Positions 1-64,000 of a stretch of DNA of 64,000 nucleotides are shown here, piece by piece (position 1 is the first letter of the stretch; every line of letters starts with the position of its first letter). Source of the DNA: Epiperipatus broadwayi (lineage: Eukaryota; Animalia; Onychophora). Position numbers and translations under genes: made by a program. The notes beneath the pieces were generated by a model. The model saw only the letters and a list, made by a program, of their open reading frames with translations, was not told where the DNA came from and made no database searches. The stretch spans positions 1,054,001-1,118,000 of the forward strand of contig JAQFVV010000011.1 of the NCBI GenBank assembly GCA_028023455.1. Direction: 5' to 3'.

Positions 1-614
1 AGGGCCTCAAAATTAAAAGGGCAGTGCTGGCTGGAGTAAAAAAAATATATTATGCATGATGATTGGTGCTGGAATCTCTTCAAATTTATATAAAAGCTCT
101 ACCTATGGCACATTAATGTCACATGATCTTTGTATAGTTCATATGATTATTATTACTATCATAAAAATAACAGCTGCATATATAACAGTTATAGCAAAAA
201 ATTAATTTTCTAAAGCAACTTATTTATAATCATATAGACTTTATTTATTTAGTCATGTCAATAAAATTTAACATAGCAACATAACATAGTTATTAAATTA
301 AATCTGTATTGAAAAAAGTAAACAAATATAATTAATATTTGCTCATTATAAGCTACAATTATTTTGAAATTAATATTTACAAAAATAATTGATTTATATA
401 CATAATTTTTATATTCACATGAATTATATTTGTTAAGAAATTTTCAAAGATAATAAAAGCCCTACAACTTAACAATTTTTTTTATTGTTATAAACAATTT
501 CTTTATTAAAATATATATATAAATAGATGAATATATTTATATACAATTAAATTTTAAGTTACAGATCTTCGAATTTGTTTATTTTTTTAATTTTTTTCTC
601 TAATTAAAATGATA

Positions 615-895
615 CCTATGTTAAGTATGAAGATTGGCTATCTTAATATATATCTGAGTACTTATTGCATATATGTGTGGAAATGATAATCTGGGCCAAC
701 TGATGATTGCTGGTTTAGTATGAAATACGTATATTGGTGATTATTTATCTTTTCGACATATATGTGTTCACGTGTATCAGTGTTATGAGATAGAGTGGAG
801 AGTGGTGGGTCGTGTGAAAGTCTGTGCTCATATATCCTATATATTACATATATTGATATAGGTATATAATAAGCCTGTATTTCAGTTATAACGAC
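615..895 (+). mobile_element. Family A hammerhead-containing SINE-like repeat, copy A1 (diverged)
   Basis: ATAATCTGGGCCAA-CTGATGA(700-706)-stem II-GAAA(722-725)-TACGTA-TA-TTGGTGATTAT, followed by the same downstream module and GCCTGTA 3' end as the copies at 28.8, 45.2 and 59.1 kb. Stem II closing pair is U.U and the B-box is decayed. Confidence 0.8.
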
Positions 896-2534
896 AGGTT
901 GCTGAGATATTTATATAATCGTTCTTAAACTTTCTTAGCCAATTATATTTTTTATTGTCACAAATCATATCGCATCTTATTGCCCATTTTGTTTTTTGAT
1001 CATAATAACAAAACCTTTTAATATTATTTTTATCTGTTGTGTGCATTGAGAAAAAACCAATGTATATATATTTTAAATCTTTCTTGCATCTGAAAAGATA
1101 TTAAAGGTGAGTTTGGTCATATCTGCATGAACTAATCTGTACACACAAATGTATATGTTTATGGGGTGTTTTTCTTTTAGTGCATTTGACTTATTCTTTG
1201 TGAAGCTATCTTTTGATTTCTTCTTCTTCAAACTTCTTCACCTAGAAGACTTCAATATCTTGCCTAATTGTAATTTTTTCAATCCTCAACCTACATTCCT
1301 TCTCATAGGAAGCATTCAGAAAATTAAGAGCAGTAATGTTTTAGTATAATATGCCAATTTTTTCATGCATGAGATTATATTTATAAAACTTTTCTGCTAT
1401 TATGCAATTTTTATGTAAAATACATTATAAGTAAATAACATTTAGCATTTTTTAAATAATATATTGTGAAAAAATTTAAGTTTAAATATTACTTACTTTA
1501 ATGATATTTCCGAACCTTCTTTTCATTTAACACTTTCTATATTTGCGCTTAAATATATAAATAAAAGCAATAGAGTATTTTTCAAATTCGAACCAGGTAG
1601 TTGTGACTTCATTTTTAAAAAAATCAATTTTATAATAAAAATAACTTTTGTAAAAACAAAACTGCATGGCATTGAACACAAAAATTTGAATGATTACAAA
1701 ATGAATGTTAAAAATTATTATGGCTGCATTCTGGATTTAAAAAGTGACAACTGTCTTCACGGAATAAAGTGTTGATGTTTTTGCACTTCAAGCAATTCGT
1801 TATTCATCTAATAATATCATCCACTTAAAACTTCTGGGTTTACATTGATTATCAATAAAATGCATCATACACATAATATTGCTACATTTGTTTCAAACCA
1901 TGTTGTAAAGCAAATAACTTCTGCAGAAGACAGCTTAAACAAAATTGCAATTACTTTTCAGATAGATAACTTTTAAATAAAAAATAAATAATATTTATTG
2001 TATACACTGTAGATAATAAGTAGTAAAATATATTCTACCAGAGTATGTAGACAAGTATTAACTATTATGATAATAAATCTTTGGTACAAAACAATATTTG
2101 TTGCTTTGCTGAGACAGGCTTTCGTTGCAGCATGTCTTTGTCATATACAATATTTATGAATTTCCTAATGGAAACTGATCCTCATTCTCCTCTTTCCAAA
2201 TCTTTCTGCATTTTATATTTATAGGAGATTTATATTCTTATAATAGCATAACCAGGATATACACATGAGGCTCAAGTAAGTTGTCCATTTTTAGAATGGA
2301 TGTATTTAAACAATTCATGTGTACAGTATAATGCCAAATTGAAATAGAAGTAACTATAACTTTCAGTGGAGCTATGTATAAACTAATAATCAATCCCCCA
2401 AAAATTATAAAAAGAATAGAATGATACTATCTATTTTTTAAGCTCCAAAAGTATTTTAAGCATTAATTTATTCAGAGAATGAAATCTGTTTATAAGTTTA
2501 AGTTCAGTGTAAATGATCTGAAATCACTATTTAA

Positions 2535-2690
2535 AACAGGCAAAAACTCACTATACATATTGCCACACACAGCAAACTAGAGTAATCAATGAATGCCAGA
2601 AAGCTTGTGCACAAAATCCCCATCTAATTCCTACTCATCCAATATCCCCAGACTAGTTTCTGGCTTGTGGCCTTCATCAGTGAGGAGCTT
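2535..2690 (-). mobile_element. Family C repeat (PLE pseudo-LTR-like) with minimal hammerhead
   Basis: Closely similar to 40255-40405, with partial matches at 3494-3600, 18507-18649 and 32945-33005. Carries an HHR at 2645-2686 on the minus strand. Confidence 0.8.
2645..2686 (-). ncRNA. Minimal type I hammerhead ribozyme motif (family C)
   Basis: Minus strand CCUCA-CUGAUGA-A-GGC-CACAA-GCC-A-GAAA-CUAG-UC-UGGGG. Stem I is CCUCA/UGGGG, stem III is the palindrome ACUAGU, and the cleavage triplet is GUC. Non-canonical A.A at the base of stem II. Confidence 0.7.
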
Positions 2691-3493
2691 TGGCAATGCC
2701 TCTTTTGTAATAGCCACTGAATGGAAAAAATTTTCTGTTTAGGTGGATGGAAATCAGATATTACTTCTAATCTATGTTTTGTTTTTACAAAAGTTTTTCA
2801 CTTTTATCTGATGATGTCCTGATATTGGAACATTTTCTCTCCAATATAATTCAAGTTTAATTACTTTTGTAATTCAATTCCTGTAGTTGAAAGTTATCCA
2901 GTTTTGAAATGGAATTTAAGAAAAACTGACTTGAGTCAATGTATTGAATATCTTGAGTGGAGTACTAGTAGAATTTCTTCAAGTACTTCTTCCTATAATA
3001 TATTTTAAAAAATCATTTTAATAGCTGCAAAAGTGATTAATTCCAGATTGGAACAAAATCAAATATGCTCTTTATGATTCATAGTTGTCTACCAAAAAAA
3101 TCCAGAATTTTCTGACAAAACTTATTAAATCACTGGATTATGCTGGGGAAAAAGTGGAAACTATAAAAAAACAACATCTGGTCAAGAGTGTGGTAATTTC
3201 TATAGAAATTTGATGGTTTTAAAAGCTTTTCTCTAAAAGAGCTGTTATTACATCTGATAATGAAATTGTCAGTATTATATAACAGACTTCTAAATCCACA
3301 ATAGTATACTTCCTGAGTTCTAAAGAATTAGATCACCAAGCCAAAGCATGGTTGATAAAACTATTTACTGGTATCATCATATATAAACAATTTCAAAAAT
3401 TTGGCATAAAAGTGGAACTATAGCAGTCTTAAAATCAAATAAACTCAACAAATAATCCAAAAAATTATTTGCCCAATATCATCATTATATAAA

Positions 3494-3632
3494 AACAGGC
3501 AAAACTCTCCATACATTAGCACCATTCAATGAAAGCCAGATTAATCAATGGATGCCAGAAGGCTTGTGCATAAAATCCCTATCTAGTGCTTGAGCAAGCA
3601 TAAGAAATGGTGGTCATGTGATCATTATTATA
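3494..3632. repeat. Family C partial copy (no HHR part)
   Basis: AAAACAGGCAAAACTCTCCATAC...GATGCCAGAAGGCTTGTGCATAAAATCCCTATCTAGTGC matches 40255-40345. It is then joined to GAGCAAGCATAAGAAATG, also seen at 40635. Confidence 0.75.
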
Positions 3633-3663
3633 TGTTTTCTACAAACTAATTGAATCATGTTAA

Positions 3664-4720
3664 GAAGAGGCTGGATGTAAGCCATGAAAAAATTGCTGTG
3701 AACAAGTTTTATCTTTAACAATTTACATTGGAAAAGATTTTAAAGATAAATTAAAAACTGGTGTGATTTTTATTGATCCATCAATTTATGATTTGCTTTA
3801 CAAAAAATGGTTTCTAAAAAATTTCAAAAATTTTTAAATACAGAAAAACTATCAATTTACTTGGAAAAATATTATCCAATAGAAAGCAAGTGATACTAAA
3901 TGATAGTTATACATTTTACAGAATGATTCAGTAGAGGATTCAGCTTTCTTATCTATTTTTAAGTAATTTTCCAGTTTACAGAATGCAGGAAATTCATCTA
4001 TAGCAATGACATCACTTTGGAAATCCTTTTCTGAAATAGAAATGTATCTTAATAAGAAAGATTGAGGTCTTATATATACTCCAATAAAGACAATGTACTT
4101 CTTTTCTTCTAAGTAATAGGAAAGCATCTCGTAATATGAATATAATGTTTTGCAACAAAAGATTGAAAAACAATTCTCCCCTGTGGTATTTTAAGACTAA
4201 CTTTGGTTATAAAAAAATGTATCTACTTCATTTCTCTAAATTTTGTTTAAAATAACTTCTAAGAATAACCTCTTTAGAAATCTGAGTGGTATTATTTAGG
4301 ATTATAATGCAAGCACTCTATAAACCATTTTCTTACCAGAGCTTATTCTATTGTTGTATATTGTGCCAATACGTAAGAAAAAATTATGACACTAAACATC
4401 TAGATACTAAATCAAATATTATAATAAAAAGTATTACTGGTTCATTCAAATCTACTTTTCTGCAATTAGTTTCCACTACTTATCCATATTAGTCTACTAG
4501 ATATCAGATGGAAAGTTACTTCACAGAAAATATATATAAAAAACTGTCAAGTAGATCTGATTTACTAATAACTCATGATATAATTTTGCTACCGAAGACT
4601 CATCTCAAATCAGAATATTCAATCAAAATTCTGCAATCAAAGAATTATAGAATAAAATGGATTTCTTATAAGTTTCCAAATAAATTTCTTTTTCCAGATT
4701 TGCCTAAAACCAGTTAGATT
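3664..4720 (+). pseudogene. Decayed non-LTR retrotransposon reverse transcriptase (I/Jockey-group-like)
   Basis: 3664-3835 reads EEAGCKP*KNCCEQVLSLTIYIGKDFKDKLKTGVIFID, resembling the RT motif EQAGFRPxRSCxDQVLxLTxxIExGFxxKLKTxxVFID. 4260-4490 reads KNNLFRNLSG...KHLDTKSNIIIKSITGSFKST, a typical post-RT region. Many stops and frameshifts. Confidence 0.55.
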
Positions 4721-5324
4721 TTATTAGAGTTAGGAAAATCTCATTAGGAGATTGAGGATAAATCATCATCATTATGATCATTTATTTTATAAATGTAATT
4801 TGGACAAGCACAAACCATACATCATATTGTTAATGACTGTCTAATCTATGGCTATAGTTGGAGAATTGAAGCACTTAGCAACTATTAATCCTGTGAACTG
4901 ATTAAAATTTTTTCAGATTTTTTCATAATATTTTACTAATAATTAAGCTATCTGAAAAAGGAAAATCACATGCTAAATAATAAAATATTTAAATTATTTT
5001 GCATAACTGTAGTTGTGTTTTTTTTTTTGGCTACAACCATTTATAATATTCTCTATTATGATACAATAAGGACATGAATAGTATCACTTTCACTTAGTGT
5101 AGTCATTATCAATGATCTTGAATCATCAAATAATTCATTAATTTGGATTCTATTAATTTGAACTTGTTTAAAATAAATCAGATCATCCTTTCCTTTACAC
5201 AATTTCTGAAATGGATAATAAATTTTTTATAGTTTAATAGGAAAAAGAAAAAAAATGATATTGATTTTTATTTCAATGATATATATATATATATATAATC
5301 AAAAAATCAAGTCATATATCATGT

Positions 5325-5520
5325 GACTTGTTTTAAGCTTGTATTACAGATATGTAATACAGGGAGTGTCCTAATAGCCCTTACAAGCTTTTTATCGATA
5401 AGTGTCGCAAGAGAAACCATTTAAAAATCTCTATCTAGAATTATCCCTATCCCAAACTGGTTTCAAGCTGTTGAGTTTCCTCAATGATGTACTAGGATAT
5501 TCAGACACTAGATCTATAAA
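5325..5520 (-). mobile_element. Family D repeat (PLE pseudo-LTR-like) with degenerate HHR
   Basis: Shares AAGCTT-TTTATCGATAAGTG...CTATCTAGAA blocks with 6024-6236, 8990-9180, 24011-24270 and 26546-26672. Minus strand UUGAGGA-AACUCAACAGCUU-GAAA-CCAG-UU-UGGGA at about 5450-5490. Confidence 0.65.
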
Positions 5521-6023
5521 TGATATATTATTCAAATTCATTCATGTATGATTTATTGCACTAATATACTGATGTTTCAAATGGTCACACTGACTACCAA
5601 CTGGGTAATGAATATTATAAAAACAATCATAAGATTTGTTGCAAGCAATGAATGGTGTATGTTCTACCAGTAGAAAAATAGGTGTAGAAAATTTTAAAAA
5701 TAAAATAATAAAAATCAGAAATTATTCAAGTTAATGTATTTTTCTTGCTAAATTATTCCAAGTAGAAGGTATTTTATATATATCATCTCTTTTGTTGATA
5801 CGATTTGATCTTTTAAGGATCGCAATGATTTCTCTGATCTTAACAGCAATATATATGAATTGTAGGCCCCAATATTAAGAAAGTTCAAAGTAAAAAAGTG
5901 TTTGTGAATGGTGCACTTTGCATAATATCTTAATTGAATATCATGAATGCTTTGGGCACAAAAATCACTATAAAAGAATTTGGATGCGTCACACATTCAA
6001 AACCTTGAAGTATTCTCATTTAT

Positions 6024-6236
6024 TGTTCACTAGAGGGACATTACAAATAGCTCCAATCAAGCTTTAATTTATAAGTGCCAAAAGAGAAAGAATTCAAAAT
6101 CTTTATTTGGAAGTCCTCATCCCCAGACCAATTGGTTTCGAGCTTACGACACTTATAAATTAAAGTTTGATTGGAGCTATTGGTAAACTCCCTCTAGTGA
6201 ACATTTTAATACAAGCTTAAAACAAGTTACACATTT
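6024..6236. mobile_element. Family D fold-back copy
   Basis: Inverted arms 6024-6077 / 6150-6203 (TGTTCACTAGAGGG...ATAAGTG / CACTTAT...CCCTCTAGTGAACA). They enclose the 3' half of a minus-strand HHR, GAAA-CCAAUUGG-UC-UGGGG. Confidence 0.7.
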
Positions 6237-7439
6237 TATGTCTTGTTTTATTAATTATTATTCTCATTTTTTATTTACAGTTAAGAATTAAAATGTAAAA
6301 AAGTCAATACTACATGCTGTGTTGAATGATATGATGAAATGTTGTGACATAGATACATCTTTACTTACATGTTTTTCAATCACTAATAGAAAATATGTTT
6401 GCTAGTGTGCACATTTATTTATATTTTGATTTTATTTTTAAATAATCCAAGATTTAAATACAAGATATATCAGTTACTATTTTTTTATTGTATTGATTGT
6501 GTGTATAATATGTACATATATATAATTTTTTTAAAAATACAATAAAAACTAATATTTTTTTATTTTAATTAGATATTATAATTTTAAAAATATTGTTACA
6601 TGTCAAAACTTAATTGAATATATATTTGTTATTATTATTCTGATAGAATTCTCACTTTGCAGATACACATACAGAAAGATATGGACTGTGAGATCTGAGC
6701 ATGCTCAGTTGAATCCATATATGAAAAATATGACTGCTAATAATTTTTAAAAAATTAATATTAGAAATTAAGTTTTATAATAATCCCAAAAGTTAGTGTT
6801 ATATCTCAATTTACATTCAACTAATGGACTAATACAGATTCCATCTTATCTTGATTCGATTGACTATTCATTGTCACAGATCAATAGATATATAAATAGA
6901 AAAAATATATCCAATAGCAGAAACAGATCAATAAATGACCAGTAAATCTGATTGCTTTCATTGCAGAAGGTGATCTGGCTATAAATAGTCAGTTCATTTG
7001 GAGGTGGGGTCACACAATAGAAAATTACTGTCAGAGTTGTCCACTGCATGGCTAAAACAGTGGAACAAGTTTATGCTAGAGTTGGAAGCTGCTAGAATGT
7101 AAATCAAAAACAAGGTAAACTGTCACCAGCAGCGGCAAGTGTCACTATACCTACACATGAGGCAAGCTGTCACACCTAAAAGTATTAGGTATACCTAGAA
7201 GAGCACCTGAAATCTTTTATGTTAATAACTAAACACTATAGGCATACAATATAGCAAACATAATTGTGTAGTTGAAATATATTGTATATATGCATAAATA
7301 AAATATTTAATTGTATTTATGTGAGTCTATGTTGTTACATTTATAAATAACAATAGTTAGTGAATAGGTGAAAAAATAGGATTTTATTAAAAAATCAGAA
7401 TGATTATGACAATAGGATCACCAGTTGACTTCAAAATTG

Positions 7440-7660
7440 ATAATGAAGGCTTCAAAGTGATCGCATCTTTGCATCACTTATCACAACAAAGGATCAGTAA
7501 TAAAGAAGTTCATTATAAACTAATACTAGCCAGGGTTGCAACAATAACAACAACAAAAGACTGAAAAAGAGGGTTAAATGTACAGACGCATCTTTGCAAA
7601 GATAAATATTCAAGTGCCATGTTTACTATGACTACCTATGATTATAAAAATTAGTTGCCA
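7440..7660 (+). pseudogene. Very decayed RTE-like RT C-terminal remnant
   Basis: DNEGFKVIASLHHLSQQRISNKEVHYKLILARVA...*KRGLNVQTHL resembles the RTE post-RT segment (EIxRRLxxARxA...W). Weak. Confidence 0.3.
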
Positions 7661-8329
7661 AAAACGTTTCCAATATTGGCTAAGGAAAAGGTTTATTCTG
7701 TATCTTTATTTATTAATAGTAACTAAGTGATTTTGGCTAGAGAATCCAGATTCATAATACTCATAAGGTGATTGGTACGTCACCTTATGAATGCTTCTAT
7801 TCTGGCTTCTTCAGCCGAAAACTTTAAATTAGTACTTTGCTTAGTTATATCATAATTGAAATTTATCTGAAAAAATCTATAGAAAAATTTTATTAAATTA
7901 GTAGTATTTATATAGAAAAGTATGTGAAAATCTTCAAATTATTATCTATAAATTTTTATGAAAAAATCGTTATTTGTGAAAATATTTACAGTTTTCATAC
8001 ATGTAAATTATTGATATGTGATCTACAACCCTTATATAATCTAGAGTAATAAACTAAAAGTGTTTGCACTTTTCGTTTAAAGGTGGGTCAGTCAAATACT
8101 ATTATGAGTTGGTGTGACTTTAGTTGCCATTTTTTTTTATGTTTTGCTTGGTTACATTATAGGTAAAATTTACTTGAAAGACAGAAAAATGTCATTAAAT
8201 TATTATATATATTTGTGTTTCAGTATAATTTTGTATGTGCATTTCCTGATAGTAATTGTAAATCAAAAATAACCACGATCATTATATGTACTATGAAAAG
8301 CTTATTTATTCCTAAATTTATTTATAATA

Positions 8330-8830
8330 GCATGCTTAGCATGCTTTCAACTAGCTTGTAGTCATAATCAGCAGAAATACTTAAAGTGAATTACATAATT
8401 TATTGAGAGACTTTCAGTGAACTAATAATAGAATTTAAAGGAGTTGATTTACATAATCCACTTTTTTAAAAGGGGGATACTTCTTATTTGTAGCATTTAT
8501 GTTATTGGCAATGTATCAATCCTCTTTGACTTTGCATTTCACATGATATCTTTCAAAACAGACAATGCTGGCTGCTGTAAACTCAACTGTATGGCCACAT
8601 TTGGTTTTATATTCTAGAAATATGGATCTAACTTCAGCATTAGTTTTAGCCCTGTTACATTGATATCTGGACTTTCTCATTGCAAAGTTTTCACAAGATT
8701 AACCAAAATAAACAGTCCTGCAATTTGTACAATTGCATGTGATCTTGGATACCACCTGGGGAGACTGTTCTGGGGGCATCTTATCCTTGGAGTTGTTTAT
8801 TAAATGGTTAAGGGTGGGAGGGCTGTTCAT
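8330..8830 (-). mobile_element. Penelope-like element 3' remnant: GIY-YIG endonuclease pseudogene plus downstream HHR-like motif
   Basis: 8830 to 8470 translates without frameshift: KDKMPPEQSPQVVSKITCNCTNCRTVYFG*S...CGHTVEFTAASIVCFE...KVKED*YIANNINATN, matching the PLE GIY-YIG pattern (VVYxIxC..C..Y.GQT...GH..F...E..I...N). At 8376-8330: CUGAUUA-U-GACUA-CAAGC-UAGUU-GAAA-GCAUGC-UA. Confidence 0.7.
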
Positions 8831-8989
8831 TTTTTTAATGTTTTCTATTGCTTAAGTTTTACTTGTATATACTAAAGATTGAGAAAAAATGCATTGAAAT
8901 CAGACTCAAAAAGAAATAGAGCAAATAGTATTGATTCACAATATATATTATCAATGTCATTCTAATTCATTCAAAAAATTAAAAATAAT

Positions 8990-9182
8990 GTTTTACTTCA
9001 TTGTATAATAAGCTCGAAACTAGTTGGTCTGGAGATGAGAGTGTTCTGGATAGAGATTTTAAATATTTTCTCATACCGCATTTATTAATTAAGAGCTTGT
9101 TTGAGCTATTGGTACGCTCTCTGTATTGCATTTTTGTAACTACAAGCTTATAAAAGTAATGTCGCATTATATATGATTTGCT
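8990..9182 (+). mobile_element. Family D copy
   Basis: TAAGCTC-GAAA-CTAGTTGG-TC-TGGAG (3' half of an HHR), followed by AGATTTTAAATATTTTCTC...GAGCTATTGG...TACAAGCTT...ATATGATTTGC, matching 26546-26672 and the reverse complement of 5325-5440. Confidence 0.65.
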
Positions 9183-9502
9183 TTTTTAATTATTATATAT
9201 ACACATATGAATTTTTTTAAAAAAAAAAAAATTACAAATATGTGCTGCAAATTTCTTTCCCTGGTTTCAACAATTATTTGGTGCAATAACAATGAGACTA
9301 TTTTCAACATCTAATTGATATGTTAAATATTTTTAGGAAAATTTGTATTTTATTTATATTTTTCTAAATACATTCACCGTTGGCAGTTGGTAGCCAATCA
9401 GTGACAGTCAAGTTATGTAAATTGATCAATAACCCCTAGATTTGTGAATACTGGATTTGTGAGGTTTTATTCATTCAATTTATTCTTCCAAAGCATCACT
9501 TT

Positions 9503-9910
9503 AAAATTACACTACAGAAATATTTTTCATTAAGTGGATGATCTCTAGTCTAATGAATGATATTAATATATTTCCATGAAGTGGTTTGTGTCAAAACTGG
9601 GAGGGCAGCAAGTTTGACACATCAATTAAACTATAGTAAGTGGTTATCTCTCTGTATATATGCTGAACAATGATAAAAAGATGTGAAAAGAGATTGGGAT
9701 CTGGCACAACTTATGAGTGCTGCATTTTGGGGATTATACATTTTTTTCACGTCTTTGGCTATATATTTATGATTACACCCCTCCACAAGTGAATAGAAGC
9801 CAGTTCCTACCTTGCATGAAGGTAATGTAGTGAAAATTACTCTACAGAAATGTTATCCATTAAGTGGATAACCTCTAGTCTAATGAATAACTCATAAAAA
9901 TAATTAATAT
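9503..9910 (+). repeat. Family B (retrozyme-like) tandem: tail of one monomer plus one full monomer, period about 330 bp
   Basis: TCTCTAGTCTAATGAAT at 9542 and 9872. The HHR at about 9705-9735 has an internal deletion (CUUAUGA-GUGCUG//CAU-U-UUGG). Confidence 0.75.
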
Positions 9911-10619
9911 TGTGATGCTCTGATTTGTAAGCATTCAATTCTGAGTCTTGATTAAAGCATTTTAAGTTTATATATTGAACAAAATAATATTTATATTTTT
10001 ATATATTGATGAAGTTATACTGGACTGGGATTTTTTTAGCATACATATTTGTATGCATTCTAATGTAATAACTTATTTTTATGGTGAACTGCCTGGATTG
10101 TTTAGTGCAGTGATAGAATAGAGGACTTGAGAGCTCAAAGTCGATGGAACGTAATCTAATTAGTCATTTCCGGTTATTGAACTTCTAAGCAATAAACCGT
10201 TTCATAATTGTTATTTCAGTAGCAAACTATCAAAAAAATGTATATAAACAAGATATAATTTTTTTTTAGTTTTAAAAAAGTAAATAATTTTAGTACTTAA
10301 CTACAAGTAATTAAATTTAATTTGTGAGTTGATATATCATATTTATTGCAAAACAGAAATGTTTAATTGATAAATGAATGAGGATTATGAAACATGTCAC
10401 AAGTTTGAAATGATGTGTTGATGTTAAGATGAATATTTTTCTAGATTTCAATAATTGGTTTTATAAAAAAAGATTTTATAACTTATTTTAAATAATTTAC
10501 ATAATTCCACCATGTGGAGAAGTGGACGAAAGTTCCATTTTGTTAATATCTAATTCAAGTGATAAATATATTTTAAATAGTAATAATAGATTGGTTTGGA
10601 AAAATTACATATTATCTAG

Positions 10620-11960
10620 AGGCTAAGTTCTAATTACAAGATATCATCTCAATACATGGTGGACCCCCAAAACTTTTTGGGGTTCCCAATCACTGACCAT
10701 GATGAGAAAAATAATATTGAAAACTCACAAGATTGTACAAACCCTATCAAAGGTTTACCTATCAGTCCATGCGAAGGCTCCCTGCTAAACATGCTTGTAT
10801 TCCTAAGAATAAATTATTACATGTCTGGAATTACATTTACAAAGGCATTTATGAACAGAATCAATTCCATATGCTTAAAACTAATTTGTAAGGGAGGAAG
10901 TAGTTGCCCTGAGTACAAGGATACTATGGAAACCGACCAAACAAAATGGCCTCATTGCATTCTATCCTCACCATTCTCTTTCAAAAGGCATATAACACAA
11001 TTTTGAGATTTACCCAATGTTATCCAAAATTAGACTATATCACCAAAATTGACCCTACCAATTGTCCTCCACCAAGGTGGGGAGAACTGATCATACCCCT
11101 TTATACCGTTATTAGTAAATACCTTCAGATGGGAAATCACTCATTTATAAATAAAATTTCTTATTGGGAAGCCTATAAACTCTCTCATATCAATGATAAC
11201 CCTGAACCCATCCTATTGGGAATAATAAATAACAAAATCATAACCAGGTTCAGGTATTGGAATCTTGAGCCAAAATACATGGACTTTCTACTAAAGCTCA
11301 ACCTGAATGCCCTCTCAACCAATCATTTTTTTGTTTATAGGAAGGGACTATCAAGGATTGACCCTATATGCAGCCTATGTTTAAGGGATGAAGAGACTAT
11401 ATTGCATATATTATACTATTGTCCAACCATCCAGATCCACAGGAACTATATCAACATAATATCTAAACGTGCCACACCTCCTCTGGCTGTGATTACTGAT
11501 TGCTTAAAAGCTTATTCCCTTCCATCAGAATTCTAACCTTTCTAGCATTTACCCTATGGTCAGTGCAACCATATACTTTACACAGACCTTTACTAGTGAT
11601 ATTAAAAAAATATGGCCAAGAGATGGATTATTTGACCTTGTCTAATATAGTGACAGAAACATGGAATTTTGTCGTCCCCCCCCAAGACTTCCAAAATTAG
11701 CTATGATTCTTGATTGATTGTAGCTTTCCCCCTTTTCAGATGATAAAAATATTTATTATAGATATTACTTTGAATGACTTGGACCTATAAATTACCAAAA
11801 GGATTCTACAATGGAACTGTGCAATTTTTTCCTTTTCTCTTTTGCTTTGTTAAAAAACTTTCACCTAATTATTATCCAAAAATGTAAACCTTAGATATAA
11901 TAGAGTTTTTTTCTTATTTTAAAAAACAAACAAAAAACAATTAATCAAAAACAAAAACAA
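10620..11960 (+). mobile_element. L1/Tx1-type non-LTR retrotransposon 3' fragment (end of RT plus zf-RVT)
   Basis: FLGFPI motif (ORF 10656-11006), DPICSLCLRDEETILHILYYCP zinc-binding motif (ORF 10946-11536), frameshifts, and an A-rich tail at about 11920-11960. Confidence 0.85.
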
Positions 11961-13019
11961 ATCTAAGCTGTTAAAATATAGTACTTTTTTTTTAACTTCA
12001 AAAATTTCTATAAAAAACTAATTTCTGCTTTCTGAATATTTAACCACACATGCACAATATATACAGGAATGCTAAATAAACATTTTTTAAGTTTATAACT
12101 TTGCAAAATTTATTTATTATTTTAAAAATCATAAATACAATGTATGCATGAGTTTTTCTTATATCATATATGATTACAAGCATATTTAAAACTAAACACA
12201 AAATTTTAATTTAGGAAAAAAAAATCTATACTTTTTCTTTTTACGGAAGAATTATATTGCTTTATATGTTTTTTTCTTTTCTAACCTAAAAAGCAAAAAT
12301 CAGAGTAAACGATTTTTTTTTTTTTTGGAAGTAATAAAAATGCAAAACAAATTCTACACACAATAATATATATATAACTAAATAGAGAGAGAAAAAGTAT
12401 TATAAAAAATAGTTTATTGTGCTTTAAGCAAAATCAAAGAAATTGCCTAGAAAATAATTGCTTTGACTATTTACCTTAGATGAACTGGTTGGAGTGGGCA
12501 GGCACTAACTGATACCAATAGAATGGAAAACTCATATAGAAATTAATTGTCAAATTATTGGGAAAAAAATTATAGTTTAGTTTAAAATAATTAATCTTTC
12601 AAGAGAGAAATATTGTTTTAAAAAAGATTAAATATATATACAGGTAATAAAAATAGAATAGAAATTTAATGTTTTTTTTTTACAATTTATGTGATACTGT
12701 TCTCCCTGCACCATCAAAAATACTAAAAGGCATCTGTTTATGAATGTTCATAGCTTCTGAGTCCATGAGTAGTTTGACCAAGTTTGACATCCATAATATC
12801 ACTTATAATTTTATTATGATTTTGATCTAGTTTTCAGTTCAATAGAACTACAAAACATTATAAACTGAAAAAAATAAATGTATAGTGTTTAGTCCGTTTG
12901 TACCTTAAATAATTTGATACAGTGGGTAGAGTGGCAGGGTTTTGGAACAAAGTCCATGTATTGCACCCAACTCTTTCATTTTTAGTAGGCAAGAGATTTT
13001 TCTCTCTCTTGATGGCAAG

Positions 13020-14600
13020 ATCACGCCAAGTTTCAAGCCATTCAAGTCGATCCCTTAAGGATCTCCACTCACTGCCCTAGTCTTCTCAGCACACATCAAC
13101 CCTCTTCTGATGGATACAGAGAAAAACCTCCCAGGAATATTCCTTCCATCTCTCAATAAAAATTTCAAAGTATTTGCATATATAGATGACATCATGGTCG
13201 TGCTTCCCACCATTAAATACCTGCCCCATCTCATGAACATCTTAAACAGAAATACAATAAACTTGGCCTACAAATAAATTTTAACAAATCTTCCATCTGG
13301 AAGATAATGTCTGGCAAACAAATTAACTCCCCCTTTTCCACAAAACTCCAAAGATATCTAGGTTTCCCAATCTTCAAACCTCCAACACAATGGCAAGAGA
13401 GATTCAAGATGCAATCCTCCAATCAACCGAAGCCATCACCACTTCACTAATGCCAAAAATCTCATATCTTCCATTCATAAAAATGTCTAAACAGTTTCAA
13501 AATAAAATTAACCGATTATGCACCAAACTTCTCTGGAGAGAAAGGACCGCGCAGGTTCGATACAGGCAATCATTTTACAAAAAACCCACAACACTCTACA
13601 TAATCTTATCCTCTCCTATGGATACTCCAACATTATAAAAAAAATTACACCGACTGATCATCCTCCGCCTTTTTCCAGGTCATGGATAGCATTGTTAGTA
13701 GAACACCTATAACTTTATAACCCAGTGATGCCTCTAACCTTAACCAAAAAATCACATTATGGCAAGCATACAATCTAATCAACTATAATCAGCAACCCAT
13801 TAAAACCAGCCTAAATGTAACAAACCAAAGCCTAATTACACACTTCAAAAGATGGAGTCTGGAACCCAAATTCCTTGACTTCATCATTAAAATTAATCTT
13901 AATGCGCTTCCCATGAATTCGTTTCTTTATCACCGAAGAGGTTTTTCTAGCATTGACCCAATATGTGGTCTGTGTTCTCATGAAGATGAAACCATAGATC
14001 ATATTATACACTGGTGCCCAAGACTTAAAACACTGAAAGATATAAACATCAACTCCAACATAAGATCTGACATGATGTTCTCACTTGAAATGCCATTCAT
14101 AATGGAACTTTTGCAATAATAAGGCTTTCTACATTTGTCCTTTATATCATATGGATAGTGAGATGCAAATCTCTCATGGAACTACACCTGCCATAAATCA
14201 TACCATTGTTTTATCAAACACTCAAAAAAAGCAAGAAGCGTGATCAGCTCCTTGCCTCCAGTAAAATCTTTAACGACATCTGGTCTTTAACTGCTCTATC
14301 CTTTTCCTGATTATCAACTCCCACCTACCCAGCATTATAAATTAGGCAATTTTAAAGAAAATATTCATGTTTATATTGAAAATGCTAATACCATAAAACA
14401 AGTTCTTAGTTTTTCATATTCTACATAAATTTCTTCATTATACCCAACCACATAAGTGTATAACAATTGCGTTCTCATAACATAATGTAGCCAGACGGCA
14501 AACTGAACATTATTATAATCATGTTATTGTACAATTTATTTATTTATTTTTCTTTTATCAGGATGTAATCACTATTTATTGTTAATAAAAATTTTGTTGA
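13020..14600 (+). mobile_element. Second L1/Tx1-type 3' fragment (RT core to zf-RVT)
   Basis: P*GSPLTALVF (13053 onward), AYIDD (YIDD 13179-13190), GLQINFNKS, RYLGFPI and DPICGLCSHEDETIDHIIHWCP (about 13955-14020). Stops and frameshifts. Confidence 0.9.
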
Positions 14601-15458
14601 AATGAACTTCTTATGAATTACTAAGCAATAAAGCTATTAGATTATTCATTTATTCTTTTTGGATTTTTTTTAATATTATATACACATGTATATTTTTCAT
14701 AGTACAAACTATTTCTTAGGTTGCTATTTTTTTTTTTTTTTGTAGGAAATGTTTTTCCCCCTAAAGTATTACTTAAGTTTACCATAAATGTTTAGATTTG
14801 TAACTTTAGTGGAAGAATAATCAATTAATACAGAATATCTGTAACAAATCATAAAGTGTCAAATAAGATTAGTTACTCATTTAGGATTAAAACAAAGCCT
14901 ATCAAGCCATTACATATATTGTCACAAATGCGGGAGGGGGGGGATAATATAGCAGAAACAGCCATTCAGAAATAAGGGAATAAACATCCCAACTCCAAAA
15001 AGAGATGATATAGATCATGAATAACCTTTAATTTTCTCTTTTAACAAAAATCAATATGATTCTCTGATTCTAAATGCAAATGTGATTTCCTAAATACTGC
15101 ATCTTTTCAAAAGCAAATTATTTATTCTACTACACCTCTGCAGAACTGTAATAGAATAAACAGTTTGCTTTTGAAAAGTATCGAGTTAGCAGGTGTCATG
15201 GAATACCTTGTTTGGTTTTGTTTTTCCATCTTATTTATATTAATCTGTTCAAAAGATCAAGTAATATCTAAAAACTAAAGTGGTAAGTATGGAATATTAT
15301 CCAGCATCCCCTCTTTACCACTTTTAATTTGTAATTATAAATATGTGACTTTTTTCGCATATGTTAGTGAAGCTATAATTATACTATAACGTGTAATATG
15401 TCTGCTTAGCGCTTTCAAGATTTAATATTCAAATCTCATACTCATATCTCTACAAATG

Positions 15459-15564
15459 AGGGTTAGGGTTAGGGTTAGGGTTAGGGTTAGGGGTTAGGGT
15501 TAGGGTTAGGGTTAGGGGTTAGGGTTAGGGGTTAGGGTTAGGGTTAGGGTTAGGGTTAGGGTTA
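15459..15564 (+). repeat. Interstitial telomeric repeat (TTAGGG)n
   Basis: 16 complete units (13 TTAGGG and 3 TTAGGGG) plus partial units at each end. Confidence 0.97.
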
Positions 15565-15834
15565 TTGTACAATATGCAAATGAGTTTGAATTTTTAATTA
15601 GTTAGTCCATTGTTTGGAGAGAGCAAAACATGCCTCTCTTCTATTAATGGCACAGAGATCATTTACTACGTAAAAAGCTTCTTTGACTTTTCTTTTGGCA
15701 TCACTCTTCTCTGTGCAAATTATATATTTCGTTCATCATCAATTTTTGTATGTATAGGGATGAAAATAATTATATATAAGATAAAAAATTCATAAAATTA
15801 CCTATGCAATTATCTGTAGACATATAAATGCAGC

Positions 15835-16046
15835 CATTAATAATTTTTATTAGTCATTCATTAGAATAGAGATTATCAAATCACGAATGACATTTCTGAA
15901 GTGTAATTTTCACTATACCACTCTCATGAAAGATAGGGTCTGATTTTTATCAGTTTTTAACACCTTATGGAGGTAGGTAATCATAAACATATGATCAAAG
16001 ATATGTGAAAAATATAAATGATCCCCAAGTTGCACATTTCATGCCC
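15835..16046 (-). repeat. Family B partial monomer, 5'-truncated within the HHR
   Basis: Matches 21370-21575. Ends at GCAU-GAAA-UGUGCA-AC-UUGGGGAUC (3' half of the HHR only). Confidence 0.8.
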
Positions 16047-18506
16047 AGAGAAACCTGTAAGCTTTTTCCCTTCTTTTTACACCCCCCTCCTAAGTTTTTC
16101 CCATATTCTTTATCTTGCTCCATCTTATAGGTACTGCCATTAAGATGAGTAATATAAATGTAAAATTTATGAATTTTGATTTTTTAAAATGTTTTTCTCA
16201 AAATACAGATTAATCCATCAGAAGGTTTTGAGATATCACATACTATGATCAAAGTGTATCCAATTTTGGATTCAGGCATTTAGTGTAGACACTTTTTATA
16301 ATATAGCAGCATATTATTTAGTGATAGAAAATCCAAATCCTAAGAAATCTATTTTTAGAGTACTTAAATCACAACTCCAAGTAAAATTAGCAGTGTTTTA
16401 AGGATGTAGTTCCTAGAAATTATGTTGGAACTAATCTTTTTTAGATAAGCAAGTTAAGCTATACTCTATGTTCATTTCTGAGCAACCTAATTACAGTGGA
16501 GTACTTTGGTCTTTTGTCGCACAAAGTTTACATTCAGTCTTGAAGGTGCTTTCTTTTTGTTTTGATGGAAAGTTAAAAATACATCTTTCTTTATGAGATT
16601 AAAGATAAGATTTTATTTTTGAAAATAATATCTAAACTTTTCATATCCTTATTAATTAGAAATCAAATCAGAAATTTTGAATACTGGAATTTTAAAAGAA
16701 ACAAGACCGCAGTTCGACATTAAATGGAAAATAAAAATACTGACCGAAGATAATTTTTTTGTTAAAAATTAATTTAAATAAAACTTATTAGACAAACTAC
16801 TTATTATACGTACATATGAAAAGGTCTTGTGGCATTTTAATTAGCACATCTATCCTTAGAGCCATGACTTGAAAATCTTAATCAGCTGTTAATCAAGCCT
16901 AGGAGTTTCCTCAGATGGCTAATTATTCTTAGTCAGAAGAGTAAAACAAAAACGAAAAAATATTTTTTATTATTCACTATTTCTCTGTAGAAAATTGAAA
17001 GAGAGGCTTATGCTTTCTATTTTTACTTAAATATTGCAATTATTTTTTTCTATAGTAAAAATCAATCGGTTATGATAGATCAAGTATTGTCACACTTTTA
17101 CAGGCAGAGAAATGTTAAATTATGTGTATAAGATAAAATACACAAATATAATAATGAAATATGAGGGTGTACAAGATAATTACCTTTTTTATAATAAAAA
17201 ATCAACGGATAGTGATGGATGCACTGAAATGAACGAATGTGTTTGGATAAGATAAAATGCACATATGGGATTTTCAAGATTGTTTTAGTAACATTCAGTG
17301 TATAATAATTATCTATATAAAAGTTTATTACAAAGTAATATAAAAAATAATACGCACACAAGATGTATCTTATTAACATTTCATTAGTAGCAACCATTCG
17401 TAAATAAGTAAAAACATTCTAAGGTAAAAAAAAAAAGAGAGAAAGAGAATGAGTACAAATAAAAAAAACATGAAGATATATATAAAAAATGAGACAGAAT
17501 TGCAATTCATGTAAATAAAGAATGAAAATATAGTTTCAGAAACACAGACACTGTTATAGTTCACAAACTTGATTAACGGTATGACTTGGACTTTTACTAA
17601 TGTGAGTAACTAAAGACTATAATATAAAAAAAATGTTATTAAATTGACTCTATATTCATATAATTATTAACGTTACACCAGCAATTTATACTTGATATTA
17701 AAATATGACTTATCTCTTCAAATAAACACATGCATTAATATATTCAAATGATATAAACAGATTTTATAAGCATCGTTCTTAAACAAAATAGTAAACAAAC
17801 GAACTTAAGTATTACTTTTTAAAAACAATAAACATCGTATTTACAACGCCATTATTATTATTCCCGTTAATTGCCTGTAATCAGGATTGAACTGGACCAG
17901 CAGGATATCTGGACTTTTATGGGTAGGCCACCATTCAATAGTAATATATTACGAATAAAATACAATATTAATTTCATAAATGTACACTAATATAATTTAC
18001 ATTTAGTTAATATAATAAGTCTACTTTCAAAATTTTGGCTTTTATCAGACCCTCTCTCATCTGCTAAAAGTTTATAAAAATCAGTCTCTACCTTGTATGA
18101 GAATGGTATAATGAAAGATATTGATTTGCTAACATGAACCTGGAAATTCAGATATTTGATACATCTAACTCACCTAAAGAGCAAAGGTTGTTCATGAAAT
18201 GGCATAGTGAGAGAGGATGGACTGAATACATGTGAAAATGGGTGGTGAAGTTGAAATGAGAGCAGCATTGGTAAAAACCAAAAAAAAATGGAAAGTATTT
18301 GTATCATATAAACTTAATGCAATGAAAATGAAAGTCTTAAAATTAGGAAGTGTTTTTAATGGCTGTGGCTTATAATGTAACCTTTCCCAGGGTCTAGTTT
18401 CTAATGCAATACAGGCCTCTTACCACCTATCACTATAAATTAGTTTTTATTAAACCAGCAAACATCACATGATCACATCTCCAATACTAGCACATAATTG
18501 TTTATA

Positions 18507-18649
18507 AACAAAGCAAAGCAAAACTCCATATAGTAGTACCACCTGTGCTGGCATTAGATGGGGATTTTATGCACAAGCCTTCTGGCATCCATTGATTACT
18601 CTGTTTAGCACAGGTGGCACTACTATATGGAGTTTTGCTTTGCTTTGTT
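18507..18649. repeat. Family C fold-back
   Basis: Arms 18507-18549 / 18607-18649 (AACAAAGCAAAGCAAAACTCCATATAGTAGTACCACCTGTGCT / AGCACAGGTGGCACTACTATATGGAGTTTTGCTTTGCTTTGTT) around family C core sequence. Confidence 0.8.
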
Positions 18650-19199
18650 AGTTTTTATTAGTTAGCGAATATTTGTATTGATTTACAAACTGATAAAAAT
18701 AGAATGTCTAAAAAATAAACACTTCTTTTAAATATTCTGAAAGGAAAACATACTTTATGAAAATAATTATTAATTTTTATTGAAGCTCAATCAAGAAAAA
18801 AAATTAGAAAAGTTACTAAGAAACTTAATAGCATTAGAAGAAACTTCAATTTTTAAAGAATGATCAAGCTCACGTATTACAATATCTCTTGCACATCAAA
18901 ATTTCCTTTTTAACAAATAAAAAAAAATGTAGATAAAAGAGTTTATTAATATTTCCTGTAAAATCCTACATCTGAAAGCACTAATTCTTCCCTGAAGATT
19001 GACATTTATGAACCTCCAAATAATTTATGGAAATACCACCTGTTAATATAGTGCCACTAATATTAAAAGATTCTCAAAGCATAATAATGTTAATAACTTT
19101 TCTAATTTAATAATAAATAGTCAAAACTCTGTGATCAGAAGAAAAACTCATCTCAAAAACTTATAGTCTATTTCTCCAGTATCAGTTCTTCCAGTTAAT

Positions 19200-19290
19200 G
19201 TGAGCATAAGAAATTTCTACTCATTGTTGTCCTTTTCATATATCTAGACCAGTTTCAAGCTTATGACTTTTATCAGTCAGGAGTTTGGGA
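19200..19290 (-). repeat. Degenerate family D-like HHR remnant
   Basis: Minus strand CUGAUAA-AAGUCAUAAGCUU-GAAA-CUGG-UC-UAGA at about 19245-19285. Confidence 0.4.
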
Positions 19291-20087
19291 AGTGTGATTT
19301 AGTAAGTATTGTGTAAGTTGGGACACATGGTGTAAGTTAAATGAATTCTGGAGAAAGGTTCTCCATACAAATGTGACTCCAATCTCTTCAATCTTTAGCA
19401 TGCCCCATCTGATTTGTTATAGAGCCAGATTTGGAAACTCTGACGCTTAAAATCCATAAACAACAGCCCAGTTCTGTCACTTTTATTGCTAATGTTTTAG
19501 CAATAAACCATTCAATTACTTGTATTTTTAATCTTTAGTATCATTGAAAGTATGGATTCAGTAAATGAGGGAATTTGTTTCATTGTTTAACCTATATTTA
19601 AAAAGACTTGATGGACTTAAACTCATCTTTTATACTTTTATCTGCAGTGGTTTTGTTTTCACTGAATGCAAAATGATTTTTTTTTAAAAAATTGCAGAAA
19701 TGATAATAAACAAATTAAACACAAAAGTTGTGCTATAGAACAAACAGATCTACCTACATCATTTCAGCAGAATGATCACACAGGTCTATCTATATCATTT
19801 CAGTAAGGTGATTCAAACACCCACTGATTTAATAATAACTACAACAGAATATTGAAAAAATTATAAATCTGCACTTTGTGTCTTAGTATTTCTAAGCATG
19901 CTTTTGAAAATTGAGTTAAATTTGAATATATTTATTTATTTAAAGATGTCTAAGGCTATAAGCTTCTGTGTTTTAAGTATTATAAGCTTTAACATATCAC
20001 TTGAATTAGTGTGTTGACAATTGTAAAAATGAAATATTATCAAATTTACCACTTCCTTTATTTTGCTGTAATATTTTATCTAAATAC

Positions 20088-20193
20088 ACAATCTTACATC
20101 TCGACTGTCCTGCAGTCTTCTTCAGAGCCACTTTATTTTAATTAAAATAGTTGCTCTGAAGAAGACTGCAGGACAGTTGAAATGTAAGATTGT
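20088..20193. ncRNA. Palindromic pair of minimal hammerhead-like motifs (head-to-head)
   Basis: Arms ACAATCTTACATCTCGACTGTCCTGCAGTCTTCTTCAGAGC / GCTCTGAAGAAGACTGCAGGACAGTTGAAATGTAAGATTGT. Each arm reads CUGAAGA-A-GACUG-CAGGA-CAGU(C/U)-GA(G/A)A-UG-UA. Confidence 0.65.
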
Positions 20194-20518
20194 ATATGCA
20201 TATAGGTACAATAAAAGCTTTTTGCTAAAAAGTGTTCAAATAGTGGATTGTAATAATGCTTAAATTTGATAGGTTCAACCATTTTTATAATAATCATAGT
20301 TTCATTGGAGAATGTTCTTCTATAAGAGAAAACCTTCTTTCTTTATGTATGTCAGAGAAAGTATCCAATCATAAAGTTTATAATCTATCATTATTAAATA
20401 ATGATTCAATTTAAATACATCAGAACACATCTGGTTTAGATAGTGATGTCACTAATGAAATAATAAATGATATATTAATACAGTGAAGATGCATATATTC
20501 ACTGCTCTCAATCAGATA

Positions 20519-20685
<167 letters not shown>

Positions 20686-21029
20686 TTTACAAGACATAAT
20701 TTATTAAGGACATTTATTCAAACTTGCAAAAGCATTAGAGCAAAAAATGAATCATTTATGTCTAACTTCCATGCTGTTATACGAATAATAAATCAATCGT
20801 TGATATTCAAAGGAGTAAAACTTTATATTAGAAATGATCGTTATAGTGTCTAAATCAAACAAGCTTAATTATTATTTGAGATCAGAAGTATTATAAACTT
20901 TCACTTTTTTGAGAATTAATGATTAATTTATTATCTATATATCAGGATGGAAGTTATTTAAAATGAGTCCATTTTATGTTTGATGAATAAATTAGCATGG
21001 CTACAAGAAATAGAGCATCCTTTACAATA

Positions 21030-21905
21030 TTAATAATTATTATTAGTCATTCATAAGACTAGAAATTATTCATTTAATGAATAATGTATCTGTCACTACA
21101 TCACTTTTATTTAAGGTAGGGAATGGGTTTTATCCACTCTTAGCACCTTGTAGAGGAGTGTAATCATAAACAAATGATCAAAGTCATGTGAAAAAAATGT
21201 ACACATTTCATGCTGAATCAGCACTCATAAAGTTGGTCCAAAACACAAACTTTTACACATATCTGGTCATTGTTCAGTATACATAGATAGCAAATTACTA
21301 CAATTTAATTGATAAGTGTCAAACTTATTGCCCTCACAACTTTGACACAAACTACTTGATGAAAATGTATTAATAATTTTTATTAGTCATTCATTAGACT
21401 AGAGATTATCCACTTAATGAATAATATTTCTGTAGTGTAATTTTCACTATTCCACTCTCATGCAAGGTAGGGACTGGTTTCTATCCACTTTTAACACCTT
21501 GTGGAGGGTGTAATCATAAAGATATGACCAAAGACATGTGAAAAAAATGTATGATCTCCAAGGTGCACATTTAATGCTGAGCCAACACTCATCAGTTGGC
21601 CAGAGCATAGTCTCTTACACATATCTTTATTATTACTCAATAGCATATATATAGATAGCCAATTACTACACTTTAATTGATATTGATAAAGATATATATA
21701 AAAGATTATAATCTGGGCCAACTGATGAGTGCTGGTTCATCACAAAATGTATATCTTGGGGATCATACATCTTTTTCATGTCTTAGATAATATTTATGAT
21801 TACACTACTCTACAAGATATTAAAAGCAGAGAGAAATCAGTCTCTACTCTAGGTGAGAGTGGTTTAGTAAAAATTATACTGCAAAAATATTATTCATTAC
21901 TTCTT
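21030..21905. repeat. Family B cluster: two minus-strand tandem monomers (period 340 bp) plus one plus-strand copy head-to-head
   Basis: TATTAGTCATTCA at 21041 and 21381. HHR motifs at about 21205-21240 (-), 21555-21600 (-) and 21722-21760 (+), each with core substitutions. Confidence 0.85.
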
Positions 21906-23482
21906 AACTACTTTATAAAACATTTGCTTCAATCCTGTTTCGTTATTAAAAATGTTTTAACACTTTTTGAATCATTATAATATAATAAACCTGACTAACA
22001 CTTCTGCTTATATTCTTATTAAAAACAATATTCTAAATTTAATTTACTTGCTTTCAGTCCTAAATAATTTCCTATTAATTTTGTCTCTCTCTAGTGATAA
22101 TGTAATTCTTTCAATATATGCAAGAACTCTTTTTTATTCCCCCACTGCCCACTTTTCCATGTTTTCTGTTTTTTTTCTTCCTATTTCACCTCTCTTAATC
22201 TTTTCATACTTTATTTTATTACACCACTTTCTATCTTTCATCTATCATCTTTATTTTTCCATTTCTTTCTTCTTGCTCTTTTCTGATTACTAATTAAAAT
22301 AATTTAAAAAAAATTCAGAATGTGCACTAATAGCTTTAATTTTATAATAAAATAATCTTGGAATGAAAAGTATAGAGGCATATCTTTTCTTATATGTGCA
22401 ATCAGTATTCTGTTAACCCTTTTATTTATAGCTTAATAATTTTTACCAGTCAGACAAAATACTTCTTAAATTTGTACCATTGTAGATATTATTTTAACAT
22501 TTATTACGATTTTAAATAACACTTTTTTTTAAAACTTAAACATAAATAAAAATAAGCACTAAAAATTAATAAACACAGTACAAATTATATAAACATAGTT
22601 TAAAATAAAATTTCAGATAAAAATGTGTTTAGTAAATATTTGTAAATTAATGAACCTAATTGCTAAGAGTGCAAAGTTGTTTTTTTTTTAATTTTCATTA
22701 CTAAATAATAAAAATTTATAATTAAACTTGAAATAATAATAAAAAAAAAAATTTCCAGGACTTAATTATAAAGGTCTTCTTTGTGTTTTTTATTATTTTA
22801 AAACTAAACAAATCTAAAAAAAAAAAAAAGTGCAACACGAAGTTATCGTTTTTAAAACTTAAAAAGTAATTCTTAACAAAAAAATGTTGATGCATAATTT
22901 ATCAATTAGCTTTCATTAATAATTTATACTTAAGCCTATATATTATCCGAATCATGATTGTAAATATAAAAGATAATTAACATTCTCCTTCTGTTTTCAA
23001 GTAAACTCAACCAACATTTTGGTTAAAATGTATCAGAGGTAAAGTCAGTAAACTCACCACACTGGCTTATATGCACCATCCATTGCTCATCTACATATAA
23101 ATTAACCTCACTCTTACAAGAATTTTCAGATGACAACAAAAAAGAAATAATAAAGACAAATGCTAAAAAATCTAAAATAATGGTGAGATTTTTTTTTTAA
23201 AAGAGAAAAATTGATGGTAATGAATATAAATATCTTGATCAGATTGTTAGTACAGATAGAAATATAACAAACGTAATTAATCATAGAATTAAATAGTTTT
23301 TGATGGAAGCAAGTTTCTATTAAAAAGAAATATATATTTGAAAAGTTTTGTATTAAATGTGCAAAACGTCATTTACTTAAATCTTTTAAGACTTTGGTAC
23401 TTGATAAAAAAGAGTTTGGATTATACAGTGAAGTATAGAGAAATGTATTGGGAATAACAATGAGAACTGACTTCATTTAAAG

Positions 23483-23858
23483 CAGGGGTCCCCAACCCTA
23501 TGCCCGCAGACCATTTTACGTGTGCCCGCTGCTATCCGAACACGATAAAAAATTATTTATCTGATACAAATAAATTTTTTAAAATTTCTTATAAATTATT
23601 GTATTATATTGTAATCAAATTGTAGGACATACGATACTTTTACAGCATAAAAATATAAATGTTAATTATATGTTAAAATTTTATTTTTTAAATAAATATT
23701 TTTTTATGCATTATGTTTATTATTAATAATATCCAACTATAAATTTACATTGAAAAAATAAATGGTACCCGCCATCTTGTTGAAAAAAATAAATGGTGCC
23801 CGCCACCTGCCTGGTATTATAGAATGTGCTCTTAAGTGCAAAAGGTTGGGGAACCCTG
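23483..23858. mobile_element. hAT (Charlie-like) MITE
   Basis: TIRs CAGGGGTCCCCAACC / GGTTGGGGAACCCTG; exact 8-bp TSD ATTTAAAG (23475-23482, 23859-23866). Confidence 0.92.
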
Positions 23859-24010
23859 ATTTAAAGAATTAAGAAGCAGAATGCATGGTGAAAAAATAAG
23901 ATATTATAAATTTCATTTAAAGAATTAAGAAACAGTAAGTAGTAAATAAAATAAAGTTATACACCACATGACTTAATTTGATAAGCTTGTAATTATAAAC
24001 TAAAATAAAG

Positions 24011-24270
24011 AGCATGCTAATAGTTCTAACAAGCTTTATCGATAAATGCCACAAGAGAAAGCATTTAAAATTTCTATCTAGAAATTATGTACAGCCCCAG
24101 ACTGTTTTCTAGCTATTGGCATTCCTCAGTGAGGCACTAGAATATTTAAGATATCCTAGCACCTCACTGAGAAAAGTCAATAGCTAAAAACCAGTCTGGG
24201 GATAATTTCTAGATAGAAAGTTTTCTCATGGCATTTATCGATAAAGCTTATTAGAGCTATTTAGCATGCT
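24011..24270. mobile_element. Family D palindrome carrying two head-to-head degenerate HHRs
   Basis: Arms AGCATGCTAA...CAGTGAGGCACTAG / CTAGCACCTCACTG...TTAGCATGCT. Minus strand CCUCA-CUGAGGA...GAAA-ACAG-UC-UGGGG (24095-24135); plus strand CCUCA-CUGAGA...AAAA-CCAG-UC-UGGGG (24162-24200). Confidence 0.75.
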
Positions 24271-24510
24271 GAAGATCGAAAGATTATAAAAATGGCTAAA
24301 AAGGAATCTTTCCAGAATGAGGTGCAGAAGAAAAGCTATTGATTAGAGAAATTGGTCTGAATTTCGAGTAAGGACTAGGTGTGCAAGGGTGTGGCAGACT
24401 TATAGGAATATAAAGACAAAAAAATTATTTTGTTGTTTAATTTTACATTACTGCAAATGAATCATCCATGTTGCAGACAATGGTAATATATATTATCAAT
24501 AAAATATTAG

Positions 24511-25719
24511 TTAAACATTAATAAGCATTTTGGTGTCTTTTTCACTGCCAATTTTTTTGACCAATGAGATTTCAATTCTGAGCTCTGTAAACCAGTCATG
24601 ACCAATGAGAGGGTTTATGGGGTCATGTACAATATATAGCGGCAAGTTTGAAATGTTGCCTTTATTACTCGTAATTTGAGCTTGGACTACACCCTTAATT
24701 TTTATTTCTTTACCATTTACGTCCAATGCTCTAAGCTTAGTATTGCTAAGCCTAGGGGGCTCTCTTATTTCTGCCCTGATCGAATTCCAGTCGGCTACGG
24801 ATATTAAAGAAATGCTGTTACCGCTGTCTATTTCCATCGACAGGGGTTTTCCATAAACTTTCACAGTAGTAATAAATTTCTGTGCTTGATTTATAACCAT
24901 GTTATTTATAACAATATTACATTTGGTATTATTTATACTTTGTATATTATTTCCTTTAACTTGGTCAACTGTTCTATTTTCACACATTCTCGCCATGTGA
25001 CCTATTTTTTTACACAGTCTACATTGATCGTGTTTGAAATAGCAATCTTTAGCTATATGACCTAGTTTTCCACAACAATAGCACTTTGTCCGACTTTTAT
25101 TTGTCTGTTTAATAGTTTTGTTATTGACAGACCTTTGTTGAGTTTTTCAACACCAAATATTCCTGTTTGATCGCTATGAACGCCTTTTTTCAAAGCAAAT
25201 TCTTTTGCTTGCTCCACCACTATTTCGTGAGCGATACTGCGTTTGATAGCTTCACGATAATTTGTCTTTATCAGCCAGTAACTGCTGCCTCAAACTGTCG
25301 CTATTCATTCCTTATAGGAATTGTTCCAGTAGCGCTTCTTCTAAATATGAATCATAACAGCAGTTTTTTGCGAATTTGCATAGGGCTGAGTCGTAATCCT
25401 GCGTATTTTTGTTTCCGCCTTGATGGCGATTTCGAAAATGAAGTCTGGCGATGTGCCTAGACGAGCGAGGATTAAAATAATTTGACAAACGATCTTTTAA
25501 CTCATTGTAGGTTAATTTTTCAGGAGTGTTGGGTTCTGCTAATCTGTTAGCTATTTGTATGACCCCTTTTCCTGCAAAACATAATAATGTCACTGTTTTA
25601 TACGCATCTTCCTCTACTCTGTTAATAAAACAGTAATTTTCAATCTGTTGAACGTACAGGGGCCACTCATTTGCCTCTCTGACGTCAAACTCGGATATTG
25701 TCGATTGCATTTTAAGCAA
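24511..25719 (-). pseudogene. gypsy gag-protease (interrupted)
   Basis: Gag N-terminus EFDVREANEWPLYVQQIENY...LKDRLSNYFNP; two CCHC knuckles CYCCGKLGHIAKDC and CRLCKKIGHMARMC (about 24980-25085); aspartic protease MEIDSG (24820-24837). In-frame stops. Confidence 0.88.
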
Positions 25720-25838
25720 TTTATATAACTAACTCATTTAATACCATAGGTTCGTTCGCTACTTCAATAATTCTGCCTGACTTATTTGGTTGTCAGCAGA
25801 CTGCTAGGGTTCAAATTGAACTGTTATGACTGCACCAG

Positions 25839-26545
25839 TGCAATATCCAGTACTAGTCGGATATATACATGTTTCGAGTGAGATTTATCACACTCAACAG
25901 TGACAAGTAATTATATAATTAAACACAAAAACATGGTAGTGGAGTTAATAGGTTTATATACATAAATATATATACAAGGATCAATATATAATACAATTAT
26001 TACAAAGATAAACTGACTAATACATTATTATACAACTCTAGTCTTAAAGGCCCGCAGGCTTACAATAAATAATATTAAAGTCTATACGACCTGTAATGGT
26101 CTCTAGGTCTACCTTAGTACATTCAGAGGTAGACCTCTCTGCGAGACGAGCTGAAAGTGAAATAGTTTTCTGTGCACTCAGGAAAACGGATCCATCCCTC
26201 AACTTCACCTAGCAAGTCTGACCTTGTTTGTTCCCGCCGTCCTGGATGTAACACTCTCTATTTCCATTGGTCATCCCATGACACGAGGTACAACGTGGTC
26301 AGTTTGGTTATCTCTGACCAACCTTAATCGTTACTGTGATGCTTTTAGCATACACGCACTTACTTGAATATTTGTAATAGTTACATTATTATTGCGTGTA
26401 TCTGTTAATAAGCATACACACACATACTTGTATTCATTTGTAATAGTTACATTATTATTACGTGTATCTGTTAATACACACACATACATGGAGTTAATAG
26501 AGTTATTATTATTGCGTGTATATGTGAATACACACACACATAGCA
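25839..26545 (-). repeat. Putative 5' LTR (about 707 bp) with internal 60-66 bp tandem repeats at 26374-26540
   Basis: TG...CA ends with imperfect terminal inverted repeats and a PBS-like TGG 1 nt downstream. No second LTR in the window to confirm. Confidence 0.6.
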
Positions 26546-26672
26546 AGATTTTAAATATTTTCTCTTACCGCACTTATTAAATAAGAGCGTTTGAGCTATT
26601 GGTATATCCCTATATTACATATTTGTGAATACAAGCTTTTTAAAAGGAATGTCACATTATATATGACTTGCT
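26546..26672 (+). repeat. Family D 3' fragment abutting the gypsy LTR
   Basis: Matches 9055-9182 starting exactly at AGATTTTAAATATTTTCTC; the HHR-bearing part is missing at the LTR junction. Confidence 0.7.
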
Positions 26673-28719
26673 TTATTGATTATTATAATTTGTTTTATAA
26701 ACTTCCATCTTTTCTTATTTCAGATTATTCAAAATAATTTGGAGGCATCAACAAAAAAACTTTGCACCAGGGTAACATAAAATCATATAAAGGTCCTGCT
26801 TGGAAAGACAGTCATCCTGCAGAATATTGATAACTAATAACAATGATTATCATAGTCTATTTGAAATAAATATGTGCATACATATTATTATTATTATAGG
26901 TGTTGGTAATTTCATCATTTGATTTTTATCTTATTACATGCTCACAAAAATTATTATGTACAGTACATATCTTTCTGAATCTGCGACTGTTTGTAGACAA
27001 AATTGCATTTAGATAATCTTCGTAATGTCAATGAGATTTCCTATGAAACCAAGCTCAAATTCACTATATTTTCAGGAAGTCTTGTATTCTTGATTCCATA
27101 TCCAGTGTCTTTGAAATCTTTCTAATGTAAATGACATCAGCTTCACCCATGAAAACAAAATGGCTTATTATTTCAAGTCACTCATTAAAATTTATGATCT
27201 AGGTGTAAACATTGCAATTGTTAGACTAATTTGGGGCAAGTAATAGCAATCACTGCCAATAATAATCAGTGTTTCTATAATATCCTGTTGTCTTATTACT
27301 TAATATGTCTTGAGATAGAAAACAACATACATATTAAGTGAAAAAATAGTAAAACTAATAAGACTGATATTACTGCTTTTCAAGTGGAGTTCATGGGAGG
27401 ATTAGTATTCAACTTGACCTATTAAATAATAATGTTTTATTTAAATCGGGTTAATTATTTGGTCGTAGTTAATTTAATCTATCCTCGGACAACTAGCTTA
27501 ACGTGCATATTTTAAGATGTCCGTTTATTTTAAAAAGATATAGAGTTAATAACATTTTGATTTCATAGTAATCATAATTAAAACTACCACAATTGTTGAT
27601 TTTTTAAAGAAATACACATTTTTATAATATCATTTGCAATTCTTATAATAAAAGCATTCGTAAATTTTTATTAAAAAGGAAATATTACAAATATGAATGG
27701 AATCCTTCCATTTACAGGAAACATTCCAGTCATGCCGAAGAATCTAATCACGTGATTCTCATTATTTTAATTTGCTGATTTTTTAAAATTTTATAATTCA
27801 TAGATGCTTGTTTTTTTCTTCTTATTAACAGTTTTAAAAATGTTAGTGTAATTAAAAATAAAACAAGTGTCAATTCAAATAAAATATTTCAAGTTCTGAA
27901 AGTTTTAAAAAATAATCCACTGATAATTGCGAAGGCAGATTGTCCATATAATGAGATTTAATTGCGTAAAAAATAATTTTTTGGCTAACAGTTTATTAAA
28001 TTACATAAATGTTAAAGTATGTGTATGTATAATATGTACTACATATACACATTGATACGCAAAAAAAAGAAGTAGCAGTTAAGACAGTAGGTTATTACAA
28101 TACTACGGTATATGACAAAATCAGTAGATATTCGTCAAAATAACAATAATGTATGTGATACTATGCATTTAATAATATGATGTAAGCCACCTTTTATATT
28201 AAATCTGTTTAAATTTTATATAGACTGGGATTATATAACATCTGAATAATCTTTAGAAGAAAATGGCCTGTTCTTATAGAAAAAAAACTAAAGTTTTTCC
28301 AGAGATGTCAATTGAAGATAAATGATCTTCATTCACTAAGACTGACCTCAGAAGCTTGACAATATTTCAAAAAATGATTGAGAAAAATATGGAAATGGTG
28401 TAATATTATTACGTTTTTCAAGCTAAATTTGAATACATGGGTATGTTGTCTGGCCTGCAGCAGCAAATTAATAAGTTCTATCACAGTTGGTCTTTTCAAC
28501 TGCAGATCAGGCAAGCAATAATTTGTCAATTAAATACCATAACTACATTATTTCTAAAAAATATATATTGTAACTATCAAAAGTTCGTGCTAACGACAAT
28601 AATAAGGATTCTCGCAGGGATTTTAAATGTGCACGCAAACTAATGCATCGATATATAATAAATAATAATTATTAATTAACTATTCTTTCTTTCATTAATT
28701 TATAGTTGAATATTTTTAG

Positions 28720-29062
28720 TGTTGGCAGTATCAAAACTATAATCCCTTTCAATGAAATGGAAGGCTGAAGAGTTGTGGGTTGAAGTAGTTTAAAACTTAT
28801 CCATTAAAGTATGAACATTGGCTATCTTAATATAAAGCTGAGTACTGATTATATACGTGTGTGGAGATAGTAATCTGTTTAACTGATGAGTGCTGGTTTA
28901 GCATGAAATATGTATATTGGTGATTATTTATCTTTTCAACATGTGTGTGGTCAGGTGGGTCAGCAATATGAGATGGCACTGAGAGTTGTGGGGCGTGTGA
29001 AAGTCTGAGTTTGAATCCTGCATATATTACATATATAAATGCAGGTGTAAGCCTGTACAATG
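28720..29062 (+). mobile_element. Family A copy A2 (longest)
   Basis: Upstream part homologous to the reverse complement of 55400-55530; HHR; A-box-like TGGTCAGGTGG (28948-28958); B-box-like GAGTTTGAATCC (29007-29018); 3' end GCCTGTACAATG. Confidence 0.85.
28870..28928 (+). ncRNA. Type I hammerhead ribozyme, core intact
   Basis: CUGAUGA 28883-28889, stem II GUGCUG-GUU-UAGCAU, GAAA 28905-28908, stem III AUAUGUAU, predicted cleavage after A28916. Stem I is UUAA/UUGG plus distal UAAUC/GAUUA with a bulge. Confidence 0.75.
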
Positions 29063-29514
29063 TGTTAATTATAAAACAAATTAAATTACTACATTATAAA
29101 ATTAAAAAAAAAAAAAAGAATGTCATGTAACCATAGATTACCAATTATGTGATGATGCAAAAACACAAAAGTCAAAGTAATTCAATAAATATAAATAAGC
29201 TTCATTTATAAACGGACAATAATATTAATTAAGGTTATCAATAAAAATAAAATCAGATATTTTCTTAGACTTTTATACATATAAAAACTAATAACCAAAC
29301 TAATCATGTTTAATGTGTGTGGTCGTAGTTTTATGCGTTGTTAAGACAAGCTATATTTTAAAGAAAGGTTCTTTAAAATAGCATCAAATGAAGTTTTTAA
29401 ATAGAATTATTACATATTTAAAATATTTCGTTTTAACTGATCTTTATTCACCATTATGTCATCAGTCTTTAGACTTTGTGTGCTTCTTTCATATAATTAT
29501 TATAATCATTTTAT

Positions 29515-29863
29515 GTAATTAGAAGGGTTTGAATTCAAACTTTCAAGTTCCCTACTGCTATTCACTCCATCTTACACTACCAATACACCTGACCACATAC
29601 ATGTGAAAAAGATTAATAATCTCCAATATATATATTTTGCTGAACCAACCCTCATCAGTTGGTCCAGATCATCATCTGATGAATGCTAGTTCAGCACAGA
29701 ATATACGTAATTGAGATTATTTATCTTTTCCACTTGTATGTGATCATATGTATTGACTGTATAAGGTAGAGTGGTTAGATGTAGAGAGCTTGAAAGTCTG
29801 AGTTCAAATCCCTTCTAATTACATTAAGTTTAATATAGACAATTTACTTGTATTTATATATTG
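29515..29863. mobile_element. Family A head-to-head inverted insertion
   Basis: Minus arm 29515-29672, plus arm 29676-29863; 12-bp direct repeat TAATCATTTTAT at 29503-29514 and 29864-29875. Confidence 0.8.
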
Positions 29864-31059
29864 TAATCATTTTATTATATTCTCATAAGTGCAACTACCC
29901 TATATGTGTAACTCTATAGAATACAGAATGCCTACCAGGCTAAAAATATAAATCACAAGGAAGTTTCCTTTACTGAATAATTCTACAACATTACACCAAA
30001 GAACTCATTGCCATGGGGACCAAAAATATTTCTAGAGATAATTATCTTTAAACTTCAATTATTCAAAAATATGATTCTAAAGGACACACTTATGAAACAT
30101 TACATCAATGCTTCCAAAACAACGTAGGATAACGAGAAACAACTCTATTTTTTAATTTCTACCATTAAAATATTTAATAATCTCTCAATGCAGTACAGAT
30201 TGGAATTATTATCATAAAAATCAATAGAACATAGCAATATGTATATATTATAATTATAATTATTAATCTTAGCTAAAAAAATATTTAACAAACAGCCTTA
30301 CTCTAACAACAAACATGCACACACATAAATAATATAATAATTTAAATATAATTATAAATTTTAATAGTCAAATAACTGCACATCCGAGTTTCTGATTCCC
30401 ATTCTTCTATTAACTTATTATGAGAATTTTATATTAATAGCAACAAGATAAATAATAATAATAGTAATAAAATATATATCCTATAAACTAAGGTTCTTTA
30501 AAAGTCCTTGACTTTTCATGAAGATAAAATTCTGATGCTTCTATTCAGAGATTTTATGTTGATACTAATATTCTAATCCTTTGACACTTCTATTTTGTGG
30601 AAATTTTAAAAACAATGCTATTATTTACTTTTAAAATGAAACCATTTATGCAGACATGTTACACAATATGTTATATCCAAAATAGATTATTTTTCTCCTT
30701 TTATATTCTAGAAAATTAACAGTATTTTCCCAGACAATTTGACAGATTTGAAATTTCAAAAACATTTTAATTTCATTATTTTGTGCAATCTTATTTGTCA
30801 TGAAGTTTCATATGTGTTGCTTATTCATTTGAAAAATCCAAAAAGAGCCATTTTCCCAAAGGAAAATGCTTTGTAAAAAGCTTTCTGGTTTTAAATTTTA
30901 AAATGACTATCTAATAAAGCTATTTATATATATAGAAAGTTAAAGTTAAGCAGGCAAATCTAGGTAAAGCTAAGAGAGAACAATTGGTCTAATGCTGTCT
31001 TATTTATAGGGTTTTATTAATGTTATAAATTGTCATCATTGATTTGTCCAGTATTTGCT

Positions 31060-31790
31060 TAATTTTAAGTCATAATATTGTATACTTGCTTAATTTTAAA
31101 TCCTAGAATCCCATAATTTATTTCAGACATCCAATCCAATGACAACATTATTGCAAATATAAAACACTACACTACATTGTATGGGGAAAACATTATAAAA
31201 TTCATTTTGCATAAAACTAAAAATAAAGTTTGTTCATATATTATACTATTAATAATTAATTTTAAATTGTATACTATATTAGCTAAAGTATTCTGTCAAT
31301 TAATTTTGAATTAAACTTTTCAGTCAAATTAAATTGCTATCATCGTAAATCTAAAGTATTTTCAGTACCAAAGAGTGGAGGATATGAAATGATTTCATGA
31401 ATTATGAAATTAATAATCAACTTTATATGATAAAAAGTTATTAAATCTAAGTTAAAAATAATATTTACTTGTTAGATATTAAATCATAATCTCATAATTT
31501 ATTTCAGACATAGCCAAGATAATGGTAATATTACAAACTTAAAAAAGTATAGCATCAATATATATATAAATTTCATTCAATATAAAGTTAAAAATAAATT
31601 TTGGTCATATATTATTAATAATTAATTTTAAATTATACACTGTATACATATTAACTAAAATATTTATGAATGCTAATTTCAGTCAAATCAAAACTGCTAT
31701 TATTGTAAACATATTTTTGGTATTAAAAAAAGGAGGGAGATGATTCCATGCATTATGCATTTAATAATAAATTTTGTATATAATGCAAGA
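31060..31790. repeat. Diverged two-copy tandem duplication, period about 381 bp
   Basis: CATAATTTATTTCAGACAT at 31112 and 31493; further shared blocks TCATATATTAT, TTAATTTTAAATT and TTTCAGTCAAAT. Confidence 0.7.
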
Positions 31791-32538
31791 CAAATAAATT
31801 GAAGAAGTTTCTAAATGATTTGTATTTTGCCATTATAATTTACTATATTATTCAAAATTTTGCTAAGTCATTTCAAGAAAATGGCTAGTATGTGTAATAA
31901 AATATGAGATCTCATGTCATAAAAAAAAGTCCACAGCTAGCGTATTCATATAGGAAATGCTGTTTATTTAGACTGCATAGTACATATTGTAAAAAAACCA
32001 AAAACTCTTAAATATTGATTATCATATGTAAATATAGAATGCATCAGATGTATATTTTCTTTTTTAATATGTCAGAATTTTTATTTTTTCAAAGTTAATT
32101 GCAAGATTAGGTTTTGGTAGTTGTATAATTTGGTCATTCTTTCACTGTTGATAAATGACAAGTCTTTATGGTCACAACAGCACAGTTAAATGAGATGTTA
32201 CTAAACATTATTTTTTAAATTCTAAACAATTTCACATAAATAATATAAGAGTACAAATTAAAAAAACAACAACTTCAGTATGGGTTTATTCTAGTATAAT
32301 GATTAATAATTTTGTGAAAAACAAAAAATTGTCAAGTGCGAGCTTTCCCATTCTAAGTCCATTTTTCTGAATATTTGTACAATGAAACACACTTTTTTTA
32401 ATATTAAATTTAAAAAAATATATTTATAGGTATATACATTTTTAATTGCAATCATATTAGCACCTAATACTACTGAATATCCCATTATTTCTTCAACCTA
32501 TGAATCTAAGAATCACCACAACCTTCAAAATGTATTAA

Positions 32539-32652
32539 CTTTCTTTTTTTTTTCCATGTGTCAAAGCATCGGCTGGAAAGCAAACCCACAAACCAAGGAC
32601 AACTGCTTGTAAGGCAGATATGCTGACCACTCAACCACCAATGCTTGACAAA
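32539..32652 (-). mobile_element. tRNA-derived poly(A) SINE (family E), diverged
   Basis: Homologous to 41653-41770; 12-bp TSD AAAATGTATTAA (32527-32538, 32653-32664). Confidence 0.8.
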
Positions 32653-35600
32653 AAAATGTATTAATGTTAACAACTAATGCAGCATTTTGTCAACATTTTG
32701 GATAAAGAAGCCAAAAAGAAATTACGATGAAAATATTGAAGAGCTTTTGCAATCACACATAAAAGAATTAACTAACAAGAAATTTAATACAACTGAATGA
32801 AGAAAAGGAAATTAACAAACCTATAGGGAAAAAATCTGGTCATCAAAAAACTGAAAGAATTGATTTTAAATCACAAGACCATGAACTGCACTTCTGAAGA
32901 ATTTGATCCTGAATTAGAATGCTCTATCAAATATAAAATTGAAACAGGCAAAACTCACTATACGTATTTCCACTCGAAATGGTGATCATGTGATGTTTAT
33001 TGGCTTAAATATAAAATTGCCATAAATCAACAAATTAAACCATATAATATATTGTATGAAAAGAAAATCAAAGAACCAATCCAACTATTTATTCTAATCC
33101 TTTTTTGTAGAGAACCTCAGCCAGTAACATCTGGTATACCTCTTTCAAACAAACAAACAAACAAACAAAAAAACAATTTCATCAAAGGATTTAAAAGATG
33201 GACCCTTAGAATGAGCAACTGATGGCTCAGCAAACTGGATGATAATGAGTGCTGAATGGATGGATTATAAAATAGAACAACTTTAAGCAAGTATTTTTTT
33301 TATATATAGAATTAAATTGCTTTATTTTACATACATACATAATTTAAGTGTATATTTGCATAATACATTCACAGCACAATGTACACATACATATATTGTA
33401 CATTAGGAGTTTTTTTAAATTATTATAGGCCAAGTTGTCTATTAATAAAATATTCACAGTTTATAGCATAATTTTTGTCTGCTAGGATGATCTAAATTTT
33501 TCCCCATAGAAAGCTATTATAATCCCTTACTTTTTATATGATCTTCTTGCTTTATGATGAGTTTTGAAAATCATTTCTTGCTAAGCAGGGTAAAGATGTA
33601 ATTACGATAGTCGTATGCATTGAATTAAGTTATAATCATATGCATTAATTTAAGCTACAATTATACATATAAAGTAAAACTAATAATATACATAAGATAA
33701 ATACATTTACTTATAGATTTTTAAAAGAATACATCTTTGATGATTAAATTTCCTCATGTACAAAAAAATGCTTGTTATATAAATCAATGAATACATTTCT
33801 TTATATAAATGAATAAATAGTAAAACTTTGTAAGTTATTACTTATATTCAAATGCTAAGTTTTACTGGAAGGATTACAAAAGTAATAATTTGGGTGGAGG
33901 TTGCCTTGAACTCTCAAGTATTCCTAATTAAATTGACAACCCTTAGTATTAATTTGATCAAATTTATCTTATTCTTTATTATAATTTCTGAAATTTCTGA
34001 TTATTTGTTATAAATATAGGTTTACAAATGAAAGTTATTCTTAAAAATATTATTCCAACTAGTAAATATAAAATAAATAGGTAAAGTGAAGTGTATAAGT
34101 GAAATAAGTAATCAGAACAATAAACTTATTTCTTATTGGATGATTTCTGCATTGCTAACAAAAATATTAAATTAAAAAATTTTGATTTGTTTTAATTCAG
34201 TTTGTAAAACTTATTGTTTAGGTTACTTCAAGTAAACAAAATTGTATTTTAAAAATGTACTTCTAATTATTAAAAAATGTCAACCCTCTCTCCATCCTGC
34301 TATGTTCAATATGATTGCTTTCGTTTTTTAGGTAATTACAAGTTGCAGTTGTACATTATTGTTTCTCATGACTTGTCTTATTCTGAAATTAAATGTTTTT
34401 GAATAAAATCTGAATTTGGTTATATTATTCTTCTAAAATATAAATATTATACAATCATTTTGGAAAAATAATCATAAATATGTAAACAAATTACATAAAA
34501 TATATGTTTTGTTTTTGAAATCTAAACAAAAGCATATATCTATCAAAAGTATTCACAAGCATTCTTATGCAGAGATAACAAAAATGCTCAATCAATGATA
34601 TTATCAGATCATTTAGATTTTCTTTTAAATTAATAAATCAATATTGTTGCAGTTCCAGTTTTTGCCATCAAAAGAAAGCAAAAGCAGCAAATGAATGCTG
34701 AAGACAATTTTAAAAAAATAAGCAATTAGCTGTGCTATCACATGCTCCAAAGAGCCCCTATAGTTGCTATTAAACAGGTTGATGTTCCTTATATCTATTT
34801 TCTCACTTTGGGAATTAAATATCTTCCATTTTTGTTCTTTTTTTTTATTCATAATGATAGAGATAAATTATAATACAGTTTTAAAGTAAAGATAAGGAGT
34901 TTTCTTACAGTTATTCTTCTCTGGGATAACCTATCAAAATTAGTAGTGTTTCTCACATAACACACAGATTACATTGTTTTTTAATTATGCCAAGGCCTTT
35001 CCTGAATTAAAAAAATCCACTGTTCTACTTATTTTTTTGTTTTCTCATTTCCCTTATAGTGCTACTTTTAGGACATGCCAATTTTTCCATTCTGCATCTG
35101 AAGAATTTTTATTTTATGTAGACTTTAAAATTCTCTGGAGTTTTCAGTTTCACTTAATCTGTGATGAATATTTTATATATATATATATATTGCCAGCTGG
35201 ATTAAATGATTGAGTAATTTTATATGCTTTGCTGAAACAGTCATCAAATTCGATGATTGTTTTGGTATACGCCATTCCATTATTTTTTGTTTTCTTTTCA
35301 TCTGCTGGGCTCTTAGCTAAAGAATTATCTGTGATATAGATGCTTTCTCAAAATTTTTGTGAATTATGGTGGCAATGATCAGTGTATCTTTTTAATCATA
35401 TTTTGTATTCTGTCTGCACTGCCACTATCTCTCTGAACATATATTTTAATATGGTTCCTTCAATTTATATTTTGCATAAAACATCTCTAATACAGATTTA
35501 TCTTTTCATCTATTTTTAATTTGTTTTGCTTAGGAATTATTCTCTTTGAATACACCTCATTTGGGATTAGCATGGCTATCTGTCTTATAGAGGATTTTTT

Positions 35601-38600
35601 TTTATTGTGGCTGGTATTGAATGCTATTGTAGCAATATAATAGACATAACTTTCTGAAAATTTACCAAATCACCTTTGATTAAAAATCTTTTAAAGATGT
35701 TTATTACATACTCTGGGTGTCAGAATAATGTGAATAACTGTTTGATGTCTATTCTATTAAACATAGTAGGAATTTAGTGAAATAAATCCAGAATCAATGT
35801 CAGAAACAATACTTCATGATTAGATTTGAATGATAATACTTTTCTTAATGATCATTCCATCAATGGTCACCTTTGTTACTACTCTATTTGGAGTGTCATC
35901 AACTATTAAAAATATGCAACCATTAAAAGGACTGATATTATTAATATGGATCCTCTGCCTTGGTTAGATGCCTTAAGCTAGGTTTTTCCAATAGCTTAAC
36001 TATATATCGACATGATTTATAGTGTAGTATATGTTTTCTGATTTTTTTATTAACATTGATCTACTAGAGCTCTTATTTTCCTTGAATGATCATGGTGAAA
36101 TAAAATAATCATTTTTATTATCCATTTGTTAGTATTACTGGTTAGTCACCATTTAATATACATTCTTTGCATATAGTAAGATTTTCTCTTGCTTTCTGAA
36201 AAGACAATCACAATGTTTTGGCCACTTTATTGGCCAACCCTCACTTATCTACTTAATTTAATGTTGATATCCTTCATCATTTTTTGGCCAGTTTAATACC
36301 ATTTTTCTGTTCAATTTATTTCATTGGAATTTATCAAAATAATTTTAGTTTTTGGTCTTTAGGATTCCAATTTATCAGGGATTTGTGACTATGCATTCTT
36401 ATCTTGGAATTAATTTCATCATTATATGCTGATGAAAATTTTAATCAATGCAGCATATATAAACTTAAAATGATTAAAAATTGTTTTCAAATGTGTAAAT
36501 ATGTCAAAAGAGATTTATGGCTTTAAAATTCAATCATTCAGATATAAGTTAAACTTCTTTATTCTGAATATTATAACAGAATTTCTTTATCCAACTGTCT
36601 CTATTTATTCTTGACACTGAACAATATTCAGACATAATCTATTGACTTTTTTTTCCAATTGATAGTATTGCTCATAATATGACATATTCAGAGACATATA
36701 TAGAGAGTATCCTCTAAACTGTTTTTATAGTGAACAATCAGCTTGTTTGCAATGAACAGAACATTAGATTTTTTTTTTAGGTTTCATTCTAGAATCATTT
36801 GCAATTTTTTCTTAACAAATCATATAATGTTAGGTATGTAAGTTTTCTAGAAATTCTCTAACTTTAAATTTTCTTATTGGTTTTCATTACTCATTTCTTT
36901 TCAGGAGCAGGTGAGTTATTTTCATCACAAATTATATGGCTAATACACTTCAGCTTGCAGGTATTTCAAATATATTGTAATCTTACAGATACAGTAAAAA
37001 TTTTATTGGCTTAATTTTTTATAGTTAAGCAAGTGTATTCAATGCTGTTATTGGTTCAGTAGCATATTATATAATCAATATCAAGTTTAAAAGTCTCTCA
37101 TATAATTTTTATAAAGCTTTAAGAATGGCATATCAAACAGACTTTATGATCAATGCTTATATAAAAATATGTATGCTTATTTTGTCATTATTCTTATTAA
37201 GACTAAAGCTGTTGAATTGTATAAATAAACAGATGTGTTCACAGACATAAAATAAATAATTTAATATAAAAATATTGAATAGAATTATAAATATAATATT
37301 ACAACACTAAAATATTTTAAAATAAAGTGGTTATATTTGAGATTACATTTTTATTTATGTGTAGAACAAACAGTTCTTACATTTTATATTTTGTACACGT
37401 GTGTGTGAAAGCTTACATGTTCAAATTTAGATTTAGAAAAATTAGTTTGAATTGATTTAGTTTGCTAGGATATTTATTAAATAATATTATTTATTAAAAG
37501 ATAAGTTTAAATTTAATTGAAATTAATATCTGAGAATTTTATAAGTTAATAAACATCACATAATCCCCATTTATAAGTTTATGATTTATTTTAAATAAAT
37601 ATTTGTAATATTATTTTTAAAACCCAGAAATAAAAATGAAGCCATTGAGAAAGACTGAAATTATTATTTTCCTTTTTATTCATTTTTGAATGGCGTTCGT
37701 AAAGTTTTACCATGTTGATTAAAAAATCTTAGCATCTATCATTTTGCCTGGCAATAACCATGCCAACCTCTTCCAGATTTTCTCAGAAAAATTCAAGATC
37801 AATCAGGTATAAAACTAAAATTTTGAAAAATCCAGACAGTCTTTACAAATTCTCATTGCAGTCAAAACATAAGCAGGTTCAAATTTTTAAGTAGCCATTT
37901 TGTTTACCATCTATGCGATGGTTGGCTAGGCTAAACAATAGGTATTTTGCCTTTGCTGGTTAAAAATGGATTCTCATTATACCAGGAAACATGAAAAATA
38001 GCAAATAAACCATGAAACCATCATTAATTAATTGTCATTTCTAGAAATCTCATTTATTGTAGTCAACTGTTATTGGAAATTGGATAAATTGACTTATGGA
38101 ATGCTGTCTCATAACTTCAAAAATAAAATGGTAAACTTTTTTAATTGGAATTAATAGTAAATAGCTGATATTATTGGAAAATTATATTTATTACTTTCAA
38201 ATAAGTTGCTGATGTTTATTTTCAAATTATTGTAAAATAATTGTTTTTTTCATTTTTTAAGAAAATATACATATTTGTCTCAATATTGTAAATTTATCTC
38301 ATCTTTAATTATGGAAGCAAAAAACCTTAAATAAGTTTTTCAAATCAAATATGCCTCCAAAAACTTTGTCACTTGGAGAAATGCTTAACTTTTAATTAAA
38401 AAATTAATGAAAATGACGTTGTTCATGAATGATAAACTGCTTGATTGATCAGATATACTTCAAATGAAAGAAAAGTACAGAATTCTAATCCTTTGGATAA
38501 AATGATAACATTTTTTCAGATGGATTAAATTGCTGCAGGGAATAAACTATGAATTTATCTTCAGTGTTTAAAGAAATGCATTATGGATTATAAATGCTAA

Positions 38601-40254
38601 ATATTTAAATATGATAAACGTCAAATTTATAAGTAGTCCTTAAAATGAATTAACGTGTTAAATATAGCTTACCTTATGAATGTATTAATTTTGATATTGT
38701 GCTTTAAAAAGGATATTACAAAATGGAATTAATTATGCTTTACATCATCTTTGATGCTGCCATTTTAAAAGTGTTTCTAAATTCCCAAAAACATTGGAAT
38801 TCTTTTCAGATATCAATATTTCATTGAATAAATTTTTAAATCATCGTAACCATTGGAGGATTATTTAATGCATTGCTTGCTTCTTAGTTAGTTAAGAAAA
38901 ATAATATTATTATTAATTTACTAAAGTTTCCTCAGATATTACTATGATAATGTACAGGTACTTTATTTAATGGTGTTAAATGTGATTTATCTTAGGTTTG
39001 GATAAATGTAAAACAACTATTAAACTTATATAAAACTGTGCTATATTGCAATTATTATATATTTTATGGGTTCTTAAGTTTTAATCTCAAAGTTAAATGG
39101 AGTTAATAATTACAATTAGTATGTTTTTTAGAGTATGTTTACAGCTTGTGTTATGCGACTATTTTTTTTTTCAGCAGAACATTCCTTATGAGGTTTTGGT
39201 TTCTCTGCTTTTCAAAATATATGCTTGCATCTGTGGACTATACTGTTTTTGGATGTTCTAGATTGGTCTAGTACTATTTCATAAGTTTTTCTTTTTTATC
39301 AGCTTCATTACATGAAGACTTTTTTATCAGCTTGTAAATTGCTGTCTCAATTTTTTTTTTATCATTCATGCCCAGAGAATCGATTCAAGAAATACTCCTT
39401 TAGAAATCTTCTATATGGACAATTTTTAGCCAATTCTCTAACTTCTAATTCTCTCTTGTTTCTATTTGAAATGTAGATTGGCTGCATGACTTGAGCATAA
39501 AGGGTTAAAACAGTCATTAAATTTATTCATTATTTTTTTGTAAGAGATTTTTTATTTATTTAACCATTATAAACGATTAATAAGTTTGGTCGCTTCTTGC
39601 CCTTCAATGTATAGTGAATGGCATTTCTATCTTGGATTTTAGTTTTTCTTGATTTTGTTTATAAGAATTTCATTCAGCTAGTTTTTTGATATAATACTTA
39701 TTAATCAGAATATGTGACACCTTTGTAAATTGTATTCTAATTTACTGGTTATTATTATTAAGCAGAAGTATGAAGTCAAGCTTCCACTCCCCTTCTGTAA
39801 TGCTGATTGATTTTAGAGGTTAAATTTCAGCATTTCTGGCTATTACAGTGTTCAAAATCCCATTAATGTGTCAGTTACATTGACCAATCTGTAGCGAGAA
39901 ATGGACAAATTTTATTGCAGTTGGACTCTTCACAACTGAATTTTTCACACATACTAACACATACTATATATGTTTTCTTATTGCCTCTCTCATCTCAACT
40001 CCAGTATGTCACAACCATCCACCAGTGCAGAAACTCAGAATACCCTCTCTCATTATGCATGGATCTCACAAATAGGCTCAGCACTTCAGAAGAACTAGAC
40101 TTATCAAACAATGGAATCTCCATATTCTTGATGATAGCTAAATGTCCTTCATCATATCACTCTAATGCAAGGTAGGAACTAATTTCTATTTACTTTCTAT
40201 ATCTTATGAAAGAGTGAACCATCAATGCATCATAGTTATATATATTTTAAAACA

Positions 40255-40405
40255 TGCAAAACTCTCCATACAGTAGTGCCTCTCAATGCAAGTCAGAGTA
40301 ATCAATGGATGCCAGAAGGCTTGTGCATAAAATCCCTATCTAGTGCCTACTCATCCAATATCCCCAGACTAGTTTCTGGCTTGTGGCCTTCGTCAGTGAG
40401 GAGCC
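40255..40405 (-). mobile_element. Family C copy with minimal HHR
   Basis: Minus strand 40360-40402 reads CCUCA-CUGACGA-A-GGC-CACAA-GCC-A-GAAA-CUAG-UC-UGGGG; near-identical to 2600-2690. Confidence 0.8.
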
Positions 40406-40503
40406 TTGGATCTGAAAGCACTGCACCTAGATTTTAGGATCTAATGCAACTCTCCAGGAGCCACCTTTTATCTCTGCTTAACTACAAAACTATGAGAATA
40501 AAA

Positions 40504-40821
40504 TTTTGAAAACACAATAATATTTTCAATCTAAGGTCAATAGCTTATATAGTCATATGGGTCTGAATTCAGTTCAGCACCCTTTAATAACCACTACTGT
40601 TTGGAGAGTTTTGCCTGTTTTAATAACAGTTATGAGCAAGCATAAGAAATGATGATCATGTGATGTTTAGTGGTTTAATACCAATCCTGTCTAATAGGAT
40701 AGTGGTCGCTATGGTTATTAAAGAACCAAAGACACCAAAATGTATGGGTACTGAACTGAGTTCAGACCCATATTACTATATAAGCTATTGAGCTTAGATT
40801 GAAAATATTGTGTTTTCAAAA
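40504..40821. repeat. Fold-back element with about 77-bp inverted arms enclosing family C-related sequence
   Basis: Arms 40504-40581 / 40746-40821 (TTTTGAAAACACAAT...CAGTTCAGCACC / GGTACTGAACTG...ATTGTGTTTTCAAAA). Confidence 0.75.
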
Positions 40822-41652
40822 CATGATTTTTATGTATGGTATACTTTTTTAAAATTTTGAGTGATTCACGTATTGTAAAAACCACATGATAATGCATTAA
40901 TTATATATTGGACATTTTCCATCATCTAATATTAAAGATTGAATGTCTTTAGAAAAAATGTAAACTTTACAAATACATTCAATTTCAGGAATAACACATA
41001 GATTAGTATATAACATAATATTTCGAGTGGTATTATTTTGCTCTCTTCTTCATGTGTTGCTTGCTGGCTTGACCAGTAATAATACTAACGTGGGAACCGA
41101 ACTTGGATCTTTAGATTCATGAATATTGAAGTTAATATAAAACTCTAACCAACAGAATTATTTGAAAATATTTTCGTAAAATGTATATTACTGAAACATC
41201 TTATTTCTTCAACAAATTTTTTTAAAAATAAATGCCCTGCAAGCAATAGTTTGTAATTACATACTACTGAATTTTAAAAAAGGGGGTATTTTTTCTCTCC
41301 TTTTTTATATACCGGTTGTTAAGTTAAATTTCAAATTTCATCAATGTGATAAGAAGGGGGGGGGACGACGACAAAAATTGCTTTGAATAATTTGAAAACA
41401 AATTACATAAAAGATTTATACAATTATTACGTACAATTAAAATAAGATCTTACCAATTAATAAAAAATGATTACATAAAATTCAAATATTGGGAGTAAAA
41501 TGTTGGACTGTTGAATGTAAAGTACAACCCAGAATTAAACTACAACGTTAAAAATGATTGTCTTTTTTTATTAGTTTACTTTTGTTGGAAGTGAAAGAAG
41601 AACATATAATAAAATTAATTGTTTTGCATTAAATTCATTAAGTGAATAATCT

Positions 41653-41770
41653 CTTTTTTTTTCTCCATAGGTCATACCATCGACCGGGAGGCGAAACCGC
41701 AACAACCGTCTGCAACCAAATGCGTGCTTGTAAGGCGGCTGCGCTAACCTCTCGGCTAACGACGCTTGAC
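41653..41770 (-). mobile_element. tRNA-derived poly(A) SINE (family E)
   Basis: Minus strand A-box TAGCCGAGAGG, B-box-like GGTTTCGCCTCC, A-rich tail; 13-bp TSD AAGTGAATAATCT (41640-41652, 41771-41783). Confidence 0.88.
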
Positions 41771-42137
41771 AAGTGAATAATCTATTGTCTATTGAATGAC
41801 TAATAAAAATTATTAATATACTATTAACTATATGGTTAGATGAAAAAATCTAGAAATTCTACAACACCATTTAATTACCAGGGGATGTTAGTTAATTATA
41901 AGTATGTATTTCCAATTAAAAAAATCCATTATACACTAGAAAATCAAGGAAAGTACTTAACTAGAAGAGAGAATGCAATTGAAGTGCTGGTCAAGTACTA
42001 ATAATAGATTCTTTCTTTACACAAGATGCCATTTGCTTAAAAATAAAATAACATTTAAGGGTAAAGGTATCTTTAACAGCACCTCAAAGAGGAACCAAGA
42101 ATAAGGCTGCATTCACATGATGTCCAATTGTTGGGTG

Positions 42138-42672
42138 CAGGGCCGGATCCAATAAGTGCGGGGTCCTATTGGATTTTTTTTGCGGGGCCCTCTATACGTA
42201 TATTAAATATTTAAATAAAATGCAAATTCAATATATATAAATCAAATATCATGGATCATAAGATAGGTAAATTTCTACATACATTAAAAAATAAAAATGC
42301 ACAAAATGCAAAAACAATTCCATTTTATTGAATATAAATTTACATCATTGAATATGAATATATGCATTTAGATAGTACTATCCGATTAATTAAACGTTAG
42401 TCAAAAACGATACTTACGGGTATCCGTTTTCTATATTATAATGTATATATATTATAATAAACACAATAATAAATCTCAAGCATGAATGCGAACTTAAAAT
42501 AAATATATTTTTAATTATTTGAATAATTTATAATTTATCCTTGATTGTCAAAAGCAATTTGCTTTAAATTTCGAAAAATAACTTTTTGTTAATTTTGGTG
42601 GTAATGCGGGGCAACTTCAAGTGCGGGGCCCGATTGGGCCCAATCACTCCAATCACCTTAAATCCGGCCCCG
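42138..42672. mobile_element. hAT-type MITE
   Basis: TIRs CAGGGCCGGAT / ATCCGGCCCCG; exact 8-bp TSD GTTGGGTG (42130-42137, 42673-42680); subterminal GCGGGGCCC motifs. Confidence 0.92.
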
Positions 42673-43925
42673 GTTGGGTGGCATGGGTTGGGCATTTTCC
42701 TATCCTTGTTTTAACTGCTACCTATGAATAAATGAATATCCTCTTATTGACAAATTTTGTATAGTTAGCTGAGTTAGTTATGAGACAATTACCCGAGATA
42801 AAAATCTTGAATCTTTTGAAATTTTTTTATTTAGTCTGGATTCGAACCAGAAGTCATCAGATGTGTTATCTCTGCCCCATGAGACTTGATACTAATATTT
42901 TCTGTAAAGAAATATACAAAATAAAATATGTTATCATTTTAACAATTCTTTTTTTTTTTTAAGTTTGCAATTAGTTTTTACCCCATTAATACATCATTAT
43001 TTAAGCGTTAGATTAATCAATGTTACATAATATTTTAGACTAAAGAGAAACGTCTGTACTGTCTAATATAAATAGTAATAAGCCAGTAATATTACGTGAT
43101 CTTGGTTTTGATATATTTCATAGCAGTCATGTTTATAAACTATATATTTTTTGTATAAAATCTGTAAATTTCAGTCAATTTAAATAAATGTGCACAAAAC
43201 TAACAAAAATTTTAATTGGCTGTATCGGTCTCTTTATATGATTTATATATCTTACCCAGATTTAAATTTACGGAAATGTAAAACTAATTAATTTCAGATA
43301 TTAATTTTATACTTTCCCAAAGCAATTATGAATTTAAGATTTAAATGTATATGTCCACCTGATATCTAATCGCTCACTACATTTAATTACTGTACCAGAA
43401 ATATACATTCAGTTACTGATTTCACATTTAATTAATGTAATCTTCGTTTTCATTTTCAATGCAGTTATTTAATAATAAACCGCATTACTCATTTAATATT
43501 TTTCACTTAATTACTCTCTCGTTAAGTACCAGATAAGTTAATATCATATTTTTTAAAAAATATTTTTTCCTTAATTTAATTATGATGATGATTACCACAG
43601 CAATTTTTGTTCTTTAATAACGAAATCAATTGTAATGAAAGTTATTACTTTTATTTAATTATTTAACCCTTTCATGTCAAGATGCAATTATTTAAATGAC
43701 TGGTTTGATTTGCATATTAAAAAAAAAGCAGCACAATTTTATAATAGATATGTATAATTGCAAATGTGAGTATATTTATATGGGTGTATATATAAATATG
43801 CATATGTGCTAAGTTCTCTTCTTAAAGAGGGGTTGGGATAATTAGGCAACATGGGACAATTGGTAGTTTGCTGTTCAACTCTTAAAATAAGTCCTTAATG
43901 AAGCCTTATATATAAAAAAATAAAC

Positions 43926-44038
43926 ATTTTTTCCCCCATATGTCATAGCATCGGCCGGGACGCGAACCCACAACTGTCTGCAACCAACTACTTGCTTGCA
44001 AGGCGGTTGCGATGACCTCTCGGCTAACGAAATGTTGA
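43926..44038 (-). mobile_element. tRNA-derived SINE (family E)
   Basis: Minus strand TAGCCGAGAGG...GGGTTCGCGTCCCGGCCGATGCT; no clear TSD. Confidence 0.82.
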
Positions 44039-45108
44039 ATACATCACGCGTGGCAAATGTTAGCCGATTATCCCATTTATTTAATATTTTGTGATGCTAT
44101 TTTTATCCTGCATCAAACTTTTTTTCTGTGAGAACAACTTACTTAAGGTAGTCTTATCCTTCCATTGAAAGCAATCAATATTGTATTTCTATAAAGTATT
44201 TTTGAAACAATCTTTATAATATAAATGGGACCTATCTCACTTATCATACTCAAGTTGATCTATTATAAAATATTTTATTAGAAAATCTTGTATCATTTTC
44301 ACATGTCGAATCCAGTGAAGATGCGATTTTATAATAATAGAATCTGATCCAATAAATATATTCTTCAACAAACTGAAGAATATGTAAATTAGTCTTATGA
44401 TCTTGCAATTATATTTGTAGAATATAATGAAGCATACTTGAATGAAAATTTTCAAATACCTTTATATTATACCAATCGGTACAGTAAACTTTATCCAAAA
44501 AATTATTGGAAGTAATGGTCTTGTTTTTGTAAACTCAAGTAATCTGTTATTATTGAATTTTTGCACAACCCATGGATTGATTATCAGGAACATTTTGTGT
44601 AGATAGAAAAATGGCTGTAACGAAACATGAACGCATTCATACTCAAAACAATGGCATCTAATAGAGTACATTATAATTAAGAATTAGAATGCAAAAGAAA
44701 AGTTATACTGTGGTGGTAGCATGCAATGGCAGATTAAAACCTAACATTAGCAAAATAATCTGCATCCCAATTATTAAGTGCTTTCAGGAAATGATCTTAA
44801 TATACATGATAAAACAAAAATCAGAGAGTTGGGATAGAGGGAGCTAATGTCATTTTCAGAAAGAACTATTATAGAAGAGAGAGGTATTATTTTAAAAAAG
44901 AAAAAAACACAAACTACTTACACATAATTTATTTAATGTTTCCACACACTCTAAATTTTAAAGAAGATATTTAAAATTTTTATTTGTTAATATATCTTCC
45001 TTATCTTCCATTTAATTACAACTACCAAAGTTTCTTGTGCAAAATGATTTTTTTTTTTTAGTTCGTAAAATAATTTATTTTTATGAAAAGTTTACTAAAG
45101 GAGTTTTT

Positions 45109-45331
45109 CGAACTCAGACTTTCATACGACCTACTACTCTTAATGCCATCTCATATTGCTGACCCACCTGATCACACACATGTTGAAAAAATAAATAATC
45201 ACCAATATACGTATTTCATGATAAACCAGCAATATGAGATGGCATTGAGAGTAGTGGGTCATGTGAAAGTCTGAGTTCGAATCCCGCATATATTACATAT
45301 ATAAATGCAGGTTTAAGCCTGTACAATGTAT
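45109..45331. mobile_element. Family A inverted insertion
   Basis: Minus arm (includes the 3' half of the HHR) is joined at CAGCA microhomology to a plus arm with B-box GAGTTCGAATCCC and the 3' end. 13-bp TSD TAAAGGAGTTTTT (45096-45108, 45332-45344). Confidence 0.85.
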
Positions 45332-45641
45332 TAAAGGAGTTTTTATAAAAAATAATTTGAAGCTATATGTATGTTAAATTCTTTGTCTGAATGTATATAG
45401 AGATACCCAGGCAATCACGAATTATGTCCTGCCATCACTATTTGTTCTAACAACTCCATGTTCATATCCATATTATAACGTTAATAAAATCTTTATATTA
45501 TTAAGTCATCTATCCACAATTTATTTTATTTTAATTTTTTTTTTTTTTGAGAATGTGTTCTTTTAATGATGTAAATTGTTTTTATTATTTATAAATTTAT
45601 ACATAAATTTTATGCCTATAAATAAGCACTTTTTACAATTA

Positions 45642-46603
45642 CACCTGGGTCTCTTTTTATGCGGATTTATTTAATGCGATTTTGAAGTTACGCGATTCAC
45701 GTTTCTCTGGAAGTCGAACTTCGATAATGCACTATTACTTTAAATAATAAATTTTGCGCACTTACGTTATATTGAAAGTAATAACACATTATTGGAATTC
45801 GACTTTCATCTTAGTAATTTCAATATTTTCAGTGCTTTATAATAGTAAGATTTTATGCAATAATGAAATTAAAATCATGATTTCCACATTTTATGTATAC
45901 ACACATTAAATTTTACAAGATTATAATGTAAATTTGTTTAAACATTGTGCGTGTTAATTTTGCATTTTAAATCACATTCTGTTTTTGCTTTTTAAAAAAG
46001 AACGTAATCAATTATTAATCATTGTGTCCGCAAGTTTATTTTTAAAAGGTGAGTAATAGCAGTGGGCACAATTAAAATTGAAAATTAAAAAATTAAAGAC
46101 AAAAATAAGAATTTAATTTTAGTTGTTAGATTAATTACTAATTATGTTGTCACCAGAAAACCATTAACACTTCATGAGAGTGACATTAGCGCTAGTTGTA
46201 TTTCCTCTTATGAAGAATCTGATTTTTTATCAGTTTGCAAATGAACCTGTTTATCGGCAAGTAACGATAATAATTAAAACATGTATAAAAAATGTAAATT
46301 ACTGTAAATTATGCATAAAAATATATTTTTTTGAATAAAATTAAATATTATAGTTAAAAAAAGTTTGTCGTGTATCAATTTTTTTCAAATTTGAAATTTT
46401 TTATTAGTCATATTTTATTTCCTTATTTTATTTAGTGTGAATTTTAAAGTAATTTTACATTGGTGCTTTGCTTTTACGCAATTTTTGAAAAATCACAGTC
46501 CATATCCCCCCTTTTTCAAGGTAAGTTACGTCTATTTTTGCGCGATTTCGTTTGCGCGTGTTTTCTGAGGAACCTATCTATCGCGTAAAGTGAGACCCAG
46601 GTG
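45642..46603. mobile_element. Tc1/mariner-superfamily (pogo/Tigger-like) non-autonomous element
   Basis: TIRs CACCTGGGTCTCTTTTTATGCG / CGCGTAAAGTGAGACCCAGGTG (19/22 match); TA TSD on both sides. Confidence 0.88.
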
Positions 46604-47092
46604 TATTTATTTTTGTTTATCTAAATAAAGCCTTTGCCATTTTTTGTTGTCATTTTGTTTTGTTTACAGAAGTATTTAATATTCTGAGGCAGAAATTTAT
46701 TGCCAAATTCTGTCTTTCAAAACTTTATGAAAATGTTCAACTTTACTAATATTTAGGTTGATCTCTTGGATTGACCTTTTGTTTTATCTAGCTAAAATCA
46801 ATGCAAAAATGGAAGAAAAGTAGCATATATATAAACAATTAAATGATTACTTGCTCAACAGATTTTGTAACAAAATGGCAGGTGGGGTTCAATCCAAAAA
46901 TCTTTAGCACTCAAATTCATTATGGTATCACTAAGCTAATTTCAGTTTGGTCACTAGAGTGAAATTGTTTGTGTGCTGTATTCAAATGTCATTCTTTCTG
47001 GCTGCTTTGTGAGTTTACATTACTCAAGTACAAAAAATTTTTGCCACTCACTCTGAATTATTATGATTAATCTATCACAGGAAAAGATGGAA

Positions 47093-47382
47093 ATATAAAC
47101 TAAGTTAAAATCTATATTTGTATTTCTAATGTTTACAAATTTATTCTTCTTGCTTTTATATATGAAAATTCTTTCACAATATCATTCGAATCTAAATTTT
47201 ATATACTTCACTTTCTATACTTAGATATATCAAATGATATAAACTAAGTTAAAATCTAATATTTGTATTTCTAATGTTTACAAATTTATTCTTCATGCTT
47301 CTATATATGAAAATTCTTTCACAATATCATTCAAATCTAAATCTTTATATACTTCATTTTCTATACTTAGATGTATCAAATG
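47093..47382. repeat. Near-identical tandem duplication, period 144 bp
   Basis: ATATAAACTAAGTTAAAATCTA at 47093 and 47237; abuts the RTE remnant. Confidence 0.9.
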
Positions 47383-48840
47383 ATTTAAAGAATGCAGTAT
47401 TAATATTAATATTTAAAAAAGGCAGTAAAGAAGATAGAAATTACAGACTCGTCTACAGCAAAATTTGAATTTTAATCAACTAAAAGAACAAACTGGATTT
47501 AAAAGTGGTTTTAGTATAGTGGATCATATCCAAGTGTTGAAAGAAGTTATATAAAAGACCAATGAATATTAGTTGCCATTATGCTTTGGATTTGTAGATT
47601 ATGAAAAGAAAGTTGAATCTATAAGCATTTCTACAGTAGTTAAAGCATTGGATCATTAGGACAAAAATCAAGATATTGTCATATTTCTGAAGAATATTTA
47701 AATTAATGCTTATTTACATATTATTAAGTTTCAGTTGGAATGACGTTTAGTAAATTCTAGATAATTTCACCGACGTCATTCATTCAGACATTATATATAG
47801 TAATTTAAAGTGACTGTTCCATCATCACGCTTTGTTTGCTAGTACTTCAGATTTGCTCATATATAAGTATTTGAGTCGTAGGAATAAGAGGATTTCTTTT
47901 ATTCCTGCATAAATACTATATCTTGTATTGGTGAGAAAGTATTCATTTATTATTAACACTCGCAAAGCGTATGCACAATTAGCGTGAAAGGCTGATATTT
48001 AACTGAAGAATATTTATGAAAATGCAATCTGAATGGTGTATGACAGGTGACTCTTTACCTCCAAAACTTTTTTCTAGTAAGAAGTATTTTGTGGATTAAA
48101 ATGAGAAGCTATGAATTTAAAAATAAATTGGGATTATTCAAGTCGTCTAGATTTTTCAGTTGGTGTAATTGTTTAGCAAATAATGCTTCAGAGTTACAGG
48201 AAATGTTGCAAGAGTTGTCAGATGAAAGTAAGAAAATAGTTTTAAGGGTAAATATTAAAAAGATTAAAACTATGTTTGATGGATTTTCTCAAAATAAGAA
48301 AATAAAAATTGATAATGTTGAGTTAGAAGTTAATAACTAAAAATTAATTGGTGAGATTATTAATACAGATAGAAATATAATGGATGAAATTAATCAAGGA
48401 ATTAAACTTGGATGGATAATCGAATATTAAAAAATAAATGCCTATGAATTTGTAAAGAAAGTTTTTTAATAAATGTTTTACCTGTTCTTACTTATGAATC
48501 TGAAAATTGGACACTTAAAAACAGAGCAATACAGAGATTTCACACTACTCAACAAAACATGGAGAAATATAGTTAGGAGTAATAAAAAGGATCAAAAATG
48601 AAATACAAGGATGAGAGATCAAAAAGATTTTTCTAGAAGAGATGATAATAAACAAACAATTGAAATCTTAAACTGGATTCCCAAGGGATTGTAAAATACA
48701 TAGAAAGAGACCACAAATAATATAGATGAATGAAATAAGGAAGTGGACAAAGTGGAAAAGAGAGGTTAGAGATCAGTAAAACTGGATTAAATTTGGAGAG
48801 ACTTTTAGGAGATCGATAAGGATTTAAAATGATAATGAAG
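47370..48840 (+). mobile_element. RTE-clade LINE remnant (RT to 3' end)
   Basis: NAVLILIFKKGSKEDRNYR, EQTGFKSGFSIVDHIQVL, LCFGFVDYEKK, GDSLPPKLF (about 48045), ELQEMLQELSDESKK, WIPR; GAT-rich 3' tail at about 48825-48845. Heavily decayed, possibly with an internal insertion at 47720-47990. Confidence 0.85.
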
Positions 48841-50321
48841 ATGATAACGAGTTACTAATCTAACCAATGTTGGATTATTTAATAGCTCTTATGTGATAAA
48901 TTTGAATGTAAATTGTTTTCTATTAATTTTGATTTAGAAAAAGATTCGTCCAGTGGAACACATGTTAAAGGTAATACTAGGAAAACATGTAATGCTATTG
49001 TAAATTTAGAAACAGTACAATCAAATGTGACAAAAGATAAATAATTCCACAATTTCTAACACTGTTTTGTAAGAAAATTAAATAACTCCCTTCCTTCTCA
49101 TTCAATTTCTGAAGAGAAACGGATGCATATTGTATTATAAAGTCTGTGTTTTTGATATAACTAACTAAACGCTGATATTTAAATGATTTTAATGCTAATA
49201 TATATCACCATGGCCCGCAATTTATTAATCAATGGATGGATCCATTTAAACAAGATGATAAAATAAGCTTAAATAGTAAAATAATTTTTTACTTTTATTA
49301 TTATTACAAATCTAAATGTGGCTATGTAGTGTGTTTTGGCAACTAGCACCTTGGCACGAAATGATCCTGGTCATGCGCTCTCAAACAACGAATCAAAATT
49401 TTATTTCTTCAACTATTGTTATGATTAAAACAATAATAATCTAATGGTTTATTGTTTGAGAGTTCATAAAAAGTTCCAAGTACCGAAAGTTACACGCTGG
49501 CCACGATTCATAGATTTTTAGCTCCACTGTCTGATACTTTACCACGGCAACAAACTATGCAAGTCATCAAAAACATTATCCAATAATATAGAATCGATTA
49601 TTGCGAATATCGATTCTGTATTTTATTACGTAATAAATATAATAAACATACAGAAACGATATTCTTAATAATCTATTTATTATCAATAATAACATTTATT
49701 CAACAATGTGTAATATAAATATTAGTAAATTCACATTTTAAAAAATATTTGGAAACAAAAATAAAATAAATATAAGTGAATTTGAAACAATTTTTGTTTT
49801 TTATATTACCTGATGGTTTTAAAAACTTAATCACGATTGCAATAAAAAATTATCGATTACTTTAGATAACTTGAACAAAGGGTAAAAAATAAGAAGAGGA
49901 ATTCTAAATGAAATCTTTTTTAATAAAAAGAAAAAATAAATAAATTTCATAGTTTATATATTTAAAAAAAAAAAAAAAAATTTAATAAATTTCATAGTTT
50001 ACATTTTAAAAAATTATATTTTTTAAATTTATATTTTTAAAAAGTTGTGTTCACGATGAGCAATAAGTAACGAAAATAAAAAAATAAACCTTTTTAGATT
50101 CAGAGCTTTAATATTTCATTATAGTTTATATCCAATGCCTACAGGCTTGTGGATAGTTCATAAGTAGAATTAGAATTAAAAATTCAGATAGAAGAGTCCC
50201 GATTGATTCACATCTCTGTAAGTTGAATGCAATTCTCAGTCTGGATAATAGTCAATATAAAAATACTATAATAATAATGCAACAAAGTATAATTTTTATT
50301 AACATTGTCAAATAAAGTATA

Positions 50322-51196
50322 GTGTAGTTGTAGAATCGCAGATTCTGGATGTCAAGGGCATGTGGTGCAGCATTAAATGACAGAGACTGGAGCCTAAAGT
50401 CAATGAGTGCAGGGATAAAATGACAGATTCAGGAACTCAAGGTCATTTGGTACAATAGTAGAATGACAAACCCTGGAGACTAAGGTCATTTGGTGGAGTA
50501 AAATGACAGATTTTGGAGGTCAATGTCATTTGGTAAAGTGCTAGAATGATAATTTCTGGAGCTCAAGGTCATTTGATTCAGCAGTAGATGACAGGTTGTG
50601 GATCTGAAGGCCATTTGGTGCAGTGATAGAATAAGATTCTGGATGTCAACATCATTTGGCAGTGATAAATGACAGAGATTGGAGCTCAAAGTCATTTGGT
50701 GTAGGAATAAAATAACAGACTCTCAAACTCAAGGTCATTTGATGTAGTGGTAGAATGATGACTCTGGAGTTCAAGATCATTTGATGCAGCAGTAGAATGA
50801 TAGGTTGTGGATCCGAAGGGCATTTGGTGCAGTAGTAGAATGACAGACTTTGGACATCAAGGTCATTTAATACAGTGATAAATGACAGAGACTGGAGCTC
50901 AAGGTCATTTAGTGCAGGAATAGAAGAACAGACTATGGAACTCAAGATCATTTGGTGCAGTGCTAGAACAACAGACTCTGGAAGTCAAGATCATTTGGGC
51001 AATGGTAGAATGATAGATCTGGAAGTCAAGATTATGCAGTGAAGGGGGTAAATGACAGATTTTGGAGGTCAAGGTCATTTGGTGTAATGGCAGAATGAGA
51101 TTCTGGATGTCAAGGTTATTTGATGCAGTGATAAATGACAGAGACTGGATCCCAAGGTCATTTTGTGCAAGCACAGGCTCTGGAACTCAAGGTCAT
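50322..51196. repeat. Minisatellite, about 43-bp unit, about 20 copies
   Basis: Consensus approximately CAAGGTCATTTGGTGCAGTGRTAGAATGACAGACTCTGGARCT. Confidence 0.92.
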
Positions 51197-52123
51197 CAGC
51201 ACATTTGTAACATGTATTTGTACTTCATTTTAAGATGATGAAGATTTTTTTTTATTATTTAGAAAAAATGAGGAAAAGCTAAATAAAGAAAAAGAAATAT
51301 TTATTTTGGCACCATGTGCAATGGAAGTAGAAATGTATATCAATGTGACATTTTTTAAACTTTGTGTATCTGATGGCATACTGGATTCAGTCATCTACAA
51401 AGAAAGGTATTAGATGTGAATCTGAGTTGTTATAAGTGTATTACTTAAGTTTAATAATGCTGAAGAGCTTAATGTTTCAACAACTAGTAAACTATAATCC
51501 AAAGTTATTGCAAATAATGGTATAAATTTGAATGTTCTACCACTTATGAATTCTTTCATAAAATATAGTTTGAATATCACAAATGCTTTTGTTTAAGCAC
51601 AAAATTACTATAAAGGAACTTAATTATATTCATTTATAAAAAAAAACATGAACTATATTATAAATAGGATAAATCAATATTACATAAATATTTATTGGTA
51701 AGGATTGTTAAATAGATTATAGATTAGGACATTCCAAGTTTTGAAAGATAGCTGCACTTAAAAATAGGTTCAATCTCAAACACATTGTTAAGAAAATTTT
51801 ATGTTTATTCTACTCCTGTCAATACCTGTTAAACATTAACAATTTTAAATTGAATTTTCAAGTTTGTCTTAATGCTGATGTCCAAACATTCCCCAAGAAA
51901 TGTGGTTCAAATAATGGCAAATCTGTTTTTTTTTAATTCATTAAAAAGGTCAGTTTTGTTGTATTATTTGTGATTTTGATTAATTCTGCTTGGAATAATT
52001 ACAAAATGAATATGAAGCTTCATAATCAATCTAGAAGTTATACATCTAACAAAAAAACAACATTTATAGGTTGAAGATATACAGGCAAAAGAACCATTTG
52101 CTAATCATACTTGCATTAGATAT

Positions 52124-52241
52124 ATATATATATTTTCATATGTCATAGCATCTGCTAGCATGCGAACCTGCAACAACCGTCTGCAACCAACTGCTTGCTT
52201 GCAAGGCGGCTGCGCTGATCTCTCGTCTAACAACGCTTGAC
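52124..52241 (-). mobile_element. tRNA-derived SINE (family E)
   Basis: Homologous to 41653-41770; 12-bp TSD TGCATTAGATAT (52112-52123, 52242-52253). Confidence 0.85.
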
Positions 52242-55204
52242 TGCATTAGATATTTTTTGATACAATAAAAGTAACAGATAGACTCTAAAAATGATATCAT
52301 AATCTTATCATATCTACAAACAGTAGTAACAAAATATTTTAAACAGATGGTAAAATTATGATCATCTAAATAATGTTAAAAAATTTAAATGACTGCTTTT
52401 GATATATCCATTTTATCAATGTATTTTAACAGAGATGTACATTATAACGTAATTAAAAGAATTCTTTGTAAACTTAAAAATGGAAAGGTTGGGAAAGTTT
52501 TAAAATATGATAATAATATGTTAGCTTTATCCTACATGACTCAGTATTCAATGGTAAAACGACAGATTACAAACATGGCTTAACCATGTTAATTGTAAAT
52601 TACTTTTAAGGTTTGATACTGTGGTAGGGTGGCAGACTGTGGAGTTTAAGGATCATAGTTTAGTTCTGATGCTTTTGATGATTGGACTTTTATGCACCCT
52701 TAATCAATAACCCATTTGTTTATTTATTTATTTTCTTATATGGTAACATTAAAGTATTGTATTTGTTTTTAAAAATATATAAAGTCATGAAAGATTAAAA
52801 TTTTTTTTGATGACTTTAAACCCAATCTGATTTTAAAACATTAAAAACACTATAAGGAGGCATAGTTCATTAAAAAAAAAAAAAGCCGTAAAATAAGAGT
52901 ATGATTTTTAGACTTATATAATATTATCAGCTGGGCCAAGATTTTTGATTTAGTTATTCAAAAAATTTGTGCTATTGTTTGAAAATTACTAGTTGTCCTT
53001 TAAAGTTTATTTATTTTCTGCAGCTGCTATGTTATGGCATAAGATTAAGTACTATTACGATAATAAAAGATTGGGCATTTGAAATGTAATCCGATATTGA
53101 ATTGGTCTCAACTTTACTTTTTCATTTTTTGTAACATTAGGCTTTGGAACAGACTACAGAACGTTTCATGAAGAAAGAATGAAGATGAGACAGATTTAAT
53201 GATGGAGTTTATAATGTAAACTGATTAAAAAGTTAAACTTCAATTTCTTATCTTCTAGATTTACAGTATTATGGTGATTGTTATTTTTCCCACTTCAAAG
53301 GATGATCTACAGAAAGTTCTTAATGAAATCCATAAAGACTTTATTAATTAATGTCTATAAAACTCAAATGTTTTATTATGTAAAGTGGAGTTAGATGTCG
53401 TTAAATGTAGTTTTGGCTACATTTAATAAATTAAAATCCTATTTTGATACAGTATTATAAATATTTTGACTAAGTTAGTTGTACATAGAATTATCGTTCA
53501 GCCATGTTTTTTTTAAAATCTAGAAATAAAAATTATGTAAAGGCTCTGGTAATTTTTACTTTGAGTATGTTATGTAATATTCCTGTTGTAACAGCTTTTC
53601 TTTATTGGTTTGAGTATTTAAAATTAACAGACATTCTAAAAAATTATTCCAGGTAAATTTGAAAATGGTTTTTGTACTTTAATGTGGTGCAAACATGTTA
53701 CTTTCAATTGGAGAATATGGTAGAAGCTTAAATGAAATGGAGAGCTATAATTAGACAAAGTTGTTAAAATTTTTCAAAAAAGAGTGCATTCTAGAAGAAT
53801 TTAAAAGTCAACATCAATAGGTTATAAATAAATGGACTAAAGAATTAACATGTGTGTGGGAGTATATTTGTATTTCATGGATTTATTTGCAAAATCAATG
53901 CATTGTCTTTTTTCTTCTTCTAGAAGTAAAGTAGTGATCAGTTGCGGGTGGTCCAAAGGCATCGTGGCACTTCAGCACTCCCAGAAAAAAATTAATTATT
54001 AAATTTGTGTTTTTAAACATTTGAAATTTTATTCAGAGACACTGCTAATGATAGCATTTCCAGAAACTTAATATTTGGTGAAATTTTAGCAACATGCATA
54101 AGTAGCACGTGGAACTGCTTACTCCCACAGTGTCAGTAGTTATTTGAGCGTTAGGGCACATAAATTTTGATTGTTTTTTTTTAGAATGAGCAATAAAATG
54201 TCTGCTTTTTTCTTGTAGTTAATACTTATAAATTAACCTATAAATATTTATTGCAGTAAAATATAACAAAATAATAAAATAAATATTATTTTAAATATTT
54301 ATTACGATTGGAATTTATATATAAAAATGTATTTTTTTAATTGTCATTACATGAAAAGATTGAAATGAAAAATAAAAAAAATCAATCTACTACAAATATC
54401 ATTATTTATCAAACAGCAGTTATAATTATAAATTTATTTAAACGCACATTGATTACGTAGAGGTCCCTACTATCGCATTTTTACATGCACATTCTTGAGG
54501 TTACAAACTTAGTAAATATTACAAACAGCAGTTAGTAATACAAAAAATACAATAGAAAATGGATATATAGTTGCGACATTAGAAATGATCTATTTTGTTT
54601 TCTTTGATCAAGTTTTGGTAGCAATACTGTAATAAAGCAATCCTACTTAAAAATTTCACAGAGTACTACTGGTATTAATACATATTAACACACACATATA
54701 TAAATATTGAAAGTTTAATGAGATTTTTCATATATTTTTTAATTAAAGCTCATCTCAAGATATAACTAACCAAGCAACTGATTAAAAATTGGATCAATAA
54801 AATGAAATATCCATCAATAGTAACTCCATTACTTTGATCACTACAACTCAGAAGTGGCTTATAGAAATCCCCCTCATACATGTACTACTATTGGAAAAAA
54901 TATATTTCAGTTTATTGATTCAATTTTTAATTGATTAGTTGTTCAGTTATATCTTCAACTGAGTTCTATTTAAAAAAAAAAAATCATAAAAAATCTTAAC
55001 TGTTAATATTTACATTTATAAAGTCCATTCAAATTTCCTGTTATATGTATAAATATTTAAATTATAATTTAAATAATTACACATAGGATATTTTTAGTGG
55101 GTAACATTAATTTATATTATTTTTATTGTCAAATTTTTTGCTAATTATTGGTGTTTTTTTAAGTGGTATAAATATAATGCAGTCTTATATTTGTATGAAT
55201 ATTT

Positions 55205-55530
55205 TATGGTTTCTGTTAAATATAGGGGATTTGAACCCAGACTTTCAAGCACCCTTCAACTATACACACTATCTCATACCACCGATAGACCACACACATG
55301 TAGAAAAATAAATAATCACCAATATATGTATTTCGAGCTGAACCAGCACTCATCAGTTAGTCTAGATTATGATCTGGCATATATATATATATAATCAGTG
55401 CTCAGCTTTTACTTTAATGGACAGGCTTCAATCTACTCCAACCTCCAACTCTTCAGCCATCTATACCATTGAAAATCTGATGATGGAATGTCCAAATCTC
55501 ATGCTGATGCCAATATTATTGTTATGCCCA
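55205..55530 (-). mobile_element. Family A copy A6
   Basis: Minus strand: upstream module, HHR, TGGTCTATCGG, B-box GGGTTCAAATCCC. Confidence 0.85.
55312..55372 (-). ncRNA. Type I hammerhead ribozyme, core intact
   Basis: AUAAUCUAGACUAA-CUGAUGA-GUGCUG-GUU-CAGCUC-GAAA-UACAUA-UA-UUGGUGAUUAU; one U.U mismatch in stem II. Confidence 0.72.
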
Positions 55531-55756
55531 TGTTGACCGCAAGTCAAATCTGAACCTGATTTTTTTTTTTGTAATTGGTATTAAATTTTTAATGAATGTT
55601 ATTTTCAGAGTTTACTATATTGTATATACATAATGAAATTGTTTTCGTCCTGTCAAATAATAAGATAGAATAAACTGAAACACTAAAAATTTTAAAATTA
55701 AGTCTTTATCACTATACTCTAGATAAATACTTTGCATATAATAGAGATATATATGA

Positions 55757-55825
55757 AAGATAGTTCTGGCCCAACTGATGAGTGCTGATGCAGCACGAAA
55801 TGCATGTTGGGGGGCATTTGTCTTT
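55757..55825 (+). ncRNA. Type I hammerhead motif with G at the cleavage position (predicted impaired)
   Basis: CCAA-CUGAUGA(55775-55781)-GUGCUG-AUG-CAGCAC-GAAA-UGCA-U-G(55806)-UUGG. Confidence 0.8.
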
Positions 55826-56138
55826 TATTATATCTTTATTTATATTAATTTAAAAAGAATAGGGAAGTATGGAAATGTTTATTATATCTCTAAAGATATT
55901 ACCTACGGGACAAAGAAAGGTGAATAACTCCGTGTGTGTATAAAATTAAAAATCAGACATATTAATCTTTAACTGAGATTATAATCTCTAGTTTCGAAAA
56001 TGATTAGTAATAATCATTAGAGTATTTATCTGAAATAGATGGCGTCAAAGTTGCGAGTGGATGGAGTTTGACAATGGTAAATGAAAATGTAACGATTTAC
56101 TCTAGATAAATACTTTGCATATAATAGAGATACATATG

Positions 56139-56210
56139 AGAGATAGTGACCTGGGCCAACTGATGAGTGCTGGTTCAGCACGAAATGCATCTTGGGGGGC
56201 ATTTGTCTTT
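56139..56210 (+). ncRNA. Type I hammerhead ribozyme, fully canonical
   Basis: CCAA-CUGAUGA(56160-56166)-GUGCUG-GUU-CAGCAC-GAAA(56182-56185)-UGCA-UC-UUGG. Perfect 6-bp stem II, palindromic stem III AUGCAU, AUC triplet (cleavage after C56191), extended bulged stem I. Confidence 0.9.
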
Positions 56211-58832
56211 TATTATATCTTTTATTTATATGAATTTAAAAAGAATGGAGAAGTATGGAGGTGTTTATTATATCTATTTCTGCAAATTCATATACTTATG
56301 TTTTTTATACATTATAAATATATAATTCTCTTAAGATTACTATTATTGTGCAGACGAAAATTAAACTCCAGTCATAGCCGTAACTATTATAAATCTCCTC
56401 GCACTATAATAGTTATTTCTGGACATGATCAGAGATTAATTTTCTTCTGCGCAATTATAGATTTTTCAGCACTTAATAATAGATTATTGTTACTATCAAT
56501 TTTACCATATTTGTTTCTTATACAGTTGTATTTAATTAAATATAAAATAATAATAAACATTTATTTGTATCTTATGTTTATTGATTTTTTTCACCTTTAC
56601 AAATGCACCTAAAAGTTAATTAACTAAGGTTCACACTAATATATATTAACGCAGGTTTCAGGTTTCTAATTTTATATTTTATTGTGTTTTATAAAACCTT
56701 TAACTAATGTTTTATAAGAATTTTTAAAAAAAAATAATCTAAAAACTTATTTTAATTAAGGATTAAGTGGAAAACAGTGTATATCGTCATTAATCAATTA
56801 TTCTTTCAATATTTTTTTTAAATCAATAAATTTTACTTTTTAATTAAAAATATTTATACAACCAAAACGCACACAACACATATATAAAATCTGTATGTGA
56901 AATAATTATTTGATTGCAGTAATATATTATTTTCTTTCTCCTTCTTTTGCAAGTCAGATTTTATTGCCGTACTGAATCATTCAGTTTTATTTCCAATGCT
57001 GTTCAATAAGTAAAAAGAACCATTAATCTCAGCTGTTTAACTGTCTTTGCGTGAGATTAGCTTATCAAACTATTTTTCATTACATAATGTATGATATGGT
57101 TACTCTTTTATCAAATATTATTCCCCCCCCCTTCCACAAAAAAGAATAATATTAAAAATTCACTATTGTAAAGAATTTTTTTTTTTTTTAAAAAAAAATC
57201 AATAAATCGGGTTTACTATATACTCTATATATATATATGCTTCTAAAAGGAGATATTTTCACTTTATTCTAGAACCATTTCTTAAATAATCAATGAATAC
57301 CAAATAGTATAATGTTATAAAATTCTCGTCTCCAAATGGGGTTTAAATTTAAATCTAAAATTAAGGCACAATTAATGTCCTAAAATTAGGAAGTCTTGAA
57401 TAGAAAATAGTGAGCTCAATTGCATGGTCATATAACTCAAACACCAGGGCAGTTTTTTTTATATATTTTAGAAATCCCAGTTTATCACAACTTTAAGCTA
57501 CTCCTAGTCTTTAGCTAAAAATCTTGCTACTAACTACAAATATCATATGAATTTTTTACATGCTCTTTAAGAACAATTATCTTTACTTTAGAGCCATCTA
57601 ATGTAAACTTGTGTAATTAATAGGCATCAAGGTGGTTTGGTCTTATTAAATCTCCATGGGGTATTATTTGGTATCCATTGTTTACTTAAATGCTTCCAAG
57701 ATCACCTATATTCATCCTATACTAGAATAATCTATTGTAAGTTTGAGAGAATCAATGGTCACCAGGTAGTGTAGGATTAAAAAATTCTCATAGTGATAAT
57801 ATTACATAGTGTTCATTGACTCAAACTTACTATAGGTGGTTCTAGAATTGGCTAAATATAACTGGTCTTAGAAGTATAGGAGCAAGCATATAAGAAAGTC
57901 ATGGTATTGTTTTGATATATATGTCTGCATATTTATGTAACAAGAAGATTAACAAATTCTGACCCCTGCCATTATAAACAATTGAATTGTCCTCTAGTGA
58001 TTGTGCACTTGTTCAACTTTTACAGAAAGAAAATGTTCACTTCTTTCAACATGGTCAAGATTTCATATGGATGATTGATTTGAACTTGCAAGCAATCAGA
58101 GAAGTAAATATTAAATCAGCCAAGATGTTTAAGGCAAATTTATTTTAATTGACTGATATTTAAATTTACAGTGCAGAATTATTTATATTTATTTTAAGAC
58201 TTTGCAAACAAATTATCAAGTATCAGATTTGTAATGACAGAATTTTACACTGATAGAAATTATGTAACAGTCAGACAACAATCTCAGAACATAATATACA
58301 CAATATAAACAATCGAACTGACCTCTAGTCGCATTAAATTCTTCCTGTGCCCTGAGATACTATATTGGCAATGGATAATTTACTAAGCAATAGGTTATAA
58401 TTCTTAATTGGAAGAATTGCTGCAGATCGATGGTGTGTCCTGATTATGCTTTAAATATAATATTTCACTTTTTGAAATAAATGCAAAAGCTTTTTCCTTA
58501 AATAAACACATCTTTATTTCTATCAAATTGTTAATTTAAAGATAAGAGTTTGGGCTAGGTTCATCTATTGATGCTGCTGGGGTCTTCAAAACTATGGCTT
58601 TATGTGTTTGGGTTGCATTTTAACTTTTCAAATAATTCATAAAATTACAAACTTGGCAATTTTAATTTGTGATACATATATATATATATTGCAACCGTGC
58701 AAGATGTGTTGGCAATTGAATTCAAAGATTTTGCTGAAATGAATATATATATAAAAATAAAATAAAATAAAAATACATTTGATATAGATATAAATTAATA
58801 TATAGAATAAATATTTTATTGGATTAAAATTA

Positions 58833-59254
58833 AATATAGGGGCTTTGAACTCAGACTTTCAAGCAACCTTCAACTATCCGTACTATCTTATACTATTGAT
58901 ACACATGACCACATATATGTAAAAAAGACAAATAATAACCAATATACATATTTCGTGATAAACCAGCACATATCAGTTGGTCCAGATTATGATCTCTCAC
59001 ACACACACATACACACACATATATAATCAGTGTTCAGTTTATGATTATATAAATATGTGAGAGATGATGATTTGGACCAACTGATGAGTGCTGGTTCAGC
59101 ATGAAATATGTATAATGGTGATTATTTATCTTTTCTACATGTGTGTGGTCATGTGTATCAATAGTACAAGATAGTATGGATTGTGTTGAAAGTCTGAGTT
59201 CAGATCCCTTATATTTATAATTAAGTTCCAGGTATAAGAATGCCTGTATTTCAA
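58833..59254. mobile_element. Family A head-to-head inverted insertion inside the 5' LTR
   Basis: Minus arm 58833-59035, plus arm 59040-59254; 12-bp TSD GGATTAAAATTA (58821-58832, 59255-59266); absent from the 3' LTR. Confidence 0.88.
59065..59125 (+). ncRNA. Type I hammerhead ribozyme, core intact, first stem I pair mismatched
   Basis: CCAA-CUGAUGA(59081-59087)-GUGCUG-GUU-CAGCAU-GAAA(59103-59106)-UAUGUA-UA-AUGG. Confidence 0.7.
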
Positions 59255-61321
59255 GGATTAAAATTAGAAAATTTCTTTTTCTTGATGCAATACACATTGT
59301 GTTTTTTTTCTTTTCGTTCAATTAAAAAAGAGCAAGTTTAAATAATAAAAGCGAATACTGATAGTAAATATTGATAGAAGTTCTGCAAAGGAGAGATTGG
59401 TAATTAAATATGACCATCGTAACTACAAAAAAAAAAAAAACTTTGGAGAACAAAAATTGAAAGAAAGGTAAAAGTTTGAAGAAGGAATGTGGGTGGTATT
59501 CAATGTACACATGTGTAATGAGTTTTTTGATGGATATAAAAGGAAAGGACATAGATAAAGAACTGTCTTTGGTTCTTCAGATTTTTCACAAAATATTAAA
59601 CTACCCCATGATAGCTGCTGATATTCAGATGAGTGGCTAGAATGCCTGACATCACTGATTGTTCCGTTCCCTCGAACAAACTTATGATGATTTAGAAGAG
59701 TGAAGTTGCCACCTGTTATAAAATAGAAGCCTCGCATCAAAGCTGGAACCTAAAATACAGATCGTGAGGATTACATGCATTACCAAAGAACGATTCTACT
59801 AAGCAATCTTACTAGTAAGAAATTAGATTTTTGAACTTTTATTGAAATAACTAAGAATACTTACTTCTCAAACCAGAAGAAAAGAAAACATAATTTAATG
59901 GACCATAATGAACTATTTATGTGGTTAATGAATCCATCCAATAAATAATTTTGCTATGATAATACAAATAATTTTTTTGTTGTTTTCCTTTTATTGAAAA
60001 TGCTTGTAAATAAAAAAAAGAGAGAATTACAATGTATCATTTGTTTAAGCCTCGTAATTTTATTCTTTCAGCAATCTTCTTTGTAAAATTCAACTGTTGA
60101 TGCCAACACAATTTTTATTATATTTTTAGATTTATTATTTGTGAGAATATAGATATATAATATATTTGCATTAGTTTGTATAAAGATTATAGAAATAAGT
60201 TAATATATGGGTGATTTATTCATTCATGTTATAGAGAGGGTTTTGGTGTGGCATGGCAAAAGGAGGGAGGGGGATTTATCTTCATTGTCAATTTAATAGG
60301 GATAACTAAATTGAATCCTGGCCCTAATAAAAAAAACAAATTTAAGCTATTAAAAGCAACAATATAGGGAATGTTAGTTAGGTGTAATTAGGATCATATT
60401 ACCTGGGAAATATACTGCGCTTATGCTAAAACTTAAAATGGTTAACTACAATAATCTAGATTAGGTGTGGGAGATAATAGGTATATCTTTAACAGATATA
60501 TATAAAACTCATCTTACAGTGCCAATGTGTAATAAAGGGAATTAGAGATATATATAAAATAGCACAATGGCTGCCCAAACAATGGGTCTCGAAAAAATTC
60601 ATGACCTGAGATAAAAGAAATCAAGGAGAAGGGTGTTATTAATGTATTTGCAGCTTGGATTGTGAATGCAATATATTGTGATAATTTATGTGACAAATTT
60701 TTTTTTCCCCCAAGATGCAAACAAGGAAAATGTGAGTTGTTAATATATTTGGTAATACACTATTCAGTTGAAATAAAATATAAATAAAAAAAGTTCTTTT
60801 GAATAAAGAGAGGGAGGGGACAGGTAATGAAATCTCCCTTTCATTTTCTATCATTTTGTTAGGTAAAAATAGGGCAGAAATAACAGATAATCACAAATGT
60901 ATACAAAAACAATGCAAGTTTTTTTTTGTTCTATCTGTTTCATGGGTGGTGGTGTAATATTTAGACAGCAATCAAAAGTGCTGGCAGGGGAACAAAGGAG
61001 GATCAGCATATGTTAAAGAGTAAGGTAAAATATAGGGTAAAAATTAATAGTATTAAAAAATTTGTAAAAGAAAGGGAATATATATGAGCAGTTTTTTTTT
61101 GACACATCGAATATATATATAACAGTGGAAGGAAAATAACATTAAATGATTGTTCAGCAATTGGCTAGCATATATAATTATAGTAGAAGAAGCTGAAGCA
61201 AGCTCAAACTGTACATAAACTAAAAGGAATAGACAATCTCATCTGTGAGTGGGATGGGTGGACTATTAATTTTGTATCACAAGACTGTCCTAAGATTGGC
61301 ATACATATAAATGATGTAAAA

Positions 61322-63200
61322 GTATGGGTGCTATTTGATTCTGGCAGTCAAGTGTCAGTTATATTGGAAAAGATCTTCAAGAAGATGATTCAGCAACAAA
61401 CAAATGTCAAAACCTTGCTAGTAATGGCAGCACAGGTCATGATGGTGAATGGGAGGAGAACACAGTTGGAGATCAAACAAATATGGGCACAATTAAAAAA
61501 AGGACAGAGATAGATATAATGTACCATACTGATTTTAAAAGGGAGTAGTATATTTTAGCAGCCATACACTATGAGGTCCAGAAAAAAAAATCAGTAACTG
61601 AGAGAGGGGCCCTTGCTGTGGTTCGGGCATTTTTCAGAAATTTAGGAAAATTTCTTGTTGGGTCAGTAGTAATTGTGAGATTGGATCATAAGAGTCTGGA
61701 ATTCTTGAACCACAGTTACTTATAGTCGATTAATACAATGGAGCTTCTTCCTCTAAAAGTTTAATTATTCCACCCAGTATTGTAGTGGTGCAGAAAATGT
61801 GGTAGCAGATGTGTTGATCTGGAATCTGGGCCCCTCATTATCAAACCACTTACAGGTATATAATGTCATTATAGCAACAATGGGGATGATGGAGAATAAA
61901 TCTGTAAAAGAAGACTTGTGACATTTAAGGGAGTGACAGAGACAAGATGTGACCTGCATGGGCATTATAGATAGGCTACAGGAACAGGAACTCAATAATG
62001 GGGGATCAGGGAAGAAGATAGAGAAGAAACAGGATGTGAGATATTGTTTGAGAAAAGGGATGTTATGGTACTTGGCAGATGTAAATGAAGACAAGTGGAG
62101 AATGATAGTACCCAAGGAACTATAAAAAAGATTAATTAAATATACTCATTGTGTATACAGACACTATGGGATAAACAAGGTAGAATATTTGTTAAAGACA
62201 TGGTTCTCTTGAGCAGGGATGAGACCACAGATGACACAGGTAATAAAAGGGTGTGAAACCTGTAAGAAGACAAAACTGCCAAACAGATCTTATGAAGGTT
62301 CATGTCAAGCTATTATTTCTCAGAGACCAAATGACCTGGTGGCAGTAGATTTTTATGGTCCATTATAGCATATAAAAGCAATTTGCCCGCCTGATAAAAT
62401 AAAATGGGCCGAGCGCTTTCGAGGTTTTCCTTCATATTCATGGCCAACATAAGTAATAAATCATTATCTAAGTGCTGAAGAATGTTATAATCCTGATAAC
62501 TTATGATGTACTCTCCAAATGGGTAACTGCCTACCCAATAACCCAAGCCAATGTGAAAAGTGTTGTTAGAATATTAGAAACCCAATACTCTAATAAGGTA
62601 GGAAAACCTAAAGCCATATTGTCTGATCATGGTACACCCTTTGTATCTGCAGAATGGCAAGGCTGGTTGAAGAATATTGTAGTACGGCATGTTTTATCAT
62701 AAACCCTCAGTCTAACCCTATGAGCAAGTTATGAGAGAATTGGAAAGGCTTTTCCGGATTTATACTCCAACAAACCATAAGGGGTGGGCAAGACAACTGC
62801 CATGAATTGTAAATTATATGAACTAGATGAACAGTGAATCGACGGGTTTTTCTCCAATTCAGCTCCATTTGGTCAACTTGTGCTTGTATTATACAAGTCG
62901 AGATTACCAGTTGATCCAGAGCAAATTGATCATGAGACATACCGGAAAAGAGCACAAGAATGACTGGCCCATTGTACAGAGATAAGGGCACACAGACAGG
63001 GCATAGGGAAAACTATGTTTAGAGTAGAAGATCACGAATGGGTCAGAAGTAATCCAGTCAGTCATGCAGACAGACACATTTTCAAGAAATTTCAAAATAT
63101 ATATGAAGGCCCATATCACATCGTAAAGAGAATAAGCTGAATGCTTTTACACTGGCAGATGATAAAGGAGAAAGATGCACATATAATGCAAGGGCTTTAA
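61322..63200 (+). pseudogene. gypsy pol remnant: protease, RNase H, integrase with GPY/F motif; RT missing
   Basis: VWVLFDSGSQVSVI (DSG 61337-61345); ERGALAVV...LDHKSLEFL...NVVADVL (RNase H); H..H...CETC; VAVDFYGP, LSDHGTPF and RELER (DDE); YEGPY (about 63100). Confidence 0.88.
62378..62475 (-). other. About 95-bp insertion in the integrase carrying a degenerate minimal HHR
   Basis: Interrupts integrase between DFYGPL and NVIILITYDVLSKW. Minus strand GGCC-AUGAAUA-U-GAAGG-AAAA-CCUC-GAAA-GCGC-UC-GGCC. Confidence 0.5.
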
Positions 63201-63339
63201 AACCATAAAATCTAAAACAGTGAATCAAGATTGTGGGGGAGGGGGGGAGTAATTAACAAACAAGTAGACTATGAACATTAAATAAAACAAACTAGCCGAA
63301 ACACTTAATTTATTATCATCATTATTCACAGGGGGGTAT

Positions 63340-64000
63340 TGCAACCATGCAAAATGTTTGGCAGTTAAATTCGAAGATTTTGCTGAAATGAATATATAAA
63401 AAATAAATAAAACTAAAAGTATGTTCGATGAAAATTTCTTTTCCTTGTAGCAATACACATTGTATTATTTTTCTTTTTGTTCAATTAAAAAAGAGCAAAT
63501 TTAAATAATAAAAGTGAATACTGATTGTAAATATTGATAGAAGTTCTACAAATGGAGAGATTGGTAATTAAATATGGTCATTGGTAACTACAAAAAAAAA
63601 AAGAACTTTGGAGACAAAAATTGAAAGAAAGATCTTTCTTTCGATTTTTGTGAGTGGTATTCAATGTTCACATGCGTAATGAGTTTTTCAGAAGGATATA
63701 GAAGGAATGGACATAGATAAAGAAGTGTCTTTTGTTCTATAGATTTTTCACTAGATGTTAAACTACCCCATGATAGCTGCTGATATTCAGATGGGTGGCT
63801 AGAATGCCTGTACTTCGCTGATTATTCCATTCCCTCAAAAATAATTATAATGATTTAGAAGAGTGAAGTCACCACCTGCTATAAAATAGAAGCCTCACAT
63901 CAAAGCTGGAACCTAAAATACAGATCATGAAGAAAATCTGAGGATTATATGCATTACCAAAGAATGATTCTACTAAACAATCTTACCGGTAAGAAATTAA
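63340..64000 (+). repeat. 3' LTR (incomplete at window edge)
   Basis: Follows the PPT; homologous to 58690-59820 minus the family A insertion. Confidence 0.88.

Follow-up and report, generated by a model that had tools for sequence, protein, structure and literature searches.

Family A, a short, non-coding, dispersed repeat found in the window (the whole stretch of DNA that was analysed, 64 kb), is likely a non-autonomous hammerhead retroelement of Penelope-like (PLE) type, similar to a derivative of a pseudo-LTR and a 3′ end that carries a PLE-style dimer-type hammerhead. The likeness to PLEs lies in insertion anatomy and hammerhead architecture; a PLE enzyme, the nature of its template and any ribozyme activity are what we infer for family A. 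The kind of element to which it belongs is already described, so that the assignment to an undescribed family of hammerhead SINEs in an earlier note on this DNA is not supported, and family A opens no new class of element.

Copies of family A and their insertion anatomy

A BLAST search of positions 28600–29150 against the window, combined with a MAFFT alignment, identified nine arms in six insertion units. Within the window the arms are 69–93% identical to the copy at 28720. Every copy listed in the earlier note was recovered in this way, and the picture given there of a mobile, short, dispersed, non-coding family with a type I hammerhead and a bulged helix I is supported. The arms follow one layout, in which an upstream module with a (TA/TG)n stretch is succeeded by the type I hammerhead, a T-run, a tRNA-like block and a 3′ end without poly(A). 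The GC content of family A is about 28%, and the window as a whole is AT-rich animal DNA (GC 0.25–0.34). No Pfam domain was found in the family A region, which contains only junk ORFs.

Three of the units are solo copies, all with the long form of the 3′ end described below. The 28720 copy (about 28746..29066, + strand) is 5′-truncated and is an old member that has diverged from the family majority. It is a real copy, as had been claimed, but BLAST extents and alignment let the homology begin only at about 28746 and no convincing TSD encloses it. A second 5′-truncated copy lies at 623..887 (+ strand; BLAST extent 623–879), and the longest copy, of about 390 nt, occupies 55170..55560 on the − strand. 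Searches for TSDs around the solo copies at 28720 and 615 gave nothing convincing. For the longest copy a possible flanking 10-nt direct repeat with one mismatch was seen, which is weak evidence of a TSD.

The other three of the six insertion units are head-to-head double insertions. In the unit at 29498..29875 a (−) arm with the short end (29515–29660; BLAST extent from 29512) faces a (+) arm (29676–29858) with a 36-nt tail. The unit at 45093..45344 consists of a (−) arm (45109–45231; BLAST extent from 45107) ending inside the B-box and a (+) arm (45227–45328) with a 49-nt tail. At 58821..59268 a (−) arm with the short end (58835–59004) and a (+) arm (59042–59254) with a 41-nt tail are separated by a (TG/TA)n spacer. 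All three pairs are enclosed by one direct repeat of 14–17 bp with a single mismatch, located exactly at the outer ends of the arms: 29498–29514 and 29859–29875 (16 of 17 positions identical), 45093–45108 and 45329–45344 (15 of 16), and 58821–58834 and 59255–59268 (13 of 14). Among comparable pairs of the window, direct repeats with one mismatch reached at least 14 nt by chance in about 2% and at least 16 nt in about 1.3%. Since one TSD encloses each pair and such repeats are rare by chance, each head-to-head pair represents a single insertion event.

Comparison of the arm ends revealed two classes of 3′ ends, 36–49 nt apart, and not the single end just after GCCTGTA that had been proposed; the long form runs 5–6 nt past this motif. 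In each of the three pairs one arm stops within the B-box block or at most 13 nt after it and the other arm is 36, 49 or 41 nt longer, an asymmetry seen in these three pairs only. The additional sequence, the ‘tail’ (29020..29066, + strand, in the 28720 copy), is present at long-form ends only and includes a hairpin (29017–29045) and the GCCTGTA motif. The stem of this hairpin shows a double change between subfamilies, CCTGCAT/ATGCAGG versus CCTATAT/ATATAGG. The two ends are located about 100 and 150 nt downstream of the predicted hammerhead cut. At the opposite side, the 5′ ends of the solo copies vary (about 28746, 623 and 55560). No two pairs have the same inner junction. No head-to-tail tandem of family A was found in the window.

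The 351-nt sequence of the 28720 copy was compared with sequencing runs; 12–27% of its sampled words occurred in runs of at least seven organism labels. Contigs of four runs from three organisms were then aligned at 80% likeness. Per run, 1,400–5,100 contigs cover exactly the element and the neighbouring pair, with unique flanks at or near zero; at the 28720 copy, cover is confined to 28704–29111 and the flanks have a depth of 0. Heavy cover of the element with near-zero unique flanks indicates that family A is a high-copy family common to related species. Joints between opposite strands were observed at varied positions in contigs of all four runs.

The hammerhead module

In the 28720 copy the hammerhead module spans 28856..28938 (+ strand), as supported by the sequence itself, a regex descriptor, MFE folds, pair counts and a covariance model match of 84.6 bits. 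The 5′ strand of helix I is followed by the core CUGAUGA (28883–28889), helix II (28890–28904), GAAA (28905–28908), a minimal palindromic helix III (28908–28915), the predicted cut after 28916 and the 3′ strand of helix I. The conserved type I core examined comprised C3-U4-G5-A6-N7-G8-A9, G12-A13-A14, the 15.1–16.1 A-U pair and H17 before the cut. Seven arms include this region, and by alignment and regex the core is complete in four of them, at 28883, 59081, 700 and 55356(−). It is broken in the alignment in the remaining arms, 58976(−), 29658(−) and 29676(+).

Ten modules from four families of the window were used for pair counts. Standard pairs filled 89.8% of the pair cells, compared with 36–55% when the partners were slid; the values for the individual helices were 88% (helix I), 91.5% (helix II) and 94% (the helix III palindrome). 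Covariation in these ten modules was no better than in shuffles because the module sequences are close relatives. MFE folds recovered the long helix I with its internal loop and a 6-bp helix II. For the dimer, MFE folding returned only the trivial full self-duplex, which is uninformative on helix III. Throughout the hammerhead families of the window, helix III is a minimal palindrome of 6–8 nt, reading AUAUGUAU in the 28720 copy and AUGCAU and GUGCAC in sister families. The family A majority is AUACGUAU, and the corresponding exchange, 28911 T>C, accounts for 66–86% of the contig depth.

A covariance model built from the hammerhead alignment of the window matched 14 modules in the 64 kb. Rfam, which the earlier note had proposed for a check, gave neither a hammerhead nor a tRNA match: in stretches of 1.3 kb, 3.6 kb and 221 nt no hammerhead family, Hammerhead_1 included, was matched at gathering score or at E ≤ 10. 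Hammerhead variants with a minimal helix III are known to evade standard descriptors (PMC4209133). The dimer-type architecture with a large helix II and a small palindromic helix III is typical of metazoan and Penelope hammerheads (PMC4209133). Judged by descriptor and not by a curated model, the family A module has the core and the three helices of a type I hammerhead, and its cleavage is predicted. Matches to miRNA-hairpin and C/D-box-like Rfam models were rejected as chance, caused by the fold-backs and by UGAUGA/CUGA letters.

A comparison of 28881–28938 with 21695–21777, 55748–55830 and 21540–21622(−) showed that at least four families have this module, about 80 nt long and 74–79% identical, in front of downstream sequences that are unrelated to each other. 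This indicates that the ribozyme module is shared or exchanged between families. One sister family forms a partial direct tandem (55715–55889 and 56098–56275; 91.6% identity, 383-nt spacing). Its cores, at 55775 and 56160, are intact, and its helix III palindrome is AUGCAU; its layout resembles a pseudo-LTR or a retrozyme dimer. The (−) copy of family A at 55170–55560 is located about 150 nt to the left of this tandem in opposite orientation. A further hammerhead family at 21028–21899 comprises tandem (−) copies (21028–21314 and 21368–21682, 75% identity) and an inverted (+) copy (21690–21899). This arrangement of a partial tandem plus an inverted copy is typical of Penelope-like insertions; no clear TSD was found around it. 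Metagenome searches with family A motifs gave 0 and 18 matches, all of them due to chance and none a member of family A. Two marine metagenome contigs among these chance matches (L004:1066–1083 and L007:3389–3406) carry an unrelated, complete-looking hammerhead-like motif, CUGAUGAG followed by a 6-bp hairpin and CGAAAC.

The tRNA-like block and the T-run

The order of modules given in the earlier note was borne out, with an A-box-like site 31 nt after the predicted cleavage site and a B-box-like motif at 29007–29019. Between the ribozyme and the ‘A box’ the 28720 copy has a T4 run (28933..28936, + strand), which is part of the 3′ strand of helix I. According to the alignments, every hammerhead module in the window has a T4–T7 run at this place, downstream of the cut and ahead of the A-box-like site, where it would act as a Pol III terminator. 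The A-box-like sequence itself, TGGTCAGGTGG (28948..28958, + strand), is weak and variable among the aligned copies. It matches TRGCNNAGTGG at 9 of 11 positions in the 28720 copy and at about 8 of 11 in other copies; position 4 is never C and is deleted in one copy. In addition, three of the four runs show A instead of G at the third base (28950) in 61–87% of the contig depth.

The B-box-like motif is the 3′ strand of a small hairpin (28998..29019, + strand; 4–5 bp stem, 8-nt loop), which is the most conserved block of family A and forms invariant columns in both alignments of the family. The family majority, GAGTTCGAATCCC, agrees with the B-box consensus GGTTCGANNCC; at 29012 and 29019 the exchange T>C predominates in three of the runs, out of four. 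RNAalifold predicted no pairs other than a 4-bp hairpin with the B-box as its 3′ strand, with an overall energy of −0.16 kcal/mol. The exact B-box 10-mer GTTCGAATCC would be expected about 2 × 10−4 times by chance in such a consensus, as estimated from the base composition. Because an exact B-box is this improbable by chance, the block is probably a real relic of a tRNA T-arm. Function as an entry site of reverse transcription would account for its conservation at least as well as function as a promoter.

Evidence for a complete tRNA was not obtained. ARAGORN at default settings detected no tRNA, whether it was run on the window, on single copies or on the consensus; the Rfam tRNA model gave no match at E ≤ 10. 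Matches appeared only at ARAGORN thresholds of 80–85%, with poor stems and with anticodons that did not agree among copies. At the 80% threshold, 4 of the 30 matches in the window fell on family A, which makes up 3.3% of the window, an approximately fourfold enrichment; about 2.5% of shuffled consensus sequences scored as well as the family A consensus in relaxed searches. Together with the exact B-box, this enrichment leaves some probability to a tRNA/Pol III connection. Of the proposed pair of boxes, the B-box-like motif is very good and most conserved, but the A-box is poorly conserved. With a weak and polymorphic A-box, no cloverleaf in ARAGORN (default), Rfam or RNAalifold, and a T4–7 run in between, the designation as a tRNA-like Pol III promoter is not supported. 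A start of the SINE type was not observed either, as the copies reach 60–400 nt upstream of the A-box-like site and have variable 5′ ends. Every inserted unit reads through the T4–T7 run, which makes a Pol III transcript unlikely as the template.

These data bear on an explanation modelled on the Sm-alpha repeats, in which family A is a ribozyme-SINE, the tRNA-derived block functions as a Pol III type 2 promoter, and in tandem master copies this promoter transcribes the 5′ module and hammerhead of the next unit into the RNA that is retrotransposed. Sm-alpha/Sj-alpha of Schistosoma are likewise dispersed and combine a hammerhead with tRNA-type Pol III boxes, as Ferbeyre et al. (1998) and Laha et al. 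(2000) are summarized in PMC2770079 and PMC6765202. Such an origin accounts for the majority B-box as the most conserved block and for the relaxed ARAGORN matches at the homologous place in four copies, where about one is expected. Furthermore, read cyclically, the unit consists of a tRNA-like head, body, hammerhead and T-run as in Sm-alpha (PMC6765202). Nevertheless, we consider it unlikely. In the account of Sm-alpha given in PMC6765202 the promoter precedes the ribozyme, whereas the block of family A comes after the ribozyme and the T-run. The tRNA part of Sm-alpha copies is called a tRNA-Gln pseudogene by tRNAscan-SE according to the passage on these repeats in PMC2770079, whereas family A fails ARAGORN at default settings and the Rfam tRNA model, lacks a supported cloverleaf and has a weak, polymorphic A-box. 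The hammerhead of family A also has no match to Rfam Hammerhead_1, and its GC content of about 28% and the motif sequence indicate another family and host. Moreover, every unit has hammerhead, T4–7 run, tRNA-like block and 3′ end in one piece, and thus the template read through the Pol III terminator and began at least 200 nt upstream of the A-box. The head-to-tail tandem that would serve as a master is not seen for family A in the window.

In the longest copy of family A, the 5′ portion (55475–55560, −) contains a look-alike of the B-box block in reverse complement (GGGCTTTGAAC-like). The same look-alike also occurs in contig ends of run X6, in the loose-end consensus before 28747. It may be an inverted remnant or may form a panhandle between the 5′ and 3′ parts of the element.

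Probable Penelope-type retrotransposition and alternative explanations

Insertions of PLEs are highly 5′-truncated, often have an adjacent inverted 5′-truncated copy, and frequently carry a tail of 30–40 bp at one end only (Craig et al., 2021, PMC8557442). Purified PLE protein (PAc) cuts and extends both DNA strands and prefers AT-rich targets (Frangieh et al., 2024, PMC11167929). Its substrate is uncleaved RNA, on which reverse transcription starts at two adjacent internal stem-loop sites, 111–118 nt into the ORF and about 85–92 nt past the hammerhead cut; the sequence between is the tail (PMC11167929). Family A shares with PLEs the 5′ truncation, the inverted copy in one TSD, the one-sided tail and the AT-rich targets (PMC4209133, PMC8557442, PMC11167929). 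Its hammerhead, too, is of the dimer type, in which helix III is palindromic and helix II long, and its 3′ end is located about 100–150 nt past the cut. Two differences are evident. Family A has no ORF, the post-hammerhead segment of the window consensus being closed after about 26 codons, and it carries a B-box/tRNA-like block at the presumed entry site of reverse transcription.

Based on these likenesses, the following mechanism would account for the copies in the window. The template would be a long, uncleaved transcript that does not end at the T-run; its probable source is transcription by Pol II or read-through. A PLE reverse transcriptase/GIY-YIG endonuclease would cut both strands of an AT-rich target with a stagger of about 14–17 bp, and one or both cut ends would prime reverse transcription at either of two internal sites about 100–150 nt past the hammerhead. 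The first start site would be the conserved hairpin/B-box block and the second would be located 36–49 nt further. Synthesis of cDNA would halt at variable points, and priming by both ends would yield two cDNAs joined head to head. The expected outcome is a mixture of solo 5′-truncated copies and fold-back pairs; each pair would be enclosed by a single TSD and have a ‘tail’ on just one of its arms.

The presence of upstream sequence in the copies supports the earlier proposal that the mobilised RNA is uncleaved and begins far ahead of any internal Pol III start. The multimeric or circular forms of this RNA that the earlier note also considered are not required, since the PLE-like footprint of head-to-head arms in one TSD, one-sided tail and 5′ truncation explains the retained upstream sequence. 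In the 64-kb window neither an autonomous PLE with the same hammerhead or 3′ module nor any PLE ORF was found. A 165-aa ORF in frame with the hammerhead-core AUG at 56163 was rejected as a Penelope ORF, being of low complexity and having no Pfam domain.

If the Penelope-type reading is correct, family A is a compact natural example in that insertions of only 200–450 bp directly display the odd features of Penelope-type integration, namely that both strands prime, that reverse transcription has two internal start sites and that the tail is one-sided. The family would also provide a small defined RNA, the hammerhead plus about 150 nt, for mapping what a Penelope reverse transcriptase recognises, and support the recent view of animal hammerhead repeats as non-autonomous Penelope derivatives. 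A rather speculative extension, to which we assign little probability, is that the T-arm-derived block was captured for two roles, as the entry or initiation site of a Penelope-like reverse transcriptase and as a TFIIIC/Pol III B-box that drives or insulates neighbouring units. In that case family A would be a genuine hybrid of the Pol III SINE strategy and Penelope-type retrotransposition.

The second alternative is the classical animal non-LTR retrozyme, whose tandem transcript is cleaved to monomers that are circularised by tRNA ligase and copied by rolling-circle reverse transcription. Animal non-LTR retrozymes are short (170–400 nt), low-GC and non-coding and contain a type I hammerhead (Cervera & de la Pena, 2020, PMC7229834); the family A unit of about 390 nt and its long TSDs agree with this description. 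The neighbouring family with its partial tandem at 383-nt spacing (55715–55889, 56098–56275) points in the same direction. In runs guessed to be RNA the contig depth over the element was very high, with thousands of contigs, a pattern that low-coverage DNA of a high-copy repeat would also produce. Retrozymes are, however, defined by head-to-tail tandem arrays and circular RNAs, and family A is represented in the window by solo copies and head-to-head pairs, with neither head-to-tail copies nor permuted ends. Its 3′ ends fall into two defined classes and its 5′ truncation is graded. No go-back (circular) joint within the element was found among the 15 joints listed out of 136, a structure that contigs are poor at showing. 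On balance a retrozyme of the classical kind seems quite improbable for family A. This explanation overlaps with Penelope-type retrotransposition because the literature now treats retrozymes as PLE derivatives: an origin from PLE pseudo-LTRs, as their non-autonomous derivatives, has been proposed for them and in Xenopus shown phylogenetically (PMC7229834; Li, Clavereau & Pollet, 2026, preprint, 10.64898/2026.07.22.740005).

A fold-back DNA transposon (MITE), whose inverted arms would be terminal inverted repeats for a transposase, is very hard to reconcile with the data: three inverted-repeat units are flanked by direct repeats and their central hairpins even score against miRNA-precursor models, but arm lengths, junction points and spacers differ in each unit, the outer ends are asymmetric by 36–49 nt, the TSD length varies between 14 and 17 bp, and there are also single arms, which share this 3′ end but vary at the 5′ end. 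Like the reading as a plain satellite, it was rejected on insertion anatomy.

Other repeats of the window were recorded beside family A. A pair of LTR-like direct repeats of about 500 bp (59267–59770 and 63430–63933; 88–92% identity) lies 4.16 kb apart, and its left member adjoins the family A fold-back at 58821–59268. Decayed ORFs for gag and an aspartyl protease of an LTR retrotransposon, with weak Pfam matches, are located at 24511–25719 (−), and a zf-RVT remnant at 10946–11536 (+). At 15441–15577 there is an interstitial (TTAGGG)n array, about 130 bp long, in which an extra G occasionally occurs. Finally, positions 50286–51176 contain a degenerate tandem satellite with a period of about 42–43 nt, higher-order periods of 85 and 128 nt and a strongly positive local GC skew.
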